DNA from: Deltaproteobacteria bacterium
GTDB taxonomy: Bacteria; Myxococcota_A; UBA9160; SMWR01
Reading direction: 5' to 3'
NCBI GenBank assembly: GCA_019313605.1
Contig: JAFDAW010000004.1
Location: 1-34,503, forward strand
Length of the DNA: 34,503 nt
Shown: positions 1 to 34,503 of the stretch, in pieces
Layout of the letters: each line of letters opens with the position of its first letter
Numbering within the stretch: the first letter of the stretch is position 1
Position numbers and translations under genes: made by a program
Notes under the pieces: generated by a model
What the model saw: only the letters and a program-made list of their open reading frames with translations
The model's database searches: none
What the model was told of the DNA's origin: nothing

Positions 1-2046
1 GTACGGGCGCATTGGCCCGATGGCGCGAGCATCGAAGGGCTCGCGCAACTCGAAAAAGGTGACTACCTCGTCCACGCCGAACACGGCATCGGCGTCTACC
101 GCGGGCTGGTCGAACTCGATCTCGGGATCGCCCAAGGCGAATTTCTTCGACTCGAATACCAGGACAGCGATCGACTCTTCGTTCCCGTCCATCGCCTGAG
201 TTTGATCCAGCGATACGGTGGATCGGACGGCCACGCCCCGCGCATCGACAAACTCGGTGGCATCAGCTGGGAGAAAGCCAAGAACTCGATCAAGAAGAGC
301 CTGCGCCTCATGGCCGACGAACTGCTCTCGCTGCACGCGGCCCGAGAACTCGCGCCGGGTCACGGATTTGCGGGGCGCGATCGCCACCTCGAAGAGTTCG
401 AAGCGACTTTTCCATTCGAAGAAACAGCCGACCAGGCCGCGGCAATCGAAGACGTGCTCGGCGATCTGCAACGCCCCAAACCGTCGGACCGAATCGTCTG
501 TGGTGACGTGGGTTATGGCAAGACCGAGGTTGCCGTGCGGGCGGCCTTCCGGGTTGCGATGGACGGCAAGCAGGTGGCCGTGCTCGTACCGACAACGGTT
601 TTGTGTCAACAACACGAAGAGACCTTCAAGGAGCGATTCTCGGGCCATCCGATGGAGATCGAATCGCTCTCCCGATTTCGCAGCGCAAAGGATGCGAAGT
701 CGGTCATCGAGCGCCTGGCGGACGGGTCGGTCGATATCGTGATCGGCACCCACCGCCTGTTGCAGAAGAAGGTTCACTTTCGCGACCTCGGACTGCTCGT
801 GATCGACGAAGAACATCGATTCGGCGTCACCCACAAGGAGCGCATCAAGCAGCTCAAGAAGACCGTCGACGTCTTGACGCTGACCGCGACACCGATCCCG
901 CGAACCCTTCAGATGGCTTTCAACGGCATCCGCGATCTGTCCGTGATCAACACGCCGCCCGCAGATCGCCTGGCGATCCGCACCCAGGTCTGTCGCATCT
1001 CGGATGCCCTGATTCGCGAGGTCATCCTGCGAGAGCTGCGTCGAGGCGGGCAGGCGTTCTTCGTCCACAACCGGGTGCAGACGATCGGCGCGATGCAAAG
1101 CCGCCTCGCCCGCGTCGTTCCCGAAGCGAAGGTCATCGTCGCACACGGGCAGATGAAAGAGCGCGAGCTCGAGGATCGGATGATGCGCTTCATGCACGGC
1201 GAAGCAGATGTGCTGCTCTGCACGACAATCATCGAGAGCGGCATCGACAATCCGCGGGCGAACACGATCTTGATCAATCGCGCAGACGCACTCGGCCTCG
1301 CACAGATCTACCAGTTGCGCGGGCGCGTGGGTCGAAGCAAGCAGCGCGCCTACGCGTATTTGATGATTCCGGGCTCAGAGGACTCGCTTACCACCGACGC
1401 GAAGCGGCGGCTCGAGGCGATCCAGGATCTCAGTGAACTCGGCAGCGGCTTTCGACTCGCGAACATGGATCTCGAGATTCGCGGCGCGGGCAACCTGCTC
1501 GGATCGGAACAAAGCGGCTGCCTCGCGGCGGTCGGCTACGAGACCTACCTGTCGATGCTGGAAGAGACGATGGACGAACTGCGTGGGAAATCCCATCAGA
1601 TCGAAGTCGATCCGGAAATTCGCCTGCCGGTCACCGCTCGCCTGCCGGAATCCTACGTGAGCGCGGTCAGCCAGCGCCTGGTTCTCTACAAACGCCTCGC
1701 GAGTTGCCGCGACGACAGCGAGATCGACCGCATTCGAGACGAACTGCTCGACCGCTACGGATCACTCCCCGACGAGGCCGAGAATCTCTTCGAGGTGATC
1801 CGATTGAAATCGCGCGCGCGCCGACTCGGCATCACCGCCATCGATCTCGTGAAGGGTGAAATCGTCCTCACCGCTGCGGACCAGAGCAAAGTCGATCCGC
1901 AGCGGCTGCTCGATCTGCTCCACCAGGCGGGTTCGGGGATGCGCGTCGCGCCCGACCGCAAGATCTACGCGCGCGCACCAAAAGGAAACTCCGCGCAGCT
2001 TTTCGCCGCCACGCGGAGTCTACTCGCCAATCTTGGAGCTGCTTGA
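1..2046 (+). CDS. mfd: Transcription-repair coupling factor Mfd, C-terminal ~680 aa (5' end outside window)
   Basis: Frame 1 is open from base 1 ([36 protein letters not shown]...) and runs into the 614-aa ORF. Superfamily-2 helicase motifs are present: [32 protein letters not shown]-terminal TRCF-type domain follows. Stop at 2044-2046. Confidence 0.95.
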
Positions 2047-2071
2047 GGGAGATTTCCCGTCGAAGCTGGGC

Positions 2072-2458
2072 TCAGGTGCGCTTCATGTCTGCGGGAACGA
2101 CAGTGGTTCCGATTGCGCGGCAGACGAGAACCGGCTCTTTGAGCACGTCCGCAGCCGAGTCATTCACGTCGGGTCGAACCGCGATGACCTTGTAGGCCTC
2201 GAATTCGCAGCGGCGCGATGTGTTGCCCACCTTCACGATGCGGCCCTTGGCCTCGATGAAATCACCGCTGTAGACGGGGGCTAGAAATTCCACTTCGTGA
2301 TACGCGCGGAACAATCCTTCGTCGCCGTCCTGCTGAATGGCGAGGTCGGTGATCAGATCGCCGAAAATTTCCAGCATCTTGGCGCCGGGTACCAGATTGC
2401 CGCCGTAGTGGGCGTCGCGGGCAGACATGCGAACGCGGATCAATGCTTCTTTGGACAT
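2072..2458 (-). CDS. Hotdog-fold protein (3-aminobutyryl-CoA ammonia-lyase-like / thioesterase superfamily)
   Basis: 128 aa from the ATG at 2458; the track's first codon at 2461 is TTG. The pattern [21 protein letters not shown]...[18 protein letters not shown] is typical of small hotdog proteins. Its ATG overlaps the TGA of the upstream acyl-CoA synthetase (TGATG), suggesting translational coupling. Exact activity was not determined. Confidence 0.6.
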
Positions 2459-4560
2459 CAATTCTCTCCTGTTTGATCTTTGGCGGCTGCAAGTGCATCC
2501 ACAGCAACTGCGCGTCCACCGGTGATGATGATGGGGTTGGCTTCGATTTCGAGAACGCGATCGGACAGATCTTCAGCGAGCCATCCGAATCGTTCCACTA
2601 CGTTGGCGAGTTCTTTCAATTCAGAATCAGACAGGTCGATGGATGCATCCGCCACGGCACCGGACGCGATCTCCATCGCCTCTCCTTGGCGCAGGGGAAT
2701 CAGGTTGAACGCCGATTCACCCGAAACGCCGCCACCGCCGCTGCGCACCGTCATCGCGGGCCCGTAGAGCGGGTCTACCGTGACACCGATCAGAAACTCC
2801 GGTCCGGCCGTAAGTTGTTCCTGCACCAGCAGCTGGGTCGCATCGACACCCATTTCGCGCGCGCGGTCTTGCACCTGCTGCGCGGCGTCCCTCACGTCGT
2901 CGGGTGATTCGAGGCTCAGTTTCACCAGGCCTTCGCGCGCCTTGTGGGGCACCTCGGCACAAACCAGCTTGACGACCACCCGGCAGTCGAGATCGCGGGC
3001 GGCGGCCGCAGCCTGCTCGGGGTCACTGACGACGGCCTCGCGCGGCCTCTCGATCCCGTACTGGGTGAAGATCGCAGAAGCCTGTACCTCGTCCAGAATC
3101 CCCGGCGGAACCGCAACCTCTGGCTTGGCGGTGTGTCGCTCGGCGATGGGCATGCACTCGCGAGAGACTTCGTAGAGGCTCGCGACTGCAGCCGCGGCCG
3201 AAGCGTGACCCTGCAGTATCGCCACCCCGTACTCGGTGATCAATTCTGTGGTCCGCCCGGTATAAGACAGGGGTGTCGCCAGCACCGAGATCACGGGCTT
3301 GCCGCACTCGCGCTGTACCTTGCCCGCGTAGCGGAGGATCGTCGAGAGATCGGAGTCACCGGGGTGCGTTCGGCTCGGCGCGACATCGATCGCGACCATG
3401 CCCACCTCGGGGTCGGCGACCAGCGTATCGATCGCTCGGCAGTAGATGTCACTGTCGAAGATCGCCTGTCCGGTCACGTCGAGTGGATTACGCGGCTCGG
3501 CGAAGTCGGGCAGGATCTCGGATAGCTTGCTCATGGTATCCGTGCTGAATTTTTCGAGCGGCACCTCGGCGTCGTTGAGCGCGTCGGCAAAGAGTGTGCA
3601 GTTGCCACCGGACTGCATGGCGGCCGCGAGTTTTCCCGAGCAGGGCGGCGCGTTCTCCAACAACAGGGCGGTTTCGAACAGCGCGATCGGGTCGTAGACG
3701 ACCACGGCACCGAGTCGGCGAAGTGCGGCATCACGCAGCGTGGTGTCTCCGAGGAGTTCACCGGTGTGGGCGATCACCGCCGCTTTCGCGGCTTCTCCCG
3801 CAACGCGCGGACAGCAGATGACGACCCGCTTGTTGGCGCGATCCATCGCTTCGAGCCCTGCCACGAGTCTCCCGATATCGCGAATCGTCTCGATGTAGCA
3901 GGCCGCGACGGTCGTCTCGGAATCGGCCGCCGCCCACTCGAGGAGTTCCCCGATGCCGATCGTGGCTTCGACGCCGACGCCCGTAACAACGCGAACACCG
4001 ACGCCGCGATCACCGGCCATGTGGATGAACGTCCAGGCCGCCGTACCGCTCTGGGAAAACATGGAGATCGAACCGCGAGACGACCTCGGGGGCATCTCGG
4101 CCCCATAGGCGGCGACCGGGCCGTGGTAGTTGATGAAGCCCTCGACGTTGGGGCCGATCAGGGTGACGTCGTGCTCGACCGCGGCCGCGGTGAGGCGAAC
4201 CTGCAGTTCGGCGCCGGCGGGGCCCGCATCGCGAAACCCGCTCGAAACCACCATGGCCGACGCAACTCCCGCTTCGCCGCACGCTTTGACGGCCTCGATC
4301 GCGGCCTCCGCGGGAATCGCGATGATCGCGAGGTCGGCCGGAACCGGAGTCTCGCTCAAGCTCGGGTAGGCGGGCTGGTCCCAGACCGTCGAGCGACGCG
4401 GGTTGATGGGAAAGATTCGGCCTGGAAAGTTCAATTTCTCGAGGTTGGAGAAAATCTCCTTCGACCAGGAACTGGCGCGGTCACTCGCACCGACGATCGC
4501 GATCGTGTTCGGGTTGAAGAATGCGTCGAGTCGCTTGTTGGTCATCGGGAGTTCTCTCAT
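2458..4560 (-). CDS. ADP-forming acyl-CoA (acetyl-CoA) synthetase, fused alpha/beta type
   Basis: 700-aa ORF. N-terminal CoA-binding/succinyl-CoA-synthetase-like domain ([17 protein letters not shown], ...SQSGT). C-terminal ATP-grasp-like domain. An alternative start at M6 (4545) is possible. Confidence 0.85.
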
Positions 4561-4794
4561 AGGGGTTTCGTAATGTGCTCGCTGGCTGTGTGGGAGATTG
4601 AGCTGGAAGGGCCGCGGCGCGTTTCGGATGGTTTACATTGCACCGAGCGCAACGGTTTGCTGCTTCCTCTATTTTTACTCATTCACGTTTCTAACATTTT
4701 GTTTTTATTAAGTAAATATCTATGTTTGGGAGAGGCAGCCAACGCCTTGATCTAGAATGAAAGATTGCTCGGAACGATTAGGATAATTAACAAC

Positions 4795-5631
4795 TTAACG
4801 GGCAGGACTCAACGAAAGCAGCGGCTGGCGCTCTCCGCGCAGCTCCCAGCCCATCTCGTGGGCCATCCCCCGCAGTGCCTGGATTCGGTCGGCATTGAGT
4901 GGGTGGGTGGAATAATAGCTCGCGAGTTCGCCGTCCAGGGGACCCCCGAGCTCGGGTAGGTGTTCGAAGAAGGCTTCCGCTCCCGAAACGTGCCCGTACT
5001 CGGCGGCCAGCAGCGCGAGCCCAAAGCGATCCGCCTCGATTTCCTGATCGCGATCGAAGCCGCGCTGGGCGAACTGGCCGGCCAATGACGCGAGCTCGAC
5101 CGCGCTGCTGCTGCCGCCCACCCCCACCGCGACGAGCAAAAGCGAAAACGCGATGCCGCGCCCGAGCCCGCGGAGGTGATCGCGGTTGCGGAAATGCCCG
5201 AGTTCGTGGCCAAGCACGAATGCGAGTTCGTTCTCGCTCTCGACATTTTCGAGCAGGCCATCGGTCACCGCGATCACTCCGCCTGGAAGTGCCACGGCGT
5301 TCGGTTCGGGAATGTCCCAGATCGCGATTTCGAACGCATAGGGATTCTCGGGCCAATGGCCCGCCATCCGGCCGAGGAGTTTCGCGAGCGACTGCTCGCG
5401 CGGATCGACCGCCTCGTCGGCTTCGACACCGCGATCGAACCAACCGGAAAACAAGCGCACCTCGAGTTCGATCGGGATATGGGGCGCTACCAGGTCGACC
5501 GCGACCGCAGCCGCCACGGCAACCGCAATCGCGATCGCGGCCACCCCACCCACGAGCAACAGCGCTTCGCGCAGTGGGTGCGTGCGCGAAACGTTGATTC
5601 CGTCCTCTGGGATCGACGGGTCGAACTTCAC
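4795..5631 (-). CDS. M48-family zinc metallopeptidase, membrane anchored
   Basis: 278 aa with an N-terminal TM helix and an HELGH (HExxH) motif, with downstream EIEADRFG and THP typical of M48. The GTG start overlaps the upstream gene's stop by 4 nt (GTGA). Confidence 0.85.
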   Translation of the reverse strand: MKFDPSIPEDGINVSRTHPLREALLLVGGVAAIAIAVAVAAAVAVDLVAPHIPIELEVRLFSGWFDRGVEADEAVDPREQSLAKLLGRMAGHWPENPYAFEIAIWDIPEPNAVALPGGVIAVTDGLLENVESENELAFVLGHELGHFRNRDHLRGLGRGIAFSLLLVAVGVGGSSSAVELASLAGQFAQRGFDRDQEIEADRFGLALLAAEYGHVSGAEAFFEHLPELGGPLDGELASYYSTHPLNADRIQALRGMAHEMGWELRGERQPLLSLSPAR

Positions 5632-6107
5632 GGCGCGTTGCGCAGCTTGACGGCGGTGCCAAACGCGAGCACTTCGAGGCCCGCAATGCTCTCGGAATTT
5701 CGGGCGTTGGCCATCCGGCAGGTTTCGAGGCGGACGTTGACGATGGCGTGATAGCCCCGCTCGACGGCCTTTTGCTTGAGGCGCATGAGCGCTTCGCGGC
5801 GGGCGCGATCAAGCAGCGACTCATACGCCTTGATCCGGCCTCCGAAAATCGCCCGCAACCCCGCCAGAAAGCGTTTGAAGTAGTCGACGGAGATGACGAC
5901 GCTGCCCGTGATCAGCGTGCACTCGGTGACTTTCCAACTAGGGGGAACACTGCGAAAAGTGATCGCCGGGACGCTGCGCCAACGCAATTCGCGCTCGCGG
6001 ATCGACGCGTAGTGGCGCCGCTCGACGGCGGCTCCCGTGAAATAAGCCAAGACCAGAAGCGCGAGTGGAATCCCGAGCCGAACGCCTAGCTCCACCATGG
6101 GGTCCAT
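5628..6107 (-). CDS. YbjQ/UPF0145 (heavy-metal-binding-like) domain protein with N-terminal TM helix
   Basis: 159 aa. TM segment IPLALLVLAYFTGAAV, then a YbjQ-type core (GGRIKAYESLLDRARREALMRLKQKAVERGYHAIVNVRLE...GTAV). Confidence 0.75.
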   Translation of the reverse strand: MDPMVELGVRLGIPLALLVLAYFTGAAVERRHYASIRERELRWRSVPAITFRSVPPSWKVTECTLITGSVVISVDYFKRFLAGLRAIFGGRIKAYESLLDRARREALMRLKQKAVERGYHAIVNVRLETCRMANARNSESIAGLEVLAFGTAVKLRNAP

Positions 6108-6109
6108 CT

Positions 6110-6424
6110 CTATTCGACCGTGACCGCGGTGCCGTAGGCGAAGAGTTCGGCTGCACCCTGCGCGACGGAGCTCGTCGAAAAACGGATGTTCACCACGGCG
6201 TTCGCTCCGAGCGACTCCGCTTCCCGGACCATTCGACCGATGGCATCCTCACGCGCTTCCCCAATCAGCTCCGTATAGGCCTTGAGTTCACCACCGACGA
6301 TGTTCTTGAAACCCGCCATGATGTCCTTGCCGATGTGCTTCGCACGCACCGTACTCCCCGACACCACACCGAAAAATCGCGTGATCTCCTTGCCCGGAAC
6401 CGTCTCGATATTGCTGAGAATCAC
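6110..6424 (-). CDS. YbjQ family protein (UPF0145)
   Basis: 104 aa, full-length match to the YbjQ pattern (MILSN...GGELKAYTELIGEAREDAIGRMVREAESLGANAVVNIRF...YGTAV). Confidence 0.85.
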   Translation of the reverse strand: MILSNIETVPGKEITRFFGVVSGSTVRAKHIGKDIMAGFKNIVGGELKAYTELIGEAREDAIGRMVREAESLGANAVVNIRFSTSSVAQGAAELFAYGTAVTVE

Positions 6425-6632
6425 CGCTTACCTCCTTGGGATGGATCGATCGAGCTGTGCGAAGTTCCGCTCGGCGAGCGAAACCCCGGGGGACAGTCAG
6501 CAGACTAGCGTGACCGCGGTTGGGATCCCAAAGCTGCGGGCGTCGTCGGCGGGCGCCGGTCGAGCTAAGCTGGGTGAGCTTTTGAACGAACTGCCTTTCG
6601 GGCACTGCCTGACACTCCCACAGGGGGTATTG

Positions 6633-7658
6633 ATGCGACGCGTTTTCCCGTGGCTGGCCGCGGGGCTTTTCCTCTCCGCTACGCCGGCCTCGGCCGACGA
6701 GATACTGGTTGACGGCATCGCCGCCCAGGTCGGCGAAGACGTCGTCCTCGTCTCCGAAGTGATGGCGATGGTCGCGGAAGGCGAGAAGCAGATGCGCGCC
6801 GCCGGCGTTGCGGAAGACCAGATCGCGAAGCTCCGCGCCCAGGGACTCGAGCGACTGATCGAAGACAAGTTGATTCACGGCGAAGTGAAGCGAATGGAAC
6901 TCTACGCCTCCGATGACGAGATCGATGAAACCATCGGGATGATCGCAAGCGATAACGGGATCACGGCCCAAGAACTCGAAAAGAGCGTGCGCGCCCAGAA
7001 CCTGGATTTCGAGGATTACCGCGAGCAGATCAAGCAAAAGATCGAGAATCAGAGAGTCATTCAGGTAGCGCTGCTCCCGAAGGTCGAAGTCGAAGAGAGC
7101 GCGATCCGCCGACTCTACGACCAACGGTTCAAAGACCAGCCCGATGGCGGAGAGCAGATTCACTTGCGCCACTTGTTGGTTCCGGCCAGCCAGGACAAGG
7201 ATCTCGATACGGCCTGTGTGGAGGTGACTGCCGCCGACGAGCGGATTGCCGCCGGAGAGGCATTCGAGGCCGTGGCGGCTGAGATTTCGGTCATCGCGCC
7301 CGAGCAGGGTGGGGACATCGGCTGGGTGCACGCGTCGTCGCTGGCGTCGTGGATGGCCAAGCTCGTAGCGACACTCGAACCGGGTGGGATCAGCCCGGTT
7401 AATCGACAACCGTTCGGGTGCAACCTCCTCAAGCTCGTCGAAAAGAGAGCCTTCGAACGGGTCAGCTACGAAATGGCGGAGCAGCAACTCTATCGGGAAG
7501 TTCAGCAGATGGCGATCGAGGCGGAGTTCGTGACCTGGATGGAGGAACTCCGAGAGCGCACCTTCATCCAGCGCTACGGCTACTTCGCGGCCGCTGCCCA
7601 GCTCGACACCACCACCACTGATTCCGCTGACGCGGCGCAGGGCGCGCTATTCCAGTGA
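6633..7658 (+). CDS. SurA-like periplasmic chaperone / parvulin-type peptidyl-prolyl isomerase
   Basis: The in-frame ATG at 6633 gives a signal peptide (MRRVFPWLAAGLFLSATPASA). A SurA N-terminal-like domain and one PpiC/parvulin domain (IHLRHLLV...GGDIGWV) follow. The longer track ORF from 6282 overlaps ybjQ and looks non-coding. Confidence 0.8.
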   Translation: MRRVFPWLAAGLFLSATPASADEILVDGIAAQVGEDVVLVSEVMAMVAEGEKQMRAAGVAEDQIAKLRAQGLERLIEDKLIHGEVKRMELYASDDEIDETIGMIASDNGITAQELEKSVRAQNLDFEDYREQIKQKIENQRVIQVALLPKVEVEESAIRRLYDQRFKDQPDGGEQIHLRHLLVPASQDKDLDTACVEVTAADERIAAGEAFEAVAAEISVIAPEQGGDIGWVHASSLASWMAKLVATLEPGGISPVNRQPFGCNLLKLVEKRAFERVSYEMAEQQLYREVQQMAIEAEFVTWMEELRERTFIQRYGYFAAAAQLDTTTTDSADAAQGALFQ

Positions 7659-10483
7659 GCGGTGAGCCTTCATCGCTCACACACATCCTGATCAGAGGTG
7701 CCCGCGAACACAATCTGACCGACCTCGACGTTTGCATTCCGCGGGACAAGCTCGTCGTCATCACGGGTCTTTCCGGCTCCGGGAAATCCTCTCTCACATT
7801 CGACACGATCTACGCCGAGGGGCAGCGCCGGTACGTAGAATCGCTATCCGCCTACGCGCGCCAATTTCTCGAGCAGATGGCGAAGCCCGACGTCGATTCC
7901 ATCGACGGTCTTTCGCCTGCCATCGCAATCGAACAGCGCACCGTCGGCAAGAGCCCCCGATCCACGGTCGGGACGGCGACCGAGATCTACGACTACCTTC
8001 GACTCCTTTACGCGCGAATCGGACAACCCTTCTGCCATCGATGTGGAAACGCGATTTCCAGCCAGACCATCCAGCAGATGACGGACCGCGTGATCGCGTT
8101 GGGGGCCGGAACCAAGCTGCAGATCCTCGCTCCCGTGATTCGGGGGAGAAAGGGTGAGCACCGCAAGGAGCTGCGGGAACTTTCCAAACAGGGATTCGTT
8201 CGGGTTCGCGTCGATGGAGAAATGCGCGAGCTCGCAGATGAGATTTCGATCGCCAAACAATCGAAGCACGATATCGAGGTCGTCGTTGATCGGATCGTCG
8301 CGAAGGACGATGCGCGCAAGCGTATCGCCGAGTCGATCGAGACGGCCGTGCGCATTTCGGGCGGCCTCGTCACCGTCGACGTCGGCCCAGGGCAGCAGGA
8401 GTGGACACTTTCCGAGCACAGTGCGTGCGTCGACTGCGGAATCTCCTACCCGGAAATCGAGCCGCGCTCATTCTCGTTCAACAGTCCGCACGGCGCTTGT
8501 CCGCACTGCAGCGGTCTCGGGACGCACGACGAATTCGAAGCGGCGCTAATCGTGCCCGATGCGTCGCTGTCGATCTCGCGCAAGGCCATCGCGCCCTGGA
8601 GCGGACGCCGCGTCCCGGTCTACTACCGGCGCCTGCTCGAAGCGCTCGCGGAGCATTACAAGATCTCCCTCGAAACACCTTGGTGCGAACTCACCAAGGG
8701 CGTGCGCGACGGAATTCTTCACGGTGCGAAGGAAGAGATCGCCTTTGCGTTCGAGGCGGGCAAGAGCGATCGCGCGATCAAGCACCACTGGGACGGTGTG
8801 CTCGGTGAACTCGGTAGACGCTACGAGCGCGGCGGCGAAGCAGAGCGCAAAGAACTCGCTCGTTACCGCTCGCCCCGCAGCTGCACCGATTGCGGCGGCT
8901 CGCGTCTGCGAATCGAGGCACGAAGTATTCGAGTGAGCGGCGAATCGATCTCGGGGCTGACGAAGCGTTCCGTCGAGGATTTGGCCGAGTTTTTCGAGCG
9001 CCTCGAACTCACGCCCGCGGAGCGCGCAATCGCGCAGAAGATTGTCGTCGAGATTCGAGATCGATTGCGCTTCCTGAGGAATGTCGGCCTCGACTATCTC
9101 ACACTCGATCGCAGCAGCACCACCCTATCGGGTGGCGAAAGTCAGCGCATTCGCCTCGCGACCCAGGTGGGCGCCAGCTTGATGGGGGTTCTCTACATCC
9201 TCGACGAACCCTCGATCGGCCTGCATCCGAGGGACAACCAGAGGTTGCTCGAAATGCTCGCGCGGCTTCGCGATGGCGGTAACAGCGTGCTCGTCGTGGA
9301 ACACGACGAGGCGACGATCCGCGCAGCGGATTTCGTGATCGACATGGGGCCCGGCGCGGGGATTCACGGCGGGCAGATCGTCGCGCTCGGAACGCCCGCC
9401 GAGGTTTCTGCGAGCGATGACTCGATTACCGGGGACTACCTCGCGGGGCGGCGATGCATTGGCGTACCGAAGCGGCGCAGGCCTCCGGGCGAGCAGGCGC
9501 TGATCGTCGAGAATTGTCGGGGCCACAACCTGAAGAACCTCGACGTGAGAATTCCACTGGGCCTTTTTACAGCGGTAACCGGTGTGTCGGGTTCCGGAAA
9601 ATCGACATTGATCAACGACACGCTCTACCGCGCGTTGGCGGCCCGCCTTCACCAGGCCGAAACCCCCGCAGCTCCCTTCGATCGAATTCTGGGTCTCGAT
9701 GCGATCGATAAAGTGGTGAACGTGAGCCAGTCACCGATCGGACGCACGCCGCGCAGCAATCCCGCTACCTACACGGGTGCACTCTCGAGCATCCGCCAGC
9801 TCTTCAGCCAGGTTCCCGAAGCGCGCATTCGCGGTTATGCGCCGGGGCGCTTTTCGTTCAACGTGAAAGGAGGCCGCTGCGAGGCCTGCCAGGGCAACGG
9901 AACCCTGCGCGTGGAGATGCACTTTCTTCCGGACATCTTCGTGACCTGCGAGGAGTGCGCGGGCCGGCGTTACAACCGCGAGACGCTCGAGATCCGCTAC
10001 AAGGGCTACAGCATTGCAGACGTCCTCGAGATGAGCGTCGAGGAAGCGCTCGGTTTCGCAGAGAACGTCCCGTCTCTCCGGCGCCCGCTGCAGACCTTGT
10101 TCGATGTGGGACTCGGTTATCTCCACGTGGGTCAATCGGCGACCACGCTCTCTGGAGGCGAAGCGCAACGCGTCAAACTCGCGAAAGAACTTTCGCGCCG
10201 CGACACCGGACGCACGCTCTACTTGCTCGATGAGCCGACCACGGGCCTGCATTTTGCGGACGTCGAGCAACTGCTGGGCGTTCTCGATCAACTCGTCGAG
10301 AAGGGCAACACGGTGGTGGTCATCGAGCACCACCCGGATGTGATCAAGACGGCCGATTACGTGATCGATCTGGGTCCCGAGGGAGGCGAGGAAGGCGGGA
10401 CGATCGTGGTTTCGGGTACACCGGAGGAAGTTTCCGCGTGCCCGACGAGCCATACGGGAAAAGCACTTCGGGAGGTGTTGTAA
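7655..10483 (+). CDS. uvrA: Excinuclease ABC subunit A
   Basis: 942 aa. Two ABC ATPase modules (GLSGSGKSSL and GVSGSGKSTL Walker A; LSGGE signatures; LYILDEP and LYLLDEP Walker B). Zinc-finger Cys clusters are present (CxxC...CxxC). The GTG start overlaps the surA-like stop (GTGA). Confidence 0.98.
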   Translation: MSGEPSSLTHILIRGAREHNLTDLDVCIPRDKLVVITGLSGSGKSSLTFDTIYAEGQRRYVESLSAYARQFLEQMAKPDVDSIDGLSPAIAIEQRTVGKSPRSTVGTATEIYDYLRLLYARIGQPFCHRCGNAISSQTIQQMTDRVIALGAGTKLQILAPVIRGRKGEHRKELRELSKQGFVRVRVDGEMRELADEISIAKQSKHDIEVVVDRIVAKDDARKRIAESIETAVRISGGLVTVDVGPGQQEWTLSEHSACVDCGISYPEIEPRSFSFNSPHGACPHCSGLGTHDEFEAALIVPDASLSISRKAIAPWSGRRVPVYYRRLLEALAEHYKISLETPWCELTKGVRDGILHGAKEEIAFAFEAGKSDRAIKHHWDGVLGELGRRYERGGEAERKELARYRSPRSCTDCGGSRLRIEARSIRVSGESISGLTKRSVEDLAEFFERLELTPAERAIAQKIVVEIRDRLRFLRNVGLDYLTLDRSSTTLSGGESQRIRLATQVGASLMGVLYILDEPSIGLHPRDNQRLLEMLARLRDGGNSVLVVEHDEATIRAADFVIDMGPGAGIHGGQIVALGTPAEVSASDDSITGDYLAGRRCIGVPKRRRPPGEQALIVENCRGHNLKNLDVRIPLGLFTAVTGVSGSGKSTLINDTLYRALAARLHQAETPAAPFDRILGLDAIDKVVNVSQSPIGRTPRSNPATYTGALSSIRQLFSQVPEARIRGYAPGRFSFNVKGGRCEACQGNGTLRVEMHFLPDIFVTCEECAGRRYNRETLEIRYKGYSIADVLEMSVEEALGFAENVPSLRRPLQTLFDVGLGYLHVGQSATTLSGGEAQRVKLAKELSRRDTGRTLYLLDEPTTGLHFADVEQLLGVLDQLVEKGNTVVVIEHHPDVIKTADYVIDLGPEGGEEGGTIVVSGTPEEVSACPTSHTGKALREVL

Positions 10484-10592
10484 CTCGTGTGTGCGTGGCA
10501 GCTCGTCTGACCGGGGCTAGAGTCGGGGGCACGGATCATCTAAAGCGGGAGAAGTAGCGCTGCTCGAATGGATCTCCATCGCCATTCCAAGT

Positions 10593-10982
10593 TTGAACGC
10601 GTTGAGCGCGATATTGCTCTTGACCGCGTTTGCGGCGATTCGTCGGGGCGAACGCGAGAAACATCGCAATCTGATGCTGACGAATCTCGGCGTCTCGATC
10701 GTGTTTCTCGTCTGCTACGTGCTTCAGGTCTCTACGGTGGGTCACAAATCGTTCCCCGGAGACGATTGGGTGCGGGTGGTCTTCCTGACGATCCTCACGA
10801 CCCATACGATTCTCGCCGTTTGCCTCGTGCCTCTCGTGCTGCGAACGTTTTTCCTGGCCATTCGGCAGCGCTTCACCGAGCACCGGCGAATCGCCCGGAT
10901 CACCTTCCCAATCTGGCTTTACGTTTCCGTCACGGGTGTCGTGATCTACTGGATGGTGAATCACTTGCGGCCCTACGCGTGA
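10593..10982 (+). CDS. DUF420-family membrane protein (CtaM-like, associated with heme-copper oxidase maturation)
   Basis: 129 aa from a TTG start, four predicted TM helices. The pattern LNA.SAILLL.AF.AIRRGE...H...M is typical of DUF420. The frame stays open upstream to 10521 without a good start codon, so the N-terminus is uncertain. Confidence 0.7.
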   Translation: MNALSAILLLTAFAAIRRGEREKHRNLMLTNLGVSIVFLVCYVLQVSTVGHKSFPGDDWVRVVFLTILTTHTILAVCLVPLVLRTFFLAIRQRFTEHRRIARITFPIWLYVSVTGVVIYWMVNHLRPYA

Positions 10983-11001
10983 ATCGACGCGCTGGCTGAA
11001 A

Positions 11002-11445
11002 TCAGCGGAGGTCGGGGAACAACTCGACGCGCTGATCGGCTTTGGCCGCTTCTGCGACTTCGGCGAGATTCGAGTCGTTCGCCCAGTCTCGGAGGTGCTT
11101 GCTGAGTCGGCTCCACGTGCCGTGAAGTGGGCACGGAGTCACTTGATCGCAATTTCCCCAACCGAACGCGCAACGCCCTTCGGCTGGAAACGCGTCGATC
11201 GCGTCCAGGATTTCGATGAAGGGAATCTCGACAGGGGGGCGGGCGAGCGAAAAGCCTCCGCCCTGTCCTTTTCGCGAGACGAGCAGATTGGCGAGTACCA
11301 GGCGCCGCAGGATTTTGGACAGATAGGGGGCTGGAATTCCCGTAGCCTGCCCGAGATCGGTGGCGCGAATCTTTTTCCCCTCGGGGAGAATCGCAAGCGC
11401 CGACATGGCGCGAATCGCATATTCAGCGGTTTGGGAGATGAACAT
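11002..11445 (-). CDS. Rrf2-family transcriptional regulator (Fe-S type, NsrR/IscR-like), copy 1
   Basis: 147 aa from the ATG at 11445, preceded by GAGGAGcgacATG. wHTH signature MFISQTAEYAIRAM...YLSKILRRL. Cys cluster CAFGWGNCDQVTPCPLH (C-x6-C-x5-C-x2-H). The extra 17 N-terminal residues in the track ORF are Arg-rich and unlikely to be coding. Confidence 0.9.
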   Translation of the reverse strand: MFISQTAEYAIRAMSALAILPEGKKIRATDLGQATGIPAPYLSKILRRLVLANLLVSRKGQGGGFSLARPPVEIPFIEILDAIDAFPAEGRCAFGWGNCDQVTPCPLHGTWSRLSKHLRDWANDSNLAEVAEAAKADQRVELFPDLR

Positions 11446-11682
11446 GTCGCTCCTCGGCCGGCGCTGTACACGGCGCCGGATCCCTATCCCTACCATTATT
11501 GCACGCCAAAGTCATTAATGGACGTCGAAGTCGCCTGTTCCTGAACCGCCGTACGGCCGCACCTCCGCCAGCGCGCAATTGCCCCGAGTTCGGCGAGCCC
11601 CTACCTTGGTTTCCGATCCTCTTTTCTGGCCCCTCGTTCTGGGTGGCTAGGCCTTGACTGCCCCACCAGAGTTTTCTAAACA

Positions 11683-11710
11683 GACAAACAGATCTTTAGA
11701 TCCGTTTATC
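11683..11710. promoter_or_regulatory. Operator-like inverted repeat in the rrf2-1 / HCO divergent intergenic region
   Basis: GACAAACAGATC-TTTA-GATCCGTTTATC. Identical at 22 of 28 positions to the palindrome upstream of nirS (20321-20348). It lies just downstream of a possible promoter: TTGACT 11654-11659, 17-nt spacer, TAAACA 11677-11682. Confidence 0.5.
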
Positions 11711-11773
11711 GTTATCCGATATTGCGGGCCGAGGATCTGCTGTGCAGCACACCAACCCGCCTCGAGGATCGAG

Positions 11774-13219
11774 ATGAACGGTGCAAGGGAGTCCGCAATG
11801 CCCAACCGGCGCGTGCACGAATCGCAAAGTCGGTTGGAGCTGCAATGCGCGGGTCAGTGGTTGGGCCTCGCTCTCGGGGTGCTCACACTCGCGGGGCTGT
11901 TTTCGCTCGTCGTCGTCATCGGGCGAATGCCGCCTTTCGATCGCCTGGTCACCGATCCGCTCTTCTTCAAGCGCGGCCTCGTCGTGCACGTCAACCTCGC
12001 TCTGGTTGCGTGGTTCTACTCGTTCGTGGCTGCGTTGTTGTTCTTTCTGCCCGGCCGGTCGGCACCGAGCCGACTCGCCCGACACTCCGTGCACGTCAGC
12101 GCGCTCGGCGTCGCGATGATGTTGCTCGCGGCGGGCATGCCCGGAAGCCAACCCGTTCTCTCCAACTACATCCCGATGATCGATCACTGGTTGTTCGGCG
12201 TCGGGCAGGTCTTTTTTGCGGCGGGTGTCTTGACGAGTTTCATCAGCCGACGGCTTCTCACGGCGCGCACTGCAAGCGGCGGATTCTTCGAGATCCCGGG
12301 TGCCGCACAGATGGGCCTGCGGAGCACAGCAGTCGTGCTGGTACTGGCCGCGCTCACCTTTGCGATCACCTCCGTACGCATCACGCCGGACCTTCCCATC
12401 GACGTCTACTACGAGCTGCTCTTCTGGGGCGGCGGACACGTGCTGCAACTCTGCTGCAGCATCGCGATGATCTCGGTCTGGCTGATCCTGCTCCACTCAT
12501 CGTTGGGTCGCTCCCCGATCAGCGAAAGAGCTGCCGCAATCCTATTCGGTGCGATGGTGGTGCCGTGGCTCGCATCTCCGATCCTCGCAATGCTCGGAAC
12601 CTGGAGCCCGGGCTACCGCGACGGTTTCACCTTCCTGATGCGCTGGGCGATCTTTCCCGTGCTCGGCCTGTTCATGGTTGCGTGCTTTCGATTGCTGCTC
12701 GTGGAGTTTCGCGCCGGGCACATCGGCCTCCGGTCGCTCTCGGATCCGCGAATTTCCGGCTTTCTCGTCAGCGCGCTGCTGACGCTGCTCGGATTCGCGC
12801 TGGGTGCGGGCATTCGCGGCTCTAACACGATGATCCCCGCCCACTACCACGCCTCGATCGGCGGCATCACCGCGGCGTTCATGACCGTCACCTACGTGAT
12901 GTTGCGCGCGTTTGGATTTTCGATTTCAACGCGCCGGCTGCAGCGCGCGGCAGCCTGGCAGCCCGCCGTCTACGGAGTGGGGCAGATGGTCTTTGCGAGC
13001 GGCTTCGCGATCGCGGGGATCTACGGAATGTCGCGGAAGGCCTACGGCGCTGAGCAGGCCGGCCGCGGACTCGGCGAAAGCATCGGACTCGGCGTGATGG
13101 GCGTCGGCGGACTGGTCGCGGTCGGCGGCGGGCTTCTCTTCCTCGGGGTCGTTGCCAGCATCTGGCGGCAGGGATCCGAGAGGCGGATTCAAACACTCAA
13201 ACCGATCACCGAAGCCTGA
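11774..13219 (+). CDS. Divergent heme-copper-oxidase subunit-I-like membrane protein lacking the CuB His-His pair
   Basis: 481 aa from the ATG at 11774 (GAGGA 5 nt upstream; the ATG at 11798 is also possible). About 12 TM helices. HCO landmarks retained: helix II His (LVVHVNLALVAWF), helix VI His (LFWGGGHVLQ), helix X His pair (NTMIPAHYHASIGG). No HH motif at the helix VII position. Confidence 0.7.
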   Translation: MNGARESAMPNRRVHESQSRLELQCAGQWLGLALGVLTLAGLFSLVVVIGRMPPFDRLVTDPLFFKRGLVVHVNLALVAWFYSFVAALLFFLPGRSAPSRLARHSVHVSALGVAMMLLAAGMPGSQPVLSNYIPMIDHWLFGVGQVFFAAGVLTSFISRRLLTARTASGGFFEIPGAAQMGLRSTAVVLVLAALTFAITSVRITPDLPIDVYYELLFWGGGHVLQLCCSIAMISVWLILLHSSLGRSPISERAAAILFGAMVVPWLASPILAMLGTWSPGYRDGFTFLMRWAIFPVLGLFMVACFRLLLVEFRAGHIGLRSLSDPRISGFLVSALLTLLGFALGAGIRGSNTMIPAHYHASIGGITAAFMTVTYVMLRAFGFSISTRRLQRAAAWQPAVYGVGQMVFASGFAIAGIYGMSRKAYGAEQAGRGLGESIGLGVMGVGGLVAVGGGLLFLGVVASIWRQGSERRIQTLKPITEA

Positions 13220-13230
13220 AGGAGGTACGG

Positions 13231-13386
13231 ATGAGCTCGAAAGAGCCTGACGGAAAAAAACCGCTGCAGAAGCTGATGGACAACCCCTGGCTGCTGCTGG
13301 TCCTTGGAATCGTGATCCCCACCCTTTCCTACACGGTATGGGGTTGGATCGAATTGTGGCTGGTTCCGCCAGCCGCACTTCCCTGA
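13231..13386 (+). CDS. Small single-TM protein, candidate subunit IIa (CbaD-like) of the B-type HCO
   Basis: 51-aa ORF, below the track cutoff: MSSKEPDGKKPLQKLMDNPWLLLVLGIVIPTLSYTVWGWIELWLVPPAALP. GAAGGAGG lies 5-6 nt upstream of the ATG. Its position directly before subunit II matches the IIa-II-I order of ba3-type operons. Confidence 0.45.
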   Translation: MSSKEPDGKKPLQKLMDNPWLLLVLGIVIPTLSYTVWGWIELWLVPPAALP

Positions 13387-13402
13387 GCCGAGTGGAGGAA
13401 CC

Positions 13403-13927
13403 ATGAGTATCTACAACCCGCCCGAAGGATGGCTCCAAGCTCCGAAAGGGCCCGAACGCCTCTGGATCGGTCTCGCGCTCATCTGGTGCATCGTGATGTC
13501 GCTCGCGATGCCGTACTGGCACTTCTACGGCAAACAGAACGCTTCAGGCGAGTCCTACAGGGTTTCCGCCGTCGACTATGGCACCCGTGTCCGACAGTTC
13601 GTCGAAGCAAACACGGTCGGAGAGGCATCCGGCATCCCGATCGTCGAGATCCCGCCGGGCGGCGATGGCTATCTGCTCGCGCGGATGTGGAGCTTCTACC
13701 CGGTCATCAAGATGAAGATGGGGCAGACCTACCGCCTGCACATCTCATCGATGGACCTTCAACACGGCTTCTCGCTCCAGCCGCTGAACATGAACTTTCA
13801 GGTGCTACCGGGCTATGACCACGTGCTGACCATCACACCGACCAGCACGGGTGTCTTCCCGATCATCTGCAACGAATTCTGCGGAATCGGACATCACATG
13901 ATGACCGGCCGCATCATCGTCGAATAG
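13403..13927 (+). CDS. HCO subunit II with complete CuA centre
   Basis: 174 aa with one TM helix and a cupredoxin domain. All CuA ligands are present: H(GFS)-x34-CNEFCGIGHHMM, i.e. H...C-x3-C-x3-H-x2-M. GGAGG RBS. Confidence 0.9.
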   Translation: MSIYNPPEGWLQAPKGPERLWIGLALIWCIVMSLAMPYWHFYGKQNASGESYRVSAVDYGTRVRQFVEANTVGEASGIPIVEIPPGGDGYLLARMWSFYPVIKMKMGQTYRLHISSMDLQHGFSLQPLNMNFQVLPGYDHVLTITPTSTGVFPIICNEFCGIGHHMMTGRIIVE

Positions 13928-13936
13928 GAGACTCTC

Positions 13937-15658
13937 ATGGCCAGCGCAGTCGAAAGCCTTCCCATCTTGGGAAATCACCCGACCGATCAGGTCCGAGCCT
14001 GCGACACGACGACACTGCCGGTCTGTCTGACAGCCCAGAAGTTCATCAAGCTGCACGCGGTTGCAGCAGTCGTCTTCCTGTTGATCGGCGGAATCGCGGC
14101 GCTGACCCTCGGGCTGACCCGATGGCCCGCCGTGCATCTGCTCGACGCACAGTGGTATTACCGCCTGCTCACGCTCCACGGCCTCAACATGTTGATCTTC
14201 TGGATCCTCAATTTTGAGATTGCCGTGCTCTACTTTGCGTCAACCGTGCTCTTGAATACCCGGCTCGCTTCGAAGAGCGCCGCGTGGGTCGGTCTGGTGA
14301 TGATGACCGTCGGAGCGATCATGGTTGATGCGGCGATCTTCGGAGGCAAAAGCGATGTGCTGATGACCTCCTACGTTCCGCTCAAGGCGAGCCCGTGGTT
14401 CTACCTCGGGATCATCCTCGTCGCCGTCGGCACACTGGTGGGCGTGATCAACTACTTCGCGACGATCTACATCGCGAAGCGAGATCAAACCTACAAGGGT
14501 TCGGTGCCGCTGGTGGTCTTCGGCGCCACCGCCGCCGCAATCATCGCGGTCGTCACGCTGCTTCACGGTGCGGTCGTGATGATCCCGACCCTGCTTTGGT
14601 CAATGGGAATCATCGAAAATATCGATCCAGCGTGGTACCGGATTACCTGGTGGGGGCTCGGCCACATGTCCCAGCAGGTCAACGTCTGCGCGATGGTTTC
14701 GATCTGGTATCTGCTCGGAACGCTGACGGTCGGCTCCAAGCCCCTGAACCAGGCTGTTTGTCGCGGCGCCTTCGTGCTCTACATCCTCTTCATCAACGTC
14801 GCGTCCGCCCATCACCTGCTGGTGGACCCCGGAACCGGATCCGTCTGGAAGATCTGGAATACCTCCTACGCGATGTATCTCGCGGTGCTCGCGTCGATGA
14901 TTCACGGATTCACGGTGCCGGCTTCGATCGAAGTCGCGATGCGCAAGAAGGGCTTCAATCGGGGGCTCTTCGGTTGGCTTGCGAACGCCCCCTGGAGCAA
15001 TCCCGGATTCTCGGGCTTCTTCCTCTCACTCGTGATCTTCGGCTTCGGCGGAGGCATCACGGGCGTCACACTGGGCACGCAACAGATCAACATCATGGCC
15101 CACAACACGCTGCGCATCCCCGGTCACTTCCACGTGACGGTGGTCGGTGGCACGACGTTGGCCTTCATGGCGATCACCTACTACATCGTTCCGCTGATCT
15201 TCCAGAAGGACTTCTACGCAAAGGCACTGTGCCGAATCCAGCCCTATCTGTTTGGAGGTGGGATCACCTTGATGGCGCTCGGCATGTCGTTTGCGGGTTC
15301 CTATGGCGTGCCGCGCCGGCATTGGGACATCGAGTTCACGGGCGGCCTGTTCGCGACCGGATTCGACGCGGGTGCGCACGTGATGCTCGGGATCATGGGA
15401 GTCGGTGCGGTGATCGCGTTCCTCGGCTTGCTCCTCTACTGCCTGCTGGTCGTCGCGGCCGTGTTCTTCGGTCGCCCGGTCGAAGGCAAGCCGATGGAGG
15501 CCTGGAACGAAGAGCCGCGAGGACAGATCGACGCCGAGGAGGTGGACGAGCACAAGACGCCGGGCACCCTGGTAATCGTGTTCGTCTTCCTGACAGCGTT
15601 TGCGGTCTACTACTTCGCGAATTGGATGTGGCTCAGCGATCTCTGGGAGGTTCGCTAG
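13937..15658 (+). CDS. B-family-like heme-copper oxidoreductase subunit I with Tyr->Gln at the cross-link position (NO-reductase-like)
   Basis: 573 aa. Landmarks: H81 (LTLHGLNMLIFW), CuB H243 in WWGLGHMSQQVNV, H292/H293 (ASAHHLLVDPG), H397/H399 (HNTLRIPGHFHVTVVGG), and GLFGWLANAPWSNPGF as in ba3-type enzymes. The residue at H+4, Tyr in O2 reductases, is Gln247 (14675-14677). Confidence 0.9.
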   Translation: MASAVESLPILGNHPTDQVRACDTTTLPVCLTAQKFIKLHAVAAVVFLLIGGIAALTLGLTRWPAVHLLDAQWYYRLLTLHGLNMLIFWILNFEIAVLYFASTVLLNTRLASKSAAWVGLVMMTVGAIMVDAAIFGGKSDVLMTSYVPLKASPWFYLGIILVAVGTLVGVINYFATIYIAKRDQTYKGSVPLVVFGATAAAIIAVVTLLHGAVVMIPTLLWSMGIIENIDPAWYRITWWGLGHMSQQVNVCAMVSIWYLLGTLTVGSKPLNQAVCRGAFVLYILFINVASAHHLLVDPGTGSVWKIWNTSYAMYLAVLASMIHGFTVPASIEVAMRKKGFNRGLFGWLANAPWSNPGFSGFFLSLVIFGFGGGITGVTLGTQQINIMAHNTLRIPGHFHVTVVGGTTLAFMAITYYIVPLIFQKDFYAKALCRIQPYLFGGGITLMALGMSFAGSYGVPRRHWDIEFTGGLFATGFDAGAHVMLGIMGVGAVIAFLGLLLYCLLVVAAVFFGRPVEGKPMEAWNEEPRGQIDAEEVDEHKTPGTLVIVFVFLTAFAVYYFANWMWLSDLWEVR

Positions 15659-15691
15659 GCGGCCTCACGGCCCGACGGCCAAAATAAGGAG

Positions 15692-16630
15692 ATGGCAACT
15701 TCCCCCAAACGACTCGAGGTTTTTCAAAACCTTCTGACGGGAGCCACCTTTCCGGCGTTCGCGCTGTCGCTGCTCGCCTGCTGGGTGATCTTCTTGATCG
15801 CAATGCTGCTGGCTCCCTCCAGCGCAGCTGGTCTCGGTGCGTTTGCGGAGGACTTTCGGATCTGGTGCTTCGGCTACGACCCGGCAACGGGTCGCACCGA
15901 AGTCGGCTACGTGATGTCGATGATCCTTCCGCAGTTCATGATCGCGGGCTTCATCGCGTACTTCTGGTGGGAGCCGCTGCGTGAACTCGCGAATCAGCCG
16001 CTGCGCATCGCCCGCCACTTTGGAGCGGCAGCACTCCTGGTAGCGGCTTCATCCGTCGGCTTTGCGCTCACCGCAGAACAGTCGCTGAAGGGGGAGCTCC
16101 CGTTTCCCGCCGAAGAATTGCGCACCGCCTACGAGGCGCCGCAATTCGCGCTCACCAATCAGCTCCGAGAAACGGTCGGTCCCGCTGCGTTCGAGGGCAA
16201 CGTGGTCGTTCTCACGGCCGTCTACGCCTCCTGCCCTCACACCTGCCCCCTGATCTTGACGCAAGCCAAGGCGGCGATCGCGGAGCTCTCGCCCGAGGAA
16301 CGCGCAGACCTGCGGGTGATCGCGGTGACGATGGATCCGGAGAACGATTCTCCCGATGTGCTCCAGAAGCTGGCAGAAAATCACGGCATGGAATCGCCGC
16401 TCTACAATCTAGTGACGGGTGCTTCCGCCGACGTGGAGCCACTGCTCGATCGGATGGAGATCGCGCGCCAGCGCGACCCCGAAACCGGTATCATCAACCA
16501 CGCGAATCTATTCCTCCTGATCGATCGAGAAGGGCGAGTTGCGTATCGACTCGGACTGGGCGAACGCCAACAGCGTTGGCTCACATCCGCTCTCAGGGTT
16601 CTGCTCCGCGAAGAAGCGGCATCGGGGTAA
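15692..16630 (+). CDS. SCO1/SenC-family copper chaperone with a ~130-aa three-TM N-terminal extension
   Basis: 312 aa. Thioredoxin-fold domain with CPHTCP (CxxxC) and a downstream conserved His (IINHANLFLLID). Three hydrophobic helices precede it. Confidence 0.8.
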   Translation: MATSPKRLEVFQNLLTGATFPAFALSLLACWVIFLIAMLLAPSSAAGLGAFAEDFRIWCFGYDPATGRTEVGYVMSMILPQFMIAGFIAYFWWEPLRELANQPLRIARHFGAAALLVAASSVGFALTAEQSLKGELPFPAEELRTAYEAPQFALTNQLRETVGPAAFEGNVVVLTAVYASCPHTCPLILTQAKAAIAELSPEERADLRVIAVTMDPENDSPDVLQKLAENHGMESPLYNLVTGASADVEPLLDRMEIARQRDPETGIINHANLFLLIDREGRVAYRLGLGERQQRWLTSALRVLLREEAASG

Positions 16631-16633
16631 GAG

Positions 16634-18793
16634 ATGGCACCGCCGGATACCACGCGCACGCCACTCAGCGTAGAATCGACGGCGGGTGGCGCGGGCGCGC
16701 GGCCATCGTCCGTGCGGGGTGTCGAGGGCGCACCAAACGATTTCGAATCGCCGCCGAGTGAGTCGCCGCTGCCCAAAGGAATCCTGCGTCAACTCGACAA
16801 GGGCTTCATCTATCTCGATCGCCTGCTCGCGCGCTGCGTCTCCAGCTCGCTGAACCCGATGCTTCACACCGGCGCGATCGCGGTGACAGCACTGTTCATC
16901 GCGACGGTGTCGGGCATCGTGCTGCTGATCTGGTACAAGCCCAGCGTCCACATGGCCTACGAATCGCTCGATGCAATGTCGCGATCTCCGCTCGGGTCGG
17001 GCCTGGTGCGTTCACTGCATCGATACAGCTCCGATGCGGCGGTTCTCTTCGGCTTAATCCACGCGTTTCGGGTTTTCTTCGAGCGGCGCTTCGACGGTGC
17101 GCGTTGGCTCGCGTGGGTGACCGGGGCGATCATGATGGGGCTGCTCTGGTTCATCGGCTGGACGGGCTATTGGTTGGTCTGGGATCTGCGCGCCCAATCC
17201 GTCGCGGTCGGCAGCGCAAAGATGTTGGACGTGCTCCCCATATTCACCGATCCGCTGAGTCGCTCCTTCGTTACGGATGAGAGCGTCAATTCCCTGCTCT
17301 TCTTCGTGGTCTTCTTCATCCACATGATCATTCCGCTCGCGATGGTGGTCGTGATGTGGCTGCACATCACCCGCCTCGCGCGCGCCCGCTACCTGACCAG
17401 CAAGGTGATGACGATCTGGGTGGTGGCACTGTTGCTCTTGATCTCCATCGCGTATCCGGCGACCAACGAAGCCCCCGCTCAGATGACTGCAAATGCCGAA
17501 TACTTCACGATGGATTGGTGGTACCTCTTCCCGATGCCGCTCATCGATCGGCTGAGTGCGGGAGCACTCTGGGGTCTGCTGATCGTCGGAAGCGCGGTCT
17601 CACTCGCGATCCCCTGGTTGTTGGCGAAAAAGCGCAAGCGGCCCGCTTCGGTGGTCGCCTCGCGCTGCAACGAATGCAAGAAGTGTTATACGGATTGCCC
17701 TTACGAGGCGATCGAAATGGTCGCGCGCACGGACGGAAACGACCGCTACCTCACCCAGGCTTCGGTGATCGATTCCAAGTGCGTCGCGTGTGGCATTTGC
17801 GCGGGATCGTGTGACACGGTGGGGATCGGTCTGGACTGGTTCTCGAGCATCGAGCAGCGAAGACTCATCGAATCGTGGATGAAGCAGGCCGAGCAAGCGC
17901 GAGAAACCGTTCACCTCGCTTTCGTCTGCGCGGAATCCGCGGGGGCGAAACTCGAGATCGATCCAGTCACCGGCCTCTGTGCCGAACTTCCCGGCTACCG
18001 CGCGCTGCGCGTTCCGTGTGCGGGTTGGGTCCAGCCGCTGATGATCGAACGTGCAATCCGACAGGGAGCCAGCGGCGTGTTGGTCGTAAGCTGCCCGCCC
18101 GATCGATGCATGTACCGCGAAGGCGCCGAGTGGGAGCGCCAGCGAATCGAGGGCCTCCGCGAACCCGCACTGCGCGTCGACAAGCTCGAGCCTGGGCAGG
18201 TACAGCTCGTAGCGCTCGATCGCACGCGCAAGGCGGACCTGATTCGCACGGCAGAGCGTTTTCGCACGGGCGAAGAGTCGCTTCAGACCCCGAGCCGCCC
18301 GCGCGCTCTCCACGCGGTGTCGGCAACGGTCTTGCTGATCGCATGTGCGGGAATACTCGGCCTGGGGAGTGATTTCGGTTACACGGCGCCCGGCATCGAC
18401 GGTTCCGAGTTCGTCGTGAGCCTGAAGCACCCGGGCCTGGCCAGCGAGAACTGCCGTGACCTCACGCCGGAAGAACTCGCGTCGACACCCATCCATATGC
18501 GCAAGGAGCGTGTCTGCGAGCGGATGCGGCCACCCGTTCGCCTTCGAGTGACCATCGATGGCACCACTGCACTCGAGACCAGCATTGCGCCGTCGGGCAT
18601 CTGGGAGGACGGCAACAGCGTGGCCGTCGAACGAATTCCGGTCGAGCCGGGTGAGCACCGCGTGAGCGTGGCGATCGGCGAGACAGTGGACCCCGACGAG
18701 TGGAACTTCGGCGAGGAGCAGACGATCACCTTTACCGATGAATCCCGCCGCGTCGTCGTCTTCGACCGCGTCGCGGGCTTCACCTGGCACTGA
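16634..18793 (+). CDS. Fusion protein: di-heme cytochrome b + 2x[4Fe-4S] ferredoxin + MvhD/FlpD-like domain + TM helix + C-terminal domain of unknown function
   Basis: 719 aa. Cytochrome b signatures: two H-x13-H pairs (SLHRYSSDAAVLFGLIH and IHMIIPLAMVVVMWLH), WFIGWTGYWLVW, and a PEWYF-like MDWWYLFP. Then CNECKKCYTDCP ... CVACGICAGSC. Then an MvhD/FlpD-like segment (FVCAESAG...VPCAGWV...VVSCPPDRCMY). Then TM AVSATVLLIACAGILGLG and a ~150-aa tail. Confidence 0.8.
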   Translation: MAPPDTTRTPLSVESTAGGAGARPSSVRGVEGAPNDFESPPSESPLPKGILRQLDKGFIYLDRLLARCVSSSLNPMLHTGAIAVTALFIATVSGIVLLIWYKPSVHMAYESLDAMSRSPLGSGLVRSLHRYSSDAAVLFGLIHAFRVFFERRFDGARWLAWVTGAIMMGLLWFIGWTGYWLVWDLRAQSVAVGSAKMLDVLPIFTDPLSRSFVTDESVNSLLFFVVFFIHMIIPLAMVVVMWLHITRLARARYLTSKVMTIWVVALLLLISIAYPATNEAPAQMTANAEYFTMDWWYLFPMPLIDRLSAGALWGLLIVGSAVSLAIPWLLAKKRKRPASVVASRCNECKKCYTDCPYEAIEMVARTDGNDRYLTQASVIDSKCVACGICAGSCDTVGIGLDWFSSIEQRRLIESWMKQAEQARETVHLAFVCAESAGAKLEIDPVTGLCAELPGYRALRVPCAGWVQPLMIERAIRQGASGVLVVSCPPDRCMYREGAEWERQRIEGLREPALRVDKLEPGQVQLVALDRTRKADLIRTAERFRTGEESLQTPSRPRALHAVSATVLLIACAGILGLGSDFGYTAPGIDGSEFVVSLKHPGLASENCRDLTPEELASTPIHMRKERVCERMRPPVRLRVTIDGTTALETSIAPSGIWEDGNSVAVERIPVEPGEHRVSVAIGETVDPDEWNFGEEQTITFTDESRRVVVFDRVAGFTWH

Positions 18794-18803
18794 GGAGTTT
18801 GAG

Positions 18804-19724
18804 ATGAGCGCCGATTCTCGGGTTCACATCGCACTCGGTGATGCTCGCAGCCGCTTCGGTTGGCTCGCGCGCGTGCAAGATTACGTCGCGCTCACCCGGC
18901 CGCGGGTCTTGACGCTGGTTCTCTTCACCGCGCCGCCCGCGATGGTGATGGGCCACGAAGGCTGGCCGAGCGCGGCTGTGATCCTCGGCGTCATCTTCGG
19001 GGCTGCACTGATCGGCGCGGGCTGCGGGGCCCTGAACGCGAGTTGGGAACGCGATCGGGATCGTCGAATGGCGCGAACCGAGAACCGGCCGCTGCCGGCC
19101 GGGCGCCTGACACTGAGCGAAGCGGTGATTTTCGGCTTCGCAATTTCAGCGCTCGGCGTCGCAGTGCTATTCGCGGCCGGCGGTTGGCTACCGGCCGCAA
19201 TCGGCGTCTTGACGCTCGTCCACTACCTGTTGATCTACACCATCTGGCTCAAGCCGCGCACGCCGCAAAACATCGTGATCGGTGGGGCAGCCGGCGCCGC
19301 AAGCCCGTTGATCGCAGATGCGGCAATCGATGGCCGGCTCGGCCTCTGGGGTTTCGTTCTCTTCCTGATCGTGTTCGTCTGGACGCCGCCGCACTTCTGG
19401 GCAATTGCCTTGTACCGCAAGCGGGAGTACGCGGCTGCGGGCTTCCCGATGCTGCCCAATGTGCTGGGCGACCGCGCAACCCGCAAACACATGCTCGCCT
19501 ATGCGATCGGCCTGATCCCGGTCGCGCTGATCCCGTGGATCGGCGGCGAACTCAGCTTCGTTTACGCATTGACGGCGGTGATTGCAGGGGGCGGCTTCAT
19601 CGCGAGCATTGCGCGCTCGATGCGCGTCGAATCCCCCAAACAGGATCGGCGCGTCTTCAAGGTTTCGATCTTCTTCCTCTTCGCGATCTTCGCAGAGATG
19701 CTCGTCGAGTTGACGCTGCGTTGA
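18804..19724 (+). CDS. ctaB: Protoheme IX farnesyltransferase (heme O synthase)
   Basis: 306 aa from the ATG at 18804 (GAGGAG RBS). UbiA-family motifs are present (NASWERDRDRRMARTENRPLPAG; WTPPHFWAIALYRKREY). The track start at 18738 overlaps the upstream gene. Confidence 0.9.
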   Translation: MSADSRVHIALGDARSRFGWLARVQDYVALTRPRVLTLVLFTAPPAMVMGHEGWPSAAVILGVIFGAALIGAGCGALNASWERDRDRRMARTENRPLPAGRLTLSEAVIFGFAISALGVAVLFAAGGWLPAAIGVLTLVHYLLIYTIWLKPRTPQNIVIGGAAGAASPLIADAAIDGRLGLWGFVLFLIVFVWTPPHFWAIALYRKREYAAAGFPMLPNVLGDRATRKHMLAYAIGLIPVALIPWIGGELSFVYALTAVIAGGGFIASIARSMRVESPKQDRRVFKVSIFFLFAIFAEMLVELTLR

Positions 19725-19767
19725 TTTTCAGCTCCGCCACACGAACCCGCCGAGTCCGAGTCCGGCC

Positions 19768-20157
19768 CTAATCCGAACTGGGCGGTGATCCGGACTTCGC
19801 GTCTTTGATCGGAGGATCGGTGGCGTGCTCCAGCAGTGAGCCGTCTGCCGCGTATCGATAGGTGTCTTCGCGGATGACATCGCCGCGTTTGTATTCGAGA
19901 CAGCGGACGACGCGTTCGATTTCGTCGTAGAGAACTTCGTAGTAGCGGTAGAGCTTGAAAACCTCTTCGTAGTTTCGCTCGACGCCGATGTCCCGTACGG
20001 GGCCGCTTTCGACTAATTCATCCGAGTAGTAGGAGACTCCGGCGCGGCTCGTTTCGGGGCGAGCCGATGCAGGGACGGCCAGCGCGCAAGGGGCCAATAC
20101 CAGGCCGGCGGCCAGGGCCGCTCTCAAACTCAAAAAGGCCGAATTCAGTCGATTCAT
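19768..20157 (-). CDS. Small secreted protein of unknown function
   Basis: 129 aa from the ATG at 20157 (GGAG 9 nt upstream). Signal peptide MNRLNSAFLSLRAALAAGLVLAPCALAVPASA. The mature part is Tyr/Glu/Arg-rich, and I recognise no family. Confidence 0.5.
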   Translation of the reverse strand: MNRLNSAFLSLRAALAAGLVLAPCALAVPASARPETSRAGVSYYSDELVESGPVRDIGVERNYEEVFKLYRYYEVLYDEIERVVRCLEYKRGDVIREDTYRYAADGSLLEHATDPPIKDAKSGSPPSSD

Positions 20158-20318
20158 TTTCGGATTCTCCACGCTGTATCAACATGGGATGATTCGCATA
20201 TACCGGCCACTGGTTCACAGCAATAATCGGCCCCGCGGGGCATCCAGATCATCTAACCACGTGAAACGCACGCTCAAGCGTTTAGAGCACGATTCCGCTT
20301 TAGATTAGCCCAAATTAT

Positions 20319-20350
20319 TCGATAAAAAGATCTAGAGATCTTTTTATCGA
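20319..20350. promoter_or_regulatory. Perfect 15-2-15 inverted repeat upstream of nirS (candidate Rrf2 operator)
   Basis: TCGATAAAAAGATCT-AG-AGATCTTTTTATCGA. It is AT-rich in a high-GC genome and lies 178 nt upstream of the nirS ATG. The core GATAAAAAGATC-N4-GATCTTTTTATC resembles 11683-11710. Confidence 0.6.
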
Positions 20351-20527
20351 GAAGCTAGCATCGAAAGATTGACGGAGCCCCATGCGTCCCCTCGACGGCC
20401 GCGGACGTGGCTCCATTCGAGCCCTCCGTGGGGGTTCGAGACTTAATGAAATGGCGTCGCTCATTGGGTTCGTCAGCCGCGAGAGTCGCGGCCAGCGACC
20501 CGGCAGTTCGGTCGAGGAGGAGAATTC

Positions 20528-22189
20528 ATGAGGCGTGTTCGCGCTTCGGTTCATCGATTGTCGCAACAGCCCGATTGGTACAAAGCGTTTCCGGGAATTC
20601 ACTGGCTCGTACTGATCAGCTTGACGTTCGTGCTGGCCGGCACCGCGCCCGCCGCAACGGCTCCCACTCTGAGCGAAAAAGAGATGGCGGACGCGGAGTT
20701 CATCTACTTCGACCGCTGCTCGGGATGTCACGGTGCGCTGCGCAAGGGAGCGACCGGGCCGAACATCGCTGACGAAGCCATGCTCAAGAAGCCGCTCAGC
20801 GAACTCGAGACGACCATCTTCGAAGGCACCGACGCGGGCATGCCGGGCTGGGGCCGAACCGGCGAACTCACCACCGAAGAGTCGGCGCTGATGGCCAGGT
20901 ATGTGCAGATTCCCGCTCCGACACCGCCCGAGATGGGGCTCAAGGCCATGAAGGCGACCCACAAGCTCTACGTGCCGGTGGCGGATCGCCCGAGTAAACC
21001 CCAACACAAGCGGGACATCGAAAACTACTTCGGAGTCATCCTGCGCGATGTTGGCCAGGGCGCGATCATCGACGGCGACACCAAGGAACTCGTCAGCATC
21101 CACGAAACTGGGCACGCCGTCCACATCTTTCGCGCTTCTGCGACCGGCCGCTACTTCTACACGATCGGGCGCGACGGCAAGGTCACGCTGATAGATCTCT
21201 ACGAGAAGAAGCCGAAGGTCGTCGCCGAATCCCGCGTGTGTCTGGACGCGCGTTCGATCGAAGTTTCGAAGTACAAAGGACCCAAGGGCGACTTCGTCGA
21301 CAAGTACGCGCTGGTGGGTTGTTACTGGCCGCCGCAGATGGTGGTGCTCGACGGGCAAACCCTGGAACCAATCAAGGTCATCTCGACCCGGTCTTCAACC
21401 TACGACACCAACGAGTATCACCCGGAGCCGCGCGTAGCGACGATCATCGCATCCCACCACGCACCCGAGTGGGTCGTCGCGATCAAGGAAACGGGCATGG
21501 TCTGGTTGGTGGATTACTCCGACCTGAACAACCTGAGCATGACCCAGATCGCAACCGAGCGATTCCTACACGACGGAGGTTTCGACGCGACGGGACGCTA
21601 TCTGCTGATCGCCGCCAACATGCGCGACCAGATGGTCGTCGTCGACACCAAGGAGCGGAAGTTCGTCACCAAGTTCGAGACGGGCACCAAGCCGCATCCC
21701 GGCCGCGGAGCCAACTGGGTCGATCCCGAGTACGGACCGGTCAGCGCGACCACCCACCTGGGTGAGGGCATGATCGTCGTATACGGATCGGATCCCGAGG
21801 GCCATCCGGAGCACGCCTGGAAGGTGGTGCGCGAAGAGGAGACCGGAGGACCCGGACTTTTCTTGAAGACCCATCCCAAGAGCGACTACATCTGGACCGA
21901 TGCCACGCTCTCCAAGGAAGAGGGCGCCAATCAGCAGATCTGCGTGTTCAAGAAGGCCGACTTCGCTGCGGGCGCTCATTGTTGGCAGGCCGCCGATCAC
22001 GGGAAGGTCGTGCACTTCGAATACAACAAGGCGGGCGACGAAGTCTGGGCCGCCGTCTGGGACAAAGAAGGTGAGCTGATCATCTACGACGACAAGACGC
22101 TGAAAGAGAAGGCACGAATCAAGGCGGATTGGTTGGTCACACCGACGGGCAAGTGGAACGTCTACAACACGGTTCACGACATCTACTAA
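20528..22189 (+). CDS. nirS: Cytochrome cd1 nitrite reductase
   Basis: 553 aa. Strong RBS (GAGGAGGAG), signal peptide, heme c site FDRCSGCHGALRKGATGPNI, then a d1-type eight-bladed propeller domain. Confidence 0.95.
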   Translation: MRRVRASVHRLSQQPDWYKAFPGIHWLVLISLTFVLAGTAPAATAPTLSEKEMADAEFIYFDRCSGCHGALRKGATGPNIADEAMLKKPLSELETTIFEGTDAGMPGWGRTGELTTEESALMARYVQIPAPTPPEMGLKAMKATHKLYVPVADRPSKPQHKRDIENYFGVILRDVGQGAIIDGDTKELVSIHETGHAVHIFRASATGRYFYTIGRDGKVTLIDLYEKKPKVVAESRVCLDARSIEVSKYKGPKGDFVDKYALVGCYWPPQMVVLDGQTLEPIKVISTRSSTYDTNEYHPEPRVATIIASHHAPEWVVAIKETGMVWLVDYSDLNNLSMTQIATERFLHDGGFDATGRYLLIAANMRDQMVVVDTKERKFVTKFETGTKPHPGRGANWVDPEYGPVSATTHLGEGMIVVYGSDPEGHPEHAWKVVREEETGGPGLFLKTHPKSDYIWTDATLSKEEGANQQICVFKKADFAAGAHCWQAADHGKVVHFEYNKAGDEVWAAVWDKEGELIIYDDKTLKEKARIKADWLVTPTGKWNVYNTVHDIY

Positions 22190-22206
22190 CCGAATTCGAA
22201 AGCAAG

Positions 22207-22237
22207 AACCCGCCCGGCTTCGCGCCGGGTGGGTTTT
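22207..22237 (+). terminator. Intrinsic terminator after nirS
   Basis: Stem AACCCGCCCGGC / GCCGGGTGGGTT (one G-U pair) with loop TTCGC, running into TTTT. It begins 18 nt after the nirS stop. Confidence 0.7.
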
Positions 22238-22274
22238 CGATCCGCTCCTCAATGGACGGAAAGTAGGAGGTTCC

Positions 22275-22922
22275 ATGGTTTCCAAAAGCGTTTCTGACCG
22301 CAGGCTGATCCGCCCGTTTCTCGGCCGCTCCGCGATGGGCTTTGCTCTTCTGGTACTCGCGTTTCTGATTCCGAATTGGGCTACCGCCAATGGACAGCAC
22401 GCTTTCGTTGGCTACCAGAAGTGCAGGACCTGCCATAAGAAGACAGAGATCGGCAATCAATACGGCGCCTGGCTCGAATCCAGACACGCGAAGGCCTACG
22501 AGACGCTCGGAACCGAGAAGGCGAAGAAGTGGGGCGCCGAAGCCGGCGTAGACAATCCCCAAACTGACGACCGCTGCATCAAGTGTCATTCGACGGCTCA
22601 CGGCGTTCCGGACGAAAGGGTCTCGAGGAAATTCGATCGGACGGCCGGCGTGCAATGCGAGTCGTGCCACGGCGCGGGTAAGGACTACAAGAAGAAGAAG
22701 ATCATGATGGACCGCGACAAGGCGCTCGAGAAAGGCCTGATCATACCGACCGCGGAACTCTGCACCGGATGCCACAACGACGAGAGTCCCGCATGGGATG
22801 AGAAGGCCTACACGCTGACCGATGGAAGCACGGCCGGATTCGACTTCGAGCAGGCAGTGAAAAAGATCGCTCACCCAGTTCCCGAAGGCTACGATCCAAG
22901 CGCTACTGGAGGGGCTGACTGA
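22275..22922 (+). CDS. Periplasmic tetraheme c-type cytochrome (c554-like family)
   Basis: 215 aa. AGGAGG RBS, signal peptide, four CxxCH motifs (CRTCH, CIKCH, CESCH, CTGCH). Confidence 0.8.
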   Translation: MVSKSVSDRRLIRPFLGRSAMGFALLVLAFLIPNWATANGQHAFVGYQKCRTCHKKTEIGNQYGAWLESRHAKAYETLGTEKAKKWGAEAGVDNPQTDDRCIKCHSTAHGVPDERVSRKFDRTAGVQCESCHGAGKDYKKKKIMMDRDKALEKGLIIPTAELCTGCHNDESPAWDEKAYTLTDGSTAGFDFEQAVKKIAHPVPEGYDPSATGGAD

Positions 22923-22924
22923 GA

Positions 22925-23545
22925 ATGGCGGGCGACGATCACGATTTAGACGGCGATCGTCACCCTCCCATTCAGCTCACGATCTGGGCGGTGATCGCTC
23001 TCGCGGTCGTCGTCATCGCGGGGCTCTTCACGGTTCGACTCGAGCACCAGCCCGAGACGACACGCGACTATCCGCCCCGGCCGCAGATCGCGGACGGCGA
23101 GGCGATCCTGCTGCCTGCTCCCGAGATCCTCGATGACTATCTGCCCTGCAACGACTGCCATGACGATGTGACACGAGAAGAGGGGCCGGTCCCGCGCGAA
23201 CTCGAATTCGAACACGAAGACACGAAGCTCGCGCATGGAAACCTCTGGTGCCGGCACTGCCACGACGCCGTGGACCCGAACAACCTCCGCCTGGCTGACG
23301 CGTCTTTGGTTCCTTTCGAAGACTCCTGGAAGCTCTGCACCCAATGTCACGGCAAGAAGCTTCCGGAGTGGCGCGCGGGGGTTCATGGCAAGGTGACCGG
23401 AAATTGGAGGGGCGATCGGGAGTACGTGACCTGCGTCTTCTGCCACGAGCCCCATACACCGCCGTTCGTGCCCATCGAAGGAGAGCCGAGGCCCAGGCGC
23501 CCCGAGGAAATCGTATTGCGGACAGAGCCCCTAGGAGAAGAGTGA
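22925..23545 (+). CDS. Membrane-anchored tetraheme c-type cytochrome (cytochrome c3/ActA/NrfB-like partner of the NrfCD-type module)
   Basis: 206 aa. N-terminal TM helix LTIWAVIALAVVVIAGLFTV. Four CxxCH motifs (CNDCH, CRHCH, CTQCH, CVFCH). It lies immediately upstream of the NrfC-like gene. Confidence 0.75.
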   Translation: MAGDDHDLDGDRHPPIQLTIWAVIALAVVVIAGLFTVRLEHQPETTRDYPPRPQIADGEAILLPAPEILDDYLPCNDCHDDVTREEGPVPRELEFEHEDTKLAHGNLWCRHCHDAVDPNNLRLADASLVPFEDSWKLCTQCHGKKLPEWRAGVHGKVTGNWRGDREYVTCVFCHEPHTPPFVPIEGEPRPRRPEEIVLRTEPLGEE

Positions 23546-23546
23546 A

Positions 23547-24415
23547 GTGGGAATTTTCAGACGGAACAAAGAAGCGCGAGCGCCGAAAGATGGCGCACCG
23601 AAGGAAAGCTCGCGCCGCGACTTCCTCAAGACAGCTGCGACCGTCGGAGCGGGAGCCGCGGTTGGCGCGCCCGCCATCGCGAGCGCGATGGATTTCGACT
23701 TCGAAACCTTCATGCAAAAGAACTTCCGCGAGCTCTCGGATGAGGAGCTGCAAGGGGTCATCGAGCGACTCGAGCGCAAGTACTCGGATAAGTACGGCAA
23801 GGACGTCAGCATGTCGGCCATCGGTCCGATGGACGGCGTGCTCTACGGCTACGGGTTGGACATCTCACGCTGCATCGGTTGCCGGAAATGCGTGTCCGCG
23901 TGCGTGGTTATTACGAGCACAAGGAGGTTCCCGCAGAGGGGAAGTTCTACGTCCCGATCGCCTGCCAGCAATGCGAGGATGCGCCGTGTACTACGGTCTG
24001 CCCGACTGGCGCGACCTGGCAAGAATCCGACGGGATCATCGTGATCGACTACGACTGGTGCATTGGGTGTCGCTACTGCATGGCGGCGTGCCCCTACGGC
24101 GCGCGCCACTTCAACTGGGGCGAGCCCAATCTTCCGGCTGAAGACGTCAACCCGAACATGCACATCCTTGGCAACAAGCCGCGCACGCGAGGCGTGGTCG
24201 AGAAATGCACGTTCTGTATCCAACGGGTGCGCGAGGGCCGCATGCCGGCTTGCCACGAAGCCTGCCCGGTCGGCGCGCGCAAGTTCGGAAACCTGCTCGA
24301 TCCGGATAGCGAAATCCGATACCTGCTGGACCACAAGCGGACCTTCGTATTGAAAGCAGAGCTCGAGACCCACCCGAAGTTCTTCTATTTCTGGGGAACG
24401 GAGGGGCGGAGTTGA
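23547..24415 (+). pseudogene. NrfC/PsrB/ActB-like Tat-exported 4x[4Fe-4S] protein with a frame disruption near 23904-23908
   Basis: The frame-0 ORF (23547-24044) gives the Tat signal SRRDFLKTAATVGAGAAV and cluster 1, [11 protein letters not shown]. The remaining clusters ([30 protein letters not shown]...CHEACP) are in the frame-2 ORF (23879-24415). Total length is 869 nt (3n+2), so one nucleotide appears to be missing. Confidence 0.8.
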
Positions 24416-24461
24416 GGCAGCAGCGAGAATCCGTTCGAACGGCGCGACTTCGAGGGGCATC

Positions 24462-25706
24462 GTGCTGATCCGCAACCTGAAGCTCTTCGCCCACTTCGTC
24501 AGAGGAAGCCTTCTCGCTGTCGCCAGCGGTAGCAGGGGTTACTACATCTGGCTGCTGGCATTGGGGATCCTGATCGCGCTCGGCGCGACCGCATATGGCA
24601 ATCAGCTCACCCACGGACTGATCACTTCACACATGCGCGACCAGGTTTCCTGGGGATTCTACATCGGAAATTTCGCGTTTCTGGTCGGGGTGGCGGCGGC
24701 AGCCGTCGTTCTGGTCGTTCCCGCCTACGTCTACAATTGGGGACCGATCCGCGACGTCGTCTTGATTGGCGAGTTGGCTTCAGTTGCGGCGATCGTCATG
24801 TGCATGCTCTTCGTCACGGTAGACCTCGGTCGGCCCGAGTTCGTCTGGCATCTGATGCCGATCGTCGGAACACCGAACTTCCCGCACTCGCTGCTGACCT
24901 GGGACATTCTCGTCCTGAATCTCTATTTCCTGCTCAACTGGTTCGTCGTCACCTACATCCTGTTCACGGCCTTCAAGGGCCGAAAATACAACCCGCGAAT
25001 CTTGTTGCCGATCATCTTCCTCTCGATTCCGTTCGCGATCGGAATCCACACCGTGACGGCGTTTCTCTTCACGGGCCTCAAGGGCCGCGCCTTCTGGCAC
25101 ACCGCTTTGCTGGCGCCTCGCTTCATCGCGGGTGCGTTCTGCTCGGGGCCCGCATTGATCTTCTTGATCTTCCGGGTGCTGCGAAAGTTCGGCCGAATGC
25201 AGATTTCGGACACGGCGCTCTTCAAGATCGGCGAATTGCTCGCCTACGCGATGGCGATCAATCTGTTCTTCGTCGGGACGGAAGTCTTCACCGAATTCTA
25301 CGCCCAGACTGCCCACACCGTTCACGCCCGCTACCAGTGGTTCGGACTCCACGGAATGTCGAGCATCGCCATCTACACCTGGGCCGCGCTCTGCTTCAAT
25401 GTGCTGGCCTTGATCATCTTCATGGTGCCGAAATTCAGGCTCAACATGAACATCCTCACTTTGGGTTGCGTATTCTCGTTTTCCGGGATCTACATCGAAA
25501 AGGGAATGGGACTACTGCTGCCGGGATTCACACCGGACTCACTGGGGGAAATCTACGAGTACACACCGAGCCTGAACGAGGTGACGGTCGGCATCGGCAT
25601 CTGGGCCGTCGGAGCGTTGCTCTTCACATGGATGGCGCGAGTCGCGATCGCCATCACGGCCGGTGACCTGCGCCACGCGACTGTGAGTCGGCAAATCGGG
25701 CCCTAG
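24462..25706 (+). CDS. NrfD/PsrC/ActC-family integral membrane quinone-interacting subunit
   Basis: 414 aa from a GTG start (GAGGGG upstream). About 10 TM helices with an N-terminal region typical of the NrfD family (YYIWLLALGILIALGATAYGNQLTHGL..SHMRDQVSWGFYIGNFAF). Confidence 0.85.
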   Translation: MLIRNLKLFAHFVRGSLLAVASGSRGYYIWLLALGILIALGATAYGNQLTHGLITSHMRDQVSWGFYIGNFAFLVGVAAAAVVLVVPAYVYNWGPIRDVVLIGELASVAAIVMCMLFVTVDLGRPEFVWHLMPIVGTPNFPHSLLTWDILVLNLYFLLNWFVVTYILFTAFKGRKYNPRILLPIIFLSIPFAIGIHTVTAFLFTGLKGRAFWHTALLAPRFIAGAFCSGPALIFLIFRVLRKFGRMQISDTALFKIGELLAYAMAINLFFVGTEVFTEFYAQTAHTVHARYQWFGLHGMSSIAIYTWAALCFNVLALIIFMVPKFRLNMNILTLGCVFSFSGIYIEKGMGLLLPGFTPDSLGEIYEYTPSLNEVTVGIGIWAVGALLFTWMARVAIAITAGDLRHATVSRQIGP

Positions 25707-25713
25707 CAGGATG

Positions 25714-26163
25714 CTAGGGGTCGCTCGGTTTCGCGAAGCGGCGAACGAAGGCGACCATGTGCCAGATCTTGTCATCCGTCCAGGCGTAATCGGACTCTGG
25801 ACCAAACGCGGGCATCGCGCAGCGCTCCCCGCCGCCCATCAAGATCTGGTAGAAGAGTTCTCCATCGGTTCGGCTCGCCATGTATTTGGCATCCGTCAAG
25901 TTTGCGGGCCTGACGAGTTCGCCGGACGCGGCCGCCTCGGCGCCGCTACCCGTCCCATCGATCCCGTGGCAACGGGAGCACTTTCCCTTGAATTGCCGCT
26001 GGTAGTAGCGGATCTCGCTCTCTTCTAGCGTCACCGGATTCTTCGCGGCCTTCACGTCGTCGGGTACGTCATCTCGAGCGGATACGGTGGTGCACGCGAT
26101 TCCGGCGAACCAGGTTGTCAGGGCGAACGCTGCGAAGCACTGAACGGCGCTGCTCTTCGACAT
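25714..26163 (-). CDS. Monoheme class I c-type cytochrome (NirC/c55x-like)
   Basis: 149 aa with a signal peptide, a single CSRCHG heme site and a distal Met region CAMPAFG. GGAGGA RBS. It lies 27 nt downstream of nirN on the same strand. Confidence 0.7.
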   Translation of the reverse strand: MSKSSAVQCFAAFALTTWFAGIACTTVSARDDVPDDVKAAKNPVTLEESEIRYYQRQFKGKCSRCHGIDGTGSGAEAAASGELVRPANLTDAKYMASRTDGELFYQILMGGGERCAMPAFGPESDYAWTDDKIWHMVAFVRRFAKPSDP

Positions 26164-26190
26164 AGCGAGTCCTCCGCAATTCTCAGGCGC

Positions 26191-27636
26191 TCAGTAGGGC
26201 GCTCGGGTCTTGTTGGCGGCGTTGTACTTTCCGACGGGCATCGCGTAGGGAATTCTCTGGACCTCCGCGAGCGTCGTGGAATCGTACACCACGACGGCTC
26301 CGTCCTCGTGCCAGATGCTCACGAGGGCCTTGGCGCCGTCGGCGGTAAATTCGACGTGCATCGACTTCTTGCCCGCCTCCGGGATCAGCGTGCGATCGAC
26401 GAGCTCGAGCGTGCGCTTGTCGACCAACTGGATCGCCTCGGTGTTGGAATCGATCCAGAGGTAGGGAGTCCCCGGATGGGTGCGCGTAAAATAGCCGGAG
26501 CCGACTAGCGGAAGCTGCGCGACCACTTTGAACTCATCCATGTCGATGATCGAGAGCCGCGGCACACCCATGTGATTAAACGCCGCGTGAAGTACGCCAT
26601 TGCGGCGGAAGAAGCTCGCGGAAAACAGGTGGGGCAGGCCCTCGGCGCCCAGCGTGGCGAGAATCTCGTCTCGCTCGAAGTCGTAGAGGATCAGCCGGCT
26701 GCCCTTGCGCGAACTCGCGACGAGTCGGGTCGTTCCCGGGATGAAGATGAAATCCTCGAACGGCTCGGAAAGCTCGACGAGCTGGAGTTTCAATTCGGGG
26801 TAGCTGATGAAATAGAGCTGCGGCATATCGCGGAGCGTGACCATGAAGCGTTGGCTGCGGGGAACCTGGTAGACGGCGCTCGGCTGACCGGGAAGCGGGA
26901 AGATCGCGAGCGGTCGCAGGCGGCTGTCGAGAACGACGAGGCCCTGAGGCAGTTGGTTTGCTGCGGCGACGTATTTTCCATCAACCGAAACGGCAATATT
27001 TCGGGTGTTGACGCCGACCTTTACGCGTGTGCGAAGCGCGCCGCGGTCGAGATCGTAGTCGACGAGTGTCCCGTCGCGGGTGGCAACCAGCGCCTGATGC
27101 AGCGCTCGATCGAATTTGATGCCGCCGTGGATGCGACCGACCTCGAAGCGGTCGAGTTCTCGCAGACTGCTGCCATCGAGGACCGAGACGCTTCCCGAAC
27201 CGCGCTCGACGACGAGGATCAACTCCTCGCGTTTCACCGCGGCGGAAATCGCGCTGCCTTTGGGCTCCTCTTCGACGCGGCTCGCCTCGATATCCGCGAG
27301 CGACCAGCGGACTTCCTCTTCGGGTTGGCGGAACAACGCGACCAGCTCGCGCGCCTCGGCATTACTGATCTGATCGGAAAACGCGGGCATCTGGGTGGCG
27401 GGCAGGCCTTCGAGGATCGCAGTGACGAGCGCATCGTCCGGCTTGCGCGCGAGGGTCGTCTGGATGAGGGGAGGTCCGTAGCCGCCGTAGCGCCTCGCGC
27501 CGTGGCAGCGTGCGCATTTCAGCGCGTAGGTCACGGCGGCTTCGAATTCGGCCGCAGCCGGCTCCTCGGCGGCCTGCACCCACGCCGGCACCAGCGCAAA
27601 TGCGAGAATTCCGGCGATCCATCGGTTCAGCTGCAC
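26191..27636 (-). CDS. nirN: NirN-like cytochrome c + d1-propeller protein (dihydro-heme d1 dehydrogenase family)
   Basis: 481 aa from the GTG at 27636, preceded by AAGGAG with 6-nt spacing. Signal peptide VQLNRWIAGILAFALVPAWVQA, heme c site KCARCHG, then a cd1-type propeller. The 93 extra residues in the track ORF would overlap nirJ's start region and its upstream intergenic DNA, and look non-coding. Confidence 0.8.
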   Translation of the reverse strand: MQLNRWIAGILAFALVPAWVQAAEEPAAAEFEAAVTYALKCARCHGARRYGGYGPPLIQTTLARKPDDALVTAILEGLPATQMPAFSDQISNAEARELVALFRQPEEEVRWSLADIEASRVEEEPKGSAISAAVKREELILVVERGSGSVSVLDGSSLRELDRFEVGRIHGGIKFDRALHQALVATRDGTLVDYDLDRGALRTRVKVGVNTRNIAVSVDGKYVAAANQLPQGLVVLDSRLRPLAIFPLPGQPSAVYQVPRSQRFMVTLRDMPQLYFISYPELKLQLVELSEPFEDFIFIPGTTRLVASSRKGSRLILYDFERDEILATLGAEGLPHLFSASFFRRNGVLHAAFNHMGVPRLSIIDMDEFKVVAQLPLVGSGYFTRTHPGTPYLWIDSNTEAIQLVDKRTLELVDRTLIPEAGKKSMHVEFTADGAKALVSIWHEDGAVVVYDSTTLAEVQRIPYAMPVGKYNAANKTRAPY

Positions 27637-27772
27637 GCTCGGCTCCTTGGTTTCTGCCACCGCACTCTCTGGTATCAGACCCGCGGGGTCAATAGGCGGG
27701 GTGGTGAGGATTGGCCCCAAGACTGTGTAAGCTCCGACGCGAAATGGTCCAGCTGAATTCAGGGAATCCCAG

Positions 27773-28966
27773 ATGCTTCCGGTAACCGATCTCATCGAAG
27801 TCGCACTCGGCCGCTCCGAGATCGGCGACCTGAGCGCTCGCGCGCCGCGGCGCTTCGAAGCGGTCACCCGAGACACCCCGGTCGTGATCTGGAACATCTG
27901 TATGCACTGCAACATGCATTGCCCACACTGCTACGCGGCGGCGGTCCCCGAGCCGTCCCCAACCGACCTGACCCACGAGGAAGGCATCGATCTGCTCGAT
28001 CAGCTCGCAGATGCGGGCGTCCGGGTGGTGATCTTCAGCGGCGGCGAACCCCTGTTGCGCGCCGACGTTTTCGAACTGATCGCGCACGCGAAGCAGCGCG
28101 GCATCAGCCCGCAGCTCTCGACCAACGGCGTCTTGATCGACGAAGATGTCGCCAAACAACTGGCCGACACCGGAATCGCCTACGTGGGTATCAGCATCGA
28201 TGGCGTCGAGAGTTTCAACGACGCCTACCGCGGCCTGAGCGGCGGCTTCGATGCAGCACTCCACGGGCTGCGCAACGCCAAGGCCGCGGGAATGAAGACG
28301 GGGCTTCGCATGACGCTCTCGAAGCGCAACTTCGATCAGCTCGAATCGATGATCGATGTGGCGCGGGATGCACACGTCAACCGCTTTTACGTTTCGCATC
28401 TCGTCTACTCGGGGCGCGGATACAAGGTGGCGCACGAAGACCTGAACCGAGAACAGCAACGCGCCACCTTGGACTGGCTCTTCGAGAAAGCCGAGGCGCT
28501 GCTCGATCTCGATCCCGAGTTCAAGATCGTCACGGGATCGAACGACTCGGACGGCGTCTACCTGCTGCACTGGATCCGCGAGCGCCACGGCGAGGCGGCG
28601 GGCGCGAAGGTTCGCGAACTGCTGCTGCAGCGGGGCGGAAACTCCGCGGGTGAGCGCATCCTCAACGTCGATTCGCGCGGGCGCGTGCACCCAGATCAAT
28701 TTTGGCGCGCCGCGGTGCTGGGCGACATCCGGATCGAAAGCTTCGCAACCATCCTCGCACACCCCTTGCGCGATCAATTGGGCCGGCGACTCGAATATCT
28801 CACGGGCCGTTGTGGAACCTGTTCGGAACGAGAACTCTGTCGCGGCTCTCACCGCGAACGCGCGCTCGCATTTCATCGCGACCCCTGGGCGTCGGATCCC
28901 GCGTGCGTGATGGAAGATGCCGAGATTGCCGCGCCGAAACCGACTGGCCTGGAGGTCGCCGTATGA
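27773..28966 (+). CDS. nirJ: Radical SAM heme d1 biosynthesis protein NirJ
   Basis: 397 aa. Radical SAM motif CNMHCPHCY (CxxxCxxC) and a C-terminal SPASM-like Cys region (GRCGTCSERELCRGS). Its stop overlaps the nirF start (ATGA). Confidence 0.9.
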   Translation: MLPVTDLIEVALGRSEIGDLSARAPRRFEAVTRDTPVVIWNICMHCNMHCPHCYAAAVPEPSPTDLTHEEGIDLLDQLADAGVRVVIFSGGEPLLRADVFELIAHAKQRGISPQLSTNGVLIDEDVAKQLADTGIAYVGISIDGVESFNDAYRGLSGGFDAALHGLRNAKAAGMKTGLRMTLSKRNFDQLESMIDVARDAHVNRFYVSHLVYSGRGYKVAHEDLNREQQRATLDWLFEKAEALLDLDPEFKIVTGSNDSDGVYLLHWIRERHGEAAGAKVRELLLQRGGNSAGERILNVDSRGRVHPDQFWRAAVLGDIRIESFATILAHPLRDQLGRRLEYLTGRCGTCSERELCRGSHRERALAFHRDPWASDPACVMEDAEIAAPKPTGLEVAV

Positions 28967-30151
28967 TGAAGTCGTTGCGCAGAGCTGCGCTGGTGCTGCT
29001 CGTCGTCGTCGTCACCGCACTCGCTGCGTCTGCCGAGCCCGGCGGCATCGGTTCTCGCGTGTTCGTCGTGGAACGCGCGTCCGAGAGCCTCGCGGTCTAC
29101 GACTATGTCGCGCGCAAGCTGCTGCCGAACCGGATCACAGGACTCGGAAACCTGCGCCACGCGACGATGATCTTCTCGCCGGATCTGCGTTACGGCTATC
29201 TCGCCACCCGCAATGGTCAGGTCAGCCGGATCGCTCGAGCGCACCGGCGTCGTCTTCACATCCGAAAACTCGATCGACAACGCGATCAGCCAGGACGGCC
29301 GCGTCATCGCAACCGCAGAATACGTTCCCGGGGGCCTCACGCTGCTCGACGCCGAGAGCATGGAGATTTTGAAGAAGCACCCCGCGAGTTTCGAAATCGA
29401 CGGCGAGCGGGTCGCGTCGCGCGTGACGGGCGTGGTGGATGCACCGGGCAATCGATTCGTCTGCGTGTTGATCGAGGCTGGGGAAATCTGGCTGGTCGAC
29501 GCCTCCAAGCCCGACTTCCCGATCGAACACCGGATCAAGACGCGCCAGAGCAACCCCTACGACGCGATGATCACGCCGGATGGGCGCTACTACGTGGTTG
29601 GACACATGAAGAGCGACCGCGTTTCGGTCCTCGACCTCACCCAACCAGAGGCGGGAATTCGCGAAGTATCGCTGCGCGATCCGAATCGTGATTACGACAA
29701 GGCGATGCCCGTCAAGTTGCCGCACCTGGCCTCGTGGGCGGTGGCTGGAAAATGGATCTTCGTCCCGCTCGTTGGCGAAGACCGGCTTGCGGTGCTCGAT
29801 CGCACGAGCTGGGAATTCACGCGATCGATCCCGCTGCGCGGCCACCCCGTCTACGCGGTGCGCTCACCGACCGAACGCGAAGTCTGGGTGAGTTTTTCGG
29901 GAGAAGAAGATGACGCCTACGTGCAGGTGATCGACGTCGAGAGTCTCGCGGTCGTCGACACCCTACGCCTCGGCCGACGCATCTACCACATGGACTTCAC
30001 CCCGCGCGGGTCACACGTGCTCGTGAGCGCCAATGCGGACAACAAGCTCTTTCTCGTCAACGCTTCGACTCGTGAGATCGAAGATACGGTGGAGGTTGCT
30101 TCACCCTCCGGAATCTTCGGCGTCTGGCGGGCGTTTCGCATCGGCCTTTGA
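28963..30151 (+). pseudogene. nirF: NirF-like d1-propeller protein (no heme c) with a frame disruption at ~29233
   Basis: Signal peptide plus N-terminal NirF-like sequence (RVFVVERASESLAVYDY...LRHATMIFSPDLRYGYLATRNGQVSRI) are in frame 1. The rest (LERTGVVFTSENSIDNAISQDGRVIATAEYVPGG... to the stop at 30151) is in frame 2. Total length is 1189 nt (3n+1), so there appears to be one extra nucleotide around ATC-G-CTC at 29230-29236. Confidence 0.8.
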
Positions 30152-30189
30152 ACAGCGCTTTCGCGCGAATTGGATGAGGTGATCGCAGG

Positions 30190-31194
30190 ATGTCGCTGTC
30201 AACAGAAGATCGCAATGCGCTGATCCGCGTGATCCAATCCGGAGTTCCATTCCAAGCGCGCCCGTTCCAATCGATTGCCGAAGACCTCGGCTCGACCGAG
30301 ACTGCGGTCATCGAAGCGTTGTGCGAGCTGCAACGCGAGAAGATCCTGCGCGAAATCTCTGCCGTGCTCGAAGGCAGCCTGCTCGGCCATCAAAGTGCGC
30401 TTGCAACCGGCACGATCCCCGAGAAGCGAATCGAGGCTGTCGCAGAAATCATCAGCGCGCATCCGACCGTGAGCCACAACTATCTGCGCGATCACGAATA
30501 CAACCTCTGGTTTACGATCGCCGTGCCACCGGAAATGCCTCTCGATCGAACGCTGGAACTACTCGCCAAGGAAGCGGGTGTGGATGGATTCCACGCACTT
30601 TCCAGGACGCACGTCTTCAAGATCGGCGTGAACTTCGACCCCGATAGCCTGAAGAATCGAACCGAGGTGACGAAAACTTCGACCGCACAGAAGGTCGAGG
30701 TCGGGCCCCGGGACGCACTGTTCTTCCGCGCGCTGCAGATTCCGCTTCCGCTGGTCGAACGCCCCTTCGAAGAACTCGCGCGCGGCGTCGATGCGAGCGA
30801 AGACGAACTGATCGAATTCGCAACGCGCCACCTCGGCGGCGCAATTCGCCGCTACGTGGGAACGCTGCGTCACCGCAAACTCGGCGTGAAGGAAAATGGG
30901 ATGGTGGTCTGGCGGGTGCCGGACGACGAAGTCCAAGCCGCGGGCGAGCAACTCGCGCAGGCGCCGGAAGTCAGTCACTGCTACGCGCGAAATCCCGTGC
31001 GCAATTTTCCCTACACGCTCTACAGCATGGTCCACGGGCCGAGCCGCGAGAGTTGCCACAAAATCGCGCGCAGGCTTTCGCGGCAGACGGGGCTCGGGGA
31101 CTACGCGGTGCTGTTCAGCGAGCGCGAGTTCAAGAAACAGCGACTCCGGTACTTCTTGCCGGAGCTAGACCGCTGGTGGAGCGAGCGCGCCTGA
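30190..31194 (+). CDS. nirDL: Fused Lrp/AsnC-like siroheme decarboxylase subunit pair (NirD-NirL / AhbA-AhbB type)
   Basis: 334 aa with two tandem repeats of the NirD/L/G/H fold (PFQARPFQSIAEDLG...VSHNYLRDHEYNLWFT and PLVERPFEELARGVD...VSHCYARNPVRNFPYTLYSMV). Confidence 0.85.
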   Translation: MSLSTEDRNALIRVIQSGVPFQARPFQSIAEDLGSTETAVIEALCELQREKILREISAVLEGSLLGHQSALATGTIPEKRIEAVAEIISAHPTVSHNYLRDHEYNLWFTIAVPPEMPLDRTLELLAKEAGVDGFHALSRTHVFKIGVNFDPDSLKNRTEVTKTSTAQKVEVGPRDALFFRALQIPLPLVERPFEELARGVDASEDELIEFATRHLGGAIRRYVGTLRHRKLGVKENGMVVWRVPDDEVQAAGEQLAQAPEVSHCYARNPVRNFPYTLYSMVHGPSRESCHKIARRLSRQTGLGDYAVLFSEREFKKQRLRYFLPELDRWWSERA

Positions 31195-31357
31195 GGCGCA
31201 CCCGGGAGAATTTCGCTGCCCGGCCTGAGAAGCCGTGAACGGTTTCGTGCGGCGCCGCAAGCGAATCCGAAGGATTCGCCAGCCAGCCGTATCAGGGACT
31301 CTTTCGAACGAACTCAGATAAAAAGCTCAACAATTTCAATATCTTAAAAATAGTCAA

Positions 31358-31385
31358 GATAAATGGATCCAAATATCGCTTAATG
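31358..31385. promoter_or_regulatory. Degenerate copy of the operator motif upstream of rrf2-2
   Basis: GATAAATGGATC-CAAA-TATCGCTTAATG. The left half matches the nirS site at 10 of 12 positions; the right half is degenerate. A second left-half-like box, GATAAAAAGCTC, lies at 31317-31328 (11 of 12). Confidence 0.35.
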
Positions 31386-31485
31386 ATAGACTAGGGGCTC
31401 TCGCCTCGGGATCGAGCGCTACCGCCGAGCCCCGGACCGCGAGATGGACGGCACCGCAGCCTCCAACGACGCCGCGAGGAGAACG

Positions 31486-31929
31486 ATGCTCCTGTCTCAA
31501 ACGGCCGAGTACGCTCTGCGCGCAATGGCCTGGTTGGCCACCGTGCCGGAGGGCCAGCCCGTGCGCGCGGTGGATCTTTCGGGCTCGACCGGGATTCCGA
31601 CCCACTACCTCTCGAAAGTCTTGCGCCGCCTGGTTCTCGCCGATCTGCTGGAATCCCAGAAGGGGCAGGGAGGCGGCTTCTCGCTCTCGCGCCCGCCTAG
31701 CGAAATCGCGTTCATCGACATCCTCTCGGCGATCGACGCCTACCCGACCGAGGGCCGCTGCGCGTTCGGTTGGGGGCAGTGCGACGCCTCGGATCCGTGT
31801 CCGCTCCACAACTCGTGGAGCCATCTCAACGATCGGATTCACGACTGGGCGTCCGGCACCAGCCTGGAAGAAATTGCGAACTTCAAACCCGCAGGCCCGC
31901 GTTCCACCGAGAATTTGAACAAGACCTGA
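31486..31929 (+). CDS. Rrf2-family transcriptional regulator (Fe-S type), copy 2
   Basis: 147 aa from the ATG at 31486 (GAGGAGaacgATG). By eye roughly 60% identical to copy 1, with the same Cys cluster CAFGWGQCDASDPCPLH. Confidence 0.9.
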   Translation: MLLSQTAEYALRAMAWLATVPEGQPVRAVDLSGSTGIPTHYLSKVLRRLVLADLLESQKGQGGGFSLSRPPSEIAFIDILSAIDAYPTEGRCAFGWGQCDASDPCPLHNSWSHLNDRIHDWASGTSLEEIANFKPAGPRSTENLNKT

Positions 31930-31933
31930 GGGA

Positions 31934-32503
31934 GTGCGCGTGAAAACGAGTCCGATCTTCACTTCGCGACTCGTTCTATTCTTGGCAACTCTCAGCGCAC
32001 TGGGTGCGGGAATCGGTGGTAGTCCCGAGCGAGCGAGCGCAACGCCAGATCCCGTCGCGCAAAGAGATTCCTCGAAAGATCATGAAGCGCAGATCGAAAG
32101 CCTGATCCAAGGCTGGTTCGCGGTTCTCGAAGATCCAAATGTCGAAGCGAAGACCTTGAGTGGCCTGCTCGCAGAGGCGCCGTTCGAGCTGCTGCTGGAT
32201 GGTGCGGTGATTCACGACCGAGGCGCACTGCTCGCGTGGGCGTCGAGCCTTCGCTCGACCTATCCGCAAATCGAATACCGACTCGATCCCATCCACATCC
32301 ACGCCGAAGGTGGAGACCGCTACCGCGTACGCTTCGAATTCGACCGGCATGCACTCGATGATGCTGGGCTCCCTCATGTGGTTCGCCGCGAACACACCTG
32401 GATCGTTCAGAGCAGCACGAGTGAAACACCCGTGATCCTGAGAATTGAAGAGCGACCGCTGATCTTCTTTCCGGGAACCGGATCTCAAATCGTCTGTTAT
32501 TGA
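31934..32503 (+). CDS. Secreted protein of unknown function (possibly NTF2/SnoaL-like fold)
   Basis: 189 aa from the GTG at 31934 (the GTG at 31940 is also possible). Signal peptide SRLVLFLATLSALGAGIG. It lies between rrf2-2 and the SCO gene with a 4-nt gap upstream. The fold assignment is a weak impression only. Confidence 0.4.
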   Translation: MRVKTSPIFTSRLVLFLATLSALGAGIGGSPERASATPDPVAQRDSSKDHEAQIESLIQGWFAVLEDPNVEAKTLSGLLAEAPFELLLDGAVIHDRGALLAWASSLRSTYPQIEYRLDPIHIHAEGGDRYRVRFEFDRHALDDAGLPHVVRREHTWIVQSSTSETPVILRIEERPLIFFPGTGSQIVCY

Positions 32504-32516
32504 TTGGAGGCTCGTC

Positions 32517-33176
32517 GTGCAAACAAGAGATCGAGTACCGCAGGGAATGATTGCAACGCTGCTCATCGCCATGTGCAGTCTACTCGTCGCCTCGAGCGGG
32601 CAACTCATCAATTCTGAGGGGCAGGCCGGTAGCGAGAAACCGCTTCCGATCCACGATGATGTGGGTGGAGAGTTCTCTGCGCCGAGCAGTCTCGGGCGCG
32701 ATGTGAGTCTGTCCGAATTTCGCGACAAGGTTGTACTGCTGTTTTTCGGTTACACGAGTTGCCAGGACGTCTGTCCGGCGACACTCGCGCACCTTCAAGC
32801 GCTCGTGCGCGACCTCGGAAAAGCATCTGACGGCGTACAGGTCCTGCTCGTGACCGTGGATCCGGAGAACGACACCGCCGATCACCTCGAGCAATACCTC
32901 GCCCGCTTCGACACGCGATTCGTGGGATTGACCGGAACGCGCAAAGAAGTCGATCGCATCGCAAACCTGTTCATGGTGAAACACGATCGAAGCCACGGCA
33001 TCGAGGTGAGCAATGAGTACAACCGCGCCAAGACCTTCACCGACCACTCCTATCTCTATTCCCACTCGCAGCAGATCTACCTGCTCGACAAAGCTGGCCG
33101 GACGCGGGCGCTGTTCTTCACGGGATCGCCATTGGAAGAAATGCAAGACGCGGTAATCGCATTGCTGAACGAATAG
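32517..33176 (+). CDS. SCO1/SenC-family copper chaperone
   Basis: 219 aa. GGAGG RBS before the GTG, N-terminal anchor/signal, FFGYTSCQDVCP (CxxxC) and a downstream His region (DHSYLYSHSQQIYLLD). Confidence 0.85.
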   Translation: MQTRDRVPQGMIATLLIAMCSLLVASSGQLINSEGQAGSEKPLPIHDDVGGEFSAPSSLGRDVSLSEFRDKVVLLFFGYTSCQDVCPATLAHLQALVRDLGKASDGVQVLLVTVDPENDTADHLEQYLARFDTRFVGLTGTRKEVDRIANLFMVKHDRSHGIEVSNEYNRAKTFTDHSYLYSHSQQIYLLDKAGRTRALFFTGSPLEEMQDAVIALLNE

Positions 33177-33284
33177 AAGGGTGTCGCCCAACGACCTCCG
33201 GGTCTTGGTACTCGTGATGGGGGCTGTGTGCGAATGCGCAGACCCATCGTTGACGGAACGTAAGAGACCTAAACGGAAGGGACG

Positions 33285-34418
33285 ATGAAAACAATACTCT
33301 ACGCAATTCTCGCATCCACGATCGCGATGAGCACGGTTCCCGCACAAGCCGACAAACCGTCGAAAGCTGGCGGCCTGAAGCGTGTCAAACAGGAGATGGT
33401 CAAGCCGCCGATGCTGCCGAAGCACACCCAGAAGGCGAAGGGTGGCCCGAAGATCGTCGAAGTCGAACTCGTGGTTCGCGAACGCGAGATGACCATCGAC
33501 CCCCTCGGGACGACCATCCAGGCGTTGACATTCATGGGCAGCGTTCCGGCCCCGATCATCGTGGTTCACGAAGGCGACTACGTGGAGCTCACGGTCGTCA
33601 ACCCGAAGGGGGAGATTGAGGACGTGAGTAGTGTCGAAGGTTGGGAAGGAACTTCGACGAACATCATGAGCCACAACATCGACTTGCACGCGGTGACGGG
33701 CGCATTAGGGGGCGCGGGTATGACGCTGGTCGCACCCGGTCAAAAAGCGACGATTCGCTTCAAAGCGACGAAGTCCGGCGTGTTCGTCTACCACTGCGCG
33801 CCGGGAGGACCGATGATTCCCTACCACGTCGTTCAAGGCATGAACGGAGCGATCATGGTGTTGCCGAGAGATGGCTTGAAGGACGGCAAGGGAAATTCCC
33901 TGCATTATGATCGCGCCTACTACGTCGGTGAGCAGGACTACTACATCCCGAAGGGCCCGGATGGCAATTACAAGAAGTTCGATTCGCCGGCTGCCGCAAT
34001 GCCCGAAACGCTGGAAGTGATGAAGACCAACGAGCCGAGTCACGTCGTCTTCAACGGCGCGGTCGGGGCACTCACGGGTGAGAACTCGCTGACCGCAAAG
34101 GTTGGAGAGAGCGTTCTGTTCATCCATTCGCAAGCCAATCGCGACACCCGGCCGCATCTGATCGGCGGTCACGGCGATTACGTCTGGCAGTCGGGCTCGT
34201 TCGACGACGCACCGCAGACCAATCTGGAGACCTGGTTCATCGCTGGAGGCTCCGCGGGCGCGGCGCTCTACACCTTCCGGCAGCCGGGCCTTTACGTCTA
34301 CTTGAACCACAATCTGATCGATGCGGTCCTCAAGGGTGCGGCCGCACACGTGAAGGTCGAGGGTGAGTGGGACAACGATCTACTCGAGCAAATCTACAAG
34401 GCGGGCTCGATCGAATAA
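33285..34418 (+). CDS. nirK: Copper-containing nitrite reductase (class I NirK)
   Basis: 377 aa with a signal peptide. T1/T2 copper ligand motifs are present: [49 protein letters not shown]. Confidence 0.95.
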
Positions 34419-34450
34419 CGCTCTCGCGAAATCGGAATACGGGGTGAGGA

Positions 34451-34484
34451 CAGGTGGGGAGAACGCTCTCCTCGCCTGTTTTTT
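34451..34484 (+). terminator. Intrinsic terminator after nirK
   Basis: Stem CAGGTGGGGAGA / TCTCCTCGCCTG (12 bp including two G-U pairs), loop ACGC, followed by TTTTTT (34479-34484). Confidence 0.75.
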
Positions 34485-34503
34485 CTTGGATTGTGAGCTG
34501 GAC

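Follow-up and report, generated by a model that had tools for sequence, protein, structure and literature searches.

A widespread heme-copper oxidase subunit I paralog in eNOR-type gene clusters, with predicted retention of both heme sites and loss of the CuB/FeB site

In published classifications of the heme-copper oxidase (HCO) superfamily, three metal-binding histidines are found in every family; only gNOR is a partial exception. In gNOR, one of these histidines is replaced by an aspartate ligand and the site is proposed to be catalytic, which makes it the precedent for an HCO family departing from the three-histidine metal site. The eNOR enzyme is an NO reductase derived from the B family (Murali et al. 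2024, PMC11214002). A preprint on Ferrigenium straubiae (May 2026; bioRxiv 10.64898/2026.01.22.701106) reported a "hypothetical" gene in the eNOR operon (IMG 2878407321), assigned to K02274 (cox subunit I), as an "eNOR scaffold protein ... of unknown function," and called such a gene in an eNOR operon "a very common observation." The protein was found in both the proteome and the transcriptome under denitrifying conditions, and the operon also contains heme O synthase, SCO1, and two cytochrome b/Fe-S proteins (bioRxiv 10.64898/2026.01.22.701106). The preprint gives neither a ligand analysis nor a function for the protein. The main text of Murali et al. (PMC11214002) does not mention the gene, and a literature search for HCO homologs without CuB ligands and for eNOR structures retrieved nothing beyond the Ferrigenium preprint.

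We examined an HCO subunit I paralog encoded at 11774..13219 (+ strand) in the window, that is, the whole 34,503-nucleotide stretch of DNA that was analyzed. From the ATG at 11774, the open reading frame encodes 481 aa with 12 transmembrane helices, and H72 (LVVHVNL), H222 (WGGGHVLQL), and H357/H359 (IPAHYHAS) are located as described in the initial annotation. Q225 and R421/K422 are also kept, and the helix VII His-His pair is absent. Close homologs are 473 to 481 aa long and align with 98 to 100% coverage. The protein scored 40.9 bits against Pfam PF00115 (COX1; cutoff, 34.8) and matched the neighboring subunit I in BLASTP (E value, 6e-21; 27% identity across 459 aa). When family profiles were compared by hhalign, the partner subunit I family was the closest match (E value, 1e-42; probability, 100%). 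The AF2 model contained 12 transmembrane helices (pLDDT, 89.7; pTM, 0.91), and Foldseek returned ba3 subunit I of Thermus thermophilus as its best match (TM score, 0.65 to 0.74), with ba3, A, C, and cNOR subunit I all matched at a probability of 1.0. A PDB search with the single sequence found nothing relevant; with the family profile, ba3 was the only solved protein reached (E value, about 1e-11). These results agree with the 12-helix subunit I homology proposed earlier: the paralog is a true HCO subunit I homolog, and its predicted fold is confidently HCO-like. The accompanying remark that no characterized family was recognized stands in that no NCBIfam model matches the family and Pfam COX1 matches only at the borderline, but it has probably been noticed already in the Ferrigenium preprint. 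The Ferrigenium operon is organized like the paralog-carrying loci of Betaproteobacteria (L033 to L035), and the paralog is likewise a cox-I-like gene of an eNOR operon with cytochrome b/Fe-S genes. On the basis of annotation and operon architecture rather than sequence, the Ferrigenium protein is a probable ortholog.

The paralog is the first gene of a tightly packed operon (gaps of 11 nt and 3 to 33 nt) and is divergent from an Rrf2-family regulator gene. It lies, as first noted, directly upstream of a 51-aa subunit IIa-like ORF with a single transmembrane helix (13231..13386), which is conserved in most related loci, and of a CuA-type subunit II with a COX2 cupredoxin domain (13403..13927). 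These are followed by the partner subunit I (13937..15658), a SCO1/SenC copper chaperone (15692..16630), a cytochrome b/Fe-S fusion protein (16634..18793), and heme O synthase (CyoE/CtaB; 18738..19724), all on the + strand. The cytochrome b/Fe-S protein consists of an N-terminal cytochrome b with two H-x13-H pairs, two [4Fe-4S] clusters, and an FlpD/MvhD-like domain. Nearby, nirS (20528..22189, +) encodes a cytochrome cd1 nitrite reductase, a source of NO. A DUF420 membrane protein is encoded upstream (10593..10982, +), a position that is also conserved in loci L003 and L015; the DUF420 family includes CtaM, a factor in oxidase biogenesis. The partner subunit I, with H81, H243, H292/H293, and H397/H399, carries Q247 at the position of the cross-linked tyrosine (GHMSQQ), and glutamine occupies this position in every locus. 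Because Gln replaces Tyr in the signature GHxSQQ and the three metal-binding histidines are present, the partner is eNOR-type. It had initially been taken for a plain B-type oxidase, an assignment that we corrected to an eNOR-type enzyme within a nirS-containing denitrification island.

The paralog shares with this eNOR subunit I the fold, the 12 transmembrane helices, the heme ligands, the operon, and the motifs W-G-x-G-H-x-x-Q, IP-x-H-[FY]-H, QP, and G-x-Y-G-x-x-R-[RK]. In contrast, it is about 90 aa shorter and lacks the helix VII histidine pair, the glutamine, the K-channel tyrosines, and the loop corresponding to H389 of the partner and H376 of ba3. In alignments with ba3 subunit I (PDB 1EHK and 3S8F), H72, H359, and H357 correspond to H72 and H386, the bis-His low-spin heme ligands, and to H384, the proximal ligand of the high-spin heme, respectively. 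The counterparts of R421/K422 are the RR pair in the partner and the heme-propionate arginines R449/R450 in ba3. H222 aligns with ba3 H233 and is the sole remaining CuB-type histidine. For ba3 Y237, Y244, Y248, H282/H283, T312, and H376, the paralog offers no functional counterpart. Both hhalign and an HMM alignment to ba3 placed the partner H292/H293 and ba3 H282/H283, in two independent alignments, at P269/I270/L271 of the paralog. No histidine occurs between the flanking H241 and H316, consistent with the gap originally reported for residues 242 to 315, and the residue four positions after H222 is L226, with F, V, A, L, or I across relatives. The K-path residues Y244, Y248, and T312 of ba3 are replaced by I233, L237, and M289, and a 9-residue deletion removes the loop with the invariant H389 of the partner.

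Conservation was examined across 131 cluster representatives (50% identity). H72 and H357 were found in all 131 and H222 and H359 in 130, whereas any further histidine column reached at most 71%. Helix VII of these representatives contains P264-x4-P269 followed by aliphatic residues, and no potential ligand (His, Cys, Asp, or Glu) is conserved in helices VII and VIII. The four histidines and R421/K422 are invariant in relatives down to about 31% identity, and the same ligand pattern was found in 32 genome loci as well as in metagenome ORFs retrieved independently (n = 29), showing that it is a property of the family and not an accident of one sequence. The retention of the axial heme ligands and the loss of the His-His pair, both proposed from the window alone, thus extend across the relatives. 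Judged from these residues, both heme-binding sites are kept, whereas the other metal site, on which catalysis depends, is lost: with H222 alone, a three-His CuB/FeB site cannot form.

Displaced metal ligands that might restore a normal binuclear site were sought in the paralog alignments, and no alternative ligand set was found. Beyond the four histidines, the only conserved candidates were E214 (119/131), M289 (130/131), and M370. The conservation of E214 and M289 and the position of the window gene directly upstream of IIa and II might suggest an alternative catalytic subunit that shares subunit II and builds a metal site from H222 with M289, E214, or Q225. However, M289 aligns with ba3 T312 and with A312-M313 of the partner, which would place it mid-channel in helix VIII and away from the metal site, and E214 is predicted to lie two turns toward the outer surface. 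Equivalent residues exist in the partner subunit I for M370 and probably for M289, so that a relocated binuclear site was rejected on alignment grounds. In addition, helices VII and VIII lack conserved ligating residues, and other lineages carry the gene at a distance from subunit II. We therefore regard a catalytic role of this kind as improbable.

The paralog also lacks the features that define the known catalytic families. It has neither the cross-linked tyrosine of the A-, B-, and C-family oxygen reductases (His+4 in A and B) nor the eNOR combination: the Gln position holds Leu, only one of the three metal-site histidines is left, and I233/L237 stand where eNOR has its channel tyrosines. 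The His-His pair and the Glu at His+4 of cNOR, qNOR, and nNOR are absent, and no NOR chain was retrieved from the PDB with the family profile at E values of ≤1. The His-Asp-His arrangement of gNOR does not apply, since helix VII has no conserved Asp or Glu; in gNOR one histidine is exchanged for another ligand, whereas here two are exchanged for nonligating aliphatic residues. Proton pumping would require conserved residues of a K (or D) channel and a His/Asp cluster over the propionates of the high-spin heme; in the paralog, the Tyr/Thr positions of the channel are I233, L237, and M289, and the H389/ba3-H376 loop is deleted. What the paralog has in common with the superfamily is the fold and the three histidines expected to ligate the hemes. 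The absence of the Tyr/Gln residue, the K-channel tyrosines, and the H376-equivalent loop argues against a canonical reductase or a proton pump.

H222 and Q225 are invariant even though the partner histidines of H222 are lost, and the hydrophobic replacement of the His-His pair would leave a small apolar pocket. Together with the NO-related setting (Rrf2, nirS, and eNOR), this could fit a heme-only binder of NO or O2, in which a five-coordinate heme with a distal His/Gln pocket supports a metal-free transformation or membrane sensing. However, the protein lacks an output domain and the residues of a proton pathway, and a second metal that could support N-N coupling is missing as well. The operon already encodes a complete NO reductase for this task, and the fusions to cytochrome b described below are unsuited to a sensor. 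This explanation is unlikely in our estimate.

At 50% identity, the family falls into at least 367 clusters, and intact ORFs were found in Myxococcota, Planctomycetota, Verrucomicrobiota, and Gamma- and Betaproteobacteria. HMM scores separate it from the partner subunit I family without overlap. Members are labeled in databases as "hypothetical," generic "cbb3-type (cytochrome c) oxidase subunit I," or "cytochrome c oxidase subunit 1." The loss of the defining catalytic residues could be taken to indicate a decaying, functionless duplicate of subunit I. Against this, the ORFs are intact and keep the same invariant residues across these groups and hundreds of 50%-identity clusters, the two families are cleanly separated, and the probable Ferrigenium ortholog is expressed as a protein. 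Conservation effectively refutes decay, to which we assign almost no weight.

The synteny survey suggested in the initial annotation showed an eNOR-type cluster around the paralog in 23 of the 32 genome loci, and the same synteny was found in the 29 metagenome loci. Eight of the remaining nine loci end at a contig edge near the paralog, and three of these contain the cytochrome b/Fe-S gene; the ninth, L023, is the only locus with full 8-kb flanks in which the paralog stands alone. Thus, the paralog is almost always found in eNOR clusters with a cytochrome b/Fe-S fusion protein, and the family is a large one, lacking a curated family model and tied to NO reductase gene clusters. Conversely, among 23 eNOR-type clusters with ample flanks, all contain the cytochrome b/Fe-S protein and 14 (about 60%) contain the paralog. 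In one cluster without it, L080, no obvious substitute such as a cytochrome c was seen.

Among the top 120 betaproteobacterial clusters, at least 12 are fusions of cytochrome b with the HCO-like protein, and P0233 is a further one. In betaproteobacterial loci with unfused genes, the paralog starts 8 nt ahead of the stop codon of the cytochrome b/Fe-S gene. The AF2 model of one such fusion (P0362) had a pTM of 0.64, and its cytochrome b part was predicted too poorly (pLDDT below 50) to reveal an interface. The K-channel and H376-loop losses, the cytochrome b fusions, and the presence in about 60% of clusters point more to a noncatalytic accessory linked to the cytochrome b/Fe-S protein. Our tentatively favored reading, suggested by the residue pattern and gene context, is a diheme accessory of the eNOR module (IIa/II/I, SCO1, heme O synthase, and the cytochrome b/Fe-S protein) that acts as an electron relay. 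The paralog would have descended from a B-family/eNOR-like subunit I through loss of the binuclear heme plus CuB/FeB site. Most likely, the low-spin heme would be held by H72 and H359 and the second heme by H357, with only H222 and Q225 on the distal side of the latter. Electrons could then pass from heme to heme near the outer side of the membrane, linking the NO reductase with the transmembrane cytochrome b module, which would itself connect to Fe-S or flavin domains in the cytoplasm. Such a relay cannot be obligatory, because the paralog is present in only 14 of the 23 clusters and the cytochrome b/Fe-S protein in all. Other observations also count against it. The paralog of the window and those of its closest relatives sit at the operon end opposite the cytochrome b gene, and a pure relay would need no invariant H222 and Q225, unless H222 is the sixth heme ligand.

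Further fusions, to a heme O synthase/UbiA domain in one cluster (P0243) and to TPR domains in two (P0239 and P0254), count against the relay as well and point to assembly. The main rival is an assembly or maturation scaffold, a subunit I look-alike that would hold heme (O, A, or As) or a folding intermediate and pass it to eNOR subunit I, placed outside the working enzyme much as NifEN is with respect to NifDK. This would also fit the abundance of biogenesis genes in the operon (SCO1 and heme O synthase, with DUF420 upstream), the weak COX15/CtaA match of the gene that follows and overlaps the paralog in Betaproteobacteria, the optional presence of the paralog, and the label given in the Ferrigenium preprint. 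However, the preprint offers no evidence behind that label. Moreover, the strict conservation of the bis-His site, the proximal histidine, and the propionate R/K pair among deeply diverged relatives suggests permanent hemes rather than transient cargo, and the frequent fusion partner, cytochrome b, is a redox protein. We consider the scaffold doubtful, and the electron relay remains the most likely mechanism. The analogy to NifEN/NifDK is purely functional, the proteins being unrelated in sequence and structure. In both cases, a paralog of the catalytic subunit has partly lost its active-site ligation and shares a gene cluster with that subunit. A stricter form of the analogy, which we consider quite improbable, would have heme O from the synthase bound at the former active site, converted or passed on as heme A(s) to eNOR without O2, with the cytochrome b/Fe-S or flavin partners as the electron sink. 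If true, it would answer how a heme-A-dependent eNOR matures under anoxia, a question raised in the preprint (bioRxiv 10.64898/2026.01.22.701106).

A large, widespread branch with both heme sites and no binuclear center would mean that the HCO scaffold has been reused beyond O2 and NO reduction. The paralog accompanies an N2O-producing eNOR that is common in wastewater, sediment, and iron-oxidizing denitrifiers, as well as an unstudied cytochrome b/Fe-S protein, and its role bears on electron and cofactor delivery to eNOR. In addition, oxidase-like annotation of such paralogs can make oxidases and NO reductases seem more numerous in metagenomes than they are.

The regulatory region between the divergent genes was also inspected. 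The Rrf2-family gene (11002..11496, - strand) probably starts at M18 (position 11445), because homologs align only from residues 16 to 19. In this organism, the operon is probably turned on through this regulator when NirS produces NO. A palindrome at 11677-11708 was rejected as a conserved operator, since it was shared only with the closest relative, L002. The candidate Rrf2 operator is instead an inverted repeat at 11493..11521, CCATTATTG-N11-CATTAATGG, and related GTCCATTGA...TCAATGGAC repeats were found between the Rrf2 gene and the paralog in other loci.

The paralog, encoded at 11774-13219 on the forward strand (481 aa from the ATG), matched the Pfam COX1 model (PF00115) over residues 27 to 426 with 40.9 bits, narrowly above the 34.8-bit cutoff, and matched no NCBIfam model. 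It shared 27% identity over 459 aa with the neighboring subunit I (BLASTP, E 6e-21), and a profile-profile comparison of 94 family members (alignment A1) with 22 partner subunit-I proteins gave a full-length match (probability 100%, E 1e-42). Against all PDB sequences, the sole match of the family profile was subunit I of Thermus thermophilus cytochrome ba3 (E 3.5e-12 to 2e-9), with A-, C-, and NOR-type chains all absent at E ≤ 1. AlphaFold2 on A1 yielded a confident model of 12 long helices (pLDDT 89.7, pTM 0.91), for which ba3 was the top Foldseek match (TM 0.65 to 0.74) and A-type, cbb3, and cNOR subunit I came next. The profile, model, and Foldseek results thus indicate that the paralog is a genuine divergent member of the heme-copper oxidase (HCO) fold, nearest to the B-family/eNOR branch, and uphold its initial annotation as an HCO subunit-I paralog with 12 transmembrane (TM) helices. 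A longer reading from a TTG at 11654 is possible. Since close homologs are 473 to 481 aa long and cover 98 to 100% of the 481-aa form, the likely start is either the 11774 ATG or a Met codon lying 8 codons further on.

The translated ORF carried H72, H222, H357, and H359, with L226 four residues after H222, exactly where they had been reported. In both alignments (family versus partner profile and profile versus ba3), H72 corresponded to ba3 H72 in helix II, H222 to H233 in helix VI, and H357 and H359 to H384 and H386 in helix X. R421/K422 were aligned to the ba3 pair R449/R450, which binds the heme propionates. The helix-VII His-His pair (partner H292/H293, ba3 H282/H283) was replaced by P269/I270/L271, bearing out the claimed loss of this CuB pair, and the stretch between H241 and H316 was free of His, as claimed. 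L226 occupied the position of the cross-link Tyr (ba3 Y237, partner Q247). The K-path residues Y244, Y248, and T312 of ba3 were I233, L237, and M289 in the paralog, the sole match being T286 to ba3 S309, and a 9-residue deletion ahead of helix X removed the loop with the partner's invariant H389 (ba3 H376 region). By these alignments, the paralog retains the heme-binding core but has lost all features tied to the binuclear site, to proton delivery, and to pumping.

The absence of the His-His pair held family-wide. An exhaustive HMMER search over 1.84 billion cluster representatives recovered 1145 proteins at E ≤ 1e-3, of which 822 reached E ≤ 1e-10 and 367 reached E ≤ 1e-30. Conservation was counted in 131 of the best 150 matches, namely, those with a length of 420 aa or more. 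H72 and H357 were present in 131/131 and H222 and H359 in 130/131, and the next-ranked His column was H138 (93/131). The helix VII consensus was P264 (112/131), any four residues, P269 (103/131), and then aliphatic residues. R51, N131, Y132, P134, E214, W218, G221, Q225, W236, M289, S333, Y358, Q404, R421, and K422 were also near-invariant among these representatives. The identical ligand pattern was found in 32 genome loci and in 29 ORFs recovered independently through a search for the partner enzyme. Beside this conservation, a decaying duplicate appears highly improbable. A heme-only NO-binding enzyme or sensor would account for the invariance of H222 and Q225, which is otherwise unexplained, but we consider this reading doubtful.

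Helices VII and VIII of the family alignment offered no conserved residue (His, Cys, Asp, or Glu) able to rebuild a metal site. By alignment, M289 falls on ba3 T312, beside the partner's [MI]313, which in ba3 is a mid-channel and not a metal-site position, and E214 is two helical turns from H222 in the direction of the outer surface. Given these placements and the lack of conserved substitute ligands, the displaced but conserved ligand set foreseen in the initial annotation as a counterargument was rejected on alignment and conservation, M289 and E214 both being predicted to lie off the metal site. A catalytic role as an alternative subunit, with a metal site built from ligands other than His, seems improbable.

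The neighboring subunit I (13937-15658) had been called a B-type HCO, which was not borne out. It contains GHMSQQ, in which Q247 is aligned to ba3 Y237, and GHxSQQ[VI]NV, SAHHL, and GHFH were found in all partner proteins of related loci. Substitution of Gln for the cross-link Tyr is the published eNOR diagnostic (PMC8756737), and NO reduction has been demonstrated for the eNOR family (PMC11214002). This signature predicts that the subunit reduces NO and not oxygen. Genes for a cytochrome cd1 nitrite reductase, NirS (20528-22189), two multiheme cytochromes c (22275-23545), an NrfD-like membrane protein (24462-25706), and a second cd1-like protein (26191-27915, reverse strand) make 20528-27915 a denitrification and electron-transfer island, and the operon of the paralog therefore belongs to a denitrification setting.

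Relatives with 31 to 92% identity to the paralog were located in 32 genome loci, all from metagenome-assembled genomes (MAGs), of Myxococcota/"Deltaproteobacteria," Planctomycetota, Opitutaceae, and Gamma- and Betaproteobacteria. An eNOR-type subunit I adjoined the relative in 23/32, usually in the layout IIa-II-I-(heme O synthase)-SCO1-cytochrome b/Fe-S. Of the nine remaining loci, eight are broken off by a contig end close to the gene, and the cytochrome b/Fe-S gene is still visible in three of these eight. The family gene lies directly 5' of IIa in Myxococcota, Planctomycetota, and Verrucomicrobiota, 1.5 to 2 kb upstream in Gammaproteobacteria, immediately 3' of subunit I in loci L066, L071, L076, and L092, and 3' of the cytochrome b/Fe-S gene in Betaproteobacteria. 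A stand-alone member in a Planctomycetota MAG (L023:7935-9323) had genes for acyl-CoA dehydrogenase, biotin carboxylase, and asparagine synthase as its neighbors, with no eNOR genes within 8 kb. In the reverse survey, the paralog was present in 29 of 80 metagenome loci picked for a GHxSQQ subunit I and in 14 of the 23 whose flanks reached 3.5 kb or more upstream and 7 kb or more downstream, and a cytochrome b/Fe-S homolog was found in all 23 to 24 GHxSQQ-type clusters with enough flank. Paralogs scored 308 to 581 bits on their own HMM and <100 on the subunit-I model, and real subunits I scored 781 to 1033 on the latter and 122 to 196 on the former, with no overlap between the families. These counts and this clean separation indicate that the paralog accompanies the eNOR/cytochrome b module specifically but not obligatorily.

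The cytochrome b/Fe-S protein of the window (16634-18793, 719 aa) combines cytochrome b (two H-x13-H pairs), two more TM helices, a 2x[4Fe-4S] ferredoxin domain, and an FlpD/MvhD-like domain; in Betaproteobacteria, a second copy is joined to Fer2-FAD-NAD domains. When a betaproteobacterial member served as the query, >7000 of the 8000 scored candidates were matches. Of the 120 top clusters, no fewer than 12 were proteins of ~750 to 765 aa with an N-terminal cytochrome b (PF00033, PF13631) and a C-terminal paralog. Fusions of this kind include P0362 (L036:10001-12295, an uninterrupted ORF on a 290-kb contig), P0233, P0325, P0338, P0351, and others. In L036, the FNR-like protein has concurrently lost its own cytochrome b domain. 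The unfused betaproteobacterial loci L033 to L035 had the order 80-aa ORF, subunit II, subunit I, heme O synthase, SCO1, [cytochrome b + Fer2 + FAD + NAD], 173-aa ORF, [cytochrome b + 4Fe-4S + FlpD], paralog, and 269-aa protein, the paralog starting 8 nt ahead of the preceding gene's stop. The 173-aa protein (L033:7881-8402), conserved in this operon like the 269-aa protein, had no Pfam match.

Two features speak for a redox partnership: the paralog has repeatedly become joined, in an arrangement that makes topological sense, to a transmembrane diheme cytochrome b, and it is translationally coupled to the cytochrome b/Fe-S gene. Invariance of the axial ligands and the R/K pair across deep divergence points to two hemes that would be stably bound, and the loss of the His-His pair, proton path, and H376 loop speaks against canonical catalysis and pumping. 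On these three grounds, we tentatively favor, at somewhat below even chances, an electron-relay accessory, which would pass electrons within the eNOR/cytochrome b module. The main rival, an assembly or heme-handling scaffold, is less probable but stands ahead of the NO-binding reading; consistent with it are the optional distribution, an operon rich in biogenesis genes, rarer proteins in which the paralog is joined to a UbiA/heme O synthase domain (P0243) or TPR repeats (P0239 and P0254), and a CtaA-like neighbor, the 269-aa protein (L033:11413-12222), which overlaps the paralog stop and gave a subthreshold COX15/CtaA match (23.5 bits). At 90% identity, the cluster containing P0353, a 459-aa member, also lists 270-aa members, one source-named "heme A synthase," which may be a clustering artifact from the overlapping downstream gene.

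Public database names of family members were generic, and our literature search found no paper analyzing the ligand pattern or function of the family. The same operon type was described in a May 2026 preprint on Ferrigenium straubiae, in which gene IMG 2878407321 ("hypothetical" in IMG, K02274 [cox subunit I] in KEGG) was found in the proteome and transcribed at ~70 to 390 TPM (bioRxiv 10.64898/2026.01.22.701106). The preprint lists it as an "eNOR scaffold protein" and describes its presence as very common. From annotation and context, we infer that this gene is equivalent to the paralog family, which is real and uncurated and apparently already noticed by name. Murali et al. (PMC11214002) presented gNOR as the first HCO family replacing an active-site histidine; the paralog family is best filed inside the HCO superfamily as a new variant.

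The start of the Rrf2 regulator ORF (11002-11496) is probably overcalled by 17 codons, because homologs align only from residues 16 to 19. Its similarity to the NsrR, IscR, and RirA models was weak, with every score under its cutoff, and NO sensing is plausible. An inverted repeat at 11493-11521 (CCATTATTG-N11-CATTAATGG), just 5' of the revised start, is a candidate operator, and related GTCCATTGA...TCAATGGAC repeats were found between the Rrf2 gene and the paralog in L047, L007, L045, L042, and L021. An imperfect 32-nt palindrome at 11677-11708 (TAAACAGACAAACAGATCTTTAGATCCGTTTA), ~65 nt 5' of the paralog ATG, was common only to the closest relative, L002. Directly upstream of the Rrf2 gene, 10593-10982 encodes a membrane protein of DUF420, a family that includes the oxidase biogenesis factor CtaM; a DUF420 gene occupied the same upstream place in L003 and L015.

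Follow-up and report, generated by a model that had tools for sequence, protein, structure and literature searches.

Introduction

The eNOR family of NO reductases was reportedly described by Hemp and Gennis in 2008. Its members act in respiration and produce N2O, a greenhouse gas, and they are told apart from their relatives by the residue at the active-site Tyr position, which is Gln in eNOR, Asn in sNOR, Glu in cNOR and qNOR, and Tyr in the O2 reductases (PMC8756737, Table A4). The R. marinus enzyme, characterized by Murali et al. in 2024, reduces NO and not O2, with no O2 reductase activity from several donors and a low turnover of 0.68 NO per second (PMC11214002); it carries heme As. Published eNOR operons encode subunit II, subunit I, heme o synthase and sco1, with cytochrome b–FeS genes alongside in Ferrigenium (10.64898/2026.01.22.701106), and many eNOR operons also contain CtaA, which is O2-dependent.

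Other relatives include the 'K' family of O2 reductases, reported to be closest to eNOR (10.1101/592808), and the bNOR (qCuANOR, Bacillus azotoformans) and sNOR enzymes, which, like the enzyme described here, derive from B-family-like oxidases and have CuA-type subunit II homologs and K-region channels. In both bNOR and sNOR the Tyr is replaced by Asn (PMC8756737, Table A4; PMC11214002), and sNOR lacks the Ser found at ba3 S309. On the megaplasmid of T. thermophilus NAR1, the 'CbcBA' genes upstream of nsrRST have been proposed as a replacement for the missing norCBH (PMC7694296).

Here we analyze a stretch of 34,503 nucleotides (contig JAFDAW010000004.1; the window) from a Myxococcota-like metagenome-assembled genome (MAG) lineage. 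Region 13231–15658 very likely encodes the three subunits of an eNOR-family NO reductase, which would convert 2 NO to N2O in denitrification with NirS and NirK. Enzymes of this type are common and have been described before, and the clade found here adds to them an upstream paralog of subunit I that has lost CuB ligands and a cytochrome b/FeS/MvhD fusion.

Architecture of the catalytic subunits

Three tightly packed genes on the forward strand fill 13231–15658: a 51-aa single-helix protein (13231–13386), a CuA subunit II (13403–13927, 174 aa) and a 573-aa heme–copper subunit I (13937–15658), lying precisely within the bounds given in the original prediction. Subunit I matches Pfam COX1 (1.4e-64), and Thermus ba3 subunit I chains (PDB 1EHK, 1XME, 3S8F) are its best solved relatives in a PDB sequence search (E about 1e-42). 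In a fold search with the subunit I model, B-family chains score about 1e-17 to 1e-16, A-family chains 1e-11 and the cNOR 4xyd 2.6e-10, a confirmation at fold level only. Thermus ba3 ranks second by fold, after the Aquifex aeolicus B-family oxidase 7DEG, and is about 25–27% identical to subunit I in the fold alignments. Neither sequence nor fold search found an eNOR structure in the PDB copy.

The motif-for-motif likeness to ba3 is borne out by alignment, where LTLHG, YxPLK, WWxGH, HHxxDPG, GLFGW...PWxNP and HNT...PGHFH all recur. Each of the six canonical His is kept, with ba3 H72, H233, H282, H283, H384 and H386 corresponding to H81, H243, H292, H293, H397 and H399. In contrast, the cross-linked ba3 Y237 is replaced by Gln247 (codon CAG, 14675–14677), just as had been read from the sequence, and V236 is replaced by Gln, T312 by His and Y244 by Val. 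The Gln246–Gln247 pair (14672–14677, forward strand) is present in 86/86 related loci, and the surrounding H-x-x-Q-Q-(V/I)-N motif recurs in every one of the 86 fetched.

Across 80 subunit I sequences, Gln247 is invariant, and conservation reaches at least 97% at H81, H243, Q246, Q247, N249, Y258, H292, H293, S320, H323, T326, H397 and H399. At the sequence level, the same 80 sequences have no conserved Tyr at H+4 or six residues before the HH pair (HH-6); the latter is the position of the 'migrated' Tyr of the C family and is occupied here by Ile286. The Tyr residues that are conserved are Y75, Y146, Y156, Y234, Y258, Y282, Y311, Y314 and Y416; of these, Y258 is the Tyr of the K-channel, and Y282 precedes the HH pair by ten residues.

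Subunit II consists of one N-terminal helix and a CuA cupredoxin domain (Pfam COX2, 1.4e-6), and in the PDB it matches B-family subunit II chains best (2.8e-14 to 1e-12). The CuA ligands are intact as predicted (H121, C156, E158 at the backbone position, C160, H164 and M167), and at least 95% of 79 subunit II sequences share them as well as Glu18, at the ba3 II-E15 position. The 51-aa reading frame is a real gene, conserved in 74 distinct sequences with one hydrophobic helix and the consensus Q...DNPWLLL.LG...P..SYT.WG..E. Of the IIa–II–I arrangement originally proposed, the order of the three genes stands and is the small subunit–II–I order of Thermus ba3, whereas homology of the 51-aa protein to IIa comes down to position and size.

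Probable assignment to the eNOR family

The original prediction of a B-family-derived NO reductase with electron entry through CuA did not name the subfamily. It is borne out by sequence, fold, phylogeny and context, and the Gln found at the Tyr site marks eNOR (PMC8756737, Table A4). The locus shares with described eNORs a B-family-derived subunit I, the three metal-site His, Gln for Tyr, a CuA subunit II, K-channel-like residues including Ser at ba3 S309, and heme o synthase and sco1 in the operon. NO reductase activity of the complex is inferred from its characterized homolog.

In a neighbor-joining tree built from p-distances, without curated family or eNOR references, the Gln-bearing sequences including subunit I form a clade with 100% bootstrap, separate from the Tyr-bearing B-family clade that holds Thermus ba3. 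In this tree the protein falls outside the Tyr-bearing clade in which the original prediction would have failed, and Ile286 occupies the C-family position, one place where a compensating Tyr might have been found. The Gln-bearing clade includes Thermus NAR1 megaplasmid genes, Thermomicrobium, Defluviimonas and a haloarchaeal-like sequence. NAR1 'CbcBA' shares the Gln-Gln motif at 44% identity and likewise adjoins nirS, nirK and an Rrf2/NsrR regulator. It differs in having Lys (HFK) rather than His as low-spin heme ligand, the His/Lys ligation of the NAR1 members being a reported trait of some eNORs, and in having no paralog, SCO1, cytochrome b fusion or heme o synthase alongside.

The other families were rejected because, in each case, a defining residue was looked for and is absent, the residue criteria coming from Table A4 of PMC8756737 and from the main text of the papers. 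A ba3-type B-family O2 reductase would have the cross-linked H+4 Tyr and sit in the ba3 clade; sNOR and bNOR need Asn (PMC8756737, Table A4; PMC11214002) where Gln is found. In gNOR, one metal-site His is Asp and subunit II lacks the CuA ligands, whereas H243, H292 and H293 are all His here and CuA is intact. The nNOR site is cNOR-like (three His plus Glu) with a His/Met low-spin heme, in contrast to Gln and His81/His399. The C-family-related cNOR and qNOR have a Glu-containing FeB site, a cytochrome c subunit or a quinol site, and no CuA; a CuA partner is present here, and neither type is among the PDB sequence matches at E<1e-3.

NCBIfam holds no eNOR model, and all of its oxidase equivalogs score far below their cut-offs. 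The closest 80 loci in a genome-contig scan, all at least 56% identical, are all MAGs. In a 5.8-billion-protein set searched with a profile of MAG homologs from Rhodothermales and Bacteroidetes, Rhodothermus was absent among the 120 matches listed (67–100% identity), and Fodinibius halophilus was the best cultured organism among them.

Operon neighbors

The operon runs, in order, subunit I paralog, small subunit, subunit II, subunit I, SCO1, a cytochrome b/FeS/MvhD fusion and heme o synthase. The paralog (11774–13219, forward strand; 481 aa from the ATG at 11774) matches Pfam COX1 at 1.8e-10 and subunit I at 27% identity by BLASTP (E 4e-21; hhalign probability 99.7%), and its AF2 model (pLDDT 84) has ba3 subunit I as best fold match. 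The paralog retains a single metal-site His, the other two having gone with the HH pair, and both of its heme-ligand positions remain. Conservation across 56 members of its family extends to H112, H262, Q265, H397, H399, R461 and K462. A literature search for a CuB-less heme–copper oxidase paralog returned nothing relevant.

Downstream of subunit I lie a SCO1/SenC copper chaperone, presumed to load CuA (15692–16630, forward; Pfam SCO1-SenC, 1.2e-21), and a 719-aa fusion (16634–18793, forward) in which Pfam and NCBIfam matches identify a di-heme cytochrome b of the N-terminal type, a 4Fe-4S dicluster and an FlpD/MvhD domain, followed by one helix and a C-terminal domain of about 140 aa. In Defluviimonas, a homolog of this last domain region is encoded by a gene of its own (172 aa). 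The last gene encodes heme o synthase (CtaB/CyoE; 18804–19724, forward; NCBIfam NF003349, 281 bits against a cut-off of 246), with its start taken from alignment to the homolog in related locus L001. Upstream of the operon is a DUF420 (CtaM-like) membrane protein (10542–10982, forward; start codon uncertain), identified by tblastn with the L001 DUF420 protein (62.5% identity, E 3e-54), which itself matches Pfam DUF420 at 4.9e-39. The locus pairs heme o synthase with a DUF420/CtaM-like gene and, unlike many eNOR operons, shows no CtaA, which was not found in the window and is absent from 87/89 loci searched; its enzyme may or may not share the heme As of R. marinus and a dependence on oxygen.

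These companions recur beside eNOR. Among loci with enough flanking or downstream sequence, SCO1 is present in 65/69, the fusion in 58/60 and the paralog, adjoining eNOR, in 54/66; distant paralogs (P0229) also lie beside a QQ-type subunit I. It is possible, although on balance we doubt it, that a large eNOR subclade works with two undescribed same-operon partners, the CuB-less paralog and the fusion, so that the catalytic unit would extend beyond I, II and the small subunit. They might, for example, form an electron module linked to quinol, stand in for O2-dependent CtaA in heme maturation, or bind NO as a hemoprotein; the three genes by themselves would then not explain the working of the system. 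This suggestion draws on the frequency of both neighbors, on the paralog being the first gene downstream of the palindrome described below, on the scarcity of CtaA and on the cytochrome b–FeS genes that adjoin Ferrigenium eNOR (10.64898/2026.01.22.701106). Against it, Defluviimonas, Thermomicrobium, Thermus and Rhodothermales-type loci have no paralog and the Thermus and Thermomicrobium loci no fusion; neither partner is therefore essential to eNOR catalysis in general. The positive-inside rule, applied to the sequence, further predicts the FeS and MvhD domains on the cytoplasmic face, away from CuA.

Were the two partners functional, the paralog would be a heme-only relative of the heme–copper oxidases, possibly an NO-binding, assembly or electron-transfer protein. 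The fusion would hold its 4Fe-4S and MvhD domains on the cytoplasmic side and a further domain in the periplasm, and it could connect eNOR maturation or turnover with the quinone pool or with a cytoplasmic reductant, heme modification without O2-dependent CtaA being one example of a maturation role.

Denitrification context and proposed proton delivery

The eNOR-family unit of I, II and small subunit lies among the denitrification genes that had been noted: nirS, nirK and two Rrf2 regulators are all present, and heme d1 biosynthesis genes accompany them. NirS, a cytochrome cd1 nitrite reductase and NO source (20528–22189, forward), combines a Cytochrom_D1 domain (Pfam, 3.7e-122) with a cytochrome c domain, and the copper nitrite reductase NirK (33285–34418, forward) scores 461 bits against TIGR02376 (cut-off 296). 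A 149-aa monoheme cytochrome c with a CSRCH motif and a signal-like N-terminus (25714–26163, reverse strand) is a candidate periplasmic electron donor.

The first Rrf2-family regulator (11002–11496, reverse; Pfam Rrf2, 9.3e-25) is divergent from the operon and NsrR-like, with a C-x6-C-x5-C cluster motif, and falls below the NsrR equivalog cut-off (29 versus 182 bits). The second (31444–31929, forward; Pfam Rrf2, 3e-28) heads an Rrf2/unknown/SCO/nirK group, and the two are 63% identical to each other. A 30-bp imperfect palindrome, AGACAAACAGATCTTTAGATCCGTTTATCG (11682–11711), lies 63 bp ahead of the operon's first gene and is a candidate operator. About 180 bp upstream of nirS stands a perfect 14-2-14 palindrome, CGATAAAAAGATCTAGAGATCTTTTTATCG (20320–20349), with an identical site in related locus L007. 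Matches to the motif occur only upstream of the eNOR operon and upstream of nirS, with 0 expected by chance, and the same motif precedes the paralog gene in L001 and L011. Because the exact core is missing from more distant loci, the palindrome is specific to the lineage rather than a family-wide operator. A sigma-70 scan of 10900–20600 gave nothing, and terminator-like matches are at chance level. Probably, the operon is derepressed by NO through Rrf2-type regulators acting on the palindrome that it shares with nirS.

Taking metal identity, heme type, activity, proton path and regulation as we infer them, a periplasmic c-type cytochrome or cupredoxin would reduce CuA of subunit II, and electrons would pass to the low-spin heme (His81/His399) and from there reach the high-spin heme, at His397, and the non-heme metal site, at His243/His292/His293. 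Having Gln247 for the redox-active Tyr, this site would lack the fourth electron for O2 reduction, while the two-electron reduction of NO would still be possible. Cytoplasmic protons may enter through a K-channel analog running from subunit II Glu18 via Thr326, His323, Ser320 and Tyr258 to Gln247/Gln246, and such uptake would make turnover electrogenic, another case where NO reduction may conserve energy. The K-type channel of the original prediction is matched in part at residue level: S320 (ba3 S309), T326 (T315), Y258 (Y248) and subunit II E18 (E15) are kept, whereas T312 has become His323 and Y244 Val254. Since these two positions differ, proton delivery through the K-channel analog is put forward as a proposal, from sequence.

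An eNOR-type enzyme that serves NO detoxification or signalling, taking up no cytoplasmic protons through the K-channel analog and non-electrogenic like cNOR, is unlikely. The two replaced ba3 residues would fit such a role, as would an NsrR-like repressor typical of NO-stress regulons, the slow turnover of R. marinus eNOR (PMC11214002) and the presence of nirS or nirK within 8 kb in only 17/84 related loci (20%). However, S320, T326, Y258, His323 and subunit II E18 are at least 97% conserved across distant phyla, which is hard to account for without a function along the path; the related bNOR, with the same channel type, is electrogenic (PMC11214002); and the window holds a complete NO-producing apparatus. 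In T. thermophilus NAR1, without norCBH, the eNOR relatives adjoin nsrR.

Comparison with O2 reductases and annotation

That the enzyme instead reduces O2 as a member of the B family or of its relative, the 'K' family, either dispensing with the canonical Tyr or drawing one from elsewhere, is highly improbable: its ba3-like overall fold, the neighboring heme o synthase and SCO1, an oxidase-type assembly gene, and nearest non-Gln relatives that are probably O2-reducing K-family members, said to cluster with eNOR (10.1101/592808), would allow it, but the invariant Gln247, the missing Tyr at H+4 and HH-6, the separate Gln clade, a characterized eNOR inactive towards O2 (PMC11214002), and the nirS/nirK cluster with its common operator-like palindrome all argue against it. 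Those relatives (P0123, P0127, P0128 and P0143; 35–43% identity), which we place in the K family tentatively, have the GHxxQ motif in common with the eNOR sequences but keep the Tyr (GHxxQY).

Correct naming of the eNOR-family enzyme gives this Myxococcota-like lineage a predicted complete nitrite-to-N2O module of NirS, NirK and eNOR. Of more use as a lead is the way the operon's layout is conserved, with a palindrome common to eNOR and nirS and with a paralog and fusion that travel with eNOR across several phyla; it offers a handle on how eNOR acquires its modified heme under low oxygen and on the source of its electrons.

Annotation routinely mistakes enzymes of this family for cytochrome c oxidase or for subunit I of cbb3. 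Because eNOR is usually annotated as cytochrome c oxidase, denitrifiers and N2O sources are under-counted.

Subunit composition and active site

Three open reading frames, separated by 16 and 9 bases, occupy exactly positions 13231–15658, as the original prediction had it. They encode a 51-aa small subunit (13231–13386, + strand), a 174-aa subunit II (13403–13927, +; Pfam COX2, 1.4e-6), and a 573-aa subunit I (13937–15658, +; Pfam COX1, 1.4e-64). The top solved relatives of subunit I in a sequence search of the PDB are the Thermus thermophilus ba3 subunit I chains (E ~1e-42), and every ba3 motif originally listed appears in this alignment. The heme ligands H72, H384 and H386 of ba3 align with H81, H397 and H399, and the metal-site ligands H233, H282 and H283 with H243, H292 and H293. 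The cross-linked tyrosine of ba3, Y237, maps to Gln247, whose CAG codon lies at the anticipated 14675–14677, and the preceding residue is also a glutamine (Q246). Modelled with AlphaFold (pLDDT 75, pTM 0.81), subunit I is closest to the B-family structures 7deg and 1ehk in a fold search of the PDB (~1e-17 to 1e-16), versus 1e-11 for A-family chains and 2.6e-10 for cNOR; no eNOR structure was present among the PDB entries searched.

Subunit II aligns with B-family CuA domains (2.8e-14 to 1e-12) and retains all CuA ligands, as had been proposed, in HGF...CNEFCGIGHHMM. The 51-aa open reading frame is a real gene; its product, with a single hydrophobic helix, is kept across 74 distinct sequences (consensus Q...DNPWLLL.LG...P..SYT.WG..E). 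By position and size it would correspond to ba3 subunit IIa.

Family assignment and phylogeny

The residue at the Tyr position separates the heme-copper families: it is Tyr in O2 reductases, Glu in cNOR and qNOR, Asn in sNOR, and Gln in eNOR, which has one predicted proton channel (PMC8756737, Table A4, after Hemp & Gennis 2008). The sNOR active site is common to bNOR, gNOR carries Asp for a metal-site His and lacks CuA, and nNOR has a cNOR-type site with His/Met heme ligation (Murali et al., PMC11214002). By these published keys, the window protein carries the defining residues of eNOR and fails the defining-residue test of sNOR/bNOR, gNOR, nNOR, cNOR/qNOR and the O2 reductases, each of which was rejected.

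Subunit I matches more than 8000 protein clusters at scores below 1e-20; the best 120 of these share 74–94% identity and are mostly labelled 'cytochrome c oxidase subunit 1' or 'cbb3-type'. A scan using one genome per species found a relative in at least 566 genomes. Among the matches listed, the closest come from Deltaproteobacteria/Myxococcota MAGs (75–95% identity), followed by Leptospiraceae, Verrucomicrobiota/Opitutales, Rhodothermales, Planctomycetota, Nitrospirota and others. All 86 related loci encode H-x-x-Q-Q-(V/I)-N, and the QQ pair extends to relatives on plasmid records from Defluviimonas (53%), Thermomicrobium roseum (45%) and the denitrification megaplasmids of T. thermophilus (44%). 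Across 80 distinct, well-aligned sequences, H81, H243, Q246, Q247, N249, Y258, H292, H293, S320, H323, T326, E332, H397, H399, R460 and R461 are at least 97% conserved.

Beyond these, full-length relatives in a 50%-identity representative library drop to 35–43% identity, and several carry Tyr (GHxxQY). A neighbour-joining tree (486 columns, 100 bootstraps), built from sequences other than curated family references and the Rhodothermus marinus eNOR, joins 27 Gln-bearing sequences in one clade with 100% bootstrap: the window protein, MAGs, Thermus, Thermomicrobium, Defluviimonas and a haloarchaeal-like sequence. Canonical B-family sequences including Thermus ba3 form a separate clade (100% support). 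QY sequences lie closest to the Gln clade, consistent with the published grouping of a 'K' family of O2 reductases with eNOR (10.1101/592808). A B-family O2 reductase with a compensating Tyr, the alternative weighed in the original prediction, is thus disfavoured by the separate Gln clade and by the 80-sequence alignment, which has no conserved Tyr either at H+4 or at Ile286, the C-family position that lies six residues ahead of the HH pair. Five representative subunit-I homologs (P0166, P0171, P0180, P0227 and P0254) form a distinct clade with 100% bootstrap, with H-x-x-H-Y in helix VI and Y-H replacing H-H in helix VII.

Sequence, fold, tree and gene context all support the proposed B-family-derived NO reductase, and the residue key narrows its subfamily to eNOR; the window genes probably belong to a known, widespread and recently validated family. 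Purified R. marinus eNOR reduces NO, at 0.68 per second, but not O2 (Murali et al., PMC11214002). For the window enzyme, we infer NO reductase activity, heme type, non-heme metal identity and proton delivery.

The eNOR-type subunit I on the T. thermophilus NAR1 plasmid (L006, 8983–10668) has HFK rather than HFH, making Lys the second low-spin heme ligand and matching the His/Lys ligation described for some eNORs (Murali et al., PMC11214002). In this strain, which lacks norCBH, the gene is flanked by nirS/nirK on one side and the nsrR operon on the other; a role in NO reduction was speculated earlier for the NAR1 'oxidase' genes upstream of nsrRST (PMC7694296).

Proposed proton path and electron entry

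A ba3-like K-channel, including Ser at the S309 position, is kept in eNOR and bNOR (Murali et al., PMC11214002). The predicted proton channel is supported in part: S309, T315 and Y248 of ba3 are retained and conserved as S320, T326 and Y258, and the entrance Glu of subunit II (ba3 E15) is E18, present in 79 of 79 sequences, whereas T312 is replaced by a conserved His323, Y244 by Val254 and S261 by Asn271. This pattern supports a B-family-type channel as a putative proton conductor, falling short of proof of conduction.

Because all CuA ligands are conserved, the simplest reading is that electrons would enter from a periplasmic carrier. The window encodes a 149-aa monoheme cytochrome c (25714–26163, − strand) and, at 22275–25706, multiheme cytochromes with an NrfD-type quinol module. 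Within this multiheme-c/NrfC/NrfD module, an NrfC-like TAT-exported 4Fe-4S protein is split over two frames (23547–24415, +; switch near 23909–23936). Its homolog in locus L001 is intact (324 aa), and the split is due to a frameshift mutation or to misassembly.

Operon organization and conserved companions

The three core genes form the middle of a tightly packed unit: a subunit-I paralog (11774–13219, +), small subunit, II, I, SCO1 (15692–16630), a 719-aa fusion protein (16634–18793, +), and heme o synthase (18804–19724; 281 bits against a cut-off of 246). A DUF420/CtaM-like gene (10542–10982, +) sits beside the cluster upstream, as DUF420 does in several relatives. A preprint on Ferrigenium gives II, I, heme o synthase and sco1, along with a 'scaffold protein', as the usual eNOR operon, and mentions neighbouring cytochrome b-FeS genes (10.64898/2026.01.22.701106). 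Among loci with enough flank, SCO1 comes after subunit I in 65 of 69, the paralog adjoins eNOR in 54 of 66, and the fusion is present in 58 of 60 within the subclade. In place of the fusion, Thermomicrobium has a fused CtaA-CtaB; among the loci searched, CtaA otherwise occurs only in L043.

The fusion contains a di-heme cytochrome b, a 4Fe-4S dicluster, FlpD/MvhD, a further helix and a C-terminal domain whose Defluviimonas homolog is encoded as a gene of its own (172 aa) on a plasmid (L004, 13985–14503). The paralog shares 27% identity with subunit I (E 4e-21; hhalign 99.7%), and its model (pLDDT 84) is closest in fold to ba3 subunit I. Its family keeps equivalents of both heme ligand sets, the Arg/Lys pair, the first metal-site His and Gln246, with the HH pair of the metal site replaced. 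Homologs are labelled 'hypothetical protein' or mis-named cbb3 subunit I, and the literature searched contained no description of a CuB-less paralog. One distant member also adjoins a QQ-type subunit I; another (P0253, locus L087) adjoins DUF420 on a short contig without eNOR. The paralog is missing from Thermus, Thermomicrobium, Defluviimonas and Rhodothermales-type loci, so eNOR in general does not require it. A functional partnership, in this subclade, of eNOR with the CuB-less paralog and the cytochrome b/FeS/MvhD fusion is a tentative and rather doubtful proposal.

Denitrification context and putative regulation

The expected nirS, nirK and Rrf2-type regulators are all found in the window. 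A divergent Rrf2 gene lies upstream of the operon, and nirS follows downstream with heme d1 genes (NirN/F-like, NirJ and NirD/L-type). A second Rrf2 gene (63% identity to the first), a 189-aa protein without a family match, a second SCO1/SenC and nirK occupy 31444–34418 (+), such that nirS and nirK each have their own Rrf2 and SCO neighbour.

The window has two copies of a 30-bp palindrome, CGATAAAnAGATCTnnAGATCynTTTATCG (0 expected by chance): one at 11682–11711, 63 bp upstream of the paralog, and a perfect one at 20320–20349, ~180 bp upstream of nirS. Loci L001 and L011 also carry the motif upstream of the paralog gene, in L001 between the operon and a divergent nirS, and in L007 it recurs at the place that nirS occupies in the window. 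Its presence at both the eNOR operon and nirS, recurring in relatives, argues for their putative co-regulation. The palindrome is a likely candidate operator for the two Rrf2 regulators, which would bind it.

What the first reader, a model, noticed from the sequence alone, without database searches (positions are those of the whole stretch)
16634..18793. Unusual fusion: di-heme cytochrome b + two [4Fe-4S] + MvhD/FlpD-like domain + extra TM + periplasmic tail, with no Rieske or c1 partner
The N-terminal ~330 aa is a bc1/b6f-type cytochrome b with both H-x13-H heme-ligand pairs and a PEWYF-like motif. No Rieske protein or cytochrome c1/f gene is nearby. After a KKRKRP stop-transfer it continues into a 2x[4Fe-4S] ferredoxin motif and an MvhD/FlpD-type domain, which is normally a soluble electron-transfer module of Hdr/Mvh systems. 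One more TM helix and a ~150-aa tail with two Cys follow. By topology inference, the FeS domains would be cytoplasmic and the tail periplasmic. A quinone-pool cytochrome b wired to cytoplasmic FeS domains inside an NOR/SCO/ctaB operon has no role I recognise. Candidate roles are a quinol-linked electron input or output for the HCO, or a reductant supply for copper or heme maturation.
Basis: partly seen in the sequence, partly recalled or inferred. Interest (0 to 1): 0.8.

Follow-up and report, generated by a model that had tools for sequence, protein, structure and literature searches.

The report
Rieske-less cytochrome b–FeS partner of eNOR
This is a real, widespread but uncharacterised membrane protein that wires a bc1-type two-haem cytochrome b to cytoplasmic iron-sulfur clusters and sits almost only in gene clusters for the eNOR type of nitric oxide reductase, so it probably links NO reduction to the cell's quinone and cytoplasmic redox pools.

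Summary
ORF 16634-18793 (719 aa) is an intact fusion of five parts:
- a bc1/b6f-type cytochrome b with all four haem histidines
- two [4Fe-4S] motifs
- an MvhD/FlpD [2Fe-2S] domain
- a seventh transmembrane helix
- a periplasmic beta-sandwich

It is not an assembly artefact and it is not rare. At least 1238 protein clusters and 329 species genomes from many phyla carry it, full length, with every ligand conserved down to about 27% identity.

It is almost always the last gene of one conserved module: a degenerate HCO paralogue, CuA subunit II, subunit I, a 3-TM Sco, then this protein, often followed by CtaB. Subunit I carries the eNOR-diagnostic Gln. No Rieske protein or cytochrome c1 lies nearby in any locus examined.

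In a Nitrospinota/Nitrospirota branch a NuoF-like NAD(P)H flavoprotein is translationally coupled to it.

Databases call it "hydrogenase iron-sulfur subunit", a misnomer taken from the FlpD domain. Only a 2026 preprint discusses relatives, and only as a hypothesis.

My favoured mechanism is inferred, not shown. I read it as the low-potential arm of a Rieske-less quinol-oxidising module attached to eNOR. A reductant-export or maturation role with Sco remains a serious rival.

The parts
16634..18793 (+). Whole gene: cytochrome b / 2x[4Fe-4S] / MvhD-FlpD / TM7 / beta-sandwich fusion, 719 aa
   Evidence: ORF found. Domains. Full-length homologues. AF2 model has pLDDT 83.9 and pTM 0.80.
16835..17377 (+). 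Cytochrome b four-helix core (aa 68-248, helices A-D). Haem ligands are H129/H230 (p-side haem) and H143/H244 (n-side haem).
   Evidence: Pfam PF00033, E 7.7e-18. Matches b6 chains in the PDB, E 6.6e-18. The His and Gly residues are invariant. Foldseek hits bc1/b6f cytochrome b, E about 1e-6.
17402..17623 (+). Helices E and F with the p-side ef loop (aa 257-330). Carries the Qo-like motif M-D-W-W-Y (aa 293-297, nt 17510-17524).
   Evidence: AF2 helices 257-273 and 309-330. D294 invariant and W295 >=90% conserved. bc1 cytochrome b aligns over 300-370 columns.
17627..17644 (+). KKRKRP basic stretch on the cytoplasmic face after helix F
   Evidence: Read from the sequence. 6 K/R and no acidic residues in aa 329-345.
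17645..17827 (+). Ferredoxin-type domain with two [4Fe-4S] motifs (aa 338-398)
   Evidence: Pfam Fer4 families. All eight Cys invariant. Resembles the C-terminal ferredoxin domain of HdrA and NuoI/TYKY.
17915..18265 (+). MvhD/FlpD-type domain (aa 428-544), predicted [2Fe-2S] bound by C432, C462, C487 and C492
   Evidence: Pfam PF02662, E 9.4e-16. C462, C487 and C492 align with the conserved MvhD cysteines. Foldseek hit to the MvhD-related chain 8rvu_F, TM 0.73.
18302..18382 (+). Seventh transmembrane helix (aa 557-583)
   Evidence: Hydropathy. AF2 helix 557-580.
18389..18790 (+). Periplasmic beta-sandwich domain (aa 586-719) with the co-varying pair C607/C628
   Evidence: AF2 pLDDT 90.6, all-beta. 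No significant PDB fold match; best is a CARDB domain, E 1.7e-3, TM 0.36. Encoded as a separate gene in L085 and L088.
15692..16630 (+). Sco/SenC copper protein with an unusual 3-TM N-terminal extension. Its stop codon lies 3 nt before the start of the target gene.
   Evidence: Pfam SCO1-SenC. CxxxC and His invariant in 38 partner sequences. Found directly upstream in 71-73 of 75 loci.
13937..15658 (+). HCO subunit I of the eNOR type (G-H-M-S-Q-Q-V-N: Gln at the position of ba3 Tyr237)
   Evidence: Alignment to T. thermophilus ba3, E 1e-42. The motif is present in every partner subunit I examined: 72 hits carry Gln at this position, including L001-L002 and the distant loci L083-L086. The Gln diagnostic comes from PMC8756737 Table A4.
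13403..13927 (+). HCO subunit II with a complete CuA motif (H...C-N-E-F-C-G-I-G-H-H-M-M)
   Evidence: Pfam COX2. Motif read from the translation.
13231..13386 (+). 51-aa single-helix protein between the paralogue and subunit II. Possibly a subunit IIa-like protein.
   Evidence: ORF. A 51-aa gene sits at the same place in L001.
11654..13219 (+). Degenerate HCO subunit-I paralogue. It keeps both haem ligand sites but has lost the H-H pair of the CuB/FeB site.
   Evidence: Weak Pfam COX1 hit. Pairwise alignment with subunit I. Conserved in 52 of 54 loci. The HH pair is also lost in the distant loci.
18804..19724 (+). Haem o synthase CtaB. The ORF opens at 18738; the likely start is Met at 18804.
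   Evidence: NCBIfam NF003349, 281 bits, above its cutoff. Lies directly downstream of the target in 33 of 73 loci.
11002..11496 (-). Divergent Rrf2-family regulator (the family that contains NsrR) upstream of the operon
   Evidence: Pfam Rrf2, E 9e-25.

Best explanation
WHAT IT IS (high confidence, about 0.85). It is a genuine, conserved, single-chain transmembrane redox wire that belongs to eNOR-type nitric oxide reductase gene clusters.

The membrane part is a bc1/b6f-type cytochrome b with helices A-F and two bis-His haems stacked across the membrane. It has an intact-looking p-side Qo-type pocket with an invariant Asp in a PDWY-like ef-loop motif. It has no Rieske protein, no cytochrome c1/f, no haem cn cysteine and no Qi-site residues.

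After helix F the same chain continues in the cytoplasm. There it carries two [4Fe-4S] clusters and an MvhD-type [2Fe-2S] cluster. It then crosses the membrane once more and ends in a periplasmic beta-sandwich.

HOW IT WORKS (favoured model, inferred, about 0.35-0.4).
- Menaquinol is oxidised at the Qo-like site.
- One electron is taken on the periplasmic side by the copper centres next to it (the dedicated 3-TM Sco and/or CuA of eNOR subunit II) and ends in NO reduction.
- The other electron runs through the p-side haem, the n-side haem, 2x[4Fe-4S] and [2Fe-2S] into the cytoplasm, where a soluble partner collects it.
- In the Nitrospinota/Nitrospirota branch that partner is a co-translated NuoF-like NAD(P)-binding flavoprotein. 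In the window's branch it is not encoded nearby and is presumably a general ferredoxin- or flavoprotein-level carrier.

In effect this is a Q-cycle-like bifurcation whose low-potential arm exits to the cytoplasm instead of to a Qi site. The very high potential of NO/N2O would pay for it.

SHOWN: domain order, ligands, topology logic, conservation, synteny, and the NuoF-like linkage in one branch.

INFERRED: quinol binding, direction of flow, the copper acceptor, and any physical complex with eNOR.
For: 1. Architecture and ligands are conserved from 96% to about 27% identity. The models are confident and match bc1/b6f cytochrome b and MvhD structures.
2. P-side residues are among the most conserved in the family: G175, G178, Y179, W183, D184, D294, W295. 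This argues for a functional quinone pocket rather than a bare electron wire.
3. The n-side lacks the b6 Cys35 equivalent; His78 aligns to that position and Thr79 follows it. The FeS chain starts right after helix F.
4. Gene-set linkage is very strong. The Sco gene lies upstream in 71-73/75 loci, eNOR subunit I in 61/63, subunit II in 58/61 and the HCO-like paralogue in 52/54. Every partner subunit I examined carries the eNOR Gln. The same gene set persists in distant branches even when strand and order change.
5. No Rieske box is found in the window or in 91 loci.
6. A NuoF-like gene overlaps the target's stop codon and sits between two paralogues in L084, L090 and L091.
7. A 2026 preprint on Ferrigenium straubiae independently proposes that eNOR-adjacent cytochrome b/FeS(/FAD/NADH) proteins form a quinol:NAD+ oxidoreductase energised by NO reduction. 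It reports them in the proteome of autotrophic Fe(II)-oxidising denitrifying cultures.
8. The lineages that carry the NuoF-like partner are named Nitrospirota/Nitrospinota. From general knowledge these, like Ferrigenium, contain lithoautotrophs that must push electrons uphill to NAD(P)+.
Against: - No high-potential one-electron cofactor is known to sit where the Rieske cluster would. A Sco or CuA domain acting as Qo-site acceptor has no precedent.
- The periplasmic beta-sandwich shows no clearly conserved redox ligand set and no fold match.
- In the window's own branch no cytoplasmic acceptor gene recurs within 10 kb.
- The window also encodes a multihaem c / NrfC-like / NrfD-like module next to NirS, which could already feed periplasmic carriers.
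- The gene always sits at the 'assembly' end of the cluster, next to Sco and CtaB. That fits a maturation role as well.
- One lineage (L087) pairs it with a canonical A-family oxygen reductase rather than eNOR.
- R. marinus eNOR was purified as an active NOR, and the main text of that paper does not mention this protein.
- Quinone binding, cofactor content and direction of electron flow are all untested.
Confidence: 0.4

Rival explanations
1. Reductant export. The protein works like a NOX/FRE/STEAP or MsrQ-type transmembrane di-haem reductase. Cytoplasmic reductant (ferredoxin or NAD(P)H level) enters at the MvhD/[4Fe-4S] end. It crosses the membrane on the two haems and reduces periplasmic targets bound to the 3-TM Sco: Cu(II) to Cu(I), or the CxxxC and CuA cysteines. 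Its role would then be to mature CuA of eNOR under micro-oxic conditions, or to feed eNOR directly as a quinone-independent NO detoxification route.
For: - The Sco gene and the target are contiguous and near-overlapping in almost every locus.
- The gene lies between the two assembly genes Sco and CtaB in the window's branch.
- The organism has a second, ordinary Sco elsewhere in the window, so the 3-TM Sco is cluster-specific.
- The L087 copy is attached to an A-family oxidase, so the common denominator is an HCO with CuA and haem a, not NO chemistry.
- A NuoF-like NAD(P)H input module is present in one branch.
- It is established that Sco and CuA cysteines need a periplasmic reductant, for example TlpA in Bradyrhizobium (general knowledge).
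Against: - A pure wire would not need the subunit-IV-like helices E/F or the strongly conserved Qo-type pocket.
- Thousands of CuA oxidases mature without such a five-cofactor protein.
- The periplasmic Cys pair is dispensable in several members.
- Burning NAD(P)H on NO makes little sense in lithoautotrophs, yet there the gene is duplicated and paired with the NuoF-like gene.
Confidence: 0.27
2. Stand-alone quinone-coupled redox loop. The protein is a membrane anchor plus FeS subunit of a Nar/QFR/Qmo/DsrMK-like enzyme. It exchanges both electrons between the menaquinone pool (p-side site) and a cytoplasmic partner. It would be merely co-regulated with eNOR and not physically or energetically coupled to it.
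For: - The layout is the same as in di-haem SQR/QFR, NarGHI, HdrDE and QmoABC: a cytoplasmic FeS chain, two transmembrane haems and a p-side quinone site (general knowledge).
- The FeS+MvhD module is homologous to the C-terminus of HdrA2.
- Orphan copies exist without any HCO within 10 kb (L070, L043).
- Rieske-less b6-like cytochromes such as ExtP are the best NCBIfam match.
Against: - The linkage to the eNOR gene set is too tight and too ancient for simple co-regulation. It survives rearrangement and divergence to about 30% identity.
- No recurrent catalytic partner gene is found in the window's branch.
- Quinol-to-NAD(P)+ transfer through this geometry is uphill both in redox terms and electrically unless it is coupled to something.
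Confidence: 0.2
3. Haem A supply. eNOR uses haem As in both sites, and these clusters contain CtaB but no CtaA. On this view the protein supports or replaces the haem O to haem A conversion, as an electron partner of CtaA or as an oxygen-independent route.
For: - eNOR contains only modified haem a, and many other eNOR operons carry CtaA.
- No CtaA-like family recurs within 10 kb in the 80+ loci analysed here.
- CtaB is directly downstream in 33 of 73 loci.
- The F. straubiae preprint raises the problem of oxygen-dependent haem A synthesis under anoxia.
Against: - No catalytic motif fits methyl-to-formyl oxidation. There is no radical-SAM, molybdenum or flavin site.
- A Qo-type pocket is far too small for haem O.
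- CtaA may simply be encoded elsewhere; F. straubiae has two copies.
- Whole genomes were not examined.
Confidence: 0.05
4. Artefact. The ORF is a chimeric assembly or a frameshift fusion of separate genes.
For: Lineages exist in which the last helix and beta-sandwich are a separate gene.
Against: - At least 120 full-length homologues at 51-96% identity come from independent projects, and a further 120 come from a distant branch.
- 329 species genomes encode a relative; the 80 loci examined align near full length (query residues up to about 60 to 716-719) in all but L043.
- Alignments run without gaps across both junctions.
- The split variants have overlapping stop and start codons typical of natural gene fission.
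Confidence: 0.01

Closest known systems
Cytochrome b6 plus subunit IV (b6f) and cytochrome b of bc1 complexes
   Same: It shares the four-helix di-haem core with H-x13-H pairs and the glycine pattern. It also shares the cd-loop W-D motif, helices E/F and an ef-loop acidic motif of the PDWY type. These are its best sequence and fold matches.
   Different: It has no Rieske or c1/f partner, no haem cn cysteine and no Qi-site residues. Pfam does not detect the C-terminal cytochrome b domain. An FeS module of about 230 aa follows helix F, and a periplasmic beta-sandwich follows the last helix.
C-terminal ferredoxin domain of HdrA plus MvhD (HdrA2 and QmoB-type fusions; Mvh-Hdr structures such as 5ODC)
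   Same: Residues 338-543 match HdrA2 positions 572-764 (E 2e-21). They also match the PDB chains of the HdrA ferredoxin domain and of MvhD. The cysteine ligands are conserved.
   Different: There is no FAD-binding HdrA core, no HdrBC and no hydrogenase. The module is fused to a membrane cytochrome and occurs in aerobic or denitrifying bacteria.
Di-haem membrane-anchored FeS oxidoreductases (NarGHI, B. subtilis/W. succinogenes SQR/QFR, HdrDE, QmoABC, DsrMK)
   Same: The working principle is the same: a cytoplasmic FeS chain, two haems across the membrane and a p-side quinone site (general knowledge).
   Different: The anchor here has a bc1/b6f fold rather than a NarI/HdrE/SdhC fold. Everything is in one polypeptide, and no catalytic subunit is attached.
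Rieske/cytochrome b complexes of anammox and NC10 bacteria with an NAD(P)-binding FeS oxidoreductase subunit (clade G; reviewed in PMC5600118)
   Same: A bc-type cytochrome b is combined with a cytoplasmic FeS/NAD(P) module. A bifurcation towards NAD(P)+ has been proposed for them.
   Different: Those complexes keep a Rieske protein and c-type cytochromes, and the oxidoreductase is a separate large subunit. Here the FeS module is fused and Rieske is absent. A NuoF-like partner occurs in one branch only.
eNOR-adjacent 'bc1 chain C-like' proteins of Ferrigenium straubiae (bioRxiv 10.64898/2026.01.22.701106)
   Same: They are cytochrome b + [Fe-S] (+FAD/NADH) proteins encoded in an eNOR operon together with haem o synthase, sco1 and a 'scaffold' protein. 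The preprint offers the same functional hypothesis.
   Different: The preprint calls them rather unusual. Here the family is found in 329 species genomes of many phyla. I could not align the Ferrigenium sequences, so their membership in the same family is presumed and not shown.
Rieske-less b6-like cytochromes of Geobacter Cbc/Ext clusters (NCBIfam NF040969, ExtP)
   Same: ExtP is the best-scoring NCBIfam model for the haem domain (104.6 bits, E 6e-30). It is likewise a b6-type cytochrome without a Rieske protein.
   Different: The score is far below the family cutoff of 290. ExtP is a 205-aa four-helix protein that works with periplasmic multihaem cytochromes, not with fused cytoplasmic FeS domains.

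Membership tests
Cytochrome b of Rieske/cytochrome b (bc1/b6f) complexes | Four-helix bundle with two bis-His haem sites (H-x13-H in helices B and D) and the paired glycines in helices A and C | tested here: met
   H129/H143, H230/H244, G80/G94 and G164/G178 are invariant in 39 sequences. Pfam PF00033 scores 65 bits, above its cutoff of 27. Supported by PDB and Foldseek matches.
Cytochrome b of Rieske/cytochrome b (bc1/b6f) complexes | Qo-site ef-loop motif (PEWY/PDWY) on a subunit-IV-like helix pair | tested here: inconclusive
   The motif here is [M/I/L]-D-W-[W/F]-Y, with D294 invariant and W295 >=90% conserved. The Pfam C-terminal cytochrome b domain is not detected. Quinol binding was not tested.
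Cytochrome b of Rieske/cytochrome b (bc1/b6f) complexes | Rieske [2Fe-2S] protein encoded with it and docking at the Qo site | tested here: not met
   No C-x-H-x-G-C / C-x-C-H-G box in any six-frame ORF of the window or of 91 loci. No recurrent Rieske-like neighbour.
Cytochrome b of Rieske/cytochrome b (bc1/b6f) complexes | Cytochrome c1/f (or di-/tetrahaem c) subunit in the same operon | tested here: not met
   The conserved core contains none. The c-type cytochromes in the window belong to the NirS-side module and recur in only a few loci.
Cytochrome b of Rieske/cytochrome b (bc1/b6f) complexes | n-side quinone site (Qi His/Asp) or haem cn cysteine (CxGG) | tested here: not met
   b6 Cys35 aligns with His78, followed by Thr79. 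The position five residues after H244 is Ala/Arg rather than His.
MvhD/FlpD [2Fe-2S] electron-transfer subunit of Mvh-Hdr type systems | FlpD fold with the conserved cysteine ligands | tested here: met
   PF02662 scores 58 bits, above its cutoff of 22. C432, C462, C487 and C492 are invariant. Three of them align to the MvhD cysteines in 5ODC_D. Foldseek TM is 0.73 to 8rvu_F.
MvhD/FlpD [2Fe-2S] electron-transfer subunit of Mvh-Hdr type systems | Encoded with, or fused to, an HdrA-type flavoprotein or a [NiFe] hydrogenase | tested here: not met
   No Hdr, Mvh or hydrogenase genes are found in the window or in recurrent neighbours. The database name 'hydrogenase iron-sulfur subunit' is therefore misleading.
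HdrA2 / QmoB-type proteins | FAD-binding HdrA core preceding the ferredoxin + MvhD module | tested here: not met
   The NCBIfam HdrA2 match covers only profile positions 572-764 of 777 and scores 76 bits against a cutoff of 1100.
ExtP-type Rieske-less cytochrome b (NF040969) | Score at or above the curated equivalog cutoff | tested here: not met
   104.6 bits against a cutoff of 290.
eNOR family of haem-copper NO reductases (the neighbouring subunit I, not the target itself) | Gln in place of the cross-linked active-site Tyr, with haem and CuB/FeB histidines kept and a CuA subunit II | tested here: met
   G-H-M-S-Q-Q-V-N aligns with ba3 G-H-P-I-V-Y237. The H-H pair and H-x-H are kept. The same motif is present in every partner subunit I examined, 72 hits in all. 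The CuA motif is present. The diagnostic comes from PMC8756737. NO reductase activity was not tested.
sNOR cluster of ammonia oxidisers (norS-norY-senC-orf1) | orf1 (NE0681 in N. europaea) being a homologue of this protein | not testable with these tools
   The gene order II-I-Sco-orf1 is the same. However, the orf1 sequence could not be fetched, and no Nitrosomonas or Nitrosococcus names appeared among the listed hits.

The most novel reading that the evidence does not exclude
A Rieske-less, Q-cycle-like electron bifurcation. Menaquinol oxidised at the Qo-type pocket gives one electron to periplasmic copper (the 3-TM Sco and/or CuA) and on to NO at eNOR. The other electron is driven uphill through the two haems and three FeS clusters to reduce cytoplasmic NAD(P)+ or ferredoxin. 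NO respiration would then directly power reverse electron transport. This would be a new way for denitrifying lithoautotrophs (Fe(II) and nitrite oxidisers) and other eNOR carriers to make low-potential reductant. It would also be the first case of a copper protein standing in for the Rieske cluster.
Probability: 0.2. Interest if true: 0.9.

Novelty: new variant of a known kind. Interest (0 to 1): 0.65.

Why it matters
eNOR was only recently shown to be a true NO reductase, and it is widespread in the environment. How it receives electrons, whether it conserves energy and how it matures are all open questions.

This protein is a fixed partner of a large subset of eNOR clusters across many phyla. 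It carries five redox cofactors, is mislabelled as a hydrogenase subunit and has never been studied experimentally.

If it couples NO reduction to the quinone pool and to cytoplasmic NAD(P)/ferredoxin, three things follow:
- the energy budget assumed for this branch of denitrification and N2O production would change;
- a concrete candidate would exist for reverse electron transport in Fe(II)- and nitrite-oxidising autotrophs;
- it would be a living example of the 'cytochrome b as anchor of a cytoplasmic FeS dehydrogenase' stage proposed for the origin of bc complexes.

If instead it is a maturation reductase for Sco/CuA, it would be a new haem-based route for exporting reductant to the periplasm.

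Either way it is directly testable, because a cultured carrier exists (Fodinibius halophilus 2W32).

Tried and rejected
- Assembly chimera: rejected.
- Hydrogenase or Hdr subunit, as the databases name it: rejected because no Hdr, Mvh or hydrogenase genes lie nearby.
- Periplasmic tail as a copper chaperone, cupredoxin, PCuAC, cytochrome c or DsbD-like redox domain: not supported.
  - Foldseek finds no significant PDB match and only generic beta-sandwiches.
  - None of the 382 family sequences then held has a CxxCH outside the ferredoxin motif.
  - The Cys pair is lost together in several members, which suggests a structural disulfide.
- A recurrent cytoplasmic partner in the window's branch: all-vs-all clustering of 1091 ORFs from the loci found only the eNOR set, CtaB, NirS and haem d1 genes. 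The NuoF-like gene occurs only in L084, L090 and L091.
- CtaA in the neighbourhood: no recurrent candidate. Whole genomes could not be searched.
- sNOR identity of the HCO: rejected, because the diagnostic residue is Gln and not Asn.
- Whether the AOB 'orf1' is a homologue: could not be tested. I only learned that it is NE0681.
- Whether Rhodothermus marinus carries the gene: a protein search with a Rhodothermales homologue listed no R. marinus protein among the best 120 of 1908 hits. This is not conclusive.
- Orphan copies L070 and L043: their neighbours were uninformative.
- The supplements of the eNOR PNAS paper are not held, so its operon tables could not be checked.
- Model coordinates are not returned by the tools, so haem-to-cluster distances and the position of the beta-sandwich relative to the Qo site could not be measured.

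Full report
**1. The observation**

The six-frame ORF list shows one uninterrupted ORF at 16634..18793 (+) of 719 aa. Its ATG lies 3 nt after the stop of the upstream Sco gene.

Pfam finds three domains and nothing after residue 545:
- Cytochrome_B, aa 68-248, E 7.7e-18
- several 4Fe-4S dicluster families, aa 338-395
- FlpD, aa 428-544, E 9.4e-16

NCBIfam has no model that claims the protein. The best hits are all far below their cutoffs:
- ExtP, a Rieske-less b-type cytochrome: 104.6 bits against 290
- cytochrome b6
- the C-terminal 572-764 of HdrA2

Against solved structures, the N-terminus matches cytochrome b6 (E 6.6e-18) and bc1 cytochrome b. The middle matches the HdrA ferredoxin domain and NuoI/TYKY. 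Residues 451-504 match MvhD.

The only correction is that the tail is about 135 aa.

**2. It is a real and conserved gene, not an artefact**

- A search of 5.8 billion proteins returned at least 1238 clusters at E<=1e-5 (a capped count). The best 120 are mostly 680-728 aa with the same Pfam combination at 51-96% identity, apart from a few truncated entries. They come from JGI, ENA, NCBI and Logan assemblies.
- An exhaustive HMMER scan of 1.84 billion representatives found 443 clusters (at 50% identity) with E<=1e-30. Near-full-length matches go down to about 27% identity.
- A scan of one genome per species found relatives in 329 species. They include Myxococcota/'Deltaproteobacteria', Verrucomicrobiota, Planctomycetota, Rhodothermales, Balneolales, Calditrichota and Spirochaetota.
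- A distant branch lies in MAGs named Nitrospirota, Nitrospinota and Deltaproteobacteria.

Alignments across this range keep the following invariant:
- the four haem histidines and four packing glycines
- both CxxCxxCxxxC motifs
- four FlpD cysteines
- a set of p-side residues: G175, G178, Y179, W183, D184, D294

In some lineages the last helix plus the beta-sandwich is a separate gene that overlaps the stop codon of the first (L085/L086 and L088). That is natural gene fission and shows that the tail is an independent module.

**3. Structure and topology**

AlphaFold2 with a 39-sequence alignment gives pLDDT 83.9 and pTM 0.80. The predicted elements are:
- an amphipathic N-terminal helix
- helices A-F
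- a mixed alpha/beta FeS region
- a Rossmann-like FlpD region
- a long helix at 557-580
- an all-beta C-terminal domain

Only residues 1-42 are disordered. Foldseek aligns 300-370 columns to bc1 cytochrome b and about 200 to b6, and it finds MvhD-related chains.

K/R counts place loops BC and DE and the post-F segment in the cytoplasm. This agrees with the known bc1/b6f topology. The FeS clusters are therefore cytoplasmic and the tail periplasmic.

The tail modelled alone (pLDDT 90.6) is a beta-sandwich with no significant PDB neighbour. Its two cysteines are gained and lost together, which fits a structural disulfide in the periplasm.

At the position of the b6 haem-cn cysteine there is His78, followed by Thr79. 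No Qi-type His follows H244.

My inference is that the seventh helix corresponds to helix G of subunit IV/bc1, with the FeS module inserted in the F-G loop.

**4. Genomic context**

The window is a denitrification island. In order it encodes:
- a divergent Rrf2-family regulator
- an HCO-like paralogue, a 51-aa helix, a CuA subunit II, HCO subunit I, a 3-TM Sco, the target and CtaB
- NirS, a c554-like and another multihaem cytochrome, and a Tat-exported NrfC-like FeS protein with NrfD
- a NirN/F-like protein and NirDL
- a second ordinary Sco and a two-domain multicopper oxidase

Subunit I is closest to T. thermophilus ba3 (E 1e-42). It keeps all haem and CuB histidines but has Gln where ba3 has the cross-linked Tyr237. 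Published work uses exactly this Gln to define eNOR; sNOR and bNOR have Asn.

In the 80 best genome loci the order is conserved:

| Neighbour | Loci with it / loci with enough flanking sequence |
|---|---|
| Sco, directly upstream | 71-73 / 75 |
| eNOR subunit I | 61 / 63 |
| Subunit II | 58 / 61 |
| HCO-like paralogue | 52 / 54 |
| CtaB, directly downstream | 33 / 73 |
| NirS within 10 kb | 7 / 80 |

Every partner subunit I examined carries G-H-x-[ST]-Q-Q-[VI]-N; all 72 hits have Gln at the Tyr position.

The same six-gene set surrounds the distant homologues even where order or strand differ (L083, L084, L085, L088-L091). The exceptions are:
- two orphan copies, L070 and L043, with uninformative neighbours
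- L087, where the gene directly precedes a canonical A-family oxidase with HPEVY, subunits III and IV

No Rieske box occurs in the window or in any of the 91 loci. Clustering of all neighbouring ORFs found no other recurrent family. In particular there is no CtaA and no cytoplasmic partner in the window's branch.

In L084, L090 and L091 a NuoF-like protein (Complex1_51K, SLBB, NADH_4Fe-4S) overlaps the stop of the target. A second paralogue of the target follows it.

**5. Literature**

- The paper that established eNOR as an NO reductase does not mention this protein in its main text, and its supplements are not held.
- A Chloroflexi study lists one protein (RME88945.1) that combines cytochrome b6, DMSOR-beta-like and FlpD domains with a cytochrome c domain. 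It appears only as a table entry.
- A 2026 preprint on Ferrigenium straubiae describes the usual eNOR operon: II, I, haem o synthase, sco1 and a 'scaffold' protein of unknown function.
  - It calls two adjacent 'bc1 chain C-like' genes (cyt b + FeS + FAD + NADH, and cyt b + FeS) rather unusual.
  - It proposes a quinol:NAD+ oxidoreductase supercomplex energised by NO reduction.
  - It reports the proteins in a proteome from autotrophic Fe(II)-oxidising denitrifying culture.
- Reviews on bc-complex evolution describe anammox/NC10 cytochromes b that anchor NAD(P)-binding FeS subunits, but those complexes retain a Rieske protein.
- Ammonia oxidisers have the same gene order in their sNOR cluster (norS-norY-senC-orf1; orf1 is NE0681). 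I could not test whether orf1 is related.

**6. Mechanism**

What is shown:
- the cofactor-binding architecture
- its topology
- its near-obligate membership in the eNOR gene set
- the absence of Rieske, c1 and a Qi site
- the NuoF-like linkage in one branch

From these I am confident that the protein moves electrons across the membrane between a p-side site and the cytoplasm, in the service of an HCO.

I favour a bioenergetic reading, at about 0.35-0.4. Quinol is oxidised at the conserved Qo-like pocket. The high-potential electron goes to periplasmic copper (Sco/CuA) and on to NO. The low-potential electron goes through the haems and FeS clusters to a cytoplasmic acceptor. My reasons are:
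- the p-side pocket is as conserved as the haem ligands;
- the n-side quinone site is replaced by the FeS chain;
- transfer from quinol to NAD(P)+ through this geometry is uphill both electrically and in redox terms unless a very strong acceptor pays for it;
- the NuoF-linked, duplicated version sits in lineages named after lithoautotrophic groups.

The main rival, at about 0.27, is reductant export to Sco/CuA for maturation or direct feeding of eNOR. It is supported by the constant adjacency to Sco, the position among assembly genes and the A-family case L087.

Other readings are less likely:
- a Nar/Qmo-like stand-alone redox loop, about 0.2
- a haem A-related role, about 0.05
- an artefact, about 0.01

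**7. Novelty and verdict**

The parts are known, and so is the principle: a di-haem anchor plus an FeS chain. The combination is not described in the curated families that I could search. That combination is a bc-type cytochrome b with a Qo-like pocket, fused to an HdrA/MvhD-type module and a periplasmic domain, without Rieske and dedicated to eNOR.

It is mis-annotated as a hydrogenase subunit and has only been touched on in a preprint. I class it as a new variant of a known kind, with interest 0.65. A specialist in respiratory chains or denitrification would find it surprising. It also makes the energy coupling and electron supply of eNOR directly testable.

Noticed in passing
window 11654-13219 (+); also upstream of subunit II in 52 of 54 related loci: This is a degenerate HCO subunit-I paralogue, about 26% identical to the eNOR subunit I. 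It keeps the three haem-ligating histidines and one CuB/FeB histidine but has lost the H-H pair (SAHH becomes LASP). It could therefore bind two haems but no binuclear centre. It is probably the 'eNOR scaffold protein of unknown function' of the F. straubiae preprint.
   Followed up: partly
window 15692-16630 (+): The Sco protein of the operon has an N-terminal extension of about 140 aa with three predicted TM helices. Its first periplasmic loop carries a partly conserved F-R-I-x-C-F-x-Y motif. The CxxxC and His copper ligands are invariant. A second, ordinary single-anchor Sco lies at 32517-33176.
   Followed up: partly
loci L084 12102-13403, L090 10121-11431, L091 7772-9154: A NuoF-like flavoprotein gene (Complex1_51K, SLBB, NADH_4Fe-4S) overlaps the stop codon of the cytochrome b-FeS gene. 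A second paralogue of that gene follows it. This arrangement is seen only in the Nitrospirota/Nitrospinota-named branch.
   Followed up: partly
locus L087 8001-13078: One family member sits directly upstream of a canonical A-family cytochrome c oxidase operon (HPEVY tyrosine, COX3, COX4). A decayed Sco-like remnant with its cysteines replaced lies just upstream. The link is therefore to CuA/haem-a HCOs in general and not strictly to eNOR.
   Followed up: partly
loci L085 10001-12255 and L088 8001-9990: These are natural split versions. A 485-532 aa cytochrome b-FeS-FlpD gene is followed by an overlapping 179-219 aa gene that encodes the last helix and the beta-sandwich.
   Followed up: yes
window 22275-25706 (+): Downstream of NirS lies a c554-like tetrahaem protein, a second multihaem cytochrome, a Tat-signal NrfC-like FeS protein and an NrfD-like membrane protein. 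Together they look like a quinol dehydrogenase module that could feed periplasmic electron carriers. The same set is found in L001.
   Followed up: no
window 13231-13386 (+): A 51-aa single-helix ORF lies between the HCO paralogue and subunit II. A gene of the same size occupies the same position in L001. It may be a subunit IIa-like component, as in ba3 oxidases.
   Followed up: no
window 32517-34418 (+): An ordinary Sco is followed by a two-domain multicopper oxidase of NirK size (377 aa, runs close to the window end). The island may therefore encode both NirS and a copper nitrite reductase-like protein.
   Followed up: no
window 17600-18790 (-): A 396-aa antisense ORF overlaps the gene. It is one of many long spurious ORFs in this 61.5% GC sequence. 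Nothing suggests that it is coding.
   Followed up: no
database annotation of homologues: NCBI names the family 'hydrogenase iron-sulfur subunit' or 'cytochrome b N-terminal domain-containing protein'. JGI names it 'coenzyme F420-reducing hydrogenase delta subunit/...'. These names come from the FlpD domain alone and are misleading.
   Followed up: yes
literature: N. europaea NE0681-NE0684: The sNOR cluster of ammonia oxidisers has the same order: subunit II, subunit I, senC, orf1. orf1 is NE0681 and rises 2.2-fold under O2 limitation. Whether orf1 is related to this family could not be tested.
   Followed up: partly

Follow-up and report, generated by a model that had tools for sequence, protein, structure and literature searches.

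What does a quinol-interacting membrane module do when it is encoded next to a nitrite reductase gene and no catalytic subunit of its own accompanies it? This question is raised by positions 22275–25706 of a 34,503-nucleotide stretch of DNA, hereafter the window (contig JAFDAW010000004.1). Four plus-strand genes, cytA, cytB, the FeS gene and an NrfD-family gene, are found here in the order described in an earlier sequence-only reading (22275–22922, 22925–23545, 23547–24415 and 24462–25706). They are preceded by nirS (20528–22189, plus strand; Pfam Cytochrom_D1, 407.9 bits, and a Cytochrome_CBB3 domain), which lies outside the module and whose product, a cytochrome cd1 nitrite reductase, is the proposed electron acceptor. 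Our best explanation, to which we give a probability of roughly 0.55, is that the region of this uncultured Myxococcota-type lineage encodes a menaquinol:cytochrome c oxidoreductase of the Cbc4(CbcSTU)/DsrOP type, together with a dedicated soluble tetraheme cytochrome, both of which the nirS operon would have recruited. Components of this kind are known, and their link to nirS appears to be undescribed.

CytA (22275–22922, plus strand) is a secreted, c554-like tetraheme cytochrome c of 215 residues. It matches Cytochrome_C554 with 65.3 bits (Pfam cutoff 20.8), carries CXXCH motifs at residues 50, 101, 128 and 163 and begins with a signal-like hydrophobic segment, in agreement with its earlier description as periplasmic and c554-like; residues 43–197 align with Nitrosomonas cytochrome c554 (PDB 1bvb, E = 3e-8). 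CytB (22925–23545, plus strand; 206 residues) is a CbcS-like, membrane-anchored tetraheme cytochrome c, composed of a single N-terminal transmembrane helix (residues 19–37), a linker and a heme domain of ~110 residues with CXXCH motifs at positions 75, 109, 138 and 170, so that its assignment as an anchored tetraheme also stands. It shares 32–40% identity with Desulfuromonadales/Geobacter homologues, across which the four CXXCH motifs and four extra histidines (97, 104, 154, and 177) are invariant, and 42% identity with the Geobacter argillaceus protein P0275 (E = 1e-29); four CXXCH motifs are present in 76 of the 79 homologous loci. CytB gave no match to Pfam Cytochrom_NNT and resembles NrfB weakly.

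The third gene encodes an iron–sulfur protein of the 4x[4Fe-4S] NrfC/DsrO/CbcT type, whose intact orthologue in the sister contig L003 has 323 residues and 16 cysteines in four motifs. Its PDB matches are ArrB, PsrB, and ActB, and with the NCBIfam DsrO model (cutoff 200) the window's 3′ fragment reaches 187 bits and the L003 orthologue 193.4. In the window the gene is split into two overlapping open reading frames in different frames (23547–24044 and 23879–24415) because 103 nt are missing at the 23908/23909 junction. The 5′ fragment (23547–23908, plus strand) carries the twin-arginine signal SRRDFLK (TAT_signal, 28.6 bits) and the first CxxCxxCxxxC motif, loses the frame at the junction and continues out of frame to 24044, while the 3′ fragment (23909–24415, plus strand, other frame) holds the three remaining cysteine motifs (Fer4_11, 74 bits). 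The deletion was called by alignment with L003, L004, L005, L006, and L001, the reference being the near-identical contig L003 and all more distant relatives. Residues 121–155 of the intact protein are lost with it and the reading frame changes downstream of the first cysteine motif, so that the window as written cannot yield the Tat-exported four-cluster protein claimed for it, although the signal, the Fer4_11 domain and the intact L003 gene all fit that claim.

The fourth gene (24462–25706, plus strand) encodes an integral membrane protein of 414 residues with 10 transmembrane helices, and its proposed membership of the NrfD family is borne out by a Pfam NrfD match of 121 bits (cutoff 25.8). 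Among NCBIfam models it reaches 377 bits with DsrP (cutoff 350) and 30 bits with QrcD (cutoff 570), and the NrfD equivalog gives no match to it. In a Foldseek search with its AlphaFold2 model (pLDDT 77.6, pTM 0.80), ActC chains were best (TM-score 0.75–0.79, compared with 0.58–0.62 for ActF), at a sequence identity to ActC of 17–18%. When set against the reference families, the subunit is thus nearest to DsrP(/CbcU) by sequence, rather than to NrfD, QrcD, or ActC, and nearest to ActC by fold. It presumably holds the quinol site.

These domains, cofactor motifs, topology signals and fold are established, as are the homology to the CbcSTU-like family and the conserved gene linkages described below. 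From synteny and homology, the best reading of the electron path is as follows. The 10-helix NrfD-like subunit would oxidise quinol on its periplasmic side, and electrons would then travel along the Tat-exported FeS protein, by way of its four [4Fe-4S] clusters, to the membrane-anchored, putatively all-bis-His tetraheme CytB. [quoted passage not shown] Assembly into one complex, the direction from quinol to cytochrome, the role of CytA as NirS donor and any proton translocation are what we infer on these grounds. Of the earlier idea of a quinol-interacting core that feeds NirS, the core itself, its ActC-like fold and a conserved nirS linkage hold; the direction of flow and NirS as the acceptor belong to the inferred part.

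The flanks of the module are structured. The 95-nt spacer between nirS and cytA folds with −40.5 kcal/mol (z = −3.4; 0 of 200 shuffles fold as well) and contains a GC-rich hairpin on the plus strand (22206–22236, 13-bp stem and 5-nt loop), which is followed by a few U residues (hairpin and U run together, 22206–22240); cytA starts ~38 nt past the U run, as reported before. By appearance the hairpin looks like an intrinsic terminator or attenuator; it was not flagged by a simple terminator scan, and an equivalent strong hairpin of differing sequence occupies the same site in L006, L007, L001, L008, and L090. That it parts nirS from cytA counts against our best explanation. At the other end, the module converges, as had been seen, on a nirC-like gene for a monoheme cytochrome c (25714–26163, minus strand; Pfam Cytochrome_CBB3 and Cytochrom_C). 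This gene shares an operon with nirN (26191–27915; Cytochrom_D1, 190 bits), and the pair is kept 3′ of the module in L001, L003, L006, L087, L088, and L090. An 8-bp hairpin (25701–25719, no strand assigned) spans the stop codons of the two convergent genes, the 41-nt stretch 25690–25730 folding with −18.2 kcal/mol (z = −2.7); since it lacks a U run, a terminator role would be a guess.

Among the window's open reading frames of at least 150 residues, none has a molybdopterin domain or resembles ActD, ActE, or ActF, as the sequence-only reading had noted. Its view that the window has no bc1 complex is correct as regards the Rieske protein and cytochrome c1, both absent from the window, but a 719-residue fusion of cytochrome b, 2x[4Fe-4S] and FlpD is encoded near the NOR genes (16634–18793) and gives the window a second candidate quinol-interacting protein, a possible rival or parallel quinol module. 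This fusion and the monoheme cytochrome c offer other routes, which are also counted against the best explanation. In favour of that explanation, the window has no gene for a nirM- or azurin-type donor next to nirS. No dsrM, dsrK, dsrAB, or dsrC is found nearby in it.

The nirS-cytA-cytB-FeS-NrfD arrangement is conserved across 12 distinct populations (window/L003, L001, L006, L007, L008, L009, L011, L013, L087, L088, L090, and L092), down to ~64–66% identity of the NrfD-like protein. A neighbour-joining tree groups the modules that have the c554-like gene into a single clade, 11 of whose 14 members are nirS-linked; the c554-like cytochrome plus the core define this Myxococcota-type clade. The co-occurrence with nirS that the sequence-only reading had proposed to check is thus present in the c554 clade, and the core occurs elsewhere without nirS. 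The cytA gene also follows nirS without the membrane module at two loci (L091, L094) and accompanies the module without nirS at three (L089, L012, L021), so it associates with each partner separately. From these arrangements it looks like an adaptor between the two, and we propose CytA as a soluble shuttle from the membrane module to NirS. Homologues at 50–56% identity all lack nirS within 10 kb; together with the three nirS-less c554-clade loci, this makes the core a general electron module, not a NirS-specific one. It is the c554-like cytochrome, rather than the cytB-FeS-NrfD core, that is specific to the nirS context.

Whether the module is still functional in this branch has to be asked, and a decaying set of pseudogenes is a possibility that we take seriously, while holding it to be somewhat improbable. 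If the deletion is real, the window copy of the module would be inactive, and selection on the nirS branch could be relaxed because the same cluster encodes NirK (33285–34418). Inactivation is what the sequence-only reading had itself named as speaking against its proposal; the FeS gene is frameshifted in the window by the 103-nt deletion and intact in L003. A further frameshifting deletion (11 nt) affects nirF in the window, sister contigs have private deletions of their own (FeS gene, nirJ, and nirF), and all eight changes are deletions relative to the outgroup L006. In the relative L095 (84% DNA identity) the sequence corresponding to 22991–25598 is missing, a 2.6-kb deletion after which cytB and the NrfD gene survive as stubs; the nirS call there is fragmented. 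Yet L003 belongs to the same population and differs by a single mismatch over the 8650 nt preceding the junction. The deletions differ from contig to contig, fall in the same two hot spots and come with almost no point differences, a pattern that an assembly or sequencing artefact fits better than independent fixations. Moreover, nirS, cytA, cytB, the NrfD gene and nirN of the window and sister contigs are free of deletions, and all other lineages are intact, with protein identity above DNA identity (93% and ~89%, respectively, for the NrfD-like protein and gene compared with L006). The broken FeS gene and the loss of the membrane module in L095 are nevertheless set against the best explanation, as are the nap genes directly 3′ of the module in L092.

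Those nap genes (napDAGH) also suit a second alternative, which we consider unlikely: a general periplasmic hub, in which a Cbc4-like quinol:cytochrome c oxidoreductase would serve any periplasmic or extracellular acceptor (CuA-type NOR, NirK, Nap, multiheme cytochromes) and would be a neighbour of nirS because both reside in a denitrification island. At 66 loci from many phyla the core occurs with no nirS, adjoining genes for sigma54 two-component systems, for multiheme cytochromes or for Rieske/cytochrome b proteins; nirS-less cores are widespread in Acidobacteriota, Nitrospirota, Anaeromyxobacter, Desulfobacterota, and other groups. In L089 the module and cytA lie amid multiheme proteins, NHL-repeat proteins and molybdopterin enzymes, and in L012 the module lies amid NapC/NirT-like and TPR multiheme proteins; genes for NirK and a CuA-type NOR-like enzyme are present in the window itself as well. 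Against this, the c554 clade is nirS-linked in 12 populations, in every one of which cytA separates nirS from cytB, cytA remains with nirS where the membrane module is missing, and a conserved cytochrome b-FeS fusion belongs to the NOR cluster itself.

In ammonia oxidisers the gene order is cycA-cycB, which is mirrored here by cytA followed by an anchored tetraheme. This, the homology of CytA to Nitrosomonas c554 and the surroundings of L089, whose multiheme and NHL-repeat proteins could be parts of metal oxidation systems, would suit a module that acts as a quinone reductase, with electrons from a periplasmic oxidation reaching the quinone pool by way of the c554-like protein and then the anchored tetraheme, as in the route from c554 via cM552 to ubiquinone in Nitrosomonas or from cytochrome c3 via QrcABCD to menaquinone in sulfate reducers. 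NrfD-type complexes running toward quinone do exist, for example Qrc (PMC8076601). Reverse flow is nonetheless very doubtful, as neither the window nor the nirS-linked loci encode an enzyme for a periplasmic oxidation (such as HAO, a hydrogenase or a formate dehydrogenase), the gene conserved alongside encodes a reductase, which has to be supplied with electrons, and the Qrc models fall far below their cutoffs (QrcD, 30 versus 570; QrcC, 157 versus 400).

The preferred reading, a Cbc4/DsrOP-type oxidoreductase with its own soluble tetraheme, has several close counterparts among known systems. One is Cbc4 of Geobacter, in G. sulfurreducens CbcS (GSU0068), CbcT (GSU0069), and CbcU (GSU0070), a putative quinone:cytochrome c oxidoreductase, proposed but unproven (bioRxiv 10.1101/2025.04.14.648717). 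That Cbc4 is itself putative, its function only proposed, is counted against the best explanation. Cbc4 and the module share, in the same order, an anchored tetraheme cytochrome c with a transmembrane helix and linker, a four-[4Fe-4S] protein and a subunit integral to the membrane. CytB fits the all-bis-His CbcS in having, besides its four CXXCH motifs, four invariant distal histidines. The order cytochrome-FeS-NrfD is common to family members in Geobacter, Geoalkalibacter, and Desulfuromonadales, and a Geobacter-like MAG also has the Cbc4-like order. The core is a member of a very large family with Cbc4 architecture, widespread without nirS, and not an orphan, so that the sequence-only reading's impression of an uncharacterised arrangement does not hold for it. 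Cbc4, however, has neither the c554-like partner nor the nirS link, and is discussed for extracellular electron transfer to PpcA-type cytochromes.

DsrJOP, part of the DsrMKJOP complex of dissimilatory sulfur metabolism, likewise combines, in the same order, a cytochrome c, a Tat-exported DsrO, which is the best-scoring FeS model for the module and just misses its cutoff (193.4 versus 200), and a 10-helix DsrP, a subunit grouped with ActC (PMC8076601). DsrJ is a triheme, whereas the module's cytochrome is a tetraheme for which no DsrJ model match was found; the PGAP-style name DsrP on the relatives P0077 and P0117 is probably over-annotation. Alternative Complex III (ActABCDEF) shares the ActC fold of the membrane subunit, an FeS domain in ActB that matches the FeS protein, an anchored multiheme cytochrome c and the quinol:cytochrome c oxidoreductase role proposed here. 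ActC is the quinol-oxidising subunit of that complex. ActB has ~1000 residues, whereas the 323-residue FeS subunit lacks the molybdopterin-like B1 domain; ActA is a pentaheme, and ActD, ActE, and ActF have no counterpart in the module.

In the NrfABCD system of the E. coli type, a periplasmic multiheme, a four-cluster FeS protein and NrfD feed quinol electrons to a periplasmic nitrite reductase. The module lacks NrfA, its NrfC score is 121 versus a cutoff of 377.6, and its membrane protein has 10 helices where E. coli NrfD has 8 (PMC8076601). NrfB is a soluble pentaheme, whereas CytB is an anchored tetraheme. In the Pseudomonas stutzeri nirSTBM cluster, NirT, a membrane-anchored tetraheme quinol dehydrogenase encoded directly after nirS, is thought to feed NirS. 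NirT (NapC/NirT family) oxidises quinol itself, without FeS or NrfD subunits, whereas we assign quinol oxidation to the NrfD-like subunit. With Nitrosomonas c554 (CycA) and cM552 (CycB) the module shares a c554-family tetraheme encoded directly before an anchored tetraheme, the likeness of CytB to cM552 being one of gene position and type. CytA scores 49.7 with the NCBIfam c554 equivalog (cutoff 400), and in ammonia oxidisers electrons flow from HAO, for which the window has no gene, toward quinone. Finally, a dedicated quinol-oxidising module within a denitrification reductase cluster is found in Wolinella succinogenes (NosGH; PMC3475470); it is of the NapGH type and serves NosZ, whereas the present module is of the NrfCD type and is proposed to serve NirS.

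The denitrification island lies on a window that is an entire metagenome contig of 34.5 kb (about 61% GC). It opens with an Rrf2 regulator and a CuA-type NOR-like cluster (a divergent COX1-like gene, COX2, COX1 and SCO1), continues through a cytochrome b-FeS-FlpD fusion and heme O synthase to nirS (20528-22189) and the four genes considered here, cytA, cytB, the FeS gene and the NrfD-family gene, and ends with a monoheme cytochrome c gene and nirN on the opposite strand, nirJ, nirF, nirDL, a second Rrf2 regulator with SCO1, and nirK. In the NOR-like cluster, the CuA-type COX2 (13403-13927) is placed between two heme-copper-oxidase-type subunit I genes: the first (11654-13219) is very divergent, with just 40.7 bits for COX1 and no NCBIfam match, and the second (13937-15658) is clearer, with 219 bits. 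This two-COX1 layout, together with a 36-51-aa ORF, recurs in five related loci (L087, L088, L090, L091, and L092). A 134-aa ORF on the minus strand between ctaB and nirS (19768-20172) has a signal-like N-terminus and no Pfam match, and its position is kept in L001 and in the near-identical sister contig L003 (134 and 129 aa). The contig carries nirK (33285-34418; TIGR02376, 461 bits, cutoff 296) as well as nirS, and both are also present in L001, L003, L008, and L011; a published survey found them together in only 5.3% of assemblies (PMC10999283).

The sequence-only reading had described the genes downstream of nirS as encoding a c554-like tetraheme cytochrome, a membrane-anchored tetraheme cytochrome, an exported FeS protein with four clusters and an NrfD-family membrane subunit, and the domains, CXXCH motifs, TM helix, and twin-arginine signal all bear this out. 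The first gene, cytA (22275-22922), encodes a Pfam Cytochrome_C554 protein with four CXXCH motifs and a signal-like N-terminus (PF13435, 65.3 bits, cutoff 20.8; match to PDB 1bvb, E = 3e-8). As it stays far below the cutoff of the Nitrosomonas CycA equivalog (49.7 versus 400), cytA is assigned by sequence to the cytochrome c554 family but not as an orthologue of CycA. The adjoining cytB (22925-23545) has one TM helix (residues 19-37), a linker some 35 residues long and four CXXCH motifs. An alignment of 41 family members shows these four motifs and four additional histidines to be invariant, a pattern that fits bis-His ligation of all hemes, as in CbcS. The protein is 32-40% identical to homologues from Desulfuromonadales and Geobacter, and 42% identical to WP_145018703.1 of Geobacter argillaceus (E = 1e-29); of 79 homologous loci, 76 have a tetraheme cytochrome at this upstream position, as does the window. 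No match to PF03264 (Cytochrom_NNT, the NapC/NirT family) was found in the window's cytB, while a few family members do carry precomputed ones. An AlphaFold2 model based on 40 homologues, aimed at an NrfH/CymA-like heme core, was too low in confidence to be of use (mean pLDDT 53, pTM 0.32).

The 3′ end of nirS is followed by a hairpin of 13 bp and a short run of U, within a 95-nt spacer whose predicted folding energy is -40.5 kcal/mol (z = -3.4). A strong hairpin of other sequence occupies the same position between nirS and cytA in several relatives. Scanning of 20200-26300 returned no sigma-70 sites, and four terminators against 5.0 expected, the nirS hairpin not being among them.

The membrane subunit (24462-25706) belongs to the NrfD/PsrC superfamily (PF03916, 121.4 bits, cutoff 25.8, residues 57-346) and has thousands of homologues. 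Its AlphaFold2 model (pLDDT 77.6, pTM 0.80) contains ten long helices, and the protein carries no CXXCH motif; it has the features by which the superfamily is recognized, being cofactor-free and polytopic with two four-helix bundles (eight core TM helices with or without two extra ones). When compared over its full length with Foldseek, the model is closest to ActC, the quinol-oxidising subunit of Alternative Complex III (ACIII), with TM-scores of 0.75-0.79, as against 0.58-0.62 for ActF. The protein also passes the DsrP profile NF045798 (377.1 bits, cutoff 350), and its fold is in line with the literature, which groups DsrP with ActC and ActF and gives it 10 TM helices (PMC8076601).

The FeS gene (23547-24415), which carries the twin-arginine signal, is split in the window into two ORFs in different frames; when aligned with relatives, it lacks exactly 103 nt at 23908/23909. 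The sister contig L003, from another JGI sample, is identical to the window save for one mismatch over the 8650 nt that precede the junction; it retains the 103 nt and encodes an intact 323-aa protein, whose four cluster motifs hold 16 Cys in total. Of this protein, the window has lost residues 121-155, and its reading frame changes past the first motif. Other deletions affect the same gene in the sister contigs L004 (47 nt) and L005 (114 nt), and the window, L003, and L005 have further private ones, of 11-69 nt, in nirJ and nirF. Altogether, four near-identical contigs from sister samples carry eight private deletions of 11-114 nt (window 23909 and 29233; L003 12823 and 13952; L004 3298; L005 2674-2772, 7569, and 7807), all in the FeS gene, nirJ or nirF. 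Every one of the eight is a deletion relative to the outgroup L006, none has long junction homology, and two overlap at one nirF site, where the 11-nt event frameshifts the window's nirF.

Real decay at hot spots, in a set of pseudogenes made redundant by NirK, is a possible though somewhat less likely reading of these deletions. It is favored by the more distant relative L095 (GCA_003359175.1, 84% DNA identity), from which window positions 22991-25598 are absent: a 2.6-kb deletion at L095 7713-7721 has taken most of cytB, the whole FeS gene and most of the NrfD-family gene, leaving stubs of the two end genes. For the contigs from the sister samples, a technical artefact of assembly fits somewhat better than independent fixations, because otherwise near-identical sequences carry different deletions at two shared hot spots. 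The broken FeS gene is thus a caveat for this contig.

To survey gene neighborhoods, we took one genome per species, mapped the window proteins on the loci by tblastn and added eleven further protein contexts. Naive ORF calling on the related loci was noisy, with antisense ORFs in high-GC DNA, and was used only for recurrent neighbor clusters. The co-occurrence with nirS that the sequence-only reading proposed to check is found in 12 distinct populations, which have the complete order nirS-cytA-cytB-FeS-NrfD at NrfD identities of about 64-100% (window/L003, L001, L006, L007, L008, L009, L011, L013, L087, L088, L090, and L092); 66 loci carry only the cytB-FeS-NrfD core, at 50-56% identity, with no nirS within 10 kb. 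In the nirS-linked group, the module is usually followed by a convergent cytochrome c gene and nirN, then by nirJ, nirF, and nirDL, and a NOR-like cluster often lies divergently upstream. Three loci have cytA and the module with nirS not within reach: L089 is surrounded by multiheme and NHL-repeat proteins and molybdopterin enzymes, L012 by NapC/NirT-like and TPR multihemes, and in L021 the neighbors on either side are an Rrf2 regulator and a nirJ-like gene. Conversely, L091 and L094 have the c554-like gene 8-17 nt after nirS and no membrane module. The c554-like cytochrome is therefore seen with NirS or the module on its own, as well as with the two together, as expected of an adaptor between them. 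In a neighbor-joining tree of the membrane subunit, the c554-bearing modules form one clade on a long branch, and 11 of its 14 members are nirS-linked. In L092 (9951-15097), a WD40 protein and napD-napA-napG-napH come next after the module, which may therefore also mark the point where nitrite and periplasmic nitrate reductase clusters meet.

The core-only loci come from Acidobacteriota, Nitrospirota, Anaeromyxobacter, Planctomycetota, Desulfobacterota, and others, and a c554-like gene is present only in L057. Their neighbors vary and include sigma54 two-component systems, a tandem second module, Rieske/cytochrome b genes and multiheme cytochromes. Tandem duplicates of the tetraheme-FeS-NrfD set are seen in Nitrospirota (L047, L084, L059, L078, and others) and in a Geobacter-like MAG (L093); those of Nitrospirota adjoin hemL, further multiheme cytochromes and a divergent Rieske/cytochrome b/multiheme c set. 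It is conceivable, if rather unlikely, that the module is a general periplasmic electron hub, the varied core-only neighborhoods speaking for this and the nirS-linked c554 clade against it. A module running in reverse as a quinone reductase, in the manner of Qrc or of c554/cM552, seems improbable.

The most far-reaching reading, to which we give a probability of roughly 35%, is that environmental Myxococcota-type denitrifiers possess their own 'complex III equivalent' for nitrite respiration, made of a DsrP/ActC-like, possibly proton-translocating quinol oxidase and a CbcS-like tetraheme cytochrome, with the c554-like cytochrome as the physiological donor of cytochrome cd1, NirS, and with no need of bc1 or ACIII. 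In our preferred reading, which is somewhat more likely than not and builds on the domain and cofactor motifs, export signals, fold, family relationships and gene linkage described above, the subunits would form a complex in which quinol is oxidised on the NrfD-like subunit; electrons would pass from there to the four clusters of the periplasmic FeS subunit, then to the anchored cytB and on to soluble cytA, which would interact with NirS and reduce it. ActC-like half-channels could provide for proton translocation. No molybdopterin domain occurs in any window ORF of at least 150 aa. The earlier statement that no bc1 complex is visible in the window has to be qualified, as the cytochrome b-FeS-FlpD fusion, a candidate for quinol oxidation, sits there. 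In this 719-aa protein (16634-18793), a cytochrome b N-terminal domain (ExtP/b6-like) is joined to 2x[4Fe-4S], an FlpD/MvhD-like domain and, at the C-terminus, a TM segment with an unknown domain. Its gene follows SCO1 as the last of the NOR-like cluster in L003, L008, L009, L013, L087, L088, L091, and L095 (in the last of these, nirS and nirJ are also called in fragments), and we know of no description of such an arrangement. The fusion is plausibly a separate quinol module for the NOR, which makes NirS the likelier client of the NrfD-type module.

In Proteobacteria, electrons reach cytochrome cd1 from bc1 through cytochrome c551 or azurin, or from NirT. To our knowledge, the route is essentially unknown in the uncultured menaquinone-type lineages that hold much of the environmental nirS diversity. 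According to a published survey, a NirS clade with Myxococcota among its members makes up 3-11% of nirS in saltwater habitats (PMC10999283). The conserved nirS-c554-CbcSTU-like operon offers a concrete and testable electron path which, if true, would give the very large Cbc4/'DsrOP-like' family its first physiological role and NirS a new class of electron donor; whether the module is electrogenic would decide the energy yield of denitrification in these organisms. We regard the module as of moderate interest and well suited to experiment.

A dedicated quinol dehydrogenase gene beside a denitrification reductase has a precedent in NirT of Pseudomonas stutzeri, which belongs to another protein family. 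NosGH of Wolinella is likewise such an enzyme, of NapGH type (PMC3475470), and is thereby ruled out as an NrfCD-type precedent. A full-text literature search found no description of the module by nirS or of a c554-like cytochrome as a partner of NirS, and retrieved nothing closer than analogous 'novel NrfD complexes' from other settings. Both the three-gene core and its components are of known kinds (NrfD superfamily, Cbc4, DsrOP-like/ActBC-like core); what appears undescribed is their link to nirS and the c554-like cytochrome.

When set against known systems, the module was rejected as a DsrJOP complex: its cytochrome is tetraheme and not a triheme DsrJ (the DsrJ model has no match in the window), the dsrMK genes are missing, and the FeS protein misses the DsrO cutoff (NF045797; 193.4 bits for the intact L003 protein and 187.4 for the window fragment, versus 200), although DsrO ranks first among its profiles, before QrcC, ArrB, TtrB, and NrfC. 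None of dsrM, dsrK, dsrAB, and dsrC occurs in the 34.5-kb window or by the module in the gene tables of L001, L003, L087, L088, and L090. Since NF045798 is also passed, at 405-427 bits, by homologues from the non-sulfate-reducers Geothrix rubra and Anaeromyxobacter terrae, the DsrP model spans a broader clade and is unspecific. The homologous proteins P0077 and P0117 and those of L037, L040, L080, L085, and L047, Desulfuromonadales included, pass it at 383-427 bits with no dsr context. Public 'DsrP' names in this family are thus likely over-annotations; its thousands of members now appear in databases as 'polysulfide reductase NrfD', 'HybB-like' or, misleadingly, 'DsrP'.

The module differs from ACIII in its 323-aa FeS protein, which lacks the molybdopterin-like domain of ActB, and in its tetraheme instead of pentaheme ActA cytochrome; the operon has no further membrane or monoheme subunit genes that could stand for ActD, ActE or ActF. 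It differs from NrfABCD in its scores for NrfC (119-121 versus 377.6) and NrfB (19.5-20.5 versus 166-184) and in giving no match to the NrfD equivalog, and no NrfA is present in the window. From QrcABCD, it is set apart by QrcD (30 bits versus 570) and QrcC (157 versus 400), and it has no gene resembling the hexaheme QrcA or QrcB. In architecture, the core resembles Cbc4 of Geobacter sulfurreducens, composed of CbcS (GSU0068), CbcT (GSU0069), and CbcU (GSU0070), a putative quinone:cytochrome c oxidoreductase to which no role has yet been assigned (bioRxiv 10.1101/2025.04.14.648717). A search with a Desulfuromonadales homologue led to family members in G. argillaceus and Geoalkalibacter, and the G. 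argillaceus protein served as the nearest proxy for GSU0068-0070. The cytB-FeS-NrfD order is kept in the window, with its frameshifted FeS gene, and in 76 of 79 related loci, and the tetraheme-FeS-NrfD order is found as a tandem duplicate in the Geobacter-like MAG GCA_021849045.1. Like Cbc4, the core comprises an anchored tetraheme cytochrome, a 4x[4Fe-4S] protein and a membrane subunit in the gene order S-T-U, and the N-terminal TM helix, linker and four hemes of cytB match the description of CbcS.
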